From a virus (Duplodnaviria > Caudoviricetes): a stretch of 56,023 bases of DNA. Each line of letters starts with the position of its first letter. Position 1 is the stretch's first letter. The stretch spans positions 1 through 56,023 of the IMG/VR virus record IMGVR_UViG_3300025282_000041; one strand, written 5' to 3'. A program made the position numbers and the translations under genes. Below are positions 1-56,023 of the stretch, piece by piece. The notes beneath the pieces were generated by a model, which was not told the origin of the DNA, searched no databases, and saw only the letters and a program-made list of their open reading frames with translations.

Positions 1-1
1 C

Positions 2-235
2 TACAATTCCCTCAATGTCACAGAACTGAAGGACCTATGCCGTGAGCGTGACCTTCTAGTATCAGGCAGCAAGCAGGAACTGATTGCCCGATTGAACGAA
101 TCCGATTCCCCCGAAGCCCCCGTCGATGAGACGGCTGTTGAGGAGGAAGAGGTAGTCCCTGAGGAATCAGCAACTATCGAAGAGGGTGAAGTAAGTGAGT
201 CAGGAGGAAAAGACGGTGGAGACACCGAAAAGTGA
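2..235 (+). CDS. SAP-domain protein, 5'-truncated by window edge
   Basis: Not in the ORF track because it has no start codon in the window. Frame 2 reads YNSLNVTELKDLCRERDLLVSGSKQELIARL, matching the SAP consensus LxVxELKxxCRxRGLxxSGxKxELIxRL, then an acidic tail to TGA at 233-235. Confidence 0.75.
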   Translation, partial: YNSLNVTELKDLCRERDLLVSGSKQELIARLNESDSPEAPVDETAVEEEEVVPEESATIEEGEVSESGGKDGGDTEK

Positions 236-605
236 AGGAAAGGAAGATGTCGTCGTGGATGCCAGTGTGTTGCTGGCCAATAGTGATGTGACAGAACACA
301 CCATCAGGGTCAATCCCGACGATGAGACGCAAGTAATGAAGGTGCGAGTGCGCAGTCTATCGTTTTTGGACATGCAAAACGCCATCAAGTCATTCGTGAA
401 CATCAACACGGATGGCGGTGTGGAGATAGACATTGCCGGCTATTGGCGGTACATGATTGAAAAGTGCATCGTCACCACTGACCCTCATCTGGGCAGGGGG
501 CAACTACTCGCCCTCAACCAATATGTCGGTTCCAAAATATCCGCGCTTTTGCCGCAGCCACAGGACCTGATGTCAGGCCCTTTAGTGGATGGGAGCAGCG
601 AGTAG
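195..605 (+). CDS. Tail assembly chaperone (lambda gpG-like)
   Basis: Small acidic ORF two genes upstream of the tape measure gene; ends in slippery heptamer C CCT TTA (578-584). Confidence 0.7.
   Translation: MSQEEKTVETPKSEGKEDVVVDASVLLANSDVTEHTIRVNPDDETQVMKVRVRSLSFLDMQNAIKSFVNINTDGGVEIDIAGYWRYMIEKCIVTTDPHLGRGQLLALNQYVGSKISALLPQPQDLMSGPLVDGSSE
578..584 (+). other. Programmed -1 ribosomal frameshift site (C CCT TTA)
   Basis: X XXY YYZ heptamer correctly phased in ORF 195..605. The -1 frame is open from 578 (PFSGWEQRVDDTYRFLKG...) to TGA at 874. Confidence 0.75.
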
Positions 606-874
606 ATGACACATACAGATTCTTGAAAGGCCAAAACAAAGACATAGGGTTGGCAATGGATGGGGTCATGTACTTTGTGGCAAAACACTACGGCTTGAGC
701 ATCCCTGAAGTTCAACAGATGACGCAGGAAGAGTTTGAACAGTCGTATGTCTGGGGCGTAGCCCAGACCATGATTCAACAGGATGAGATGGACAAGACCA
801 CCGCAGACATGAAAACCCAGTCTAACACAGCATCTGGCAAGGGGCCGGGGGAGCCGTTCCCGTTTGACAATTGA
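578..874 (+). CDS. Tail assembly chaperone frameshift extension (gpT-like)
   Basis: ORF 623..874 (TTG start only) is in the -1 frame of the upstream ORF and directly precedes the tape measure gene. Confidence 0.65.
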   Translation, partial: PFSGWEQRVDDTYRFLKGQNKDIGLAMDGVMYFVAKHYGLSIPEVQQMTQEEFEQSYVWGVAQTMIQQDEMDKTTADMKTQSNTASGKGPGEPFPFDN

Positions 875-885
875 GGTGGTGAGTC

Positions 886-2574
886 ATGGCAGATAATCCA
901 CTAAGCGCAAATGAACTTGCCAAGATGTCTTTAGGTCTCGACACAATAGGCATCAACCTCGGTGTAGTTGAAAGGGCCACCCTGAAATGGACTAAAGCAT
1001 TTCAGAATCTCCCTGTCGTTAAACAGGCAATCCAGTTCAGGCGATTTGGTGAAGGGCTGAAGCAAGCCACCGACAAAATCAAGGGAAACAACGAGGGTTT
1101 GGCAGACAGCGTGAAGAAGCATGGAGACCTGTCCACCACTATGACAACGATGGTTGCTGGGTTGATGAACTTTAATACTGTGTTGCAAAAGGCAGGTGGT
1201 TTGAGCAACCTATTGAAGGCCTCGTTGTCTGCAATGGGACCTATTATGCTGTTTATGTTCGGTATCATCGGTATATTGGTGATAGGCGTACTTGCTTTAA
1301 TAGCCGTGTTTGCAGACCTGAACAGTCCTTTGGTTCAGATGATGGATGACTGGCTCATAGTGGGTGAAGTGTTAAACGGGCTGCGCATCATCATAGTTGG
1401 TGAAGATGGAGAGAGTGGTGTTAAAGGTGCAATTGATGTTCTGATAACAGCACTAATACTAGGGGCATTTGCTTGGATGGTATTTGGTCTACCTGTAGCC
1501 ATCCTTGTTGCTACAATCGTTGCTGCTATTGGTATATTCAAGTGGGCGAAGGGTAAGACCGATAGTTGGATGGCTGGTCTCATTGCTGCAGGTGCTGTTG
1601 TTATGGTTGGTCTCAGCGTTTTTGCTACATTCGTCTCTACATTGGGTGGTATTCTCTCGGCGGCTGTTATGCTGCCAATCGCACTGATACTCGCAGGGAT
1701 TACTGGTATGTGGTTATCCCTCACAGGTGAACTCAGTTATTGGTGGGGTGTCATATCAGCCATAGGTACGGCTATAGGTGCTGTGTTGTTGGCTGCTGTT
1801 CTATTCACAGGAGTTGTTGTGTCATTACCTCTGATATTAATTGCAGCCGCTGCTGCTGCCATCATATTCACTATTATCTTTCACCGGGATAAAATCTTGG
1901 CCATCGGAGCATCAATCTTGGAAGCCCTTGTTGGTGCTTGGAATTGGCTTGATGACTTCTTCAATGGCATTAGAGAGGGTATAGTGAATGGGATTGTATC
2001 AATTGGTACTTCAATATCCAATGCTTGGAGTAACTTTTGGTCTGCCGTTGGTGATGGTTGGGATAGGCTATGGGGTTATGTCGGGAAAAAAATTGATTCA
2101 GTATTCACCAGAGGAAGGAACTTCCTTGCATCCGTCAGGGCTGGTTTCAGTGCTGCTAGGACTGCCATAACTGGCTTCATCAACAACATAATCAACGATG
2201 CGTTCATCAATCCAATCAATGCTGCCCTAAGCGTCATCAACTCCCTCAAGATTGACATACCCAAGTGGGCGCGAATTGGCCCATTGTCGGGTGTGTCTAG
2301 TCTGAACATGGGCATACCGCTCCTCACACCACTGGCTGAGGGTGGTATCGTCACCGGCCCGACACCTGCACTAATTGGCGAGCGTGGCCCTGAGGCGGTC
2401 ATCCCGCTCGACAAGGCAGGTGGGGTGGGCAACACATTCAACATCAATATCGATGTGAGTGGTATCGTCGCCACTTCTGACCAAGCCAAGCGTGAGTTCG
2501 CTGATGAAATTAGCAGGGCAATCATGCGAGATGTGTCTGACAAGATTGGTATGCCGACCTATGGGAGGTTCTAG
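886..2574 (+). CDS. Tail tape measure protein with multiple hydrophobic segments
   Basis: Helical Ala/Gly/Ile-rich protein with W/F periodicity and the typical C-terminal LAEGGIVTGPTPALIGERGPEAVIPL motif. RBS GAGGTGGTGA lies upstream; it follows the chaperone pair. Confidence 0.85.
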   Translation: MADNPLSANELAKMSLGLDTIGINLGVVERATLKWTKAFQNLPVVKQAIQFRRFGEGLKQATDKIKGNNEGLADSVKKHGDLSTTMTTMVAGLMNFNTVLQKAGGLSNLLKASLSAMGPIMLFMFGIIGILVIGVLALIAVFADLNSPLVQMMDDWLIVGEVLNGLRIIIVGEDGESGVKGAIDVLITALILGAFAWMVFGLPVAILVATIVAAIGIFKWAKGKTDSWMAGLIAAGAVVMVGLSVFATFVSTLGGILSAAVMLPIALILAGITGMWLSLTGELSYWWGVISAIGTAIGAVLLAAVLFTGVVVSLPLILIAAAAAAIIFTIIFHRDKILAIGASILEALVGAWNWLDDFFNGIREGIVNGIVSIGTSISNAWSNFWSAVGDGWDRLWGYVGKKIDSVFTRGRNFLASVRAGFSAARTAITGFINNIINDAFINPINAALSVINSLKIDIPKWARIGPLSGVSSLNMGIPLLTPLAEGGIVTGPTPALIGERGPEAVIPLDKAGGVGNTFNINIDVSGIVATSDQAKREFADEISRAIMRDVSDKIGMPTYGRF

Positions 2575-2576
2575 GT

Positions 2577-3851
2577 ATGGGAACACCAATCCGTCTGGTT
2601 CAGCGTGACAGCAAGTTGATTGAGTTGGATGCCGAGAACTTCAACTTCAAGATTGGGCGAGGTGTGGTTGGCATCCCAATCCCTGTCGTCGGTGAGCGAT
2701 TCGCCGCTGACATGAACATCGTCAAGGTCAGCATCACCATCGATGGGGTCATCAAGGACGATGACTGCACATCGGCTGCAGCAGGAGCGTCGGCAGCCCA
2801 GTCATTCATTGACTTCAGCCGACCCAACAAGCGTGACGCAGACCAATCTGAAATCTACTTCAGCGATGATGGTGGTGATGTCGCCATCGCGGACATCATA
2901 AACAAGCCGTTCTACCTGCGCTCGACACACCAACAGGCCCTTGGTGACGGTAGCCGTGTGACATTCAAGTTCGTGGATACTGGGGCTGGCAACACCTATG
3001 TTGGTGGCGTGGTTAGCATCGACCTAGACCTAACTACAAACACATATGCTGTAATTGGGCCTCCGGGTGGTACACACTCATCTCGTGCTCATTGGTTAGC
3101 CGACCAATTGAATACTGTGTTGAATGATGTAGTAAATCCTATTGGCATCGTCATAACTAGCGCAGGTCATTCTGCTCCTAGTTCTCAGTTTCTCGGAGAT
3201 GCGTTCACCGCATCATTGGCTACTGGTCGCATCGACACGCTGGGGTTGGCGTCAGTCGAAATCGCCCAAGACGAGAAGGGGAAGAACGGCAACACATCCA
3301 CCCCGTCGTTCTGGTCACTGGTGACAGACACCAGCGGACAGGAGAACCAAACGGCAGTCACACCACCATCGTTCTTGGAGTTCTTGGGTGGCATCGACAG
3401 CAACTGCCTGTCGGCAGGTGACAAGGTGCAGAACCTGATTGCGAATGTGGGCAACAGCAATGTCATGGGTGCGGTCGGTGAGATATTCCAAGTCGACACC
3501 AATGACGACAAGAAGAGCCTCTCGACCAACTTCAACAAATTGGACCCGACCACCGGGGCCAGTGATGACTACATCGTGGGCATCCAGATACCATACGAGT
3601 CATTGATTCAATCCAGTACGACTGACCAGTATGTTGCCCGCAACTTCCTGATGGTCACTGGTTTAAGCCCTGCTGCACACCAAGGAGCAGCAGCCAACAC
3701 GGAGGCTGTAGGAGTGGAGTTCGACTCACAGAATGTCTATACTGGCATCCGTGGCACAGTGAGTGGTTTTACAGCCAAGTATAAGGGCGGTGACACATTC
3801 TACTCATTCAACCTCACCTTTGACCCGATAGACATGATTGTGGGGTTGTAA
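2577..3851 (+). CDS. Putative distal tail (Dit-like) protein with inserted domain
   Basis: Directly after the tape measure gene; beta-rich N- and C-termini (GIRGTVSGFTAKY...YSFNLTF). Assignment is mainly positional. Confidence 0.45.
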   Translation: MGTPIRLVQRDSKLIELDAENFNFKIGRGVVGIPIPVVGERFAADMNIVKVSITIDGVIKDDDCTSAAAGASAAQSFIDFSRPNKRDADQSEIYFSDDGGDVAIADIINKPFYLRSTHQQALGDGSRVTFKFVDTGAGNTYVGGVVSIDLDLTTNTYAVIGPPGGTHSSRAHWLADQLNTVLNDVVNPIGIVITSAGHSAPSSQFLGDAFTASLATGRIDTLGLASVEIAQDEKGKNGNTSTPSFWSLVTDTSGQENQTAVTPPSFLEFLGGIDSNCLSAGDKVQNLIANVGNSNVMGAVGEIFQVDTNDDKKSLSTNFNKLDPTTGASDDYIVGIQIPYESLIQSSTTDQYVARNFLMVTGLSPAAHQGAAANTEAVGVEFDSQNVYTGIRGTVSGFTAKYKGGDTFYSFNLTFDPIDMIVGL

Positions 3852-3852
3852 A

Positions 3853-6800
3853 ATGACCCTCATCGGAAAGACATCTCATGCCCTGTTCTTCAATGGGGTC
3901 AGCGATGCTGTGGTCGTTCCCCAAGCCCTGTTCTCCAAGACGGGGATGAATGTCGGTGTCGGAGGCAAGTCATCCGTCACCACCACCGGCCACACACGCA
4001 TGACCGAGGGTGTGCAATCAGAACACACCACACTTGGTCGAATCACACAGTCATTCACCATCGAGGCATGGGTCATACCGGACTGTGGTGGTGTCATTGC
4101 CAGCAAGGAGGGTATGTTCGACCTGCGCATGGGTGAGGTTGGAACACCCGGTCCTGCCCAGTTCATGGTACAGGTGTTCAACGCCAACTTGGGCCAACAG
4201 ACAATCACGGTGTCATCTGCCTCACCATTCATCGCCGCCAGCGCACAGAACGGATGGGACGGCATCGTCTACCCTACACATGGCAATGACTCCCTGCAAG
4301 GCACCTTCAACCGTTTCAATGGCTCCAAGAATAATGAGTCTGCATTGAACCGCAACCACCGAGAACTGTACCACATCGTCGGTGTGTTCACTGGCGAACA
4401 GGTCAAGTTGTATGTGAACGGGGAGTTGGTGGCCAGCCAGAAGTTGCAACAGAAGATGCCGTTGAACCACAATGCCAACGACCTGTACATCGGTGGCAAG
4501 GGTGGTGAGTTTCGTGGCACCATCGAAGGTCTGCACATTCGTCGTGGGTTCAATGAAAGCGCGATTCGCCCTGCACCGATAATAGCATCTGGTGACACGA
4601 TTGCGTTGTGGCGCTTTGAGGAGCCGGTCGAGGTTCCGTCTTTGGAGTTGAACCTCAATGTGGCAGCGACGGCATCGACCAGCGCGTCTGGTAGTACACT
4701 CACCATCAACAATGCTCAGGGGAAGTTGTTGGTTGAGTATCTGACTGGGCAAACACCTACCGAGGACACCATAGTTGCACTAGATGGTGCGCCCTACACC
4801 AATGGCAAGTATCAGGTATCCACAGCGGGAGCCATTCAAGCGCCCGACCACTTGCCAATCAACCTCCTCATCAACCCTACCGGCGTGGATGAAAAGACAG
4901 GAGTGGCATATCAGACCAGCCCACCGGAGCGGGTGCGCCTCAAGACCGTCACATGGGACTCAGATGGCACCACCAACACCACACTGCAGGTCTACAGCAT
5001 TCATCTTGACTTCAGCAACAGCACCACCACTGGTCTGCGCGGCCTCCTCCATGCCCATGCCGCATTCGACGCCACCAACCAGAAGGCACTGGGTTCCATG
5101 ATGGTTGTCATCAACTCGGACCTGTTGGTGGATTCTGGCACCGGCAAACCACTACGACCCCCCGGCTATGGTACACAGGCAATCGACCGCACCGGGCAGA
5201 TGGTGATTGACGAGGTTGGTGCCAATCATGGGTTCATGTTCAACCAACAGTTGGCCACAAACACCACCACCAACCCATACGCGTTCAACTGGGGCGCTTC
5301 TGCGATACCTGACGGGTTCCAAGCGGGTCACACTGGTCGCCACCTGTATTCACATGTGACGGGTCATCCGTTCCTGCGCCATCTCCCACCGGCTGAAGAG
5401 GAGGTGGTGGTGCAACGCATCGACGGTGACAATGACAGGTTCTCAGCATCGTTCGATGGTGCGGCAACGGGTCTCAAGGACCAACTGCCGATTGGTAGCA
5501 TCGTTGACATCCATAGACAGGGCTACATGGGCAAAACGATGACCGTCGAATCATCTTCGACAATCACGGCCATGACCAGTGGTGGTGCGGCTGTTGAAAA
5601 TGGCATGGTTGGTGTAGATTCAACACAGCGCAACCTGATTGCCATTGGTGGTGCTGGGTTCAACCCCACACCGTTCTTGCTGAAGGGCCATGCGTTGTTG
5701 GATGAGAACATATCCAATGCCACCTATGACCTACACCTGACACCGGAAGATGAACCTCGTGTCGCCATCCTTGAGGTTCCGGGCCTATCTGCAAACAACA
5801 TAGCGCCCTATGTCGAGATTCACTACAATGCCATAGACCTCAAGGGGTCCACCATCCAATATGCTGCGTCTGGTATAGCCACTACAGGATGGGATAATGT
5901 CAACCACAGAGCGACTCTAGCGACAAATGCAGTCAAGGCATTCGGAGCGCACAACGACACCTTCGATGGCTACTATCTGACCTGTGGTGGGGAACGAGCA
6001 TATGGTAGCACTGGAACAGTTACTTTCACCGTCAATCACACCAACAACCGTCTTGACGCAACTGGAGGTGGAGCCAGTGTCCTTGCTGCATTTGAAGCAC
6101 AGGTCAATGCTGCTGGTGCGCTCATCCAACTGGAACTGCGTGGCCCTGCCCTGTGTGTCACCAAGACCATTCCAGATGCCGCCACCATCATCACAGGAAC
6201 AACCCAAGTTGCAGACCTGATTCAGACTGCGATTACGGCTGGTACGACTATCCATGCGCCGGGTGGGATGATTCGCATTGATGACAAGGACATCGGGACA
6301 GGGAGCGTGACGATGGATGACCACCGACTGGTTGGTGACAACACAGGTGGGACAACATTTGAGATTGAGTTGGACAAGTCAATGATACCGTCCAATCATA
6401 TGCCGAATGCATCTACTGATAGCCCACAATTGCCACCACAGGGGGTTGTTGCATCTCATGTCGCGACCACTACACACCCCTCTACATATCACAAACTCAT
6501 TGTCCGGCCATTGCAAAGCGGGGCATCGGCAAAGGCACGATTTGACCCACCAGTGACGACTGCCCCAAATCAGTTCATCCTATCTCCACTAGTAGAGGCA
6601 TCAAGCAATGCTAATGGCGCATTCGACACACCTGCAAGCAATCACCGAACTCATCTTCACGAGTCGTATGACATCATTGACAACTGGGTTGAAGGGAAGA
6701 GTCGGGTGTTTGTCGTTCAACCAACAATCCGAAGCAGAACCATGCAACTGAGCAAGTTTGTCGGTTCAGAGACCAATTTCACTGACACGAACTTCGTATC

Positions 6801-9800
6801 CATTGAGTACCTGCTTATGCGTGGTCGTATCAAGTCGTTCCAAGATGTTCGTACCACCAAGCGTAGCCTGTTGGTGCGTGGTATCGGTTTGATGGATGAT
6901 GTGAAGGGTGTTCAAGCATCGTTCACCGGAGACGCATCTCCTGATTCACACCCTGTCAAGGAGATATCTCCGGGTGGCCCTGTGGTGGCTGTGTCACTGG
7001 GTGGGCCGGGGCAAGGAGCAATCAACACCAAGCCCACCTATGACCCATCCCCAATCGCCCGCATTGGATGGAACACACGCCGTCCATGCGGTGCCACCAT
7101 ATCGGCTGTAGATGTAGGCTCCGTACCCAAGACCATATATGTTCAACCAATGAACAACAACTCTGAATCACTAGCCACATGGGGTCACATTTGCTTTCCA
7201 CCCGGTAGTGGTTCCGGGGGTACGGGCATTGCTCGTATTCACCTTGCCAATGGTGCATCTGCGGCCTACTATGACATCATTGGGAGGAACTTTGCGTTTG
7301 ACACTACAGATACGAACATGGTAGGTTGGTTCATCAATGCAGATGGGACTACAGAATCCACCTTTGCAAATTGGGTTGCAATCAATACTGCAGTAAATGG
7401 CAAGAACATCTATGTGGACCCATACATTGGTGATGACACAGTTTGTGAAGATGGCACAACCATCCAAGACAGGTTGTTTCAGAAGTTGGGTAGTGTCACT
7501 CATGACTACCAACTCGGCACACAGTATGCATCTACAAGAGCACTGGTTGAGATTCCACTGTTCCCATACCACTTCTTTGAGGACCGTGACAAAGGGATAT
7601 TCCCCGGCCCGGACAACTCGATGCGGATTAACCTCGATGCTACCCTAACCGCACAGAACTGGTGTCCTAACCCTGTAGGTCGTCGCCCATGTGGTGGGGG
7701 TATTGCTGGGACTGACACAACTGTAGTAGGGCCGTATGGCTATCAATTCACACAGGAACTGGTGACAAAGGGGACTATTGCTACTTCAACAATATCGAAG
7801 CAAAGTGGTCATGGTAATCAACCTCGGTTGTTTGTCGACAACATTGACATATTCCCCGATGCCAACGACTGGGATGATGAAATATCAATCAATCGGCGTG
7901 GCGGGGGAACCATAACTGCGAACAAGGTGTTCCTTGAGAATGGTGAGTGGGCATACTATTGTGGTAAGGCATCAAACTATCTCATCCTATTGGATAATGA
8001 CACAGGTGAGAGCAATGCGAGGTCAGGGCAATTCTTTGAAAGCCTAGAGGTAGGAATGCGAGTCAGCCCTACGATGCAGACATTTGATGACAATGTTGTG
8101 TCCATTGCTGATGACAACCGTTATTCTGTCTCAGAGGCACAAGAGTTCCGTTCTCCATACTACCACGACATGGCAAATGTGCAGACACAGGGAGGCAATG
8201 TCGATTATGGGTTGAAACAATATGTGAGTGCGGTCGAGTTCAAGGACGGGCCGCGTGAGAATCCACACCTACCAAAGTTGCAACCGGGTAGATGGAGTGG
8301 GAATGTTAAACACTATGGTCACGCTGGTGGAGTGTCAACCATCTTGGTGAGCGATGACGAGTTGTTCCCTGAGATAGGAGCGATGCTACGGTATGGTGCC
8401 AAGACGATATTCGATTGGAAGGTGCTAAACCTGCGTACTGGTGCATACCTCGCTATCAACTACACTACGACATTTGCAGTTGGAGGTTCAAGTGCAAACC
8501 CATTAGGGTCCGCATCAGGTTTCGCCGCGCAGACATGGCATCCAAGAGGATTTCACAAGATTCTGACGGTCAAGAATTGGACATCATATGCGGCAGCAGT
8601 GGTTCCTGCTGACATAAAGGAAGGTGATGACCTACTATTGGTGTCATTGGAAGTGAACCCCAACAATGGTCCTGTATCACCCGGAGCATATGCAGACACT
8701 TTTCCGAAGGTCATTGATGACGCCGTCCTGAACGCATCATGGTTGTTCCCATACGCTTCTGGTGGTCTACGCAGTGGTGACACCGTTTGGATGAACATGC
8801 ACTACACCAACCCCCATGCGACTGAGGGAATGTTCTGCAAGAGCCGTGGGGTTCTTGATGAGGGTAAGGTCTGGAATGGGTTCAATGGTGGGTCAGGTCT
8901 GATGACCACTCGTTCAAGGTCTAGCACACCTCTGGAGAACTTCCTCATTGGCAACACCTGTCGTGAAACGGCTGAGAACTTTGCCCAACATGTGAACAAG
9001 ACCATCGAGTTGAACCTGAAGAACATGAGTCACCCCTCCGTTGGTCGCATCGTGGCATTCGTGGACCCATACCTGTCGAAGGACACCCATGCTAGGGTGT
9101 TGCTGTATGATGTGAAAGGTGACCGTGAGTTAGTTGCGTTCAACGACTTGCATATGCAGGTTCAGTCATCTCCAGATGCAATCAAGATTGACAACTTGGA
9201 TGTGGCGTATGGGTTCACATCACAACAGTTGGGTAAGGATAGTAGTAAGGCGTACACCACTAGTGATGGTGGTGGTATAGATAGCCATGCAAGCACTGGA
9301 TACCTTTTGAGTCCAAAGGTTCGTGGTCCGACTGGAACATCGACATTCATCGAAGGGGCATATGCCCACATCGACCAAGTAGTGTTGAATGTTGACCGGA
9401 ACGACAACACTGATACTTCTAGCAATGCATTGATGAAGTGGGAATTGACCAATCTCTTCAAGCGAAACTATGAGCAAGGGCCAACACGGATGCCGTCGAC
9501 TTGTAGTAATGGTAGGATGCCATTACGAACACAAGATGCTGCTTGTTGTCTAAGTGAGGCACAGAATTATCATGGACAAGGGCTGCAGGATGAGACTGAG
9601 GCAGGTGCGTTTTGGACTCCTGCTCATGCACACGCAGCAACAGCAGTGCGATTCAACTCCATCACATTCGACACACCAAATGGAACAAGGGCGATACCGG
9701 CCTTCCTCTGTCTCAAGGGGATTCGTGCCGTCGATTCGACCACGACAGACGCAGACCTATCAAACCTGCCCCATTGGAAGCAGATGGACTTCGTGCGCCG

Positions 9801-12800
9801 TCTTTCCATTGACCTTGGTGAGATTGGATTGAAGGAGGGTGTCACGAACATTGAATCTGCAGCAAGGGAGATAGTGCGATACATCAACCAAGCGGGAGCA
9901 AAGCAGGGCCGTTCCAACATTCGACGCCCACCAGACCAGTATCCCGGCAAGTCCCTTGATGGCGACCCAGCGTTCGCCCATATCGCTGCAGACTACGCTG
10001 TGACAGGCTCCACACATGACCCTGCATCATTCTGGGATGACGAGGCATTCTCCTCCTATGACCGAGGTAGCCACATGGGATACCTACGAGCACATATCGG
10101 ACGGGTAATCGAGGATACTGATGGAGTAGAGGGATTCACGGTCGTCATCCACAGCACCATACCCGGTGCCACAGGACGCAACTTCTGTGCGTGGCTGGAC
10201 AACAGTCGCGGCCAAGCGCCATACAAGCCTCAGTTCCTCGTTGGGCATGGCGGGCGATTCCGCAACTTCTACTGTCAGCCTGATGAGAAGTGGGGAGAGT
10301 GTATGCATCCGGCACCCATGCCAATTGACAAGAACGGTAAGCCGTTTGCGCCGATTACGACCCTGCATGAAATGACACTATCGAGTGAACCATCCACTCA
10401 TGTGGATGACACTCAGAATCGCTCACCGACTGTACAAGAATCATTTGTAGCAACAGAAGGGACCGCAACAGTGACAAACATCAGTGGGAACATAGGGGCT
10501 GGGTCTGCATCAAACACGGTTGGTAGTGAAACGAACCTACACAATGAAGCCCATATCATTCAAGGTTTGAGAGTCGGAACACAGGCCCACGCACAGATTA
10601 ACTGTGGTGGGTTGGTGGCCAGTGGCATTCCCGGTTGGTCGCCAGACTTGGGAACATGGGGCTTTGGTGATGGTGAAAACAGTCGTGCGCACTCCATCTA
10701 CAGCAGTAATGGGCCATCTGCATACACTACTCATGTACCAAGTGGTGATATGATAGATGTGGGCGACAGTCAGATGTATGCATTCCAATTCACTGACCAC
10801 CTCAAACGCAACCACAACATTCGCATGGTCTACAAGCAGTATGGAAAGGTGTTCTCATCCATCAACACGAAACTACCATCATCACTGGAGAATGAGGTCG
10901 TCATCTGGTTTGATGACCGCAATGTGGGTGATGGTGGGTTCACCATCGGGAAGCACATGAAGGGTATTGGAGATGCAGCCAATCGAATTAAGACAGGACA
11001 TGATTGGAAAACTGGTGTTGCCCTATCGACCATCGGAAACCAGAACTACTGTGGTAATCGTTGGAATGGTGTACCTGCCCACGAGGGTGCATACGCTGTC
11101 ACAGTTGTCAAGCCAGCAGCAGGTGCTACTACTCTGAGGCTGCAAAGTGGGGCTGGAACTGTTGGTTCATTCGGTCGTGACAATGCAGGGATATGGCATG
11201 ACCTACCCGATGGGACCGTTGATGTTCTCGGTTATCTTGGTTTTCCAAAGGAGAACGGGGTCATGCAAGTATCCGTACCCAAGACCGGGACACTAAAAGA
11301 GATGGGTAATTCAGGATACTTCGTGTCATACACTCATCGAACAACTGCTGGAAAGGCAGGGCCTCATTCATTCTTTGGTTGTGAGGGTTTGGACACCACT
11401 GGGCTTAAGGACTTCGCTGCTGGTGTAATCGGCCCAACCCAATATACTGATGCTCAAGCACCTGTATGCATATCTCCTACACCCAACTGGACGACACTGG
11501 TGACTGACGAACTGATTGCGGCTGCTGTCGAGTATGCCCTCACTATGGGTGACCCCAACAGTGATGAGGTGGGTGCCACATCCTTTGATTGTACGGAGAT
11601 GTACACTGGAGATGGTCGCACATTCGGTGAGTGGGGAGTGAGTTCGACTGCCATCCGTGTGAAGGCGTATTCCAACACGACAGAAGTGATTGCCCCACGC
11701 CATCTCTTTGAGGTGAATCGGCAACCAGATTGGGGGATATTGGATGCTCATGTTCATGAGACTCAGGTCAGCACCACAATATCTGGTACTGCATACTTGA
11801 GTCCCATAGGTGCATTGGCAACATCAGCATCCACGCGAGGCCTTCTCAACAGCGTCATTGATGCTGGTCAGCAATTGTCATGTGGGTACATTCCCAAGAC
11901 AGTTCTGCACATCACCACTCGGTATCGGGGAACGAATGCGAACACAGCCACACCTGTGATTATCGACAGTGACAACAACCCCATCAACACCGACATCTGG
12001 AAGCAGAACCTCCGAGGTGAACGATACACCTACTGGCCGGGTGACCACATCCTCCCACGCGCCGAAAATCCTGCCACCATAGTGGATGGCAACACGGCTG
12101 CATCCACATGGACAATAACATTGACTGACAGTGCGACATACGGTGTCCATCAAGCATTTCACTTTGCACCTGTGGGTAGGGCAAAGGCCGAAGATGTCAA
12201 CACGATTAGTCCTGCAGGTTCCACTCATGTCCCGTTCTATACTACACCAAACCTAGGGGAGGATGCATCGTATTCAGAGCGATACACCGTATGGTTCAGT
12301 GACCGTGAGTGGTGTAGTGTGGAGGCGTATGCCCTTGATGTAGGACCAGTGACAGATGATTATGGTGCTCGTCACAAGCATGTGTTCAACCGAGACATCT
12401 TTGCCGGAGCAGGAGTACTTACCGCTGCCAGACAGAACTCCGAGAGTGAAGATTTCGATAGTCTAGTCGATGCCGCTATTGGGCAGGACATGTGTGTACT
12501 AGCGCTGTGGGGCAACAGGCCGTTGCTTGATGGTATGCGTACCACCGGCTCCAACAAACAGGCAGAACCGTATGTCTACTTCCGAGGTGCGAGAGACAGC
12601 CCAGACCATAGTGTGCCACTCTACTTCGGTGGCGGCTTCAGCGGGGCCGTAATGGACATCAATGATGGCACACAGAATGACTACACGGACTTCTACACCC
12701 ATCCGTATTCATCCGGCCCCACAGGTTGTGCGGGCATCCAAAACGCCAACGAACTGATGGGGTCACACTGCATACTCGACACCACAGCCATGCTCGCCAT

Positions 12801-15800
12801 GTTCCCCGGTACAGCGTACCTTGACCAACACAAGGGAGTGCCGGCCCCACCATTCTACAATCAGGATATGCAGTTGTCACCAGACATGGCACAGGGCGCT
12901 GGGAATGTACCTACCGCCACTGACACACCGGATGATGACTCTGGGTCTGGAGGGTATCTAGAGGACGGCCAGACGGTAGTTCAGACACAACCAAGTCCTG
13001 TAGTGCTACGATTCGCCCATCCTTTTGGTCGCTACGAGGATGCTCAATCAGCAACCGTCAAGACCTCCACCACCTACCTCATCTTCGGGCCGGGTCAATC
13101 TGTACCACACTTCTTCCAGACTGAGTATGACACATACTCAGCCCCTACATCCATCCGTGAGCCATCTGTAGGCATGGCTGTTGGGGGGTTGCATAGTGTC
13201 AAGATGCAACGCCCAGCAGGTGCTGTTCCCAGTTATCCGTATCACATATCTGGCCCCACTGGTGCGAATGCATTGGGATGGTATGGCACACCATCATACG
13301 CATACCTGCCCAATGAGATTAGTCATGGTCATGCCACGACATGGGCGACAGGCACAAAGACGGTGGGGTTGTATGGTTGGAGTTCAGCGATTGGGTGGAT
13401 GCCACCAACTACGGCATATCAGGTCACTAACACTGCTAGATGGCAGGGAGTAGACAACTGGGAGCCTGCTCAGGGTGACCCTAATGCAGCACAGTACAAT
13501 CAAGCAGGGGCCGAATATGGGAGATACCTGAGTGACCACTTCCTTCGTCACGATGGTAGTCTTGACATAGCCCCAACTGCCAACATTTGGTCATTTGGGT
13601 CAGTCGGCAATGCGCACCCATTCACAGCACTATCGCAGTCCATCGTGGGTGCTAGTCATGCCACCCCAGCAACTGGTGGCGCACCTACAGCCGGCCCAGT
13701 CCTTGACTTCTCCAACCTACACGCAGATGCTACCGCTGCAGACATTTCATGGCACATGGATGGTGGACATGCACCGGGCGGTCACTTCTTCGATGACCGA
13801 GTCGTACGCAACCCAAACAACTTCGGCGTGTACTCGTATCCGTGGCGACAATCGACGGACATGAATGGTACTGGGTTTGCATTCAATGCTGCATACCGTG
13901 TCGGTGACAATGCTGCCATGTTCCGAGTCGGTGCGCCCATGCTACGCCGTCTGGTTGCAGATTGGGGATACGCTCAGGACAACTACTCAGGTGGTGTCGA
14001 GGGAGATGTAGACCGCGATGTAATCATCATCGACGCAACGCGTGTGCAGAACTCAGAGGAACTAGGTGCAGTCATCTCATGTGCAATCAACGAGTGGCCG
14101 GGTTCAGGAGCGCTCAAGGCATTAGGTGGCACATTCCTACCATCATTCCAACACGCACACAAGCAGGACCGCTACTCTTGGGTCCAACTACCGATGGAGA
14201 CTCTCGCTGGTACAGGCTCATTGAACGGTCGTGCTGACCACTTGACACATGTTGGTGCAGTAAGTACTCATTTTGAAGACCCCGCCCGCGATGCTGGAAT
14301 GAGTCTGAGCATCAGCGGGTCGACCTACTACATGCCACCATCACTACCCTATGTAGGTTGGGCGAGGTTCTTCCTAGATACTGCTGGAGCGGTCCAACGG
14401 TATGTCGGAGCCGATACGAGTCTTGATACAGTCGCTAGTATGAATGACCGAGGATTTTATGGGTTCTATCGTGGTGTCGCTCGTAGTGATGACACCGGAG
14501 TAAAAGCAACTGGAGCAAATCGTTCCATCTTCATCGGTCGAAACTATCGAACTGGTATGCGTATCGTAGAAGACCCAACTGTGGATGCCACAAAGCGAAC
14601 CATATCTGGGCCGGGAAGCACCTATCCGGGTCACATATATCTGGAACCTGCTTGCCATGTTGTGACACCAGATGCTGCGGGCGACAAGGCTCCTGTCATG
14701 CACATCTGGACAAAGACTGGCAACCACCGATGGGACAATGGTGGTATATCCAATCAGTTATCCCAATTGTTCTCTGTTGGAGACTCATCATTGTCCACCA
14801 CACAGAAGTATGTGTGGGATGCATTGGCAGGGACTCATGTACACTTCAATGGCCTGACCGATGCGATAGACCGGACACGACCCATTGGTGCCATTGGATG
14901 GCATGGGGAGCGATACTCAATGCTCAACTCACTGGGTATAGTGGAGAAGGGATACTGGGGCATCAGTCGAGGTTTGGGCGCATGGCATCCATTCCTGTCA
15001 TTCTCACCATATGGAAGCGGGTTGAACTGTCACTATTCCAACTACATCGGTCAGTACAGTACCACAGCAGCAGCAGCAGCAGCAGTACAGTACGGTTCTG
15101 GATGGATGAACAACATGAACAAGACGAAGGGAACCCATGAACATCACTTTGTCGTCATCAGCCATGAAGGAGAACTACCGTTGATTGCCCGCGCTGACAG
15201 GTTGGGACAAAGTGGGTGTGGTGACTTCTTGAGTGGGATATGGGATACAGCACCCGGAGGTAGTTCAATGACACCACCCGGCTTTGCTGACACCAATAAC
15301 ACAGCCGTACTACCGCGAGCAGAGAGCCTCCTTCGCACGACTGCATGGAGTAATGACATCCACAATCCAAGTAGATACTGGTGTCCAGCCAATGGTGGGC
15401 CATATGTGGAGGCACAGGTCGTAGCCGGGATGGACAACCCCACCACTAACAACACCAAGAGGACCAATATGAAGTGGGGGGCTGTGAACAATGACGGTGC
15501 CGACAACGCACTTGCAGACAACTGTGCGGCCCAGACTGGTGACCTGTTCACATCCAAGGAATGGTTGGGTATGGCCAATGCCCTATATCAAGACACGAAT
15601 GGGTTGGGTGGGATACGAGATGGCTCAGCATTCCCCGGCATATTCGATGCTGACAATGAGCCACACCGATATTGGCATGACCCCCTTAGCAACACCGGAA
15701 AAACATCATCATTGAACTTCGGCGTGAACCACATAGTCTGGAAGCGCATGGATGGTGGCAACCTATCACTACCTGCACCCAACGCCCGAGGTCTTGGAGC

Positions 15801-18800
15801 AGTACCTTGGACATGGCGCAAGCAAAGCGGCACCACCAACTACTACAAGACTGGTGAGACAACCTATGGCAACTGTCGGTTCTCGTTTGAGACGACCAAC
15901 AGCGCCATGTTCCCTGTCATCCAAGCACAGGAACTGGCACACCCACAACTGGCTGAGCGATTCCCTCATCTAGTCAGGAACGCACTCATCATCCCCAACG
16001 AGGACATCCAGTTTGAAAGCATGGTTGTCATTGATGACACAGGGCAAGAACACACCATCGAGGGTGGCTCCCCGTTCGGAAGCATCATTCGTGACTTCAA
16101 GGAGATATCTGACAGGTCAACCGAAGGCCTAGCACCTGCCCTTGGAGGGTCAGGCAACAGTCCGAACATGCGCATCCAGTTGCCAGACCCAAACACCATC
16201 CCCGGCAACATCGTGGTGCGCTCCGGGTTCGACCGCCTACAGGCATACCAGAATGAGTCAATCGGCACTGGTGGGCTTCAGCATCCCGGCCAACCAACCT
16301 CATTCGTATCCAAGGCATTCGATGGCAGTGGCCCAGATGTGGCTACATGGCCGACTTGGGAAAACAATAATTGGGAACAGATTTCAGTGGGACCGAGCAA
16401 TAACTCAGCAGACTCAAAGGAGATTGGCACCTCGCATGACTTCCCAGATTCATTCCAGACTGGTTGGGACGGTGCCACAAACGATGCACCACTACAGACG
16501 GCATACGAACCCCATGACCGCACTCTCTACTTTCACATCACCAAGATGGACATATCCTACAGCAAGCGTGAGGATGTTGGCTCAGTTGAGTTCCTGCATC
16601 GGACACCTGTAGGTGGCAGTGCAACCAACCTCGTGGTGCGTGACAACATCACCGTCAATCAGACTGTGTTCACTGGCGTCGAACTTGTGTATGATGGAAC
16701 AGTACACTATGCGACTGTGAGTGGTCTTACATCAGGCCCAGTATTTGGTAATCTAGATGAACAACTCAATGATGGGACAGGGCGATGGTTCTTGGTGGCC
16801 ACCAACTCAGCGGGCAAGGTAGCCATCGCATCCTATACGGGCATCACCACTGGCTCCACCAAGTTCACTGGTGTTGTGTTCGGGCCGGGGTGGGATTCTA
16901 CATTTGATGACGCTACCATCCATCCATCTTACTACACACCTGCAGGAACCACCCGCCTGTTTGCTGCCCGTCGACTGCGTGACCATGCTGAGATAAGCGG
17001 TGACAGCCCAGACATGCCACGCATCGAATGGCACAAGTTGAATGCCGGTACTTCTGACAATCCCTACACCCTCATCACTGCACCCAAGTTGACGCCCATG
17101 CCCATTCCACGCATGGGTCACCACTATGTGAATGCGACAATGGCCATGATGCCGGGTCACTTGGCACACCCATTGTATCAAGGTCTATACCGTGACCACC
17201 TAGCCTGTGCTGGTTCAGCCTACGCATCGCTTGATAGCAATATAGATGAGAACAGCGGTAATGCGAACGCCCTCCCAACTATGGACCCCAACATCTGGTT
17301 CTCCAACCTGACACCGAACTATGCACCATCTGACATCCACGGTGGGGCATTCACACTGATGACTGAGACCAAGGTTCGGTTCGACGGGTATGGCATCCTC
17401 GCCTCTTCTGGTGTAGCAGGGGTGGTGAACAGCAAGGGTGGCCATGTCATCATATTGGAGGCAGCCAACCAACACACCCAGACCTCTCACTTCCCTGACC
17501 CATTAGAGGTGGGGGCATACCAAATCATTATCCAACCCAACATTTTCAGCCAGCAAATCACTGGATTCCATGAGAACACACCGTTTGGCGACACAACCTC
17601 GCCTCGTAATGCAGCAGATGGTGCTTTTGAGGCAGACCTTGAATTGAACCTTACTGGCCAACAGGTGGCAACTGTTGTCGGTGTCGTACATGACTGGGCC
17701 ACCTATGGTGGTAGCAGTCTAATCCTAGCAGACACCGTATCCGCTGATGTGAGAGGATGTGAAATCTACATCAATGAAGTCATGCTGGACATCGACCCTG
17801 CACCGGGTCAGCAATTCACCTCACTACCACCATTGGCGAACTTCAATCCGTTGGGTGTGAACGAGACGATGAGTCCTCCCTTCACTCGTCGTTCGCTGCC
17901 ATATCATCCTACCGCGTTCAAGCGAGCCACACCGGGGTACACCTTGACCATCCCTTGGTGGGCCATCGGTGTGCAGACTGGCAACTATTCTGGTCTCACC
18001 TTGTTCGGCGTGGATGACTACTATCTGTTCAATCGCTCCACACTTGGTGCCATCAGCGCCCAAATCACACTCGCCGGTTATCCCACTCACTTCTATGAAC
18101 CATACACTCGTGAACTGCAGAGCCTCAACCCACGATGTAAGGTTGTAGCCAACCCCACTGCCGCCGCTAGTGTCACCCTGTCTGTTGATGACAACGCTCT
18201 GTTCCCATTGAACGGTGCGACATACGGGCGCAAGGTTGTCACGATTGATTCCGCTGGCACAGAGCACTTTGCAACATACACGGCTCGTGGGACCAGTGGG
18301 GCATCCACTGGGGATACAGACAGGTTCCTCGTATTCACCCCGGCAGATGGGCTAGGTGCATCCTCCCCCATATGGAATGTATTGACCAGTAGTCACAGCC
18401 TCTACAATGGGGGTACCCTCCGGTTGATGGGCGCGCACAACAACTTCTCACCGGGCGATAATTACACTGACCAGACCATCAGCCCACTACCACGCACACT
18501 ACCACAGTTGTTGTCCGGCACCAGAGACACCAACAGCCTTCACATGGCCGATGCATACCTGTGCATGTGGCATCACAATCTGGGTCGCCCATACACCAAG
18601 TTATCCGATGGGTCACACGCCAGAGGTCGGAATGATGCATACCCACCAGTCAACAAGAAGCCGTACAACATCATGCCCGAATCGTTTGAGATGGTTCACT
18701 ACCACGAGTTCTCGTATGCCATCAGCAACGGCCCATTCGCACTTGGCATGAAGGGAATGTCCCACAGGTCTGTAAGTGGTACATCGACAGGTGCATGGGA

Positions 18801-21495
18801 TAATGCCAACCATCGTGCGACACTAACAGGAGGTCATGTGAACAACTTTGGAGCAGATGGTGGGACATTTGATGGGTTCTATCTTGAGTGTGGTGGTGCG
18901 AGGGCATACACTGCTCCCGGCACTGTGACATTCACCATTACATATGGCACCAACAGGTTGACTGCAACTAGTGGTGGGACTAGTGTCCTTACCACATTTG
19001 AGGCCAAGGTCATATCTGGTGCGGTGCTAAATCTCATCCAACCATCACTTACCAATGCGCCAGAGGACCCCGACTCAGTCGCACCCATAGCGCCAACGGT
19101 GATGCCATCAGGTGCCAAGTTCTTCTATGGTGGGTTCTGGCCCGGAGGGACACGATACGGAGCCAGTGCATCACGGTTGGACATGTGGGGTGATGTCGAG
19201 CGAGGCTGGAATGTAGCCGACCCATTCTCTGGGTCATGCATAGCGTACACGGCCCAGTATAATGCTGGACCGGCACTAGACCCAATGGAGATACGAACAG
19301 ACCAGACGGTGACTGCAGCATGGGCCAACTTCCCAACCACACCGAACGACGGTGTTCCTTGGACGCGGAACTACTGCTTTGGCTATCGGTTCTCGGTGCG
19401 TCAGCCATACAATCGACCCAAGTGGGCTATCGCAATCAAGAGCGTTGCAGATGCAGCATCAGGCTCACATAGCAATGGTCACTACGCATACTTCAACGGG
19501 CCATTCGTTCAAGCGGAGAGTGGTACTTGGACAAGTCGTGCAGTCACGCCAAACAATGACACAGCGACCCTTGCGAATGGGACGATAACAGGCATCATTG
19601 AGAGACAGACGAATGCATCTGCGTTGCTCAGCCATGACCTCCCCACTTGGCAGGTCAGGTATAGCGATGGTCGTCGCATGACCAGACCGTTCGGTTGCCC
19701 CATCCGAGTCCTACGAAACGATGACAAGTCAAGGCGGCTGTTCCCCGGCGACCATATAGGCAAGAGCATCGAAGACCTCGTGAAGGCAAACATGTACTAT
19801 GTGGTCGACTGGTGGGGCAACACCACAGGTGAGGATGTCCGCCGATTCCCTGTGCGTGGGTTCGGAGTGCGACCGGCATTCGACCCGGAGGCATGGAGGT
19901 ATGTCCTACCATTCCCACTACCTGCCACATCACTGTTCTTCATGCATCCAGACACAGTGCAGCCACCGTCTGTGCAACAAGGCAATCGCAATGAATCCAA
20001 CAACGCCGTCTTCGATGCGGTCAGTAGTTACTACACCAAACTAGCAGACTTCTTCAACCCGATTGACAGTGTTCGTGTTGGTGACCGAGGTGATGGGCGA
20101 GGCTCCAGATACCCGGTGTTCTTCAACGAGTACATACTGCAGGATGTGGACACCACTATGAACCCAATAGGTATGGTGATGTCATATCACACTGCAGAAC
20201 CTCCATTCACCACCGGCCTGTTGCGACCACGCAACGATGCGCTACAGGACTACGAGGTGCCTCGTGGAATCAGTGGTCGTCTTGGCATATCAGACACCGA
20301 TGGGCTGTTGAAGCCCGAGGGCATGGTCGGAGCGAATGTCGAACAGATATCTGGGGTGTTTGGAGCAGAGGGATTATCGTTCTATGACCCCGTATCTCGC
20401 TTGTCACCACGCATCGGGTTGGATTCCATGACCGTCACCGAGGCCAGTGACAATGACCCACGAAACTACATTGTTCAGGCAACACAGGCAACCAGCCTAC
20501 ACACAGACCGTGAAGTAGGGCAACGGTACATATTCCAAGGTTCGTTTGAAACTATTGACCTGTACAGTTCATCAGGAGTAGGGACTATCGGTGCAGGGAT
20601 AACCCACCTTGACATGTCTAAGACAGCGGGTACTGATGTGTGGGCCGATGGTGAGGGTGGTGTGCTACGATTCAACAACGCTCATGGTGTATCTCCGATG
20701 GGAGGCAACTACATCATGGAGGTGTCTAGCCATGTGGAGCCATTCAATGACTACAACTGGGGCATAGACACAGCCAATGCTGCGTATGTACTAAGCACCT
20801 TCGGGCCAACATCGAACCCATATCAAGGGAATGCCACAGCCGGTGTGAATGACCCAATGCGACGAAGGACGAATGCCACAGACAAGACAATCCGATTCCT
20901 ACTCCGAGTGTGCATGACACTTGACAGTCGCCATATAGCATTGTTCAGGCCACGAGGCCCAGCAACATTGAAGGGACCCCAATCATCTAGCCATGCAACA
21001 TTCTTTAAGATGACAGGGGGTTGTCGATATGGGCTGTTCAACTATGATATGCCCAATGCTCGGGCAGTGACCAGTGGGAGATATGTCCAGACAACAAACC
21101 CATCACCAACCAGTGGGCCATATGTAGCATCGTACATCCCAGACCACAAAGGGGGTACTTCTTTCAGTAGCAACAAGTCTCATGGCCCATATATTCGTGG
21201 GGCAGGTGTAGATGGAACGACACCAACACTGGCAGATGCCGTTGCTCGTCTCATCATCAGCGAGAACACACTGCAGCACTACCGTTCCGACGCATCACGA
21301 CGCCAAGGCACCGAGGACGATGATGGTGATGTGACGGTGAGGTATGACTACACGGTGGAGCCAAGGCACAGTCAGACGCTACACCCGAAGGGTGAAGATG
21401 CGACAACCGACTTCAATACGGCAGACCATGATGACGATACACCAGATGATTACTATGCTACAGGCACTGGGAGCCTCAGGACGGTGGACTACTGA
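3853..21495 (+). CDS. Giant (~5,880 aa) virion/tail adhesion protein with N-terminal LamG (ConA-like) domain
   Basis: Single 17.6-kb ORF. N-terminal FNGVSD...FTIEAWV...YHIVGVF...KLYVNG...LYIGG...FRGTI...ALWRFEE matches LamG_3. G/T/S/A-rich, located in the tail module. ATG at 3853 preferred over 3838. Confidence 0.8.
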   Translation: MTLIGKTSHALFFNGVSDAVVVPQALFSKTGMNVGVGGKSSVTTTGHTRMTEGVQSEHTTLGRITQSFTIEAWVIPDCGGVIASKEGMFDLRMGEVGTPGPAQFMVQVFNANLGQQTITVSSASPFIAASAQNGWDGIVYPTHGNDSLQGTFNRFNGSKNNESALNRNHRELYHIVGVFTGEQVKLYVNGELVASQKLQQKMPLNHNANDLYIGGKGGEFRGTIEGLHIRRGFNESAIRPAPIIASGDTIALWRFEEPVEVPSLELNLNVAATASTSASGSTLTINNAQGKLLVEYLTGQTPTEDTIVALDGAPYTNGKYQVSTAGAIQAPDHLPINLLINPTGVDEKTGVAYQTSPPERVRLKTVTWDSDGTTNTTLQVYSIHLDFSNSTTTGLRGLLHAHAAFDATNQKALGSMMVVINSDLLVDSGTGKPLRPPGYGTQAIDRTGQMVIDEVGANHGFMFNQQLATNTTTNPYAFNWGASAIPDGFQAGHTGRHLYSHVTGHPFLRHLPPAEEEVVVQRIDGDNDRFSASFDGAATGLKDQLPIGSIVDIHRQGYMGKTMTVESSSTITAMTSGGAAVENGMVGVDSTQRNLIAIGGAGFNPTPFLLKGHALLDENISNATYDLHLTPEDEPRVAILEVPGLSANNIAPYVEIHYNAIDLKGSTIQYAASGIATTGWDNVNHRATLATNAVKAFGAHNDTFDGYYLTCGGERAYGSTGTVTFTVNHTNNRLDATGGGASVLAAFEAQVNAAGALIQLELRGPALCVTKTIPDAATIITGTTQVADLIQTAITAGTTIHAPGGMIRIDDKDIGTGSVTMDDHRLVGDNTGGTTFEIELDKSMIPSNHMPNASTDSPQLPPQGVVASHVATTTHPSTYHKLIVRPLQSGASAKARFDPPVTTAPNQFILSPLVEASSNANGAFDTPASNHRTHLHESYDIIDNWVEGKSRVFVVQPTIRSRTMQLSKFVGSETNFTDTNFVSIEYLLMRGRIKSFQDVRTTKRSLLVRGIGLMDDVKGVQASFTGDASPDSHPVKEISPGGPVVAVSLGGPGQGAINTKPTYDPSPIARIGWNTRRPCGATISAVDVGSVPKTIYVQPMNNNSESLATWGHICFPPGSGSGGTGIARIHLANGASAAYYDIIGRNFAFDTTDTNMVGWFINADGTTESTFANWVAINTAVNGKNIYVDPYIGDDTVCEDGTTIQDRLFQKLGSVTHDYQLGTQYASTRALVEIPLFPYHFFEDRDKGIFPGPDNSMRINLDATLTAQNWCPNPVGRRPCGGGIAGTDTTVVGPYGYQFTQELVTKGTIATSTISKQSGHGNQPRLFVDNIDIFPDANDWDDEISINRRGGGTITANKVFLENGEWAYYCGKASNYLILLDNDTGESNARSGQFFESLEVGMRVSPTMQTFDDNVVSIADDNRYSVSEAQEFRSPYYHDMANVQTQGGNVDYGLKQYVSAVEFKDGPRENPHLPKLQPGRWSGNVKHYGHAGGVSTILVSDDELFPEIGAMLRYGAKTIFDWKVLNLRTGAYLAINYTTTFAVGGSSANPLGSASGFAAQTWHPRGFHKILTVKNWTSYAAAVVPADIKEGDDLLLVSLEVNPNNGPVSPGAYADTFPKVIDDAVLNASWLFPYASGGLRSGDTVWMNMHYTNPHATEGMFCKSRGVLDEGKVWNGFNGGSGLMTTRSRSSTPLENFLIGNTCRETAENFAQHVNKTIELNLKNMSHPSVGRIVAFVDPYLSKDTHARVLLYDVKGDRELVAFNDLHMQVQSSPDAIKIDNLDVAYGFTSQQLGKDSSKAYTTSDGGGIDSHASTGYLLSPKVRGPTGTSTFIEGAYAHIDQVVLNVDRNDNTDTSSNALMKWELTNLFKRNYEQGPTRMPSTCSNGRMPLRTQDAACCLSEAQNYHGQGLQDETEAGAFWTPAHAHAATAVRFNSITFDTPNGTRAIPAFLCLKGIRAVDSTTTDADLSNLPHWKQMDFVRRLSIDLGEIGLKEGVTNIESAAREIVRYINQAGAKQGRSNIRRPPDQYPGKSLDGDPAFAHIAADYAVTGSTHDPASFWDDEAFSSYDRGSHMGYLRAHIGRVIEDTDGVEGFTVVIHSTIPGATGRNFCAWLDNSRGQAPYKPQFLVGHGGRFRNFYCQPDEKWGECMHPAPMPIDKNGKPFAPITTLHEMTLSSEPSTHVDDTQNRSPTVQESFVATEGTATVTNISGNIGAGSASNTVGSETNLHNEAHIIQGLRVGTQAHAQINCGGLVASGIPGWSPDLGTWGFGDGENSRAHSIYSSNGPSAYTTHVPSGDMIDVGDSQMYAFQFTDHLKRNHNIRMVYKQYGKVFSSINTKLPSSLENEVVIWFDDRNVGDGGFTIGKHMKGIGDAANRIKTGHDWKTGVALSTIGNQNYCGNRWNGVPAHEGAYAVTVVKPAAGATTLRLQSGAGTVGSFGRDNAGIWHDLPDGTVDVLGYLGFPKENGVMQVSVPKTGTLKEMGNSGYFVSYTHRTTAGKAGPHSFFGCEGLDTTGLKDFAAGVIGPTQYTDAQAPVCISPTPNWTTLVTDELIAAAVEYALTMGDPNSDEVGATSFDCTEMYTGDGRTFGEWGVSSTAIRVKAYSNTTEVIAPRHLFEVNRQPDWGILDAHVHETQVSTTISGTAYLSPIGALATSASTRGLLNSVIDAGQQLSCGYIPKTVLHITTRYRGTNANTATPVIIDSDNNPINTDIWKQNLRGERYTYWPGDHILPRAENPATIVDGNTAASTWTITLTDSATYGVHQAFHFAPVGRAKAEDVNTISPAGSTHVPFYTTPNLGEDASYSERYTVWFSDREWCSVEAYALDVGPVTDDYGARHKHVFNRDIFAGAGVLTAARQNSESEDFDSLVDAAIGQDMCVLALWGNRPLLDGMRTTGSNKQAEPYVYFRGARDSPDHSVPLYFGGGFSGAVMDINDGTQNDYTDFYTHPYSSGPTGCAGIQNANELMGSHCILDTTAMLAMFPGTAYLDQHKGVPAPPFYNQDMQLSPDMAQGAGNVPTATDTPDDDSGSGGYLEDGQTVVQTQPSPVVLRFAHPFGRYEDAQSATVKTSTTYLIFGPGQSVPHFFQTEYDTYSAPTSIREPSVGMAVGGLHSVKMQRPAGAVPSYPYHISGPTGANALGWYGTPSYAYLPNEISHGHATTWATGTKTVGLYGWSSAIGWMPPTTAYQVTNTARWQGVDNWEPAQGDPNAAQYNQAGAEYGRYLSDHFLRHDGSLDIAPTANIWSFGSVGNAHPFTALSQSIVGASHATPATGGAPTAGPVLDFSNLHADATAADISWHMDGGHAPGGHFFDDRVVRNPNNFGVYSYPWRQSTDMNGTGFAFNAAYRVGDNAAMFRVGAPMLRRLVADWGYAQDNYSGGVEGDVDRDVIIIDATRVQNSEELGAVISCAINEWPGSGALKALGGTFLPSFQHAHKQDRYSWVQLPMETLAGTGSLNGRADHLTHVGAVSTHFEDPARDAGMSLSISGSTYYMPPSLPYVGWARFFLDTAGAVQRYVGADTSLDTVASMNDRGFYGFYRGVARSDDTGVKATGANRSIFIGRNYRTGMRIVEDPTVDATKRTISGPGSTYPGHIYLEPACHVVTPDAAGDKAPVMHIWTKTGNHRWDNGGISNQLSQLFSVGDSSLSTTQKYVWDALAGTHVHFNGLTDAIDRTRPIGAIGWHGERYSMLNSLGIVEKGYWGISRGLGAWHPFLSFSPYGSGLNCHYSNYIGQYSTTAAAAAAVQYGSGWMNNMNKTKGTHEHHFVVISHEGELPLIARADRLGQSGCGDFLSGIWDTAPGGSSMTPPGFADTNNTAVLPRAESLLRTTAWSNDIHNPSRYWCPANGGPYVEAQVVAGMDNPTTNNTKRTNMKWGAVNNDGADNALADNCAAQTGDLFTSKEWLGMANALYQDTNGLGGIRDGSAFPGIFDADNEPHRYWHDPLSNTGKTSSLNFGVNHIVWKRMDGGNLSLPAPNARGLGAVPWTWRKQSGTTNYYKTGETTYGNCRFSFETTNSAMFPVIQAQELAHPQLAERFPHLVRNALIIPNEDIQFESMVVIDDTGQEHTIEGGSPFGSIIRDFKEISDRSTEGLAPALGGSGNSPNMRIQLPDPNTIPGNIVVRSGFDRLQAYQNESIGTGGLQHPGQPTSFVSKAFDGSGPDVATWPTWENNNWEQISVGPSNNSADSKEIGTSHDFPDSFQTGWDGATNDAPLQTAYEPHDRTLYFHITKMDISYSKREDVGSVEFLHRTPVGGSATNLVVRDNITVNQTVFTGVELVYDGTVHYATVSGLTSGPVFGNLDEQLNDGTGRWFLVATNSAGKVAIASYTGITTGSTKFTGVVFGPGWDSTFDDATIHPSYYTPAGTTRLFAARRLRDHAEISGDSPDMPRIEWHKLNAGTSDNPYTLITAPKLTPMPIPRMGHHYVNATMAMMPGHLAHPLYQGLYRDHLACAGSAYASLDSNIDENSGNANALPTMDPNIWFSNLTPNYAPSDIHGGAFTLMTETKVRFDGYGILASSGVAGVVNSKGGHVIILEAANQHTQTSHFPDPLEVGAYQIIIQPNIFSQQITGFHENTPFGDTTSPRNAADGAFEADLELNLTGQQVATVVGVVHDWATYGGSSLILADTVSADVRGCEIYINEVMLDIDPAPGQQFTSLPPLANFNPLGVNETMSPPFTRRSLPYHPTAFKRATPGYTLTIPWWAIGVQTGNYSGLTLFGVDDYYLFNRSTLGAISAQITLAGYPTHFYEPYTRELQSLNPRCKVVANPTAAASVTLSVDDNALFPLNGATYGRKVVTIDSAGTEHFATYTARGTSGASTGDTDRFLVFTPADGLGASSPIWNVLTSSHSLYNGGTLRLMGAHNNFSPGDNYTDQTISPLPRTLPQLLSGTRDTNSLHMADAYLCMWHHNLGRPYTKLSDGSHARGRNDAYPPVNKKPYNIMPESFEMVHYHEFSYAISNGPFALGMKGMSHRSVSGTSTGAWDNANHRATLTGGHVNNFGADGGTFDGFYLECGGARAYTAPGTVTFTITYGTNRLTATSGGTSVLTTFEAKVISGAVLNLIQPSLTNAPEDPDSVAPIAPTVMPSGAKFFYGGFWPGGTRYGASASRLDMWGDVERGWNVADPFSGSCIAYTAQYNAGPALDPMEIRTDQTVTAAWANFPTTPNDGVPWTRNYCFGYRFSVRQPYNRPKWAIAIKSVADAASGSHSNGHYAYFNGPFVQAESGTWTSRAVTPNNDTATLANGTITGIIERQTNASALLSHDLPTWQVRYSDGRRMTRPFGCPIRVLRNDDKSRRLFPGDHIGKSIEDLVKANMYYVVDWWGNTTGEDVRRFPVRGFGVRPAFDPEAWRYVLPFPLPATSLFFMHPDTVQPPSVQQGNRNESNNAVFDAVSSYYTKLADFFNPIDSVRVGDRGDGRGSRYPVFFNEYILQDVDTTMNPIGMVMSYHTAEPPFTTGLLRPRNDALQDYEVPRGISGRLGISDTDGLLKPEGMVGANVEQISGVFGAEGLSFYDPVSRLSPRIGLDSMTVTEASDNDPRNYIVQATQATSLHTDREVGQRYIFQGSFETIDLYSSSGVGTIGAGITHLDMSKTAGTDVWADGEGGVLRFNNAHGVSPMGGNYIMEVSSHVEPFNDYNWGIDTANAAYVLSTFGPTSNPYQGNATAGVNDPMRRRTNATDKTIRFLLRVCMTLDSRHIALFRPRGPATLKGPQSSSHATFFKMTGGCRYGLFNYDMPNARAVTSGRYVQTTNPSPTSGPYVASYIPDHKGGTSFSSNKSHGPYIRGAGVDGTTPTLADAVARLIISENTLQHYRSDASRRQGTEDDDGDVTVRYDYTVEPRHSQTLHPKGEDATTDFNTADHDDDTPDDYYATGTGSLRTVDY

Positions 21496-23324
21496 TGGCA
21501 TCAACACAGGCATTCCCACCGAAGGGCCGACAGGACACCATATTCAACGAGGTGACATCAGTTATTCGTGTCCCTGCATTCGTGGACAACACCGTTCTCC
21601 ATGCTGAATACACGCGTGAGCGAAGCAACACCAAGGGAACCATACTCAAGGTCACACCACCGTTGGGAACGGACTTCCAGTATGCACACGACCGAACATA
21701 CAGCCTCATAGAGGAGCAGGACGGTCTGCGCCTCACACACCCTACGCGTGATGGCTCACGATACACCGGGGCCATCTACTTCGATGGGAACAAGTTGTCA
21801 TCATCCTCAAGCGCCCCCCCGCTGTTGTTGTTCGCAGAGGAGGAGAGTACTGAGCAACGACTGCGGCCCAAGGAGGTGCATACCGCCACCTACGGGTCAA
21901 GGTTGACACTGCAGAACATGAGGGGTCGAACCCTTGAGGGCATCGAGTTCACTGAAAAGACTGTGAGGCTAGGTCAAACAGTGGATATAGGTCTACGCAC
22001 CACAGACCTGATTCAACAACTGTTCATCGGAGTCCCACACTCATTGAACTCGGTTGACATCGGGTTGTCATTCACCGGGCCTCGTGGGGGTGCGACTAGT
22101 ACAAACTACAAGGGCGCAGACCTCGTGCGACACTCGACGAGGTTCCTGTCCGCCAACTTCCAAGGCGTTAATCTCATATCAGCACTGCGATTCGTAGGTC
22201 GTCATGATGGACACACCATGTTCTACGACCGATTTGGAAACCTCCTCTATGCTCCATCAGTGTTCCTGTTGACCGACCGGACACTCGGGGAAACCACAGG
22301 GGTCAACTCTGTTCAAAGCGAACCATTGGTGGGGCTCGCCAACCGTCTGAAGATTCTGGGCAAACAACGAGCCAACAATGATGATATAGTGGTGGTGGTG
22401 GATGATGGAGAACTACAGAAGAAGCAAGGTTCAATCAAGACGATGGAGATATTAGACCCTGTGGTACGAACTGAGACGGCTGCTCGTAGGGTGGCCGGTG
22501 AGTACCTCCGCATGAACCGTAAGGCACAGAATGTGCTGCGAAGCAAGGGTCACATCAACTCATGGGACATCGGCCCCGGCGATGTCGTCCACTACAAGGC
22601 CCCGTCCACTGGCTCACAGCGGTATGTGGCGGTGTTGGAGGCGACCCACTCCCTGCGTGACCACACCACCGACCTCGACTTCACCACCTTTGAGACTGGT
22701 ATCGAGAGAATGCTCACCGGATTCACAGGTAGGGGTGAGTTGCAGAACGACCTGACCGAACCAGACCTGACGCAGCAAATCCGCACACTACAGAACAGCA
22801 ACACCGGAAGCATCGGTCTGTTCGTCATCCCATCCGTCAGCACCTTCACCCTCGTCGGGGCGTTAGCCCGGAACCACAGCGATGACATCAAGACAGTGAA
22901 CAACGCCACGCCCGACAAACACGCAGGGTTCATCATCGGTCATAGGTACTCGCAAGGCAACATCACTTCTGCCATCGGTACGACAGACATGACTAAGGCA
23001 GCGCGTGGTGCCATTGGTGTAGGTGCGTCATTGTCCACCAAGATTGCTGGTAGTGGGTCAGCACAGTACATCCATGCGACCAAACTGTTGACTGTGGCAT
23101 CTACTGACGGATTCCCTGCAACTGGTACGATAATGATTGTTGCACAAGATGACAGCCTAGCATACTCAGCAGCATATGACGCCATCACTAGCACGACATT
23201 CCATATCGTGACCTCGTTTGGCGCTGATAAAACATGGACGAATGACGCAAGGGTAATCTATGCTCGCCCCCGCTCACACGAGACGAGGGTATGCCGCTCT
23301 AGAAGGAAGGTGCTGACAAAATGA
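21495..23324 (+). CDS. Putative baseplate hub / Tal-like tail protein
   Basis: Hub-like segments FYDRFGNLLY, ANRLKILG, AARRVAGEYLR and DIGPGDVV; start overlaps the stop of the giant gene. Confidence 0.55.
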   Translation: MASTQAFPPKGRQDTIFNEVTSVIRVPAFVDNTVLHAEYTRERSNTKGTILKVTPPLGTDFQYAHDRTYSLIEEQDGLRLTHPTRDGSRYTGAIYFDGNKLSSSSSAPPLLLFAEEESTEQRLRPKEVHTATYGSRLTLQNMRGRTLEGIEFTEKTVRLGQTVDIGLRTTDLIQQLFIGVPHSLNSVDIGLSFTGPRGGATSTNYKGADLVRHSTRFLSANFQGVNLISALRFVGRHDGHTMFYDRFGNLLYAPSVFLLTDRTLGETTGVNSVQSEPLVGLANRLKILGKQRANNDDIVVVVDDGELQKKQGSIKTMEILDPVVRTETAARRVAGEYLRMNRKAQNVLRSKGHINSWDIGPGDVVHYKAPSTGSQRYVAVLEATHSLRDHTTDLDFTTFETGIERMLTGFTGRGELQNDLTEPDLTQQIRTLQNSNTGSIGLFVIPSVSTFTLVGALARNHSDDIKTVNNATPDKHAGFIIGHRYSQGNITSAIGTTDMTKAARGAIGVGASLSTKIAGSGSAQYIHATKLLTVASTDGFPATGTIMIVAQDDSLAYSAAYDAITSTTFHIVTSFGADKTWTNDARVIYARPRSHETRVCRSRRKVLTK

Positions 23325-23698
23325 TGCCGATGGAAGCAGCGTGGCGCGTGTTGAAGGGACGCGCCTTCCATAACGATGAGTATTTGGCGGCGGCGAAGGA
23401 GGCCGACCTCGCAGTGCGGGCTTTGGAGGCCGTGGAAGACACGCGTTACACATGGGAGGAAATTGCCCCTTTATGGGAGAGGATGAAAACCACAGTCACG
23501 GCTCTCGGGCAACTCAAGGATGCTCACTATGGAACCAACAACGAGACCGAGCGTTTGGGAGGAGCGTTCGCACGACATGAGGCATACGGGGAGGAAAACG
23601 ACCAATTATCACAGCAGTGGTGGCACGACCTTTTCAATCCGACTATGATAGACGATGATTTGAGAGCAGGTAGGTATTGGGAGAGCGGTGAACAGTGA
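23321..23698 (+). CDS. Hypothetical protein with MMPMEAAWRVLK leader
   Basis: Translationally coupled ORF; shares its N-terminal leader with the next two genes. Confidence 0.7.
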   Translation: MMPMEAAWRVLKGRAFHNDEYLAAAKEADLAVRALEAVEDTRYTWEEIAPLWERMKTTVTALGQLKDAHYGTNNETERLGGAFARHEAYGEENDQLSQQWWHDLFNPTMIDDDLRAGRYWESGEQ

Positions 23699-23731
23699 TG
23701 CCGATGGAAGCAGCGTGGGCTGTGTTGAAGG
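23322..23731 (+). repeat. 36-bp direct repeat encoding the shared leader (23322-23357 and 23696-23731)
   Basis: tgatgccgatggaagcagcgtgg-cgc/gct-gtgttgaagg, 33/36 identical. Confidence 0.9.
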
Positions 23732-24615
23732 CAGTAGCGGGGCAACCAACATTCCCTGTTACCCATCATTCTCATCCTACGCGTGGTCTAGCCGCTATGG
23801 AGGGATTCAAACCTCGCAGCATTGCAGGACTACCAACACCATTAAACTATTATGGTGGTAAAGGATGGTTAGTGCCTCAGTTGAGAGAATTATATGAGCC
23901 ATTCCGAGATACACACTCGTTCCATGATGTGTTTGGTGGCTCTGGTGCAGCAATTATGGGTGTAAATCCAAAGCATGGTTCGTGGAATGATACTAGTTCT
24001 CCTCTTGTTAATTTCCAAAGACATTTGAAACGAGGTTTAACTATCCCTAACTTTGGTCCTAATACAAAGGATAACTATAAGCAATTGAAAGATAGATATA
24101 ACCATCTACAAATGACTGACCCTCATTCAGTAGAAGCGGCTCAATTATACTTTGCACTTAACAGAAGAGGACACAGTGGATTGATGGAACATAACAAGCA
24201 AGGAAGGCTAATGTCATCTGGTGGTCATGGTAGTCCAAACTTAGAGAGAGCCTTTGATTTAACATCATACAAACGACCAATGCATAGATGGAAAATAGAC
24301 AACCGAGATTTCCGTGATGTTATGCGAGGTCTTGGTCGTAATTCTTTTGGATATATTGACCCACCATACCCTAAGAGACAAGGGCAATATGGACAAGGTG
24401 GATTTGGAGATGAACTACAAACGGCTGTGCGGGATGCAGCGTTAGCACACCCCGGCCCTGTGGTAGTATCAAATTATGCTACACCAGAAATGCTAGAACT
24501 ATACCAAGATGATTTTGATATAGAAACAAAGACACCTAGACAAGGAATGCTTGGGGCTAACAAAAGAATAACACAACAGATTCCAGAAATGATAGCGAGG
24601 AGGATTGATGAATGA
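23695..24615 (+). CDS. Dam-like (D12-class) DNA adenine methyltransferase with leader
   Basis: PLNYYGGKGWL, DVFGGSGA (motif I), WND, YIDPPY (motif IV), VVSNY. AT-richer than its flanks. Confidence 0.85.
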   Translation: MMPMEAAWAVLKAVAGQPTFPVTHHSHPTRGLAAMEGFKPRSIAGLPTPLNYYGGKGWLVPQLRELYEPFRDTHSFHDVFGGSGAAIMGVNPKHGSWNDTSSPLVNFQRHLKRGLTIPNFGPNTKDNYKQLKDRYNHLQMTDPHSVEAAQLYFALNRRGHSGLMEHNKQGRLMSSGGHGSPNLERAFDLTSYKRPMHRWKIDNRDFRDVMRGLGRNSFGYIDPPYPKRQGQYGQGGFGDELQTAVRDAALAHPGPVVVSNYATPEMLELYQDDFDIETKTPRQGMLGANKRITQQIPEMIARRIDE

Positions 24616-25055
24616 AACCAATTGATGTTGCTTGGGTAGTGTTGAAACGCCAAACCAAATTATACAATTGGATTGAGGATTATCCAGATAAACAACCTGT
24701 GAAGTATTATCATGGTTCACATGAAAAAGTCAGACCATTGATTCATCAACAAGGTCTTGTTCCACAGAATGAATATGCGAATAATGAAGATTGGTTTAGA
24801 CAACTTGATGACCACCCTGACCCACAATACCATATCTCAGATGAAGAGTGGGAGAAGATGGTAGCGGAACATGACCCGACTGTATCATTCACCCCTAGTG
24901 AAGATTTTGCTCAGGCATTTGGTTCAGATATGTGGGGTATTCGTGGGGAACCACTAGATACATCACACCCTGCGAAGATAAAACAAGATAGTGAATCAAG
25001 AACAAAACAGATTATACCACCAGAACAATTGGTGTTTTTAGGAGGGAAAAAATAA
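24612..25055 (+). CDS. Putative ADP-ribosyltransferase (ART/Tpt1-like fold) with leader
   Basis: YYHGS-x7-I-x3-GLVP, VSFT-x4-FAxAFG and C-terminal ESR...IPPEQL follow the pattern of ART-fold phage proteins. Confidence 0.6.
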   Translation: MKPIDVAWVVLKRQTKLYNWIEDYPDKQPVKYYHGSHEKVRPLIHQQGLVPQNEYANNEDWFRQLDDHPDPQYHISDEEWEKMVAEHDPTVSFTPSEDFAQAFGSDMWGIRGEPLDTSHPAKIKQDSESRTKQIIPPEQLVFLGGKK

Positions 25056-25405
25056 TGCCAGTATTGAACCACGCTAGACGGTTTTTAGTAGACCAACTAG
25101 CAGCGAAAATTAATGAACTGGTCATCGGTAGTGATGGCACACAGGCGAGCGCAGATGATGGAGGAGCGAGGGCGTTGGCACGAATCGTTCCCACGGTCAG
25201 GGTGTTGGATGACCAGACAATCCTCGTGGAGGGCAGGTTCGGAACGACCTATGACTTCCCCAAGAGTGATGTACAGGAGGTCGTGTTGCAGCACAAGGAC
25301 GCATCCACTGATGAGTTCATCCCCATATACCGCACCGACATCAGGGCAATCACCAAGAACACGCAGAACGAATTACACTTTTCATTCCTTATCGAGGTGA
25401 GTTAG
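25055..25405 (+). CDS. Putative tail/baseplate structural protein
   Basis: INELVIGSDGTQASADD...LAR resembles tail-fibre attachment N-termini; located in the tail module. Confidence 0.45.
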   Translation: MPVLNHARRFLVDQLAAKINELVIGSDGTQASADDGGARALARIVPTVRVLDDQTILVEGRFGTTYDFPKSDVQEVVLQHKDASTDEFIPIYRTDIRAITKNTQNELHFSFLIEVS

Positions 25406-26758
25406 ATGGTCAACCCCAAGTCCGGTCACACAGCAGCGAACATCACCCTAGGGGTGGATGGACTACGAGATGGTGATGTGATTACATCTCCGTCACTCAC
25501 CAACCTAGTGGAGGGCATTCATGGCAACGGTATCCTACGCCTACAGGATGGTGCGAGGGACCAAGCCAACCGGAACGAGGTGATGACCAACGCACCGGGC
25601 CATTGTGAGCGGTTGTCTGCGTACACCTTGAGGGTTCATGGTGGGTTCTGTGTGTTGGATGGCGCACTGTACCAGTTCGCAGGTGGACCGGGGAGCAACA
25701 TCACCCTCACACTGGAGAACGCTCAGAACTATGTGACGAGCACTGCGCTGGCATCTGGTGAGGAGGTGGTGTATGTCATCTACCTCGTGGGGAACTCCAA
25801 TGCATCCGTCAGCAACAGCCGTGTCAGGGTGCTTGGTGGAACACCCACTACCACATCAACAGGCGTGTTCCCTCCTGTGCCAGACGGATTCCTGACCGAC
25901 CCCATCACCGGAGTGACCGAGAAGAATGCCCAGACGACCGTTCTGGCGGTCGTACGGGCCATCCACAACCCATCGGGTGGGGGTGGTGACCTTATCGACA
26001 TAGTTGAGGTCAATGACAAGCGAGTGTTTTTGCACACCACCCCACAGTACATGACTCCACTCACCACATCATCTACTACTGCGGGTGCATCCACCGTAGT
26101 GCGCGCATACAACACAGGTGTCAACAACGATGTTCAGTTGAAGAACTTGGAGTATGGTGCAGGTCATGATGAACAGGGCGACTTCGGCGGCACCACCAGT
26201 TCAAACAGGATTGATGTGTCTGCTATATGGGTCAGTCATCAGAACTGGAAGGCGTCGATTAACGATGCCACTAACCCCACTCCCCCATCATCTGGTCCTG
26301 ACTTTGGTTTGGGACCACAGGGCGGATACGACTCGACTACGGCCACCTATGCTGATGCACAGACACCCACTGATGTGTTGTACTATTCAGGTCAGGGCAA
26401 TGCAAAACAATCATTGGCGGCAGGTGGGGCAATGACCACTGTTAGGTTGGGTTCAAAAGGAGTAGACAAGTTTCAACTGACTACAAGTGGCAACAAGGTA
26501 TGGAAGTTCACATCATACGGCGACCAAGTATTCATCACTGATTGTACTACAGCACCATCTGGTACTACACATACACTTGATTACACACCAGACGGTGAGT
26601 TCCCTGAGGGTCACATGATATGGATTCAGAATACAAATGGTTCGCATGACAACATTCGATTCAATGGCACTGGTATATCGAATCAGATTATTGAAGCAGG
26701 CAAGACCGCACAGTATGTGTTCGATGGACAGACATGGTATCGTCTATCCTATGTCTGA
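25406..26758 (+). CDS. Putative tail fibre / receptor-binding protein
   Basis: G/T-rich. N-terminal LRVHGGFCVLDG...LAVV...DKR attachment-like segment and C-terminal beta domain ending YVFDGQTWY; last gene of the + strand operon. Confidence 0.5.
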   Translation: MVNPKSGHTAANITLGVDGLRDGDVITSPSLTNLVEGIHGNGILRLQDGARDQANRNEVMTNAPGHCERLSAYTLRVHGGFCVLDGALYQFAGGPGSNITLTLENAQNYVTSTALASGEEVVYVIYLVGNSNASVSNSRVRVLGGTPTTTSTGVFPPVPDGFLTDPITGVTEKNAQTTVLAVVRAIHNPSGGGGDLIDIVEVNDKRVFLHTTPQYMTPLTTSSTTAGASTVVRAYNTGVNNDVQLKNLEYGAGHDEQGDFGGTTSSNRIDVSAIWVSHQNWKASINDATNPTPPSSGPDFGLGPQGGYDSTTATYADAQTPTDVLYYSGQGNAKQSLAAGGAMTTVRLGSKGVDKFQLTTSGNKVWKFTSYGDQVFITDCTTAPSGTTHTLDYTPDGEFPEGHMIWIQNTNGSHDNIRFNGTGISNQIIEAGKTAQYVFDGQTWYRLSYV

Positions 26759-26767
26759 TGGCATCAA

Positions 26768-26938
26768 CTAATCTAGTTCATCACGCTGCGGGTTCTGCCA
26801 CAGGTGATGACACTCGGGGCATTCCCATATCAGGATGCGGTTGAGGGTGCGAATGTACTTGCCGATGATGCGTATAGCGAACACCCGCTCCCCGCACACC
26901 TCGCATTCCTGCTTCAGTGCCTCAAGCAGTTTGCCCAT
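26768..26938 (-). CDS. Small zinc-ribbon protein
   Basis: CEVC...CPEC; ATG at 26938 preferred. Confidence 0.55.
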   Translation of the reverse strand: MGKLLEALKQECEVCGERVFAIRIIGKYIRTLNRILIWECPECHHLWQNPQRDELD

Positions 26939-28430
26939 TCTGCTCCTCGTCTCCCCGCCGTCCGATGATGTCATCTATGCGTAGGATAGCAATGGCGACC
27001 TCGGTTGCCGACTGTATGGCCTGTCGCACCACACGGTACGGTTCTATGACACCTTCCAACGACATGTCAACCATGTCACCGGACTCAATGTCGGGTGCGT
27101 AGTGTGCCAGTTCACAGGCCTCGACCTTGATTGCTATATCGAGGGGGTTGTGTCCCGCGTTCTCGGCAATCGTTATCGGTATGGAAAGCAATGATTCGGC
27201 ATACGCCTCAACAGCAAGGCGGATTCTACCATCCTCGATGTCGGTATTGATGTGGTGGCTGATGTATGAGAACGCACTGCCGCCACCGGCAACCACCATC
27301 TGGTCACGGTAGGCTAATGATGAGACTCCTATGGCATCATCGAATGCCCGCTCCAACTCATCCACCGTCTGTCGCGTGGCACCACGCAGGACGAGAGTGA
27401 CGACATCGGGTTTGTCGACCTCGATGGTGACGAATCGAATGTCACCTATCTCCTTCTCCACCACCGACGCATCACCGAGCGAGTCGGGGTTCGCATCCTC
27501 GGTCATGTGATAGATGGGTGAGCCGGTTAGATGGCTGATTGCCTGTAGGTCGGTGGTTGGCACTCGTGTCACGATGCCGATTCCCTCCTGTGCCAGTGTG
27601 TGGATGACCGCCTCATGCACATTGTCCCGCACGAACACGGATACCACACCAAGGCTGATGATTGACTGGGCGCGCTCTACAAGCATACGAGTCTCAGCAA
27701 TCTGGAACTGCTGCACCGCATCCATCGACCCCAGTTGCACACGCATCGAGTCATGCATGGGTGGGGGTGTTAGACCTGTGTTGACCAGCAGCACCCCGCC
27801 ACGCAGGTCTGTGGGGTTGGCGGTCGAGCCGAACTCCTTGTTGAGAATCACGCCGTCGAACAGGTGTGAGTCATCCAATGACCCACCAACCTGACTGATG
27901 ACCTTGATGCGTGACTCGTCTCCCTTGGTGAGTTCAATGGCATTGACACACAGTTCTGCCACATGTTCGATGTTCTGCTCTGCGGCCTTTCCGGTTACTG
28001 CTGTTGTGGCGACTGCCCTCAGGTCCACCTCGTCCAACTTCAGGTCATCCAACAGACGCAGCGCCTGTTGCGAAGCCTTCCGGTATCCATTGCAGATGGT
28101 GTTCGGGTGTATCCCCTTGACCAGAAGCCCCTCGGTGTTCTCCAACAACTTACCTGCAATGACAACCACGCTCGTTGTGCCATCCCTACATTCAACCTCC
28201 TGTGTCTTTGACATGTTCACGACCATCTGCGCACCCGGATGTGCTACATCCAGTTCACGCAGTATCGTCGCTCCATCATTACTCACCACGAAGTGTCCTC
28301 GTGGGTCTACGCACATCTTGTCCATACCCAATGGCCCAAGCGTGGAACGGACAGTATTCGCTACCGCGATTGCTGCCTTTATGTTCAACTGCTGTGCCTT
28401 TTGTGTAGTGGTGTCTCTCCCTTCTCCCAT
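26922..28430 (-). CDS. Group II chaperonin (thermosome subunit)
   Basis: STLGPLGMDK, SNDGATIL, RDGTTSVV, VAGGG, ILRIDD and a helical-protrusion region; RBS GGAGG before ATG 28430. Confidence 0.95.
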   Translation of the reverse strand: MGEGRDTTTQKAQQLNIKAAIAVANTVRSTLGPLGMDKMCVDPRGHFVVSNDGATILRELDVAHPGAQMVVNMSKTQEVECRDGTTSVVVIAGKLLENTEGLLVKGIHPNTICNGYRKASQQALRLLDDLKLDEVDLRAVATTAVTGKAAEQNIEHVAELCVNAIELTKGDESRIKVISQVGGSLDDSHLFDGVILNKEFGSTANPTDLRGGVLLVNTGLTPPPMHDSMRVQLGSMDAVQQFQIAETRMLVERAQSIISLGVVSVFVRDNVHEAVIHTLAQEGIGIVTRVPTTDLQAISHLTGSPIYHMTEDANPDSLGDASVVEKEIGDIRFVTIEVDKPDVVTLVLRGATRQTVDELERAFDDAIGVSSLAYRDQMVVAGGGSAFSYISHHINTDIEDGRIRLAVEAYAESLLSIPITIAENAGHNPLDIAIKVEACELAHYAPDIESGDMVDMSLEGVIEPYRVVRQAIQSATEVAIAILRIDDIIGRRGDEEQNGQTA

Positions 28431-29044
28431 TCCCAATCAACCTCCAAGTCAACTATGTCCCCTGTCCATCTCGACCGGGACTTCACGACTCCTTCCTCAA
28501 CCCCATGCTGCCACAATCCCCAATTTAACCTTGTGTCTTCCAAGCAGTACTTGGCGACCTCAGAATGATGACCATTATTCCATGCCTTTGGTGCGTCAAT
28601 GCTCTTCATCGCACCCTTCCCTTGGCCGAGCGTATGCTTGCACACATCGTCGAGGGTGACAAAGAACGAGTCACCAATCAGTCCGGTGGACTTGCGCAGG
28701 TGTTGAGAGGTATCCAGTATATTGTCACGATGGCTACGCAGTATCTCACCTGCGGCAAAGCAATCGAGCGAGTCCCGAAGAACAGGGAGGTCGAACCGTA
28801 GTATGTTGTGGCCGACCAATGCACCACCAGCCTCGACATGGTTGAGGATGTGGTCACCGAGGATGCGTGGGTGGAGTGCTTCAACGGTGGCGTCCACATC
28901 TATGTCCTCGTTGCAGAACACAGTGGAGTCATGGCCATCATGGGTGGCAACGACTGTGGTCTTGAACAGATGGGTCTTGTCCCAACCACCTATCTCGTAG
29001 GAATAATTACTGGTCTCAATATCGAGAGCAAGAACATCGGACAT
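28385..29044 (-). CDS. RNase H-like (DEDD) 3'-5' exonuclease
   Basis: LDIET, GHNILRFD, YCLED motifs; start coupled (TAATG) to the upstream stop. Confidence 0.8.
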   Translation of the reverse strand: MSDVLALDIETSNYSYEIGGWDKTHLFKTTVVATHDGHDSTVFCNEDIDVDATVEALHPRILGDHILNHVEAGGALVGHNILRFDLPVLRDSLDCFAAGEILRSHRDNILDTSQHLRKSTGLIGDSFFVTLDDVCKHTLGQGKGAMKSIDAPKAWNNGHHSEVAKYCLEDTRLNWGLWQHGVEEGVVKSRSRWTGDIVDLEVDWEWEKGETPLHKRHSS

Positions 29045-30480
29045 TAATCTTCCACCCACTGCACGAACTTTGATACTCCTATGTGAGTCTCATTGAATAA
29101 TTTTTTGGCGTTCTTGAAATGGAGGAACTGGGAGTTGCGACTGATGCCACCATTCTCCAAGGCGTATATGTTCAGTAACTCAGCCTTCCTCACCCAGTCG
29201 CCCTCCTTCTTATCAACTGACACAACCTTGCATGATGCGTAAGCCTTTCGCCACGCCTCCTTCTTTATCTTGCGAGCCTCGGTCGCCTGTGTGAGTTCAA
29301 TCTCGGACTCCAACCAAGTCACCAAGTCCTCGTACAGGTCGTAGATGATTTCAGCCGCCATATCTAAGTGGTCACCTGTGACTTTGTAGTCTCTCACCTC
29401 ACCATGTTGGGTGTACTGCTCAAGCAGTGCGATGTGGACTGAAAATATGATGGTGTAGTTCAACAGGTTGGGGATGAACGCGGCACACACACTCATCATC
29501 TGCTCGTTCATCAACCTGACCAGTTCGTACATATGGTCCTTGTGTGCATTCAGGAGGGGGTGGTAGTCATTGCTGAAGACCCACACATCATACATGACGC
29601 TCTGCACCAATGCCTCCTGACCAGTGGGGATTTGGTTAATTTCATCGAACTCAAGGTTCCCCCACTCTATCAGGGTTATGTCTGCGAGAGATAGTATTCG
29701 GTCACGATAGTTCTTTCGTATGGTTCGGAAGTAATCTCTGAACTCACCTATACCATGCTCAAAATCTGGCGGCTTCCTGAACGCCGTATTCATTCGTCGT
29801 TCACTGACATTCTCACGCCGTTCGACTGCCCAAGGCCTGATTAGGAGCAGCACCCGTTGGAACACTCCCTTGCCTAACACGACCTCACGCACACCATCGG
29901 GTGGGAATGTAGTCAACCATAGTGATATACGAGACTCAGTATTAATCTCACCATCCTTCAAAAGTTTAGTGAGTATGTTGGCACGAGTCCCGACGGCGTT
30001 CAACGCTTGTTGCAGGTATAGGATGACCTCCTGCAGATGCCTGTTTTTTGTGTCAAACAGGATGCTGCCCTCGTCAATGTTGAGACACTTTTTACCTGCA
30101 AGAGCGCCGGGTATCAGAGTTGTTTGTGTTCCTTCACTAGTCTCCTCCTTGTTCCAAGAGCCGATGAGTGCTGCGTCGGAGCCTGTGGTGAAATTGGCTA
30201 TGTCAATCCCAATCTCCTCAATCACTTCTCCGGTGTGCTCCCACCCAATCGTCTTACCAGACCTCGTTGGCTGTATCCAGAACAGGTGGACACGCGGGTC
30301 TTGGTGTGAACCCCCAATGGGTATTCTCGTGAGGTCCACCAAGACCTGACCCTGCGCATAGAAGAATGATATGAGCCCCGCCATATCATTGTAGTACGAC
30401 ACATTGCCGAACACATTTATGTAATCTCTCAACAACGGAAACCGTTGCACCACTTGATAATCTTCCCAATTCCTTGCCAT
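29044..30480 (-). CDS. MCM-like AAA+ helicase lacking the usual N-terminal domain
   Basis: HLFWIQPTRSGKT (Walker A), GSDAALIGS, PGAL...LNIDE (Walker B), FQRVLL (Arg finger region). Confidence 0.65.
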   Translation of the reverse strand: MARNWEDYQVVQRFPLLRDYINVFGNVSYYNDMAGLISFFYAQGQVLVDLTRIPIGGSHQDPRVHLFWIQPTRSGKTIGWEHTGEVIEEIGIDIANFTTGSDAALIGSWNKEETSEGTQTTLIPGALAGKKCLNIDEGSILFDTKNRHLQEVILYLQQALNAVGTRANILTKLLKDGEINTESRISLWLTTFPPDGVREVVLGKGVFQRVLLLIRPWAVERRENVSERRMNTAFRKPPDFEHGIGEFRDYFRTIRKNYRDRILSLADITLIEWGNLEFDEINQIPTGQEALVQSVMYDVWVFSNDYHPLLNAHKDHMYELVRLMNEQMMSVCAAFIPNLLNYTIIFSVHIALLEQYTQHGEVRDYKVTGDHLDMAAEIIYDLYEDLVTWLESEIELTQATEARKIKKEAWRKAYASCKVVSVDKKEGDWVRKAELLNIYALENGGISRNSQFLHFKNAKKLFNETHIGVSKFVQWVED

Positions 30481-30503
30481 GATATTCTCTCCGTGTAATT
30501 ATG

Positions 30504-30525
30504 ATGGGTTGTCAAAGGTATTTAA
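30504..30525 (-). promoter_or_regulatory. Conserved viral promoter TTAAATACCTTTGACAACCCAT
   Basis: TATA box plus shared downstream element, upstream of the MCM-like gene. Confidence 0.7.
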
Positions 30526-30558
30526 TGTCCAATACAACCGATGATACAATTAATACAA

Positions 30559-31263
30559 TCATTGTTTCCTCACCCTCTCAACTTTCACAGGCTCCTCAGA
30601 TGAGAGGGCCTCCAACAGGCGGGCGCGCAGCACCTTTCCCATGCGTGGGACATCCTTCAGCGCGTCAGGTTCCAGCATCTCCTCGATGCTACCACAGTGC
30701 TTCAGCAGGTTGTCCACCATGTCCTCACCGAACCCCGGTATGGTCAGCAACATGTCCGCTCGCACATCGTTAGTAGATACCCTGCGCACCGCTCGCCCTC
30801 CATGACGGGAGGCTGGTCGCTCCAACTTGTCGTGGAGGCTGACGATGTATGACGACGCCTCCAGCACATTGGTCGCACGAACGACGGTGAACCCGAAGTC
30901 CGCAGTGATGCGGGCAAGCACACTCATCACCTCCCTCGACACGCGTGTGAAGTTCATCTTTGAGTGGGGCGCACGACGCTTTAGTTGGGACAGGTATGCG
31001 GCCACATCACCCCACACGACGACTGCGCCTTGGTCTATGTTGGCATCCATGTTGTCGAGTTGTCGCCACAGGTGACCAGACCTTGAACTCTCGATGAGGT
31101 CTGCGATTGTCTTGGCCTCGATGGAGCAGCCACCTGCCTCGTAGTCACCCACCACCAACTGCTGCTTGCGGTATGGGACTGGTGGCCTTCGTGAGTCACA
31201 CCGATTGATGATGGCGTCGGTCAACTTGCTACGCTCGTTGGTGTCAATCAAGAGGTCGGACAT
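30559..31263 (-). CDS. ERCC4/XPF-family nuclease with tandem HhH motifs
   Basis: IDTNE, GDY...IEAKT..DL, QL; C-terminal IPGFG and VPRMG HhH motifs. Confidence 0.85.
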   Translation of the reverse strand: MSDLLIDTNERSKLTDAIINRCDSRRPPVPYRKQQLVVGDYEAGGCSIEAKTIADLIESSRSGHLWRQLDNMDANIDQGAVVVWGDVAAYLSQLKRRAPHSKMNFTRVSREVMSVLARITADFGFTVVRATNVLEASSYIVSLHDKLERPASRHGGRAVRRVSTNDVRADMLLTIPGFGEDMVDNLLKHCGSIEEMLEPDALKDVPRMGKVLRARLLEALSSEEPVKVERVRKQ

Positions 31264-31267
31264 GGTA

Positions 31268-32929
31268 TCACCAGTATTCCTTGAGTTCTGGTGCGGCCTC
31301 ACGGAACCTCTTGGTCGTGAGTCCGGTTCGCTCCTGCTTCAGACGACGCAGGGACATGGCTGCATACTCAGGCGACAGTTCCAGCCCGATGTATGACCGG
31401 CCTTCATCTAGCGCAACGATACCTGATGTGCCTGACCCACTGAACGGGTCAAGCACGACGGCAGGAACCACTGGGTGTTTATCCAACGGCAGGTCTGACT
31501 CGTATCGGTTGATGTACTTCTTTTTGGGCTTGGTCAGGCCGTCGATGATGCGGCCTTTGACATCCCTGCCACCGTGTTCCTCACGGTCGTCATACTTCGA
31601 CTCGACGCCGACATAACCACCAGTGCTGTCTGCGCCCCATGCATCCTGCGTATCCTTGACACGCTTCGACCACTCATCCAGACCTGTGTTGCCCGCGGCA
31701 CCCCGGTCGATGATGCCGTCACGAGCCTCGGCTGCTGCCCGCCAGTCCACACCCTCGCTGCCTCGTGGTGGGATGATGACCTCCTCCCTGATGAACTTCC
31801 CATGACACTCACAGGTGGGTTGCCACCCAGTCGTCTCATGGTAGACACCCGTTGGAAAGTCACCATCGTTAATGGCCCTCTGCTTCCCTTGTTGAGTCCA
31901 TCCAGTCTCATCCTCGGCGTGTTCGCTCTGGGGTGCTTGTTCACGGTCGCTCGGGTTGCGCCACATCTTCTTAGTGATGCGACTCCAAGGCGCACCGCAC
32001 TTACCACAGCACCCATGTTCACTAGTGGATGCCTTGACGATGGGTTCAATGAGATGCTTCGGGAACACAGCGAAGTGCGCGCCGGGGAATGGCTGTGGGT
32101 TGAAGTGCCACACGGTCCTCATGTTACGACCAAGACTGGTGTCGAAACCACAATTACCATCAATGGCTCTGCCATATTCATCTGTCGTACCTCGTGTGCC
32201 TCGCTCCGGTCGGCCATCCTCAATGGTGGCATCGACCAACGGTTCGACCGTCGCCTCTATGTCGTAGTAGTATCGGGACTCCTTGGTGAGGTGGAAGAAG
32301 AACTCGTGGCTCCGTGTGCATCTGTCACGCACAGGCTCGGGCATACAGACCCCACCCCTGTAGTGTGGCCCGCTGATTGACTTGGCCCACACGATGTCGT
32401 TGCGCAGATACCAACCTGCCTTTCGTGCTGCGAATGCGAATGTCCAAGGGATGCCCACCAAATCCTTCTCCTTGTAGCCCGGTGGTATCGTGGTGGGTCG
32501 GAAGTGGTTGGCCTCGTCACGGTGCTTCTGCAACCCGTAGTTCTCCGGGGGGGTGTATGACCCCTTCCTCATGTACGAGTCACCGAGGTTCACCCACAGG
32601 TTGCCGGTGGGCTTCAGCACCCGGTTGCATTCATCGAATATCTCAACAAGATGGTCGATGAACTCCTCTGGTGTTTGCTCCAATCCAAGTTGCCCTTTCC
32701 ATGCACCGCAATCACACACAGCCGCGTGGTCTGAATCAGGATTTTTCCATTCATGCGAGCAGGCGCGGTCGCCACCGAACACCACCGGGTCGGTCTTGTA
32801 GTCACGCAACCCCCAGTAGGGGGGTGAGGTCACCACTAGGTCTATCGTTCCGTCTGGTATGCCACGCAGTAGTTCTATCGCGTGGCCCACTCGTATGTCA
32901 CATGTCGTCTCTTCGTTCATTTCATTCAT
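31268..32929 (-). CDS. Beta-class N4-C/N6-A DNA methyltransferase with a long Cys-bounded insertion
   Basis: DLVVTSPPY (motif IV) near the N-terminus and VLDPFSGSGT (motif I) near the C-terminus; start 32929 overlaps the primase stop (ATGA). Confidence 0.9.
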   Translation of the reverse strand: MNEMNEETTCDIRVGHAIELLRGIPDGTIDLVVTSPPYWGLRDYKTDPVVFGGDRACSHEWKNPDSDHAAVCDCGAWKGQLGLEQTPEEFIDHLVEIFDECNRVLKPTGNLWVNLGDSYMRKGSYTPPENYGLQKHRDEANHFRPTTIPPGYKEKDLVGIPWTFAFAARKAGWYLRNDIVWAKSISGPHYRGGVCMPEPVRDRCTRSHEFFFHLTKESRYYYDIEATVEPLVDATIEDGRPERGTRGTTDEYGRAIDGNCGFDTSLGRNMRTVWHFNPQPFPGAHFAVFPKHLIEPIVKASTSEHGCCGKCGAPWSRITKKMWRNPSDREQAPQSEHAEDETGWTQQGKQRAINDGDFPTGVYHETTGWQPTCECHGKFIREEVIIPPRGSEGVDWRAAAEARDGIIDRGAAGNTGLDEWSKRVKDTQDAWGADSTGGYVGVESKYDDREEHGGRDVKGRIIDGLTKPKKKYINRYESDLPLDKHPVVPAVVLDPFSGSGTSGIVALDEGRSYIGLELSPEYAAMSLRRLKQERTGLTTKRFREAAPELKEYW

Positions 32930-34068
32930 CTCTCCTTTGATGGGGTTTGAAAGGTATTTGAATCGGGGATGGTTCCTGACCCGTCCCACAGGTGGCACTT
33001 GCCCACACAGTATCCCCTGTTGAACAGGCTCCAACAGGGAGTGTGTCGATATGGCCCCTCCACTATGTGGGTCACACGCTCACGAGTGATGCCCTCATTG
33101 AAGTCCACCCACTTCAGACTGCGAATGAACTCCACAATCTGGTCGATATGCTCTGGCACCTGTCCGTTCATGGTCTGGGGTGGGCGGAAGTGTCGCAGCC
33201 TTGCTGCGAGGTATGATGCAAGGTGGAATCGTGCATCGTGAGTCGGATTACTGCCTTCACGACAGGATGCTGCCTGTAGGCATGGGAGGATGGCGACATT
33301 GCCCATCGAGATTGCCGGAACTTCTGCGGTGTCGTTGAGCATCCCCTCCAGATGGGTCTGGCGTAGTTGGGTGGTGTCGATGTGCAACCCCTTGGAACCA
33401 TATGAGAACTGCCCCTTGCGTGGGTGGGTGGCCTCATCCCGTATGCGCTCCCACTCCCACTCCAACAGTTCCTCACTGCGTAGCGGGATGCTCCATCGCT
33501 CGCGCTTGACATTGTATGAGTTCGGGACACGGATGAGGGATGCGAGGTCGAAGGTCACGGTGGGGTCGATGCAGTTGAGGTGCAGTTCGTTGGCCCACTG
33601 GCGCACGAGGTTGCGCCCCGCACCCTTGAGGATTGAACACTCCATACCATGACTGGGGAGGTGGTCCTCTGCCAACTTGACCCACACATGGAAGCCACCG
33701 CCGCTGAACCAGATGGCATGAAGAGTGTCGTCATCAACCAGTTTTTGGTGCAGACGACGCACCTCACCCAACGGAACCTCCGGTGGGACATCATGGCGGT
33801 CGCCACCCACCAACACCTTGCAGTCGAAGTCGAGGACGAAGTGGGGTACTATTGCCGTGTGGTAGTCACCACGACGAAAGTTCGGCTCCTTGAGTTGACG
33901 GAACCCATAGACCGTCGTGTACGCGTCCGAGGCGTTGTCGAGTGAACTCCACCACCGTTCAAAGTCGGCCTTGGTGTGAACGATGCGGCGATACAGCGTG
34001 ACCTCCCGAGGGAAGTCGAACCTCAGTACCGCTTTGCTACTTCGACCTGATTCCATTTGTCTACCCAC
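32926..34068 (-). CDS. Archaeo-eukaryotic primase fused to a PriL-like Cys-rich C-terminal domain
   Basis: LDFD, FSGGGFHV, D...RVPNS catalytic motifs; then LPCL...H.ARFHLASYL...PC..L...GYCVGKC. Exact start uncertain. Confidence 0.85.
   Translation of the reverse strand: MGRQMESGRSSKAVLRFDFPREVTLYRRIVHTKADFERWWSSLDNASDAYTTVYGFRQLKEPNFRRGDYHTAIVPHFVLDFDCKVLVGGDRHDVPPEVPLGEVRRLHQKLVDDDTLHAIWFSGGGFHVWVKLAEDHLPSHGMECSILKGAGRNLVRQWANELHLNCIDPTVTFDLASLIRVPNSYNVKRERWSIPLRSEELLEWEWERIRDEATHPRKGQFSYGSKGLHIDTTQLRQTHLEGMLNDTAEVPAISMGNVAILPCLQAASCREGSNPTHDARFHLASYLAARLRHFRPPQTMNGQVPEHIDQIVEFIRSLKWVDFNEGITRERVTHIVEGPYRHTPCWSLFNRGYCVGKCHLWDGSGTIPDSNTFQTPSKER
32941..32962 (-). promoter_or_regulatory. Variant viral promoter TTCAAATACCTTTCAAACCCCA
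   Basis: Variant of the shared motif inside the primase 3' end, ~25 nt upstream of the methyltransferase ATG. Confidence 0.55.
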
Positions 34069-34283
34069 TCCACCAACTTCTCTATCATGTCCAATGCCTC
34101 CTTCGGGTCACCGACATAGTTCTCATCAAGGGTGAATCGAATTGTGTGGTCGTTGTGCAATGCATCAAACCCTCGGGCCTTCTTCGCTTTCCCCATGCGT
34201 ACTATAATCTCTGCGTTGAGAGCGCGGCGCTGCAACATCCATTCCACAGCCACCGTGAACGGTGTGGTGCTCTCAGGTGTCAT
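34023..34283 (-). CDS. Hypothetical protein
   Basis: ATG at 34283 with an AGGAGG RBS; fills the gap in the operon. Confidence 0.55.
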   Translation of the reverse strand: MTPESTTPFTVAVEWMLQRRALNAEIIVRMGKAKKARGFDALHNDHTIRFTLDENYVGDPKEALDMIEKLVEWVDKWNQVEVAKRY

Positions 34284-35232
34284 TGGAGCCCTCCTTGTAG
34301 ATTGGCTCGGCACCATTGGCGACCTCAATGGGGTTCTCATACACCGTCCACTTGGGGCAGAAGGACATGAGGTCACAGTACCCGCACTTGAATGACTGCT
34401 TGTCGCTGACCACCGGGAAGTCCTGTTCAAGGTATGACTTCACCAATCGTGCCAGTCGCTTCTTCATGGCGGTGATGCTCACCTTCTTCGCAGGGTCGTA
34501 GTCCCAATGGTCAGCCTTCGGGAACCGCCAACCCCAGTGGGTGACGGGTCCTAGGTCGGAGTCGGATTCATCAAGGAGGTATGCGTAGTACGCCATCTCC
34601 CCCCTCATCTGACTGGCCTTGTAGGTGTTCCACTTACCAGTCTTGAGTTCCAACAGGGCAATCCCGTCATCGGTCTTGAAGATGCGGTCGATGATTCCTC
34701 TTAGGTGAACCTTCACCATACCATGACCCGGCACATCAACATCCACGATTGCATCGAGGTCCAGTTCGTTGCCGACCGGCAGGAAGTCCTCGGGCTTTTC
34801 ACAGTGCTTGAGACGGAGGACATCATGCTTCAGCATCCACTGTTGCAGGTCGTGTTCCCGTTCCTTGTAGTCACCCTCGGCGGCGGGCATGAACTGTGAC
34901 AGCCGTTCCAATGCCACCTTGTCGTTCCCATCACGAGCCGCTAACCATGCATGGAAGAACAGCCCCTCGATGGATTGTATGTCCGCGCCCTCTGCGAGCG
35001 ACGCGCCCCACTCATCTTGACAATTGATGTAGAACTGCTCGATGCGGTCATGCACATTGGAACCGATGATAAGGTAGTCCTCCACCTTCTCAACTCGTGG
35101 GCATACCTTGGACAGCCACAACTGCTGTGGACACCAATCACTGTAGGTGCCGAGCGTGGACTTGCTGACCCGAATCATCTTGTCGGAGTCGGGTGTCCAT
35201 GTGTAGGTGGACTGCTTGTTCAGTTCACCCAT
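34273..35232 (-). CDS. Cas4/AddB-like PD-(D/E)XK exonuclease with Fe-S cysteines
   Basis: CP...GSNVH, RGIIDRI, LELKTG, C-terminal CGYC-x5-CP. Confidence 0.85.
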   Translation of the reverse strand: MGELNKQSTYTWTPDSDKMIRVSKSTLGTYSDWCPQQLWLSKVCPRVEKVEDYLIIGSNVHDRIEQFYINCQDEWGASLAEGADIQSIEGLFFHAWLAARDGNDKVALERLSQFMPAAEGDYKEREHDLQQWMLKHDVLRLKHCEKPEDFLPVGNELDLDAIVDVDVPGHGMVKVHLRGIIDRIFKTDDGIALLELKTGKWNTYKASQMRGEMAYYAYLLDESDSDLGPVTHWGWRFPKADHWDYDPAKKVSITAMKKRLARLVKSYLEQDFPVVSDKQSFKCGYCDLMSFCPKWTVYENPIEVANGAEPIYKEGSNDT

Positions 35233-35509
35233 CAATACCCTCTCCCGGTCCCACCCTGTAGATGGCGGGCTGTTGCTCGTCACCACCAACCTCAGTCACG
35301 GTGTACTGAGGTTGCTCAAGCGCCTTCTTCTTCGGCAGCAGCCTGTCTGCCTCCCCCACATCATCCAGTTGTGGGGTGTCACCCAACAGACCCTCCACCA
35401 AGTCCAACAGGTTGCGCAGGGCATCCCGAACCAACTTCAGGTCCTCGTTCGTCTTGCGGAGTTCCGCATTCTCTTCTTCCAATCTCTTTACTTCATCTGA
35501 TATACTCAT
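35225..35509 (-). CDS. Hypothetical coiled-coil protein
   Basis: Heptad-rich N-terminus; coupled within the operon. Confidence 0.6.
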   Translation of the reverse strand: MSISDEVKRLEEENAELRKTNEDLKLVRDALRNLLDLVEGLLGDTPQLDDVGEADRLLPKKKALEQPQYTVTEVGGDEQQPAIYRVGPGEGIDG

Positions 35510-35823
35510 TCGCTCACCCCATCGAGTAATTCCGTCAGTTCATTCACGATACCGACATATCCTGCGGCGAATTGTGCTGTGCCTGCGCGGTCTGCTGCGG
35601 CCCTATATGTTTGTATCATTTTTCGCAACTTCGCCTCAAGCGTCTGCTCTCGTGTGCGTAGTCGCTGAATGTAGACCACCGCATCGAGCATCTCATTTTG
35701 CAGATGCTCCAACCACTCGTCGTGCGTGAGGTCTCCGCGCTCCATCGACACGCCATACTTGGCCTTGCCGACTTTCGCCCTCGCCTGTATCAATTCGCAT
35801 ACTTCATCTTCCACTTCACTCAT
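35506..35823 (-). CDS. Phage all-alpha NTP-pyrophosphatase-like protein
   Basis: RAKVGKAKYG...EWLEHLQNEMLDAVVY pattern. Confidence 0.5.
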   Translation of the reverse strand: MSEVEDEVCELIQARAKVGKAKYGVSMERGDLTHDEWLEHLQNEMLDAVVYIQRLRTREQTLEAKLRKMIQTYRAAADRAGTAQFAAGYVGIVNELTELLDGVSE

Positions 35824-36113
35824 GAGTAGTTCACCTCCTCGCTGTTCTTCTGCTGCATCTGCTGGTAGTCTTGCTCAAACATGATGTCGGACATCTCCCT
35901 GCTACGCAGGATGGCGTCACTAGGTATGATGAACGCAGATGGAACATCACAAACGATGCTGATGATTGACATACGGTGGATGCACAGGTGCCTCCCACCG
36001 GACTCCAACACCCAGTACTCACGGAACGGCCCGTCGCATGGTATGGCTATCCCTGTGGCCTCCTCCATCTCCTTCCCAACTTGATATTGAATCGTGACTT
36101 CTCCGAACATCAC
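35820..36113 (-). CDS. Hypothetical protein
   Basis: Overlapping start/stop coupling on both sides. Confidence 0.55.
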   Translation of the reverse strand: MMFGEVTIQYQVGKEMEEATGIAIPCDGPFREYWVLESGGRHLCIHRMSIISIVCDVPSAFIIPSDAILRSREMSDIMFEQDYQQMQQKNSEEVNYS

Positions 36114-36355
36114 AGTGACCCCCTGTGTTGGCGTGGCTGCCCATGCAGACCGATGCTCTCGGTCGTGACGGGTGCCGGTTCAAACAGTTCATAGAAGTCA
36201 GTCAACTTCGTCTGACCATCCTCGGGGAACTCGAATCCGAACTCCTCCAGAGTCGTCTGTCTCATCTTGGGGAGACCACACACGCAGCATGGTTCACCTC
36301 TCTTCACATCATCCTTGGGCTTACCCATAAACCTATTCCATATCCATTTACTCAT
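36110..36355 (-). CDS. Small protein with two PIP-box-like motifs
   Basis: CCVC followed by QTTLEEF and QTKLTDFY. Confidence 0.55.
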   Translation of the reverse strand: MSKWIWNRFMGKPKDDVKRGEPCCVCGLPKMRQTTLEEFGFEFPEDGQTKLTDFYELFEPAPVTTESIGLHGQPRQHRGSL

Positions 36356-36575
36356 TTTTATTCACTTCCAGTTCTATCTTGTGTCCACATACTGGACACT
36401 GGAGTATGTCGGTTCGACCCGGAATCAACAACGACTCGGGTTCATTCTGCAGTCGTGCCTCCAGACAGTCGGCTCGCTGCCATGCGTCACACGCATTCTT
36501 GTTCGGGTTCCCTGTGGGTATCTTTCCATAGGGTGTCTCGTTTAGTACTTTTCCTTTTTCAGCCATAGTAATCAC
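36348..36575 (-). CDS. Small Cys-rich (zinc-binding) protein
   Basis: C-x7-C...CPVC; coupled to the polB stop. Confidence 0.55.
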   Translation of the reverse strand: MITMAEKGKVLNETPYGKIPTGNPNKNACDAWQRADCLEARLQNEPESLLIPGRTDILQCPVCGHKIELEVNKNE

Positions 36576-38884
36576 CAGTACCCCTTCGGTTTGAACTCGT
36601 CAGTTACTGCCTTCAAATCCCAGTCGAGTACATCATACACGAGCCGCAACTTATCACGGAGCATCTTGGTTATTATCATCTCGGTATCGAACACGAATCC
36701 TTCCAATTCACCGGCATCCCTAAAGGCAATCACATTCGTCTGCGGGTATCCATCGGGAGTGTCCGTGATGTATGTCCAGTACACACTCTCGCCCGTCTTG
36801 AACGGTTCATCGGTGACGAGGTGCCAGTTGTAGTATCGTGCGGCCTTCGCATACCCGCCCGCAATCTTCGGGTAGTGCTTGTCGGGTCGGTGTGGAGTAG
36901 TCTCATTAGGTTCAATCTGCTTTCGCAGACGAGTGCGGTATGACAGGTCCTCAATCGGATAGTCACTCCGGCGTATGCCCAAGCAGTACTTCGATACGAC
37001 CTCACCGATGTCGGACTCGGATGCACCACTGCTGAGCATGGTCAGCACCTCTCGCTGCATCTTGGCAGACAACGGGGCGGTGCTGCTGTGCTTCATCTCA
37101 AATCCTGACACCTTGAGGCGACCAGCATCCTTGTCGGGCCATTGGATAATGCCGGCATACCTGTTCTTGACATCACCACAGAACCAGTATGGCATCCATG
37201 CCTCCGGCTCCGCGATGAGGGACAGGTTGCCAGTCTCCTGTTGGATGACCGAGGTTAGAACCTTCGTCACCGTGTCAATCTGGTCGAATGGACACTTGAT
37301 GAAGCAACTGTCGGTGTGACCATACAGGACCTCATGACCCATGCTGTACGCATATTCAGCCATGTTGTCGATTGCACTACGCCCCTCAGTGAGGATGGTG
37401 TCGGCAAGGATGGGGTCAGCCATGCCATGCCCCTTCGTCTCGGCGGTGAGTCCGTACAGTGACGCCATCACCCGTTTGACTGCCTTCTCCAGACCATGCT
37501 CTCCCGCGTCCTTGAACTTCTGTCGCTCCTCAAACAGATGCTCTACGATGGATGGAAGGATGGCCTCCCCAGACTGTTCCCAGTGCGTCCCATTGGTCAT
37601 CGTGAGTGTGGTGTCGCTCGGTTCATCCCTACGGGTCGTCCAACAGAGTCGGTTGCCTAGCATGATTGAGGGGTACAGACCCTTGAAGTCTGCTACGAGA
37701 ACCGACTCATGCAGACCGGGTGTGGGTTCCATCACGGTCGCACCCTTGAGACTCCCCCGCTCACGGCGGCGGGATGGGTTGCGAGTGGGGAACTTGAGTT
37801 TGGTTCGACGGCTCACCAGACCTCGTGCGAACTGCCCCACATTGTAGGTGGATGACAGGGTGACACCACAGAACCGAACCATGTTGATGAAGAAGTCGGA
37901 GCACCGCACGAACTCGTCACACGCCTGTAGCAACTTGACATCTCGGAAGCAGTAGTCGGTGAGTCGGTCATAGTTCTCATTCCAGTCGTTGAACAGGTCA
38001 ACATCATCCTTCTCACCCAACCCGAACAACAACCCAATGTCGTTCAACTTGCGTGAGGGTAGTTGCCCGTTGCCGCTATCCATCCACACCCGTTCTATGC
38101 CAGTGCCTTTGGTGCCGGGTGCTGCCGTGTCCAATACCCACCTCCCCTTGATTGGTTGGTCGGTGTATCTGTATGAGTCGTAGTTGGGGCGCAGACGGCT
38201 CACTGACTGCACAGGCGACAGCCGCTTGTAGTTCTTGAACCGGCGGGTCATATGGGGAATGTCAGCCCACATCGCTGCGTGGGCTATGAGAATGTCGAAG
38301 TCCTTCTCCTCGATGTATTGGATGACCGCCTCGTGGACGGCCTCCTCACTACAATAGATGTGTGACACATATCCGTCACGGTAGTCAACCTCATACTCCT
38401 GCTGACCATCACGCCACCCGAAGCAGACACCCTCGCCAGTGAACGAGTCAAGCGCGGCCCAACACTGGGTGAAGTCGTTGCTGTCATCAGGATTCCACTC
38501 GATGTCGAACCAACACTTACGAGGTTCCCACTTCGGCATGGTCGGCACATTGTCTATCAACCATCGGTCGGGGTATCGAACATCAGCCTCGTAGGTGTCA
38601 CCCAACCACTTGCGCATGTCTGGTACATCACTCGGGGTCCATGCCACGACACGCACCAGTTCCACGCCGTCAATCCCGTAGGCGAGGTCATGCCAGTCGA
38701 TGCGCGTCTTAGGGAATGCGTTATTCATGTTGGATATGCCATCGGCGGGCTCGTCGGTGGACATCCAGAAGTATGGCTCAAACGAGTCATCCGTCTCCTC
38801 GATGAGGTTGCCATCGTTGTCACGATAGCGTGTGTAGATGGATGCTCGGTTGGAACCATGTGGATAGACCTGTTCGACTAGCAT
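36572..38884 (-). CDS. polB: Family B DNA polymerase
   Basis: Exonuclease FDIE and YCFRD; motif A DFKGLYPS, motif B KRVMASLYG, motif C YGHTDS, KNRYAG, SGFE. Confidence 0.95.
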   Translation of the reverse strand: MLVEQVYPHGSNRASIYTRYRDNDGNLIEETDDSFEPYFWMSTDEPADGISNMNNAFPKTRIDWHDLAYGIDGVELVRVVAWTPSDVPDMRKWLGDTYEADVRYPDRWLIDNVPTMPKWEPRKCWFDIEWNPDDSNDFTQCWAALDSFTGEGVCFGWRDGQQEYEVDYRDGYVSHIYCSEEAVHEAVIQYIEEKDFDILIAHAAMWADIPHMTRRFKNYKRLSPVQSVSRLRPNYDSYRYTDQPIKGRWVLDTAAPGTKGTGIERVWMDSGNGQLPSRKLNDIGLLFGLGEKDDVDLFNDWNENYDRLTDYCFRDVKLLQACDEFVRCSDFFINMVRFCGVTLSSTYNVGQFARGLVSRRTKLKFPTRNPSRRRERGSLKGATVMEPTPGLHESVLVADFKGLYPSIMLGNRLCWTTRRDEPSDTTLTMTNGTHWEQSGEAILPSIVEHLFEERQKFKDAGEHGLEKAVKRVMASLYGLTAETKGHGMADPILADTILTEGRSAIDNMAEYAYSMGHEVLYGHTDSCFIKCPFDQIDTVTKVLTSVIQQETGNLSLIAEPEAWMPYWFCGDVKNRYAGIIQWPDKDAGRLKVSGFEMKHSSTAPLSAKMQREVLTMLSSGASESDIGEVVSKYCLGIRRSDYPIEDLSYRTRLRKQIEPNETTPHRPDKHYPKIAGGYAKAARYYNWHLVTDEPFKTGESVYWTYITDTPDGYPQTNVIAFRDAGELEGFVFDTEMIITKMLRDKLRLVYDVLDWDLKAVTDEFKPKGYW

Positions 38885-39036
38885 CAGTCATCCACCTCGT
38901 CACTGAAATACTCTTGACACTCTTGTGCAGTCCATCCATGCGCTCGCATGAAGTGTTCGCTGATTGTTTCAGATGTGTTGCTCATAATCGTGCAGCAACC
39001 CGTAGCATAACAAAGATACAGTGGCTTACTACTCAT
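38884..39036 (-). CDS. 50-aa C2H2-like zinc-finger protein
   Basis: Below the ORF-track cutoff. Reads MSSKPLYLCYATGCC...HFMRAHGW; GAGGTGA RBS; TGATG overlap with polB. Confidence 0.55.
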   Translation of the reverse strand: MSSKPLYLCYATGCCTIMSNTSETISEHFMRAHGWTAQECQEYFSDEVDD

Positions 39037-39045
39037 GCCGTCACC

Positions 39046-39846
39046 TCACTCCTGAGCGAGGTCTTGGTCGATGACCACCAACAAGCAGTGCTTCTCTTGG
39101 TGATTGAATATCAACACGGTGCCGTCACCAGTGTAGACCTGAGCCTTACCAGAAGGCAAACATGATACTACATCAGGAAACCAAGGTCCGAATGATGTTT
39201 TATAGACTTTATCTTCTGAATTAATTTCAAGTTCACTACCTATTGGTTTAAGAACGGGGTCTATTGTGACTGTATGGAACATTTGACCAGTCACACCACT
39301 ACCAGTATGAATAATCATTTCTTTTTTGTCTGCAACAAATGATAGATGATATGGTTTGTCTGCACCTACTACCTTACCAAGAGATGACACTGCAAATATG
39401 TCATCAACTTTAACAATTGCATTGCAACATAGGTCTTTGTCCACCCACTTCTCCCAATTGGTTGCGACAGCATCATCCACCAACTTCTTGGCAGTGGGCA
39501 GCGACTTGGATGACTTCACATCCTTCGTCGGTGGTAGGTTCACGACGCTCTTCCCACACGATATGCGTAGGCTCTGCGCCGACCCGTCACGCTCCTGTTG
39601 GTGTAGTTCGACAGTCTCCCCGGAGCAAGCCCGGAGGAACGCCGACACCTTTGACAGGTCAGCGATGACGAACCCACCACCCTCAATCTGAGTCACGCTT
39701 ATCTTCTTCGTCAGGAAGTGGGTGGGCGCAGCCACACCCCCAACCAGATAGTTCTCCTTGACATCGAGGCGCAGGTCATCTATGCCCGGCCCGAACGATG
39801 ACAGGAAGTTCGCCAGTTCAATTCTATTCAGTTCACACTTAGTCAC
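39046..39846 (-). CDS. Putative sliding clamp (PCNA-like)
   Basis: ~266 aa with a repeated beta-alpha-beta pattern, next to polB and near the clamp loader; divergent sequence. Confidence 0.55.
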   Translation of the reverse strand: MTKCELNRIELANFLSSFGPGIDDLRLDVKENYLVGGVAAPTHFLTKKISVTQIEGGGFVIADLSKVSAFLRACSGETVELHQQERDGSAQSLRISCGKSVVNLPPTKDVKSSKSLPTAKKLVDDAVATNWEKWVDKDLCCNAIVKVDDIFAVSSLGKVVGADKPYHLSFVADKKEMIIHTGSGVTGQMFHTVTIDPVLKPIGSELEINSEDKVYKTSFGPWFPDVVSCLPSGKAQVYTGDGTVLIFNHQEKHCLLVVIDQDLAQE

Positions 39847-40832
39847 AATAATCCCTCCTCTAGTTCCTTGAGGCCATACCACTCGGGGTCGCCACCCTTC
39901 CGTGTGATGGCGATGACCCGCTTCTGGCCCTGTAATGCGATGTTGGTGTTCTCCTTCCAGAACTCGACGGTGTACTCCGTCTTGCCCGTCTTGTGGCCGT
40001 CGTCATCGAGCACATCCTCGCGACGACACCATAGAATCTGCTTGAGGTTTGCGTCAGTGTTCTTCTCCCAGTCGGGTTTCCATGCACCCGTCTGCTCGTT
40101 GCGGAACACCTCGGGTTTGAGGTGCGTCTCCCAGTAGACCTCGACACCGAGTCGCATGAGTTCACGACAGACTGCGGTGAGTTGGTGGAATCTAGTGGAA
40201 CGAATCGACCAGTTCCATTGGTTGCCGACGAGTCGGTTGGGGTCACTGGCCTCGATGCCATCCTTGGCCTTGCCGAGTTCAATGACCTTCATGTTCACGA
40301 TGCAGACGGTATCCCACTGGTCGACTGCGGTCACCAAGAACTTGACAAGCCGCTTCCCCTTGTAGTCGGGGCTGTTCTGCTTGTGGGCCTGTTGCACAGC
40401 GAATCTACCAATATCCATCACCCTACTGTGAGTGCTGGGATAGTCGTATGTCGTACGGTCCTCAGTCGCCATCACCCAAGGTGACAGGGTGCGAATGTTC
40501 GCCGCCTTGTCACGGTGATAGGCGGACTTCGTGGCGGCAGCGCCGCCGTCGAAGTCAAGACACAGTATGTAGTCACCGTTGTCAACCTGCTTCTTGGTCA
40601 GACTATCGAGAACGATACCGGACTTGCCAGTACCCTCAAAGCCGATGACGCCACAGAACACATGGCATCCCAACTGCTCATCTGCTGCAGCCTCAACCTC
40701 TGATTCGATACTCCCATTTTCAACGACGCCTACTTTTTCCTCGCGTTCTAGAACGCGTTCTAGAGAGGGGTCGGCTGTTTTAACCTCTTCTGCTGCTGTC
40801 TCTTCACTCTTCAATGCGTCAAATCCACCCAT
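39843..40832 (-). CDS. P-loop ATPase (AAA_24/Sak4/RecA-like)
   Basis: GFEGTGKS Walker A, LDFDGG, ETH; adjacent to the SSB-like gene. Confidence 0.7.
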   Translation of the reverse strand: MGGFDALKSEETAAEEVKTADPSLERVLEREEKVGVVENGSIESEVEAAADEQLGCHVFCGVIGFEGTGKSGIVLDSLTKKQVDNGDYILCLDFDGGAAATKSAYHRDKAANIRTLSPWVMATEDRTTYDYPSTHSRVMDIGRFAVQQAHKQNSPDYKGKRLVKFLVTAVDQWDTVCIVNMKVIELGKAKDGIEASDPNRLVGNQWNWSIRSTRFHQLTAVCRELMRLGVEVYWETHLKPEVFRNEQTGAWKPDWEKNTDANLKQILWCRREDVLDDDGHKTGKTEYTVEFWKENTNIALQGQKRVIAITRKGGDPEWYGLKELEEGLL

Positions 40833-40836
40833 TCAA

Positions 40837-42111
40837 TCACTCTCCTCCGTCAAACTGGCCAAGACCAGTATCGCCGCCCTCGGGCGCAGGAACCACGAAT
40901 CGTGGAACTGCGTGAACCCCGAAGGCGCGAATCTGGGGAATCTCCCCATCATCGGTGGCCTGTACACCTAGCCGACCACACACTAGAATCGTGGAGCGCT
41001 CGGCATATGGCTGCCACTTGTCGCCATCCCTGTAGTCGAACACATTGCAGTTCTCCTTGAGATGGCCTGATACTCGTATGTTGACCTCACTGCGAAGTCC
41101 CGAGGGGAACGACCGCTGCAGGTCCCATGAGGTAATCCTGATGTTGTATGTCTTGCCGGTGTCATCGTACTCGGTGTCCCAACCCTCCTTGAACAGGGAG
41201 GTCACCTTGCCCTTCACGATGACGATTGGGCCAATCGCGTTGAGGCCGGGAACCTCCTTGAGGTTGGCTTGGTAATGCTCCAGTAGGTCGCCCAGACCCA
41301 CGAATGATTCGTGGACGACGGGATTGACGCAGAACTTCTCCGGTGATAGTTGTTGGCGCACATCTGGCTCAACGAAGTCATCCGTGAGAACGATGTCATT
41401 GACCCACTTGCGAGGTAGTCGCAGTATGTCGGCAAAGTCGGGGTTCTGATTCTCACTCGTGTTGGGAATGACCTTCAGACGGCATGATTGGTAGAACGGT
41501 GGGGCCGCCTCAATGTCATTTGAGTCGAATCGCCACAACTTGACTGCGTTGCCGAAGTCAGCCTCGGAGTTGCCGAGGAAGTAGTAGTATCGACTCCACA
41601 GTTCGGCGCGAATCGGGTCACCCTTGTTCTTCGCCCACTCAGCGTTCTGCAGGAGGGCAAGCGAGGTACCGGGTATGAGGAACCAAGGTGTATCGTTGGT
41701 GATGGGTTCGTTGGTGTTGTCGTTGCCGATGAACCATGTTCCACTATCTTCGTTCTTGCGGCATCGAGCCACCATACCGGCGGCAACCGCCTTGTCAGCA
41801 TCTTGGTTGTAGGCGCTCAGTGCCGCCTCCCTCACCCGTTGTCTCTTGTCTCGTGCCTTGCCATCGACGCCGACGAACAGTCCGACCCAGTTCTCCGTGT
41901 TGAAGGTAGAGCCACCCCGTCGCTTCACCACGAATCCCTCAGCGGCCTCCTCAAGGAAGTCCTCATCTTCGTCCTGCCAGTTGTCAACTGCGTACTTATC
42001 AGAGAGGAACTCCACGAACTTCTGTTGGGCATCATCTATGCTGACGCTGTTCGCATCGGCATACCCCTGCAGTCGCTCGGAAACACTCTCCGGCCATTCA
42101 TTATCTGTCAT
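40837..42111 (-). CDS. Putative ssDNA-binding protein (RPA/OB-fold-like)
   Basis: IVIVKGKVTSL...STILVCGRL...IRAFGVHA OB-like strands; acidic tail; replication-module position. Confidence 0.55.
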   Translation of the reverse strand: MTDNEWPESVSERLQGYADANSVSIDDAQQKFVEFLSDKYAVDNWQDEDEDFLEEAAEGFVVKRRGGSTFNTENWVGLFVGVDGKARDKRQRVREAALSAYNQDADKAVAAGMVARCRKNEDSGTWFIGNDNTNEPITNDTPWFLIPGTSLALLQNAEWAKNKGDPIRAELWSRYYYFLGNSEADFGNAVKLWRFDSNDIEAAPPFYQSCRLKVIPNTSENQNPDFADILRLPRKWVNDIVLTDDFVEPDVRQQLSPEKFCVNPVVHESFVGLGDLLEHYQANLKEVPGLNAIGPIVIVKGKVTSLFKEGWDTEYDDTGKTYNIRITSWDLQRSFPSGLRSEVNIRVSGHLKENCNVFDYRDGDKWQPYAERSTILVCGRLGVQATDDGEIPQIRAFGVHAVPRFVVPAPEGGDTGLGQFDGGE

Positions 42112-42118
42112 TTTCCAT

Positions 42119-43069
42119 TCACTCCTTTTTTCCATTTCGTGCCTTCAGTGTGGCCACGAGGTACTCGTAGTATGCGTCGTCGCCGGCTGGCCACGAATGC
42201 ACTCGTTCTACGAACTCACCCCATGTCACAAGGAAGGAATAGTACTGGTCTGGCGTCAAGCCAAGGGAATATACATTGTCACGCAACTTGTTCATCACAT
42301 GAAGTCGGGGAAGGCCCTTAGCCGCTATCTTTCGCAACTCGACAGACAACGACTGCCACTCCCCTGCCGCCACGGACATGGCGGAGTCGCTGAAGTCGGC
42401 GCGCTCGACCAACAATCGGTTCTCCAACGCCTCGGGGTCACTGCTGTTCAACGCCTGTAGTATGTCCACACCGCTGCGGAGGTCGCCCTCGCACACCTCA
42501 TTGAGATACTCAAAGTGTTCACACCAGTCGGTGGGTAATTGTTCCCCATCGGCTATGCGCGCATACAGTTGTGTTGCCGCCGAGTTGGTGGCCTTCGCAA
42601 ACATGTAGACCATGCAGCGGGACTGCAGGGCCGGGATGATGGCAGCACCGTTGTTGGCGGTGAGGATGAACAGCGACTGCTCCACGCATTGCTCCATCGT
42701 GTTCCTCATGGCCTCCTGTGCCGGAGTGGTAAGACCGTCTGCCTCATCGAACAGGATGACCTTGCGAGGAACGCCTATGCCCCCTTGGTGGGCCACCTGC
42801 TTCACCTCGTTGCGAATGAAGTTGATGCCCCGGTCGTCGGACGCGTTGAACTGGATGTAGTTGAGAGGGTCATAGAACTCGTTGAGCATCATCCTCGCTA
42901 TGACACCCGCGGCTGTTGTCTTGCCCGTTCCGGGCGGGCCGATGAGTAATATCGCGGCCGGGTATTCGCCCCGCTCCAACCATTCCTCACAATCCGCACG
43001 AAAATCGGGGCATCCCACCATCTCGTCAATCGTTTGGGGTCGGTATTTTTCCCGCCATTGGGTCGTCAT
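42119..43069 (-). CDS. rfcS: Replication factor C small subunit (clamp loader)
   Basis: WREKYRP, GPPGTGKTT, NASDDRG, DEAD, LQSRC. Confidence 0.93.
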   Translation of the reverse strand: MTTQWREKYRPQTIDEMVGCPDFRADCEEWLERGEYPAAILLIGPPGTGKTTAAGVIARMMLNEFYDPLNYIQFNASDDRGINFIRNEVKQVAHQGGIGVPRKVILFDEADGLTTPAQEAMRNTMEQCVEQSLFILTANNGAAIIPALQSRCMVYMFAKATNSAATQLYARIADGEQLPTDWCEHFEYLNEVCEGDLRSGVDILQALNSSDPEALENRLLVERADFSDSAMSVAAGEWQSLSVELRKIAAKGLPRLHVMNKLRDNVYSLGLTPDQYYSFLVTWGEFVERVHSWPAGDDAYYEYLVATLKARNGKKE

Positions 43070-43472
43070 CAATATACGATGAGGGTTCAAAGGTATTTAA
43101 CCGGGAATCTGACCAGTCATCAAGTTCGTTCACCAGTCTGAGTATATCCTCGTGTTTCCAACGATGTGGGAACAGGTGGAACAGGTGCTCCATCTTCTCC
43201 ATCCCCTCAATGTCCATCACCAACTCTCGGACTGGCCGCAGTGTCTCAATAATCTTCTCGATGTCGCTCTTGCGACTCACCCTCCGAGCATTGATTTCAT
43301 GTCGGTCACTCAACCATTGACGCAACAGTGGTTCCCTCTTTGCCCTATGTACCATCACATACTTGTAGGCCTTGTACCCTGACGGCGATAATTCCTCCCT
43401 GCACACATACACATAGAACCGGGCTTCCCTCGCCAACCAAGTGGTCATCACCAAATCCAGACGGTCATCCAT
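43026..43472 (-). CDS. Hypothetical protein, possible degenerate LAGLIDADG-like fold
   Basis: WLAREARFYV...YVMV...LL..WL...RVSRK.DIEKIIETLRP loosely follows LAGLIDADG topology. Confidence 0.4.
   Translation of the reverse strand: MDDRLDLVMTTWLAREARFYVYVCREELSPSGYKAYKYVMVHRAKREPLLRQWLSDRHEINARRVSRKSDIEKIIETLRPVRELVMDIEGMEKMEHLFHLFPHRWKHEDILRLVNELDDWSDSRLNTFEPSSYIDDDPMAGKIPTPND
43078..43100 (-). promoter_or_regulatory. Conserved viral promoter TTAAATACCTTTGAACCCTCATC
   Basis: TATA ends ~25 nt upstream of the rfcS ATG (43069), consistent with a leaderless transcript. Confidence 0.7.
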
Positions 43473-44835
43473 CTAAATCGCCACCCATCATCATTAGCAG
43501 GTCACTCAATTGTACGGTGTCGCTGTATCCCAACCTACTGTCGATTCCCAGTATCTCAGGGTTCTGCAAGTGATAGTGACCTATCCACCCTTGCATCCCA
43601 TACGCCGCCACATCGATGATGCACCCCACATCATCCATGCGCGTCCACACATCACCAATCACAGGCCCGAGTTTGGGGTGTGTGCGGAGCACTGTGGCCA
43701 CATCATCGGGACACCAGACCTCGGCAACCTGAACCAGTGCGAACCCATCAAGGGCAGACAGACGGACATTGACCTTGATTTCATCCACCTTACGGGCCTG
43801 TGTGACGAGTAGGGGAACACGCATGGGGTGTCGGTTCATCACATACCCACCCTTGAAGGCGTCATCATAGTATGGTACATCATCCAAGAGGCGCAGGTGC
43901 TCGCCCTCACCCAAGTCACGCACTGCCTTGCGTAGTTCCGCCATAGTGGTGACTGGTCTGACCTTGTGCTCAATCATCGCCTTCCGCTCCGTGTAGTTCT
44001 CCTTCCACACATCCCTACCATCCAACCACAGTATGTCACGCACTGCTATCGTGTCACGACTGAAGTCATCATCGGTGTCGACCTCATAGATGGCCGGAAC
44101 ATGGTCACTGGCCCATCCCCCTACCATGCGCCCTGCTCGTGTGTAGAGCCTAGCCTGTGCGCCGTCGTAGTGGAGATATGACCTAGGGTTGCTCAGCACC
44201 TCGATGTAGGTGGTCGGGAACGGCAGCACAATGCTCTTCCACTGCCAGTAGCGAGGGCATGGTGACAGCGGCGTTCCCGGCTCCATAGGGTTGAATGAGG
44301 GTACAGTGCCGTCAAACGCCCGCTCAACAACCTCTAGGAACGGTGTGTACGCTACCGCCCTCTGCAGTTCCCCAATGTCATACTGGGTGCTGTGGGCGAC
44401 CGCCTTCAACATGGCATGTTTGCTGATAGGTGGGCGCTCCCCCAGTGCGACCTGCCAGAACAGGTATGCCTCATGCTCCGACAGCGCGGACACAATCTCA
44501 CCCAGTGTCCGCTCCTTCATCGAATCCAGAACACGGAGGGTGTAGTCGATTGACCAGTCGCTCTCACGGTTGCCCGCCGACTCATCAGCGAGCAATGGCA
44601 CGAGAGCGCGCTCCGCCGTGAGCACCCCCCACTCCTCGGGGTGGATGCCATAGTACGCGGTCACCCTCGACAGGAACCACGAGTACCCGATGCGTGGCTC
44701 ATCATCGAACCACAGCATGACGCCCTGCATCCAGTCGTCATGCATCTGAACATAGTCAGTGACGACGCGAGCGCGATTCTCACCTTCAGCCCGCAACAAC
44801 GCTGCCGCTGTTGCTGCTCTCCATAACTCCACCAA
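43465..44835 (-). CDS. ATP-dependent DNA ligase-like protein, catalytic motifs degenerate
   Basis: Ligase scaffold (RxxLH...LYTRAG; DILWLDGRDV...YTERK; C-terminal OB LQNPEILGI), but motif I KxDGxR is replaced by EVLSNPR. Confidence 0.65.
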   Translation of the reverse strand: MVELWRAATAAALLRAEGENRARVVTDYVQMHDDWMQGVMLWFDDEPRIGYSWFLSRVTAYYGIHPEEWGVLTAERALVPLLADESAGNRESDWSIDYTLRVLDSMKERTLGEIVSALSEHEAYLFWQVALGERPPISKHAMLKAVAHSTQYDIGELQRAVAYTPFLEVVERAFDGTVPSFNPMEPGTPLSPCPRYWQWKSIVLPFPTTYIEVLSNPRSYLHYDGAQARLYTRAGRMVGGWASDHVPAIYEVDTDDDFSRDTIAVRDILWLDGRDVWKENYTERKAMIEHKVRPVTTMAELRKAVRDLGEGEHLRLLDDVPYYDDAFKGGYVMNRHPMRVPLLVTQARKVDEIKVNVRLSALDGFALVQVAEVWCPDDVATVLRTHPKLGPVIGDVWTRMDDVGCIIDVAAYGMQGWIGHYHLQNPEILGIDSRLGYSDTVQLSDLLMMMGGDLDG

Positions 44836-44865
44836 TGGCCCCTCTCACGGAGGGGTCATCGAGAC

Positions 44866-44875
44866 GGTATTTGAA
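44866..44875 (-). promoter_or_regulatory. Variant promoter core TTCAAATACC
   Basis: Same core as the 32.9-kb copy, in the intergenic gap upstream of the ligase-like gene. Confidence 0.45.
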
Positions 44876-44881
44876 CTACAC

Positions 44882-45805
44882 CTAGAAGTTGGTGGAGTCG
44901 ATGTTCAGTCGTTGGACTATCTCTTTGTAGCGATTGCGAATCGTCACTTCAGTCACACCAGCAATCTCGGCAATCTCCCGTTGGGTGCGCCGGTTATCCA
45001 ACACCACACCAGCGATGTAGATTGAGGCGGCGCACATCCCTACAGGACCACGCCCACAGTCAATCTCCCACTCATGGCACAGGGCGATTATCTCATCTGC
45101 CTTGGAACTCACTGCAGCACCCAACCCCAGTTGGGAGCAGAACCTAGCGGTGTACATGTCCGGTGTCGGTATGTCTGCACGAATCTTCAACTTGCGCTTG
45201 ATGAGACGGGTGGTGCGCCCTATCTCCTTGCGACCAGTTCGGGCAGACTGGGCAATTTCATCGAGGGTTCGTGGCACACCACACAATCGGCACGACAGGT
45301 ATAGACACGCTGCCGTGACCCCCTCTATGGAGCGACCACGAATCAGGTTATCCTTGATGCAGTGCCTGTATATTCGGGCAGAGCGTTCACGAACCGACTT
45401 CGGTAGTTCCAACCGACTGGCTATCCTATCCATCTCAGCGAGTGCCATAGATAGGTTGCGCTCGCGTGAGTTGGACACTCGGGAGCGCTTCTGCCACTTC
45501 CTCATGCGATAGAACTGCGAGCGTGTCCTACCGTTCCCAATCGACTTACCTGAGTAGTCCCTATTCTGCCAGTCGATGTCGGTCGACAGCCCCTTATCAT
45601 GCAGCATCTCCGTCATCGGAGCACCGACTCGCCCTCGCTGCTCGCCCTGTTCAATGCTGAATACTCGCCACTCCGCTCCGGGGTCTACTATCCTATCATC
45701 CAATACCAACCCACAGTTGGCGCAGATGATTTCACCACGAGCATCATCCCTCTCCAGTTCACGCCCATTGCACTCTGTACACTTCACTATATCTTCTTCG
45801 TCCAT
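44882..45805 (-). CDS. tfb: Transcription initiation factor TFB (TFIIB)
   Basis: Zn ribbon CTEC...CANC, B-reader EWRVF, two cyclin repeats (GRSIEGVTAACLY; VTEVTIRNRYKE); GGAGG RBS before ATG 45805. Confidence 0.95.
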   Translation of the reverse strand: MDEEDIVKCTECNGRELERDDARGEIICANCGLVLDDRIVDPGAEWRVFSIEQGEQRGRVGAPMTEMLHDKGLSTDIDWQNRDYSGKSIGNGRTRSQFYRMRKWQKRSRVSNSRERNLSMALAEMDRIASRLELPKSVRERSARIYRHCIKDNLIRGRSIEGVTAACLYLSCRLCGVPRTLDEIAQSARTGRKEIGRTTRLIKRKLKIRADIPTPDMYTARFCSQLGLGAAVSSKADEIIALCHEWEIDCGRGPVGMCAASIYIAGVVLDNRRTQREIAEIAGVTEVTIRNRYKEIVQRLNIDSTNF

Positions 45806-45863
45806 ATGTATTCCTCCAATCATTTGACACACCCAATCAAAAGGGTTTGATAAACCCGATGCA

Positions 45864-45875
45864 GGGTATTAAAAG
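45864..45875 (-). promoter_or_regulatory. Probable TATA box CTTTTAATACCC upstream of tfb
   Basis: AT-rich TATA-like element followed by inverted repeat GGGTTT-N3-AAACCC (45843-45857). Confidence 0.45.
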
Positions 45876-46253
45876 TTAAGAATCAGGGTTATTTATGATT
45901 CCTGCTGCAGCATCGGCCTCGCTCGACAACAACAACCCCAGTTGACTGTGCAACTCCCTTGCTTGCTCCCATGACAGACGCACACCACGACTGGTCGGCC
46001 CGTTCTCGTTGACATGGGCATCGTTCCGCCACAACCGTAGGTCTATCTCCTGCTTGTCACTTCCCATGAACCGGATGTGGCTCAATCGCAGGTCAAAGAA
46101 CTTTGACCTCGTTCCCTTGGCGGGGGTCACCCAGAACGGGATGCTCTCTTGGTCACTGTAGTGACCTGCTCCCTTCGTCGTCTTGCCCTGTCTCTGCGTG
46201 GTGCCTTTACCTACCACCCATCTAGTACTCTCATCATCTTCACTCATTACCAT
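45876..46253 (-). CDS. PC4-like ssDNA-binding protein
   Basis: IDLRLW...PTSRGVRLS PC4/YdbC signature. Confidence 0.7.
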   Translation of the reverse strand: MVMSEDDESTRWVVGKGTTQRQGKTTKGAGHYSDQESIPFWVTPAKGTRSKFFDLRLSHIRFMGSDKQEIDLRLWRNDAHVNENGPTSRGVRLSWEQARELHSQLGLLLSSEADAAAGIINNPDS

Positions 46254-46576
46254 TCTCTCCTTTTGTATTCCATTCGTGGCTTAGCGCCATTCCATCGAGG
46301 TGATACCCTCATGAGTATGAACTCCGCATCGACCAGTTTGGCAAGTGTCGTCTTGACATCCTCCAAACCCAACACCATGTTCGGTATGTGCTTTCGTATC
46401 TCCCTGAGGGTCTGCCACTCACCGTCGATTGCCAGTATGATAGGGATGAACCGCGACTCGATGACCTCGGCAGGTTGCTCCTTGGACTTCCGCATGAAGC
46501 GCTCCAACAACTGTTCACACTCATCATAGTCCATCACCCTCGTTGGTATCTGCCAAAACCTGAACCTCGTCACCAA
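46247..46576 (-). CDS. Winged-helix DNA-binding protein
   Basis: QTLREIR...VKTTLAKLVDAEFI...MEYK pattern. Confidence 0.55.
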   Translation of the reverse strand: MVTRFRFWQIPTRVMDYDECEQLLERFMRKSKEQPAEVIESRFIPIILAIDGEWQTLREIRKHIPNMVLGLEDVKTTLAKLVDAEFILMRVSPRWNGAKPRMEYKRREW

Positions 46577-46605
46577 CCGCAGCCTCTCCTAGCGCGGATA
46601 ACACC

Positions 46606-46890
46606 TCAGTGGAATCCTTTGCTGCTACGCTTACCCTTGCCATCTGTTTTCAATTCTTTGATGTAGGGAGACATGTCACTTATGCCCGGTGGCGGAGGGG
46701 GATTATCCTCTTCCTTCCAGTTTGGGCATACCTGCGCCCACATTCGACCGGCCTTGTATGATACCCCCCCCACTCTGTGGGAGTTCCCTAGGTCACCGGA
46801 ATGCCAGACCCATCCATACCCTCCGCCACACTCATCACAACACAATAGTTCTTCACTCATTTCATTCTCCTCCTTCTTCCCCTTAGTCAT
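46606..46890 (-). CDS. Small hypothetical Cys-containing protein
   Basis: Coupled ORF; CCDECGG. Confidence 0.5.
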   Translation of the reverse strand: MTKGKKEENEMSEELLCCDECGGGYGWVWHSGDLGNSHRVGGVSYKAGRMWAQVCPNWKEEDNPPPPPGISDMSPYIKELKTDGKGKRSSKGFH

Positions 46891-47213
46891 CGTTCCTCAT
46901 CCCAAGTCTCGTATTCATCGGGGAACTTCTCTTTGTATGCGTCAAGGAGATGCCAAAAGCACTTATCACAAATATGTACATCAGTATGAACCTCTTCCCA
47001 TTTGGGTGGTAAATCTTTTTCATCCATCGGGAAGCAAACATAGTCCATGTGTGCAACTCCATAACACGCTTCGCAACTCCGATAAGAACCCTCATGTAAG
47101 GAGGAACTACTTATGTCTTCTTCACAAGCACAACACTCCATGCTGCAATCACAACCGCTTCCACCTGTGTAGGTTGCATCGCAATCTCCTCCATGTGGAT
47201 GACTGGAACTCAT
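46887..47213 (-). CDS. Cys-rich zinc-finger protein
   Basis: CCAC, CEAC, H..YVC, CDKC. Confidence 0.55.
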   Translation of the reverse strand: MSSSHPHGGDCDATYTGGSGCDCSMECCACEEDISSSSLHEGSYRSCEACYGVAHMDYVCFPMDEKDLPPKWEEVHTDVHICDKCFWHLLDAYKEKFPDEYETWDEER

Positions 47214-47539
47214 TCCTCTTCCTCCCATCGCTTATGTGCTGACCCATTCTCAATAATATGATGCAACCAGTCAAGGATGCTACCGTCACTCCTGTTGAAG
47301 ACACTAGTGAGGTCACGAGTTTCCCAGATTACCCACCACTCATTCACATAGTAGTCATCGGACCACACCGCCCCTTGGTCGCTGTCATGCCACGCCTGTA
47401 GCATCTCCTTCGGCGTGTCATAGAATGCGGAGCGCTTGTGTGGATAGAAGAAGTAGTCGATGAATCCGATTATCCCGTTGTTCATGTGCCATGCTGCCAT
47501 CAGTTCCCTGAACTGCTCCTTTGTCACCTTGTCAGTCAT
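47210..47539 (-). CDS. Hypothetical protein
   Basis: ATGA coupling on both sides. Confidence 0.6.
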   Translation of the reverse strand: MTDKVTKEQFRELMAAWHMNNGIIGFIDYFFYPHKRSAFYDTPKEMLQAWHDSDQGAVWSDDYYVNEWWVIWETRDLTSVFNRSDGSILDWLHHIIENGSAHKRWEEEE

Positions 47540-47772
47540 TCGCTCTCCTCCAGTTTCGTTGCGGCCTCAGTCACCATCGACTGCCAGTCCGAGTCAACCG
47601 CCATTTTTTCAGCCGCCACCGTCAATCCCTGTAGGATTTTGTATGCCGAGTCAATTGATTGCTGCACCTCGTCCATCTGATAGTCATGCAGCATCGCTGC
47701 ATCAGACAGGACGCACAACGCCTCTTCAAGACCCATTAGTAGGACATCCCAGAACTCATGTTGGTGGCTCAT
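47536..47772 (-). CDS. Hypothetical protein
   Basis: ATG 47772 overlaps the upstream stop; RBS present. Confidence 0.5.
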   Translation of the reverse strand: MSHQHEFWDVLLMGLEEALCVLSDAAMLHDYQMDEVQQSIDSAYKILQGLTVAAEKMAVDSDWQSMVTEAATKLEESE

Positions 47773-48422
47773 TCCTCTTCCTCCGCTCGCGTAGACTGAC
47801 CTCCCCACTTGGCCACTTTCACTGCTAATGGCTCGCTCTGATTTGCTAGTTCTAGACGAGACCGAGCGTTTGGATTTGGAGAGCGTGTGTAGTGGATGGC
47901 GAGGGTATCTCCACCAAACCAATCATCCATGTAGGAACAGTGCTCAACCATGTAGTAGTGGCCATCGCAGAGGATTCTGTGGTAATCCTTCTCAAGGATG
48001 TCCTCTGCCAGTGATTGCCAGTCGATGTACGCATGGAGCATCACCTTCGGGCCGTCCAAATCCATTTGTTTCCCGATGCTATTATTCATGAGCAGATGAT
48101 TGATGGAGACATAAATGTCCAGTTTGCTGGAGAAATGGTTGCAGAGTTCCCCTTCTCTTGGTAAGTTCAAATTGAATATCAAACTGAACCTTGAGAGACC
48201 CTTCACCCACTCTGTTAGTTCATCGACGGACACCACCTCCATTTCAGCGTGGAGGCGTTTGTATCTCTCAGCGTGTTGCCCGCAGAGACTACCTGCACCA
48301 ACAGGGTCGCTTCCAGCGAGTTCGTATGCGTGGTCGTGCCAAGCCTCAGGGTCCCTTGGCCAGCCAGTCATCGCCGCTAGCAACATTCGTGCCTTACTTG
48401 GGTGTTGAACATATTGCGTCAT
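47769..48422 (-). CDS. Hypothetical protein with an ArdA-like C-terminal motif
   Basis: LHAYIDWQSLAEDILEKDY resembles ArdA YIDYExxARDL. Confidence 0.45.
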   Translation of the reverse strand: MTQYVQHPSKARMLLAAMTGWPRDPEAWHDHAYELAGSDPVGAGSLCGQHAERYKRLHAEMEVVSVDELTEWVKGLSRFSLIFNLNLPREGELCNHFSSKLDIYVSINHLLMNNSIGKQMDLDGPKVMLHAYIDWQSLAEDILEKDYHRILCDGHYYMVEHCSYMDDWFGGDTLAIHYTRSPNPNARSRLELANQSEPLAVKVAKWGGQSTRAEEEE

Positions 48423-48734
48423 TCACTCACCCCCGAACAGTGTGGGCGGGCCTGCTGCCAGACGCTCCGCCTTGTTAGTGATGCGTGTCTGCAACTGCTT
48501 GCACACATTGACCTCGGCCTTCTGCCACCGCTCCTTCTGTGCGTCAGACCAGTTACCATACCAGACGACCTCATCCTCGACGCCGCCCTGCGTGACATAG
48601 TACAGGAGGCATTGCCAGACCCGCGCCTCGGCCTCCTTCTGGGTGCGAGGGAAGTCATCGGCGTCGTAGTCAGCGATGCCCAATGAGCGGACTTCATTGA
48701 GGATTATCCGCATCTGGTTGTCTTGTTCAGTCAT
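48423..48734 (-). CDS. Hypothetical protein
   Basis: Coupled ORF in the early-gene run. Confidence 0.6.
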   Translation of the reverse strand: MTEQDNQMRIILNEVRSLGIADYDADDFPRTQKEAEARVWQCLLYYVTQGGVEDEVVWYGNWSDAQKERWQKAEVNVCKQLQTRITNKAERLAAGPPTLFGGE

Positions 48735-48976
48735 ACGACCACCAGTCGACCCTTCGCGATGTCTTTTTGCGTCTCGTCGTCGAGCAGGTCGAGCATCAAA
48801 AGCGGGTTCGCTGCGTACCAGTGCAACTTCACATTCTTGTAGGCCATCCTAAAACCTACGGTGACCCCAATGGCGTTCTCGCTTTCGCATCCCCAGTATG
48901 CCCCTAAGGGGAACTTGTCGATGAGCGAACGGAACTCGTCGTCTCCGGTCTTGTGCCAAGACACCTGCATACTCAT
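48731..48976 (-). CDS. Hypothetical protein
   Basis: ATGA coupling. Confidence 0.55.
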   Translation of the reverse strand: MSMQVSWHKTGDDEFRSLIDKFPLGAYWGCESENAIGVTVGFRMAYKNVKLHWYAANPLLMLDLLDDETQKDIAKGRLVVV

Positions 48977-49779
48977 TCTATCGCCCTCTTGAGGTCGTTC
49001 ATGGTGATTTCACCGTTGATGAATGCGGTGACAGCATCCACTAATGCGTAGTGTGTGGTCGCTAGGTCACCCAGAGCATTGCTGTTCTGTGCAGACACCC
49101 GAATCACCAAGTCGTTGTTGTTGTTGACTCGTGTGAACACACTCCAAGCATCGTCAGTCGTGTGAACTGTCTGAAAGTTGTCGTTGTGTGAGACCTGTAT
49201 CTCGTCAACTGCCACCACTGTGGCGTCCTCCTGCTCATCCTTAACCTTCTGTCGAATCCTGCGACAGCCACAAGCATTGCACAGCGGACCGAAGTCGGCT
49301 GTCTTGAACCTCCACTGGGAGGTGACGGTAGTACCGCACTCACCACAGCGCATACCCTGTTCATCAGTCGCCCTCTTGCTGAGCGCAACCCGTTCTGCTA
49401 GGGGTCTGTGCCACTTGCAGTAGCCGTCATCACCCACGAATAGCGGGGGAGTCCCGCATGGCGCACCATTGTTCTTGACACCTCTACAAACACGACTCTC
49501 AATCTTGCCTTCATCTACCAGCCGTTGCGCTTGTAGAGAGTCAATTTGGAAGGTGTCGGTCTTGGTCGGATAGTACCGGAACTTGCCCAGACCCTCTATC
49601 CGTATCCTGCGACCCCTCTCCAAGTGCCTTAGGGGGGCGACCAAACAGTCTTGAGTTCTGACCCAAGCCAGTTCGTCCAACCCCTTCGCTATCTCTCTTC
49701 TCGTGCAGCCGGGGTATCTCCTCACGAAGTCCCACACTGCATTCGCTCTCTTCTTTGTACTTGCTATTGCTCTTACCAT
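48973..49779 (-). CDS. Multi-domain DNA-binding protein: wHTH + CCCH finger + GATA-type zinc finger
   Basis: PGCTRREIAKGL (HTH); CRGVKNNGAPC...GYCKWH; CGECGTTVTSQWR...PLCNACG. Confidence 0.7.
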   Translation of the reverse strand: MVRAIASTKKRANAVWDFVRRYPGCTRREIAKGLDELAWVRTQDCLVAPLRHLERGRRIRIEGLGKFRYYPTKTDTFQIDSLQAQRLVDEGKIESRVCRGVKNNGAPCGTPPLFVGDDGYCKWHRPLAERVALSKRATDEQGMRCGECGTTVTSQWRFKTADFGPLCNACGCRRIRQKVKDEQEDATVVAVDEIQVSHNDNFQTVHTTDDAWSVFTRVNNNNDLVIRVSAQNSNALGDLATTHYALVDAVTAFINGEITMNDLKRAIE

Positions 49780-49802
49780 CTGTCTCTCTCTCCTTTTTAT
49801 GT

Positions 49803-51479
49803 CTAGTTGAACCCAAGGACCTCACTGGCCGTTGGGATGTCATTGAGTGCTGTGAGGCCCTCCTCGTTGACATATGCCTTCATGTCGCTGAGGTCACCCC
49901 GACCAATCCTATCCACATCCGCTTCCTTGCGGTACTGTTGGATGGTCTGCTTTGCCACGCCGGTCACTGTGTTGTGAACCGTCTTGAGTCGTGTGTCGAG
50001 TGCGTCGATGCCCACCACACGCCCCTTGAGCGTCGTGGTCTTCCCATCTGTCCACTCGGGGCGATGGGTGATTGCTCCGTTCAGTACATTGTATGCATGG
50101 TACAGTGTGCGTGTCTGGTCCCTGTTGACATTAACCCAATCGCTGCGAGGATTAGTCCAACCATCTCCCATGAGACGCCACATGTATCCACCACTCACCT
50201 TGTCGTCCACGCTCTCCTGTGGGACAATCTTCGGCCATGTAATGAGGCCGTTCCGCTCGCACAGAGTCATCATGCGCTCATAGAGTTGGGCGTCAATCGG
50301 AATGTGCTGTAGGAACTCCATCTCAACGAGGGAGCGCTGTGCCTCAACGATGACAGAATCAATCTGCCCTGCGAACTGGTCCCAGTCCGTCTCCTTCATC
50401 GTGCTCTTCAAGTGGCGCTTGCTCGCAATCGTACTCACACTGCCCATCACCGCGAGGTTCGTGCAGTAGACACGCTGCGCCACCATCTGTAGTCGCAACG
50501 CTGTGCTGCGGTCGAGGGAGTTCAGAACGGAGAACCCGTATCGGTACAGTCCGTCGAGGGACTTTGCATGGTCATCCATGAGGTTGGTCGACAACCAAGG
50601 GTGGCCACCCTCCTTGAGGCGCGTTCTGGCCTCTTGAAGGGTCTGTGCGGCCTGTGATACATCGGCATCAAGTCGTGCCTTTGCACCCTCCTTGTAGGCG
50701 TAGACCTTGGCCTTCCAACCGTTCTCCGCCGCCAACTCCAGTATGGGGTCGTAGACAGGTGCGTATGCTTGTGGGTGGAAGTCCTTACCAACGGTGGACA
50801 ACAATGCCCCCGCAGGTCGCTCGTCGGAGGCATAGGTGGGGTTGAACACACCGTATGACTCCACATGGCCCTTGGCATTGTTGCAAGGGGCGAAGGTAGG
50901 GGCCATTGTGCCACTCCCATCGTCCATCGCCACGAAGAGCGGGAGCATCTTCGGTGTGAATCGCCAGTCGTGTGCCACCAGTGCTTCTCGGCCACCTGCC
51001 AACAGGCTGCCTCCCCAAGGGTCATCCCCGTCGTCGGGGGAGCCTGACAACTCAATGATAGCGTCACCGAAGTCCGGTACCGTGTCATCGAAGTCATCGC
51101 CACCAAACAGTTCCGGTGGCTCGTCAATCGTCTCACCGCGCTGCTTCTTCACTAGGAATGTGAGGTTGCTCTTGGCAATCCCCTGTTCCATCGCGTCAGC
51201 CAACTCGATGTGCTCAGACTCGTTGATGCTCGGTGACTTCCCGCCGCCGAACTGCTGTGTTGGGTCAAATGACCCATGCTTCAACTTCGTCTCCTGAATC
51301 AGGAACGCCGTTTGCCGGTCATGCGTTTTCACCTGCACAGCAATGGCATCGCGGGGGAGCCACACGGTTCGTGGCCCCGTCACTGCGTCATACCGCACCT
51401 TCGTCTGTTTGTCATTCGTCTCTTCCACACGGCCAATTACCACCATGCGGTTGTCATTCAATTCGTTTTCGTTGGTCAT
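49803..51479 (-). CDS. DUF932-family protein with N-terminal extension
   Basis: LSTVGKDF.P, VLNSLD.S...RVYCTN, TLYHAYN motifs; ATG 51479 lies behind a promoter. Confidence 0.65.
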   Translation of the reverse strand: MTNENELNDNRMVVIGRVEETNDKQTKVRYDAVTGPRTVWLPRDAIAVQVKTHDRQTAFLIQETKLKHGSFDPTQQFGGGKSPSINESEHIELADAMEQGIAKSNLTFLVKKQRGETIDEPPELFGGDDFDDTVPDFGDAIIELSGSPDDGDDPWGGSLLAGGREALVAHDWRFTPKMLPLFVAMDDGSGTMAPTFAPCNNAKGHVESYGVFNPTYASDERPAGALLSTVGKDFHPQAYAPVYDPILELAAENGWKAKVYAYKEGAKARLDADVSQAAQTLQEARTRLKEGGHPWLSTNLMDDHAKSLDGLYRYGFSVLNSLDRSTALRLQMVAQRVYCTNLAVMGSVSTIASKRHLKSTMKETDWDQFAGQIDSVIVEAQRSLVEMEFLQHIPIDAQLYERMMTLCERNGLITWPKIVPQESVDDKVSGGYMWRLMGDGWTNPRSDWVNVNRDQTRTLYHAYNVLNGAITHRPEWTDGKTTTLKGRVVGIDALDTRLKTVHNTVTGVAKQTIQQYRKEADVDRIGRGDLSDMKAYVNEEGLTALNDIPTASEVLGFN

Positions 51480-51495
51480 ATTCGTTTCACCATCA

Positions 51496-51529
51496 TCCAT
51501 TATTCTATGGGGTGTCAAAGGTATTTAAT
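51496..51529 (-). promoter_or_regulatory. Conserved viral promoter ATTAAATACCTTTGACACCCCATAGAATAATGGA
   Basis: 33/34 identical to 54951-54984; intergenic and upstream of a gene start. Confidence 0.8.
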
Positions 51530-51557
51530 ACGGTCACCATTTTCCGGTGAAATCGCA

Positions 51558-52280
51558 TCATTCCTCTTCCTCAACTGTATTGCGCTGACAGTATGTACCT
51601 TGCATGTGCGGAGGTACCTCATGTCCTAGGAATGTGCTCCCCAATGCAAATCCCTCCTCGCCACTGTCTATGAGTTCTACCGTCTGCTCTCGCGTCAACA
51701 CTCGGAGCACATGTGAGCCTAGTCGCCAACTCCAGAACATGTCCTCCCCACCTATGTACCCATAGTCGAGGGGGTTCATAGGGATTATCACGCTACACCT
51801 ATGGCAGGTGATTTGAGCCAGCCATCGGTCGGCCTCACCCTCCTCACCAGTCGTCGGGTCACTGAATGGATGAGAGCCATGATTGACCCAATCCACTTCC
51901 TCCACCGGCATATTGACTAGGAACTCCTCGCAATCCTCATTGGGACACTTCCACCCCGACACTATCTCCTGTATGCGCTCCAGTTCATGTTCCTGCGCCT
52001 CCTCCATTGAGGCGGGGTCCAATTCATTCGTCACCTGCTTCACACTATCATCAATCATCGTCCACCCCATCCCATGCAGCACCTTGACGATGCGGGCATG
52101 GGCCTCGATGGTACCCGAGTGGTTGGTGATGCTGACGAGGGTTAGTTCATTCTCATCAGTTCGCTCGTACTCCAGACCATGTGGCGACCACACACCACCA
52201 ATCTGTAGTGGCTCTAGGTTACTCCTCGTCCAATCAATCTCTTCTTCACTTGGTTCCCATTCTGTATCTTTTTTCAGCAT
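51558..52280 (-). CDS. Acidic hypothetical protein with Cys pairs
   Basis: CPNEDC...CHRC; long ORF in the operon. Confidence 0.6.
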   Translation of the reverse strand: MLKKDTEWEPSEEEIDWTRSNLEPLQIGGVWSPHGLEYERTDENELTLVSITNHSGTIEAHARIVKVLHGMGWTMIDDSVKQVTNELDPASMEEAQEHELERIQEIVSGWKCPNEDCEEFLVNMPVEEVDWVNHGSHPFSDPTTGEEGEADRWLAQITCHRCSVIIPMNPLDYGYIGGEDMFWSWRLGSHVLRVLTREQTVELIDSGEEGFALGSTFLGHEVPPHMQGTYCQRNTVEEEE

Positions 52281-52627
52281 TCTACCACACTCCCATCTTC
52301 GGCCCAAGTCCACACCCACTCGTCACAAGCGGTGCATGGATAGAGGATAAACTCCCCACCGGAGAAGGCCTGTCTCCCCTTTTGTACTTTGGCTTTGCAC
52401 GAAGGACATGTCTTGAACAGTTTGACCGCATCCTGCTGTGCAATCACCATAACCTTGTCGTCATCATCATTCGTGTCAGGTGGCATCAGGCGCTGACCGA
52501 CAACTGCGGTGAGGTACCCCGTAGGGCCAAACGCCCACATCCCGTCATCATCCACTTCATCAGGCCTAACATGCCACAACACTCTACCATCTCCATCTCT
52601 CTGTCTAAAGTTCGTCTTACTTCCCAT
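52274..52627 (-). CDS. Hypothetical zinc-ribbon protein
   Basis: CPSC...CTAC; GAGGAG RBS. Confidence 0.55.
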   Translation of the reverse strand: MGSKTNFRQRDGDGRVLWHVRPDEVDDDGMWAFGPTGYLTAVVGQRLMPPDTNDDDDKVMVIAQQDAVKLFKTCPSCKAKVQKGRQAFSGGEFILYPCTACDEWVWTWAEDGSVVEC

Positions 52628-52676
52628 CTCATCTCCTCCTCAGTTCAAGGCGTGAACCACGCCCTAAAAAGAGTTA

Positions 52677-52814
52677 TCATTCTTCCTCAGATGATGCATG
52701 AGTTTCCATACCCACCATCAACTGCGCCTTGAACTCGGCCAAGTCTCGTTCAATCGACCCTCGCAGGTCATCCATTTCATCCATCAGCATCTGCTGTACT
52801 TCTTCTGTTGTCAT
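52677..52814 (-). CDS. 45-aa acidic helical protein
   Basis: Below the track cutoff: MTTEEVQQMLMDEMDDLRG...EEE; ATGA-coupled to the upstream gene. Confidence 0.45.
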   Translation of the reverse strand: MTTEEVQQMLMDEMDDLRGSIERDLAEFKAQLMVGMETHASSEEE

Positions 52815-53431
52815 TCAATCACTTCCAGTTCCATCATGTACTCGGCAACGATGTCTTGCATCACTTCAATAGATGCCATCGCTACCATGTGTGGAATTGC
52901 TTGCATAGCCAGAAGGGTGTCACCCTTCTGATTCTTTACTGTGGCCTTACGGAACTCATCGAGCATCTCGTTCAACTCATCAGGATGATTGGCGTGTTCG
53001 GCCAACCAGTGCTTGTAGGTCTCCTTGTCAGGAGACAGTCGTAGTTCGTTTGCTTCGGCAACCGCCTCGGCAATCTCCCTCATCACTGCAGCAGAGATGC
53101 GACCGCCTAGCATACCTGCCATCTTGTCGAGCATCACCGCCTCCTTGAGGGTCGGTGGAATCCGCATCGGGTTGGACTGTTCGTAGTCAGGGAACCGGAC
53201 ATATCCATCCCCTCCCGTCTTGCCGCCCTGATGCGGAGTCGTCTTGAGTAGTATCGTAGTACCCGTCTCCATGTCCATGACCATTAGTTGTGGACTGGTT
53301 CGGGTCTCGTTCGACGGGTCACAGGATGCGTACTCGACCTTCATCAGAAGGTCACCTAGCGTACGCAGGGCCTTGCCCGCACCATCTGTCCATCCCATCT
53401 GGGATGCCTGTATCGCATCTAGTCCAGCCAT
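52811..53431 (-). CDS. Hypothetical protein
   Basis: 206-aa ORF with GAGGAGG RBS. Confidence 0.65.
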   Translation of the reverse strand: MAGLDAIQASQMGWTDGAGKALRTLGDLLMKVEYASCDPSNETRTSPQLMVMDMETGTTILLKTTPHQGGKTGGDGYVRFPDYEQSNPMRIPPTLKEAVMLDKMAGMLGGRISAAVMREIAEAVAEANELRLSPDKETYKHWLAEHANHPDELNEMLDEFRKATVKNQKGDTLLAMQAIPHMVAMASIEVMQDIVAEYMMELEVIE

Positions 53432-53452
53432 TTGTCAGCCTCCTCTTCCATT

Positions 53453-53632
53453 TCAATCACTGTCCATAGTATGAACCGTCTCTATCTCAGCATCCAATGG
53501 TGGTATCTTCTGCCCGCAGTGTGAACACCAATCGATGTTGCAGCCAAAGCCGAACTCACACCAATGAACCTGCGACTGTTCGCTCCACACCACATGGGCA
53601 GTCTTCCCGCATCCTTCACAAGATATTACCAT
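53453..53632 (-). CDS. Small zinc-finger protein
   Basis: CEGC, HWC, CSHC; start adjacent to the upstream stop. Confidence 0.5.
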   Translation of the reverse strand: MVISCEGCGKTAHVVWSEQSQVHWCEFGFGCNIDWCSHCGQKIPPLDAEIETVHTMDSD

Positions 53633-53633
53633 T

Positions 53634-53939
53634 TCAACACGCCCTGTAGAGATAGATGTAGTTATCATACTCCACCTCATGGTAGTCCTGCAGCAGGGAC
53701 TCGGCCACCCGCTCCCAGTCGATAGCATTTGCGATGAACCAAGGCAACTCACTTATGGGGTACCCGCAATCATCACAACACTGCTCTGCCCAGTCGCCCA
53801 GTCTACTCCTGTGTCCCTCCCATTCAAACGCCTCCTCCGCATCTGCATAGGAGAACCCTACCTCCTCCATCGCTCGGATGTGATGCTTCAAGCAGTCACA
53901 GTCATCCGGCTCCTCGTCACAATACTTGCACTTGCTCAT
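53634..53939 (-). CDS. ArdA-like antirestriction (DNA mimic) protein
   Basis: Acidic; GDWAEQCCDDCG...LPWFIANAIDWERVAESLLQDY...YLYR matches the ArdA C-terminal pattern. Confidence 0.6.
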   Translation of the reverse strand: MSKCKYCDEEPDDCDCLKHHIRAMEEVGFSYADAEEAFEWEGHRSRLGDWAEQCCDDCGYPISELPWFIANAIDWERVAESLLQDYHEVEYDNYIYLYRAC

Positions 53940-54118
53940 TCTCTCCCCTCCGCATTCTCAGCCCATTCAATCCACTCCACTCCATCAAGGCAGTATTTAC
54001 ATCCTTCACAACATTCACTACATCCCTTTTCGTGATGCCAAAAGCACTCGCCATCATAAGGGGGTGTAGTAATCCCACAAGTTTTACATTGTGATACTTT
54101 TACTATTCTATAATTCAT
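53936..54118 (-). CDS. Small Cys-rich protein
   Basis: CKTC, CSECCEGCKYC; coupled on both sides. Confidence 0.5.
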   Translation of the reverse strand: MNYRIVKVSQCKTCGITTPPYDGECFWHHEKGCSECCEGCKYCLDGVEWIEWAENAEGRE

Positions 54119-54939
54119 CACTCTTCCTCCGCAAACAGTGGCGGCGGCTGTTCCCAAGGGAACGGGAGTTCGTGGACTGCATCGCACAACTCACCAGCCC
54201 TCTCGATGAATGCCTCGAACTCCTTTAACCAACCAACAATCTCCTTCGCCAACTTGTCAGCCTTCGCAGCGAGGTCACCTGTGATGCGAGTCCCCTTGGT
54301 GTCACACTCATAGGTAGCCAATCCAGAGCCCAAACGCTGCCAGTTGTATGCGTATTGCTGCTTGAAGTTCATGAATGTAGAAAGTGCTTGGTTGTCTAAT
54401 GACCTAACCTTGTTCTCACGCAACTTCACAACAGATTCATTCCATTCATCAGGGCTAATTTGGCCTCCAGTAATGTATGCATGTTCCATGCTCTCCTCCC
54501 ATGCATCCCAAGGGACTATACTAGCGCTGTTGTTGTATCGGTAGGCATTGACCCACGCAACACACCAAGTCGGAAGTTTGTTCTTCACCTCATCACTCAT
54601 ATGGCGCACACGAACCTTGGCCCACCAATCATTAGGGTCAGCCTCAGCATCTGCTGCCGCTGCCCAGAACCCCTGCTTTATGAGCACCGCTGTAGGGAAC
54701 ACCTCATCTGCACACCTCTTGCAGACGGTGGAAGCACCCCACTTCACCGACGCCTTACCGGAACACTGCCCGCTGCTGCGACGGGTGTACCTGTATCCAA
54801 GGCACCGTGTCTCTGCGGTGACCCTCACCGTATCATCAGCGACCCAGCAGTTCCTTCCTTCATCATTCTGTTGCCAACTGCCGCCTCTCGCCAACTTGTC
54901 AACCGATTTGTCTCTTTCAATTATCCTACTCAATGCCAT
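54118..54939 (-). CDS. Hypothetical protein with zinc-binding cysteines
   Basis: First gene after the 54951-54984 promoter; CKRC. Confidence 0.65.
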   Translation of the reverse strand: MALSRIIERDKSVDKLARGGSWQQNDEGRNCWVADDTVRVTAETRCLGYRYTRRSSGQCSGKASVKWGASTVCKRCADEVFPTAVLIKQGFWAAAADAEADPNDWWAKVRVRHMSDEVKNKLPTWCVAWVNAYRYNNSASIVPWDAWEESMEHAYITGGQISPDEWNESVVKLRENKVRSLDNQALSTFMNFKQQYAYNWQRLGSGLATYECDTKGTRITGDLAAKADKLAKEIVGWLKEFEAFIERAGELCDAVHELPFPWEQPPPLFAEEE

Positions 54940-54950
54940 ATTATCATTGC

Positions 54951-54984
54951 TCCATCATTCTATGGGGTGTCAAAGGTATTTAAT
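54951..54984 (-). promoter_or_regulatory. Conserved viral promoter ATTAAATACCTTTGACACCCCATAGAATGATGGA
   Basis: Near-identical to 51496-51529; lies right after the repeat array. Confidence 0.8.
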
Positions 54985-54994
54985 GGGGGGTGGA

Positions 54995-55908
54995 TTTTCG
55001 CTCGTCCGGCTTGCATATTCTGTTTCATTGGCTCGCTCTCTCTTCATGTTATTCATCTATGTTGGCTCGCTCATCGGAATTGCATATTCGCTCGGCTTGG
55101 CTCGCTCGCGCGTTTTGCATGTTCTCCTTGTGTGGCTCGCTCGCGTCGTTTGCTGTTCTGGGTTTATGGCTCGCTCGATGTCCCTGCTGTTCGTCCGAAA
55201 TGGCTCACTCATCATCCTTGCATCTTCACGCACATTGGTTCGCTCGTCACCGCTGCATATTCTGGCTCAATGGCTCGCTCTCGAACTGTGTTCATCATCT
55301 GAAATGGCTCGCTCGTTTTCACTGCATCTTCACGCCTCGTGGCTCGCTCTCTCCTGCTGTACATTCTTTCATTCTGGCTCGCTCGCTTGGGATGCATGTT
55401 CGTTGTACTTGGCTCGCTCGCTCACCCTGCATGTTCAGTGACTATGGCTCGCTCTCTTCCAATGTTATTCTCGTCTCGTGGCTCGCTCTGATTTGCTGTA
55501 TATTCCATCATCATGGCTCGCTCCCGATAGGTGCATATTCATTTGGAATGGCTCGCTCTCTTCCAATGTTATTCTCGTCCGTTGGCTCGCTCCGGTTCCC
55601 TGATAATTCCCGCCGGATGGCTCGCTCGTGCAACTTGCATGTTCGTGAACTGTGGCTCGCTCTTTGGTTTTGCATGTTCTTCCCGAGTGGCTCGCTCTAG
55701 TCTCCTGTATATTCTTTCATTATGGCTCGCTCCCGCCGCATGTATATTCTGTTTCTCTGGCTCGCTCCAACCGTTTGCATATTCTCCGATAATGGCTCAC
55801 TCTCGCAACTTGCATGTTCGACGACTGTGGCTCGCTCTCGATGCAATGCATATTCCTTCCTCATGGCTCGCTCAATTACTGTGCGTGTTCTCCAATCATG
55901 GCTCACTC
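54995..55908 (-). ncRNA. Dual-repeat, dual-spacer guide-RNA array (TIGR-like), 26 units of 34-36 bp
   Basis: On the + strand: TGGCTCGCTC-N8-TGCATRTTC-N8. There are 26 full edge repeats from 55029 to 55899 plus a degenerate one at 54995-55003. Spacers are nearly all distinct, and no coding frame is maintained. Confidence 0.85.
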
Positions 55909-56023
55909 AGAGCGTGATGCCCTCGTGGTCCATCCACTCCCCTAGGTTGGGAACAGGTATCTTCCTGCTGTGGCCATCCATCGTTAGAACGAACGGCTGC
56001 TCCGGTTCCCTTCCGTGGTGAGC
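55907..56023 (-). CDS. C-terminus of a gene immediately upstream of the array, candidate Nop-domain Tas protein
   Basis: Open frame AHHGREPEQPFVLTMDGHSRKIPVPNLGEWMDHEGITL*; the TGA (55907-55909) overlaps the first edge repeat. Only 38 aa are visible. Confidence 0.5.
   Translation of the reverse strand, partial: AHHGREPEQPFVLTMDGHSRKIPVPNLGEWMDHEGITL

What the first reader, a model, noticed from the sequence alone, without database searches (positions are those of the whole stretch)
54995..55908. Tandem dual-spacer guide-RNA-like array (TIGR-type) with 8-nt spacers in an archaeal virus
Seen: 26 consecutive units that read, on the - strand, GAGCGAGCCA-N8-GAAYATGCA-N8. Edge repeats start at 55029, 55063, 55098, 55133 ... 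55864, 55899 (mean period 34.8 bp). Two different repeats alternate. Both begin with GA and end with CA, so each spacer sits in a CA-[N8]-GA frame. Spacer length is 8 nt with one 9-nt exception (unit 55828). Spacer sequence is highly diverse, while the loop repeat tolerates 8- or 9-nt variants (GAATAACA, GAACAGCA). Strict spacer length with free sequence argues for guides rather than a decaying minisatellite or iterons. Known: TIGR-Tas systems have alternating edge and loop repeats around two ~9-nt spacers, processed to ~36-nt tigRNAs that guide Nop-domain Tas proteins to both strands of a DNA target without a PAM. Inference: this is a TIGR-family array, possibly a distinct subtype (35-nt unit, 8+8-nt targeting, GA after each spacer), used against competing viruses or host genes.
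Basis: partly seen in the sequence, partly recalled or inferred. Interest (0 to 1): 0.95.

Follow-up and report, generated by a model that had tools for sequence, protein, structure and literature searches.

The report
TIGR guide-RNA array, marine archaeal virus
This is a genuine array of 26 short dual-spacer guide RNAs (a TIGR array) sitting directly behind the cut-off end of its partner gene in a marine archaeal virus, and it belongs to a guide-RNA family that was described in 2025, so it is real but not a new kind of system.

Summary
On the - strand, 55908..55004 carries 26 head-to-tail units of GAGCGAGCCA-N8-GAAYATGCA-N8 (19 of 35 nt, 6 of 34, 1 of 36), followed by a 3'-truncated edge repeat.

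The TIGR reading is supported. The 117 bases between the array and the contig end (56023..55907, -) encode the last 38 residues and the stop codon of a Tas protein. These residues are 74% and 68% identical to full-length Tas genes that sit directly upstream of the same kind of array in two metagenome relatives, one of them syntenic. They also match letter for letter the C-termini of several Tas proteins in Table S1 of the TIGR discovery paper. A relative's Tas folds confidently, and its 10 best PDB matches are TasH and TasR. It has no nuclease domain, so it is TasA-type.

The "distinct subtype" idea fails. The characterised Salicola phage TIGR has 8+8-nt spacers and an edge repeat identical at 9 of 10 positions.

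No targets were found: paired-spacer matches are not enriched.

Verdict: a new member of a known kind, of modest interest.

The parts
55907..56023 (-). 3' end of the tas gene: the last 38 codons plus the TGA stop. The gene is cut by the contig end. The stop codon (55909-55907) overlaps the first two bases of the first edge repeat.
   Evidence: Translation P0124. BLASTP gives 28 of 38 identical to the C-terminus of P0123 (L005 Tas) and 26 of 38 to P0122 (L007 Tas), E 3e-18 and 2e-18. By eye, the fragment is identical to the C-termini of 316-aa Tas proteins in Faure et al. Table S1, rows 3384, 3399, 3465, 3471, 3500 and 3547.
55004..55908 (-). Dual-repeat TIGR array of 26 units: edge repeat GAGCGAGCCA, 8-nt spacer A, loop repeat GAAYATGCA (8-9 nt), 8-nt spacer B.
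   Evidence: The same architecture with near-identical repeats occurs in L004, L005, L006 and L007, in L003 and in SpTIGR.
54998..55003 (-). Terminal 3'-truncated edge repeat (GAGCGA), after which the sequence diverges.
   Evidence: [quoted passage not shown] No hairpin terminator follows: the RNA fold z-score for 54940-55120 is -0.90.
54118..54939 (-). Conserved ORF of unknown function (P0001, 273 aa) directly downstream of the array. It is a syntenic neighbour and is not shown to belong to the system.
   Evidence: No Pfam, PHROG or PDB sequence match. Homologs at 31-42% identity follow the array in L007, L006 and L004. The single-sequence AlphaFold model is poor, with pLDDT 42.8.
47819..47847 (-). 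Solitary copy of array material: an exact 19-nt match to 'A + spacer B GCAAATCA + edge repeat' of unit 55523, followed by a unit-like stretch. It lies inside ORF 47769-48422 (-). Unexplained.
   Evidence: (E 9.8e-4). The ORF has no homolog in the syntenic L007.
45939..45955 (+). Weak candidate self-target of guide 55662. The site reads spacer A + 1-nt gap + reverse complement of spacer B, with 1 mismatch. It lies in the gap upstream of the viral TFB gene.
   Evidence: This is 1 hit against 0.12 expected from 650 mispaired spacer combinations, which is not significant on its own.

Best explanation
This is the guide-RNA array of a dual-repeat TIGR-Tas system carried by a marine archaeal tailed virus whose gene content resembles Poseidoniales viruses.

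Shown here:
- 26 units of edge repeat, 8-nt spacer A, loop repeat and 8-nt spacer B on the - strand.
- The 3' end of a tas gene directly upstream, with its stop codon overlapping the first edge repeat.
- The same tas-array layout in relatives.
- A Tas fold in a relative that matches solved TasH and TasR structures and has no nuclease domain (TasA-type).

Inferred from the characterised systems:
- tas and the array are transcribed together on the - strand.
- The precursor is cut inside each edge repeat into 34-36-nt tigRNAs, each made of half an edge repeat, spacer A, the loop, spacer B and half the next edge repeat.
- A TasA dimer holds the repeats by their GA...CA ends, which correspond to box D and box C.
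- Spacer A pairs with one DNA strand and spacer B with the adjacent stretch of the other strand, giving 16 nt of recognition without a PAM.
- With no nuclease, the likely outcome is DNA binding that blocks transcription or replication of a target, whether host, rival element or the virus's own genes. The targets are unknown.
For: Array anatomy and statistics.

tas fragment: P0124 is 74% and 68% identical to the C-termini of P0123 and P0122. It is identical to the C-termini of Tas proteins in Table S1 of Faure et al. 2025, which also lists L005's Tas by matching contig label and coordinates, and L007's Tas sequence, all in cluster node10324.

Layout in relatives: a profile of 120 Tas-family proteins hits L007:10112-11119(-) at E 2e-99 and L005:1662-2621(+) at E 2.4e-99. 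Both lie directly upstream of arrays with the same repeats.

Synteny: 9 of 45 window ORFs (43.4-54.9 kb) have ordered homologs in L007 at 31-83% identity.

Family membership: profile A1 against PDB sequences gave 4 of 4 hits in the Tas/IS110 group: TasR 9MTY at 1.1e-21, TasH at 5.4e-10, IS621 at 3.5e-6 and ISCro4 at 3.7e-5. The AlphaFold model of P0122 has pLDDT 87.6. Its 10 best Foldseek PDB matches are all TasH or TasR chains (E 9e-6 to 1.5e-4), followed by IS110-family recombinases.

No nuclease: Pfam gives only a weak Transposase_20 match, with no HNH or RuvC. The model is all-helical. The profile matches TasR from residue 117 and TasH from residue 87, after their nuclease domains.

Comparison with a characterised array: SpTIGR has edge repeat AAGCGAGCCA, 8-nt spacers and loop repeat AAGACAACCA.

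Mechanism from the literature: PMC12045711 (sections read); TasA as a repressor in preprint 10.64898/2026.09.09.750476 (passages); Tas self-processing by Y289/H296 in PMC13421893 (passages).
Against: Only 38 codons of tas lie in the window, so an intact effector in this virus is inferred, not seen.

The residue aligned with the catalytic Tyr289 of SpTasH is Phe in the window fragment and in P0122 and P0123; 32 of 36 aligned family members have Tyr and 36 of 36 keep the His. Self-processing may therefore differ or need another factor.

No target was found. Paired-spacer matches with up to 1 mismatch in the window numbered 1 against 0.12 expected, and there was no enrichment across about 88 kb of related DNA.

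No expression data exist here. No terminator-like hairpin follows the array. The loop repeat ends in GCA or ACA rather than the CCA of the edge repeat.
Confidence: 0.9

Rival explanations
1. The array is an orphan or decaying remnant. It has TIGR ancestry but is no longer used, and tas is truncated or inactive in this virus.
For: tas is seen only as a 38-codon fragment. Phe replaces the processing Tyr. Loop repeats are variable, with 11 variants. No targets were found.
Against: 22 of 26 edge repeats are identical and the 8-nt spacer frame holds in 25 of 26 units. The tas fragment is in frame to its stop and identical to full-length catalogued proteins. The tas-array module is conserved in the syntenic L007 and in L005. 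The gene is truncated by the contig end, not by a mutation.
Confidence: 0.05
2. The repeats are a minisatellite or a set of iterons, that is, protein-binding sites for replication or packaging near a genome end, and not guide RNAs.
For: The array lies at the end of a linear contig. The repeats are short and regularly spaced.
Against: Two different repeats alternate, with fixed 8-nt spacing and free spacer sequence. The same design lies mid-contig in L003 and L007. It is always next to a Tas gene in the same orientation. The repeat is near-identical to that of an experimentally processed TIGR array.
Confidence: 0.02
3. The array is a cluster of archaeal box C/D sRNAs that guide 2'-O-methylation of RNA with host Nop5, fibrillarin and L7Ae.
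For: The host is archaeal. Box C/D sRNAs also carry two guides between box motifs, and Tas and Nop5 share the Nop domain (PMC12045711).
Against: No match to any Rfam family beyond one irrelevant hit at E 0.46. By my recall of the box C/D consensus, there is no RUGAUGA or CUGA box and no K-turn-forming pairing, and 8-nt guides are shorter than archaeal C/D guides. A dedicated Tas gene, rather than the host Nop5, is encoded next to the array.
Confidence: 0.01
4. The region encodes a repeat protein on the + strand (ORFs 54548-55441, 54990-55700 and 55531-55917).
For: Open frames of 128-297 aa cross the array on the + strand.
Against: The period of 34-36 nt is not a multiple of 3 and varies between units. 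No Pfam family matches at E below 0.02. By inference, the + strand is pyrimidine-rich in the spacers, which lowers stop-codon frequency. One of these ORFs also overlaps P0001 on the opposite strand.
Confidence: 0.01

Closest known systems
SpTIGR-TasH of Salicola phage CGphi29 (dual-repeat TIGR; PMC12045711, PMC13421893, PDB 9W03 and others)
   Same: Both are dual-repeat arrays with 8-nt spacers A and B. The edge repeats are AAGCGAGCCA and GAGCGAGCCA, identical at 9 of 10 positions. Both end in a truncated edge repeat, and both lie directly downstream of tas. The Nop and coiled-coil fold matches.
   Different: The Sp unit is 36 nt with a 10-nt loop repeat, AAGACAACCA, ending in CCA. Here the loop is 8-9 nt, GAAYATGCA, and the unit is 34-36 nt. 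Sp has 10 units and the window has 26. SpTasH carries an N-terminal HNH nuclease, while relatives of the window's Tas have none. The processing Tyr289 is Phe here. The host is a bacterium there and, by gene content, an archaeon here.
TIGR-TasA systems (nuclease-free Tas; for example FpTasA with a dual-repeat array in PMC12045711, and MbTasA as a transcriptional repressor in preprint 10.64898/2026.09.09.750476)
   Same: The effector is a solo coiled-coil plus Nop protein of about 320 aa next to a TIGR array. The expected outcome is RNA-guided DNA binding without cleavage.
   Different: The TasA proteins shown to repress or bind DNA (passages) use stem-loop arrays, whereas this is a dual-repeat array. 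FpTIGR has 9+9-nt spacers. Nothing has been tested for this clade.
TaTasR (Thermoproteota TIGR-TasR, PDB 9MTY)
   Same: It is the best sequence-profile match in the PDB, at E 1.1e-21. It has the same dimeric Nop architecture and also uses a dual-repeat array.
   Different: TasR has an active N-terminal RuvC domain, 9-nt spacers, and repeats that start with UG and end with CCA.
Archaeal box C/D sRNP and the IS110 bridge-RNA recombinases
   Same: They share the Nop-type RNA-binding domain and the layout of two guides between box-like motifs. IS621 and ISCro4 are the next PDB matches.
   Different: There are no K-turn boxes, no fibrillarin partner and no DEDD or serine recombinase domains. The guides are arrayed in tandem.
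CRISPR arrays
   Same: Both are tandem arrays of variable guides between conserved repeats, sit next to the effector gene and are processed into unit-length RNAs.
   Different: Here two alternating repeats of 8-10 nt replace a single repeat of 23-36 nt. Each guide is split into two 8-nt spacers that read opposite DNA strands. There are no cas genes, no PAM and no known adaptation machinery.

Membership tests
TIGR-Tas (dual-repeat type) | Two distinct alternating short repeats (8-12 nt) separated by two short spacers of fixed length (8-12 nt), repeated many times. | tested here: met
   26 units with a 10-nt edge repeat, an 8-9-nt loop repeat and 8-nt spacers, with one 9-nt exception. Definition from PMC12045711.
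TIGR-Tas (dual-repeat type) | Box D at the start and box C at the end of both repeats, covarying between edge and loop. | tested here: met
   All 26 edge and 26 loop repeats start with GA and end with CA. The edge repeat ends in CCA as in TasR and SpTIGR, while the loop ends in GCA or ACA. In relative L003 both repeats end in CCA.
TIGR-Tas (dual-repeat type) | An adjacent gene for a Tas protein (coiled coil plus Nop domain). | tested here: met
   The window holds only the last 38 codons. They are identical to the C-termini of proteins catalogued as Tas, and full-length tas occupies the same position in L005 and L007. The gene is cut by the contig end, so completeness in this virus is not seen.
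TIGR-Tas (dual-repeat type) | The Tas fold matches solved Tas structures. | tested here: met
   Tested on relative P0122, not on the window's own protein. The model has pLDDT 87.6. The top 10 Foldseek PDB matches are TasH or TasR. The profile matches 9MTY at E 1.1e-21.
TIGR-Tas (dual-repeat type) | [quoted passage not shown] | tested here: inconclusive
   The 3' end is met, with GAGCGA at 55003-54998. The first edge repeat in the window is full length (GAGTGAGCCA) and overlaps the tas stop codon. In L005 and L007 the first repeat is 5'-truncated.
TIGR-Tas (dual-repeat type) | A Tyr/His dyad for pre-tigRNA processing in the C-terminal loop of the Nop domain (SpTasH Y289/H296). | tested here: not met
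   The His is present, but the Tyr position is Phe in the window fragment, P0122 and P0123. Among aligned members, 32 of 36 have Tyr and 36 of 36 have His. Residue numbers come from PMC13421893. This is a feature of dual-repeat Tas proteins rather than of the family definition. By my reading of the alignment, TaTasR (9MTY) has Trp at the aligned position.
TIGR-Tas (dual-repeat type) | The array is transcribed and processed into unit-length (about 36-nt) tigRNAs bound by Tas. | not testable with these tools
   No RNA data are available.
TIGR-Tas (dual-repeat type) | The two spacers pair with opposite strands of one DNA target. | tested here: inconclusive
   No enrichment of A+rc(B) or rc(A)+B sites with a 0-2-nt gap in the window or related loci. 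Power is low.
Archaeal box C/D sRNA | Box C (RUGAUGA) and box D (CUGA) forming K-turns, with guides of about 10-12 nt. | tested here: not met
   No Rfam family match. The box consensus is recalled and no such motifs appear in the units.
CRISPR | A single repeat of 23-36 nt alternating with spacers of similar size, plus cas genes. | tested here: not met
   The repeats are 8-10 nt and of two kinds. The only Cas-related Pfam match in the window is a PD-(D/E)XK/Cas4-like nuclease 20 kb away.

The most novel reading that the evidence does not exclude
The tas-array module is a conserved core feature of a Poseidoniales-virus-like lineage. In this reading, a nuclease-free TasA with Phe in place of the usual processing tyrosine uses the guides to regulate transcription of the virus's own or its host's genes rather than to fight rival elements. 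The near-match of guide 55662 upstream of the viral TFB gene (45939-45955) and the stray array unit at 47838 would then be parts of such a self-directed circuit. The array would grow by duplication and divergence of units, as the paralogous units suggest, and not by capture of foreign DNA.
Probability: 0.1. Interest if true: 0.6.

Novelty: new member of a known kind. Interest (0 to 1): 0.3.

Why it matters
TIGR-Tas was described in 2025. Its natural targets, and the way arrays gain spacers, are still open questions (PMC12045711, Discussion).

This locus adds a long, well-kept 26-unit array in a marine archaeal virus whose gene content resembles Poseidoniales viruses: thermosome, PolB, TFB and a giant LamG-domain protein (compare the passage of PMC11706807 read). 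The main text of that paper has no occurrence of TIGR, IS110 or transposase.

The comparative set found here (the window, L004, L005 and L007) shows three things:
- Spacers turn over almost completely between viruses whose flanking genes are about 70% identical. Only 1 of 26 window units has a partner in L007.
- A closer pair of arrays shares diverged units: 6 of 24 L004 units have a partner in L007.
- Arrays contain paralogous units: 3 pairs at 5 or fewer of 16 mismatches, against 0.16 expected.

This is modest evidence on array evolution. It does not change what is known about the family.

Tried and rejected
- Exact array pattern in viral contigs: 0 hits. A looser pattern found only L003.

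- P0001, the ORF downstream of the array, as a possible divergent Tas: no Pfam, PHROG or PDB sequence match. No similarity to the Tas profile; the best window hit of that profile is E 0.55, elsewhere. The single-sequence AlphaFold model was too poor to use, at pLDDT 42.8. No close relative in viral contigs. Rejected as the effector.

- Pfam Nop (PF01798) and protein P0002 searched over the whole window in six frames: nothing. The 38-codon fragment is too short for these searches. It was found by reading the frame upstream of the array.

- Target search: A+rc(B) and rc(A)+B with gaps of 0-2 nt and up to 2 mismatches against the window, with 650 mispaired spacer combinations as control. Five arrays were also searched against about 88 kb of related DNA on both strands. 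No enrichment. Database-wide 16-mer searches were not run, because by my estimate chance hits would swamp them.

- Host assignment through the viral thermosome in genome contigs: no relative found.

- PolB against isolate phages: the best matches are haloarchaeal tailed viruses at 22-24% identity.

- Tas-based scans of viral contigs: none with P0123, and one 45%-identical Tas with alignment A2 (L009). The 1.1 kb downstream of it shows no array. Its upstream side was not examined.

- Rfam scan of the array: nothing relevant.

- RNA fold of the array's 3' end: no structure beyond shuffles.

- Earlier findings of this scan: none on record.

- Not seen: the large supplementary PDF of PMC12045711 (figs S4, S5, S7), which could not be read, and the TIGRSafari catalogue, which the preprint says is not yet public. 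I therefore cannot say whether this very array is already annotated.

Full report
**Observation.** On the - strand, the stretch from 55908 down to 55004 consists of 26 head-to-tail units: GAGCGAGCCA, 8 nt, GAAYATGCA, 8 nt.
- 19 units are 35 nt long, 6 are 34 nt and 1 is 36 nt.
- 22 edge repeats are identical, and 4 differ at one base.
- The loop repeat has 11 variants of 8-10 nt. All of them begin with GA and end with CA.
- All 26 spacer A sequences and 25 of 26 spacer B sequences are distinct.
- The pattern GAGCGAGCCA-N8-GA with up to one mismatch occurs 27 times in the window, against 0.26 expected from 100 shuffles.
- The array ends in a truncated edge repeat, GAGCGA, at 55003-54998.

**Context.** The window is a whole IMG/VR record of 56,023 bp. 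It is linear and about 51% complete by CheckV, so it cannot be extended.

Its genes mark an archaeal tailed virus. They include a thermosome-type chaperonin, family B DNA polymerase, an RFC-like ATPase, TFB, an ERCC4 nuclease, two DNA methyltransferases, a tape-measure-like protein and a 5,885-aa ORF with a LamG-like domain. This gene set resembles what PMC11706807 describes for Poseidoniales viruses of magrovirus group A (passage read). That is a resemblance, not a phylogenetic placement. PolB is only 22-24% identical to haloarchaeal tailed viruses among isolates.

**Finding the effector.**
- No Nop or Tas gene was detectable in the window by Pfam or by a Tas protein search.
- A loosened array pattern found a second viral contig, L003. 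It carries more than 40 units of GAGYGARCCA-N8-GAAGACCA-N8, followed directly by a 345-aa ORF, P0002. That ORF has weak matches to IS110-family Pfam and to solved TasR and TasH.
- A metagenome scan with the window's own pattern found four loci with the same repeats.
- A profile of 120 homologs of P0002 hit one ORF in L007 (E 2e-99) and one in L005 (E 2.4e-99). Both lie directly upstream of the array and on the same strand.
- L007 is syntenic with the window from 43.4 to 54.9 kb. Nine of 45 window ORFs have ordered homologs there, at 31-83% identity.

I then read the 117 bases between the array and the contig end in the frame of the stop codon. They give 38 residues, of which 28 match the L005 Tas C-terminus and 26 match the L007 one. 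The TGA stop at 55909-55907 overlaps the first edge repeat. So the window does contain the end of its tas gene, and the rest lies beyond the contig end.

**Family membership.** A 36-sequence alignment of this Tas family matches four PDB sequences: TasR (9MTY, E 1.1e-21), TasH (5.4e-10), and the IS621 and ISCro4 recombinases. The paper confirms that 9MTY is the TasR complex.

An AlphaFold model of the L007 Tas has pLDDT 87.6 and is all-helical. Its ten best Foldseek matches in the PDB are all TasH or TasR chains.

There is no HNH or RuvC domain. Pfam finds only a weak Transposase_20 match, and the profile aligns to TasR and TasH after their nuclease domains. The protein is therefore TasA-type.

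**Already catalogued.** Table S1 of Faure et al. 2025 (PMC12045711; ProteinInfo sheet searched) lists all of the following in one cluster of 42 rows (node10324):
- the L005 Tas, with matching contig label and coordinates;
- the L007 Tas sequence;
- several 316-aa proteins whose last 38 residues are identical to the window's fragment.

**Comparison with the characterised systems.**
- Faure et al. define dual-repeat TIGR arrays as two alternating 8-12-nt repeats with mostly 9-nt spacers. They note that SpTIGR of Salicola phage CGphi29 has 16 nt of variable sequence.
- A later preprint speaks of its 8-nt spacer A.
- I read that phage's array directly. It has 10 units of 36 nt: AAGCGAGCCA, 8 nt, AAGACAACCA, 8 nt, followed by a truncated edge repeat and a terminator.
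- The window's edge repeat is identical to it at 9 of 10 positions.

The proposed new subtype is therefore not one. The real differences are a shorter, more variable loop repeat that ends in GCA or ACA, a much longer array, and a nuclease-free effector.

One further difference concerns guide processing. SpTasH cuts its own precursor with Y289 and H296 (PMC13421893, passages read). In the alignment the His is kept in 36 of 36 sequences. The Tyr is Phe in 4 of 36, including both close relatives of the window's Tas, and it is also Phe in the window fragment.

**Mechanism.** By homology, tas and the array are most likely co-transcribed on the - strand. The precursor would be cut within the edge repeats into 34-36-nt tigRNAs. 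A TasA dimer would then use spacer A on one DNA strand and spacer B on the adjacent part of the other strand. Without a nuclease, the outcome would be binding and repression, as shown for other TasA proteins (preprint passages). None of these steps is shown here.

**Targets.** From the reported 8-nt 3' overhangs and the C-5 rule, I derived the site as spacer A followed by the reverse complement of spacer B, and I tested both orders with 0-2-nt gaps.
- In the window outside the array there is one hit with one mismatch. It belongs to guide 55662 and lies at 45939-45955, upstream of the TFB gene. The expectation from 650 mispaired controls is 0.12.
- Hits with two mismatches are at or below expectation.
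- Five arrays searched against about 88 kb of related DNA show no excess.

Targets remain unknown, as the literature says for TIGR in general.

**Array evolution.**
- Only 1 of 26 window units has a recognisable partner in L007 or L004: TAGTCACT with GGGTGAGC, at 2-3 of 16 mismatches.
- L004 and L007 share 6 of 24 units, against a null mean of 0.05.
- Within the window, three unit pairs differ at 5 or fewer of 16 positions, against 0.16 expected.

Spacers thus diverge fast, and at least some units arise by duplication.

**Rivals.**
- A box C/D sRNA cluster is excluded by the lack of any Rfam match and of the box motifs.
- A coding repeat is excluded by the variable period, which is not a multiple of 3, and by the empty Pfam results.
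- Iterons or a minisatellite do not explain the alternation, the fixed frame with free sequence, or the constant Tas neighbour.
- An orphan remnant cannot be fully excluded, because tas is cut by the contig end.

**Verdict.** This is a correctly recognised TIGR array and a new member of a known kind. Its effector family is already catalogued. The unexplained details are the stray array unit at 47838, Phe in place of the processing Tyr, and one weak self-match.

Noticed in passing
window 47819-47847 (-): An exact 19-nt copy of the last loop base, spacer B (GCAAATCA) and the edge repeat of array unit 55523. It lies 7.6 kb from the array, inside ORF 47769-48422 (-). It is followed by TTAGCAGT, a GA...CCA stretch and AGTGGGGA, which looks like a degenerate solitary unit. 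The ORF is absent from the syntenic L007.
   Followed up: partly
window 45939-45955 (+): CAGTTGAC-T-GTGCAACT matches guide 55662 as spacer A, a 1-nt gap and the reverse complement of spacer B, with one mismatch. It lies in the gap upstream of the viral TFB gene (44882-45832, -). This is 1 hit against 0.12 expected, so it is only a weak lead.
   Followed up: partly
window 55907-56023 (-); P0122 and P0123: The Tas clade of this virus group has Phe where SpTasH has its pre-tigRNA processing Tyr289, while the His296 equivalent is kept. Among aligned family members, 32 of 36 have Tyr.
   Followed up: partly
window 55891-55898 (-) and L008:15537-15544: Spacer A of the window's first unit (TGATTGGA) is identical to spacer A of one SpTIGR unit in Salicola phage CGphi29. 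Both are followed by an atypical loop containing ACAC. The expected number of shared 8-mers is 0.017. This may be chance or an old conserved unit.
   Followed up: no
window 3838-21495 (+): A single 5,885-aa ORF with a LamG-like (Laminin_G_3) domain near its N-terminus and no other Pfam match. It is comparable to the large LamGL-like protein reported for Poseidoniales viruses.
   Followed up: no
window 54118-54939 (-): A 273-aa ORF with several N-terminal cysteines and no family match. It follows the array in the window and also in L007, L006 and L004 (31-42% identity).
   Followed up: partly
L003 at about 19820, 18777, 17874 and 14649 (-): A conserved intergenic element of about 90 nt lies upstream of four genes. 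It contains GAGCGGGCCA, which matches 9 of 10 positions of the TIGR edge repeat of the same contig, flanked by hairpins and a ribosome-binding site.
   Followed up: no
window 53634-53939 (-): A 101-aa ORF with a weak, below-threshold match to the antirestriction protein ArdA (Pfam E 4.8e-4, 21.2 bits against a cut-off of 27).
   Followed up: no
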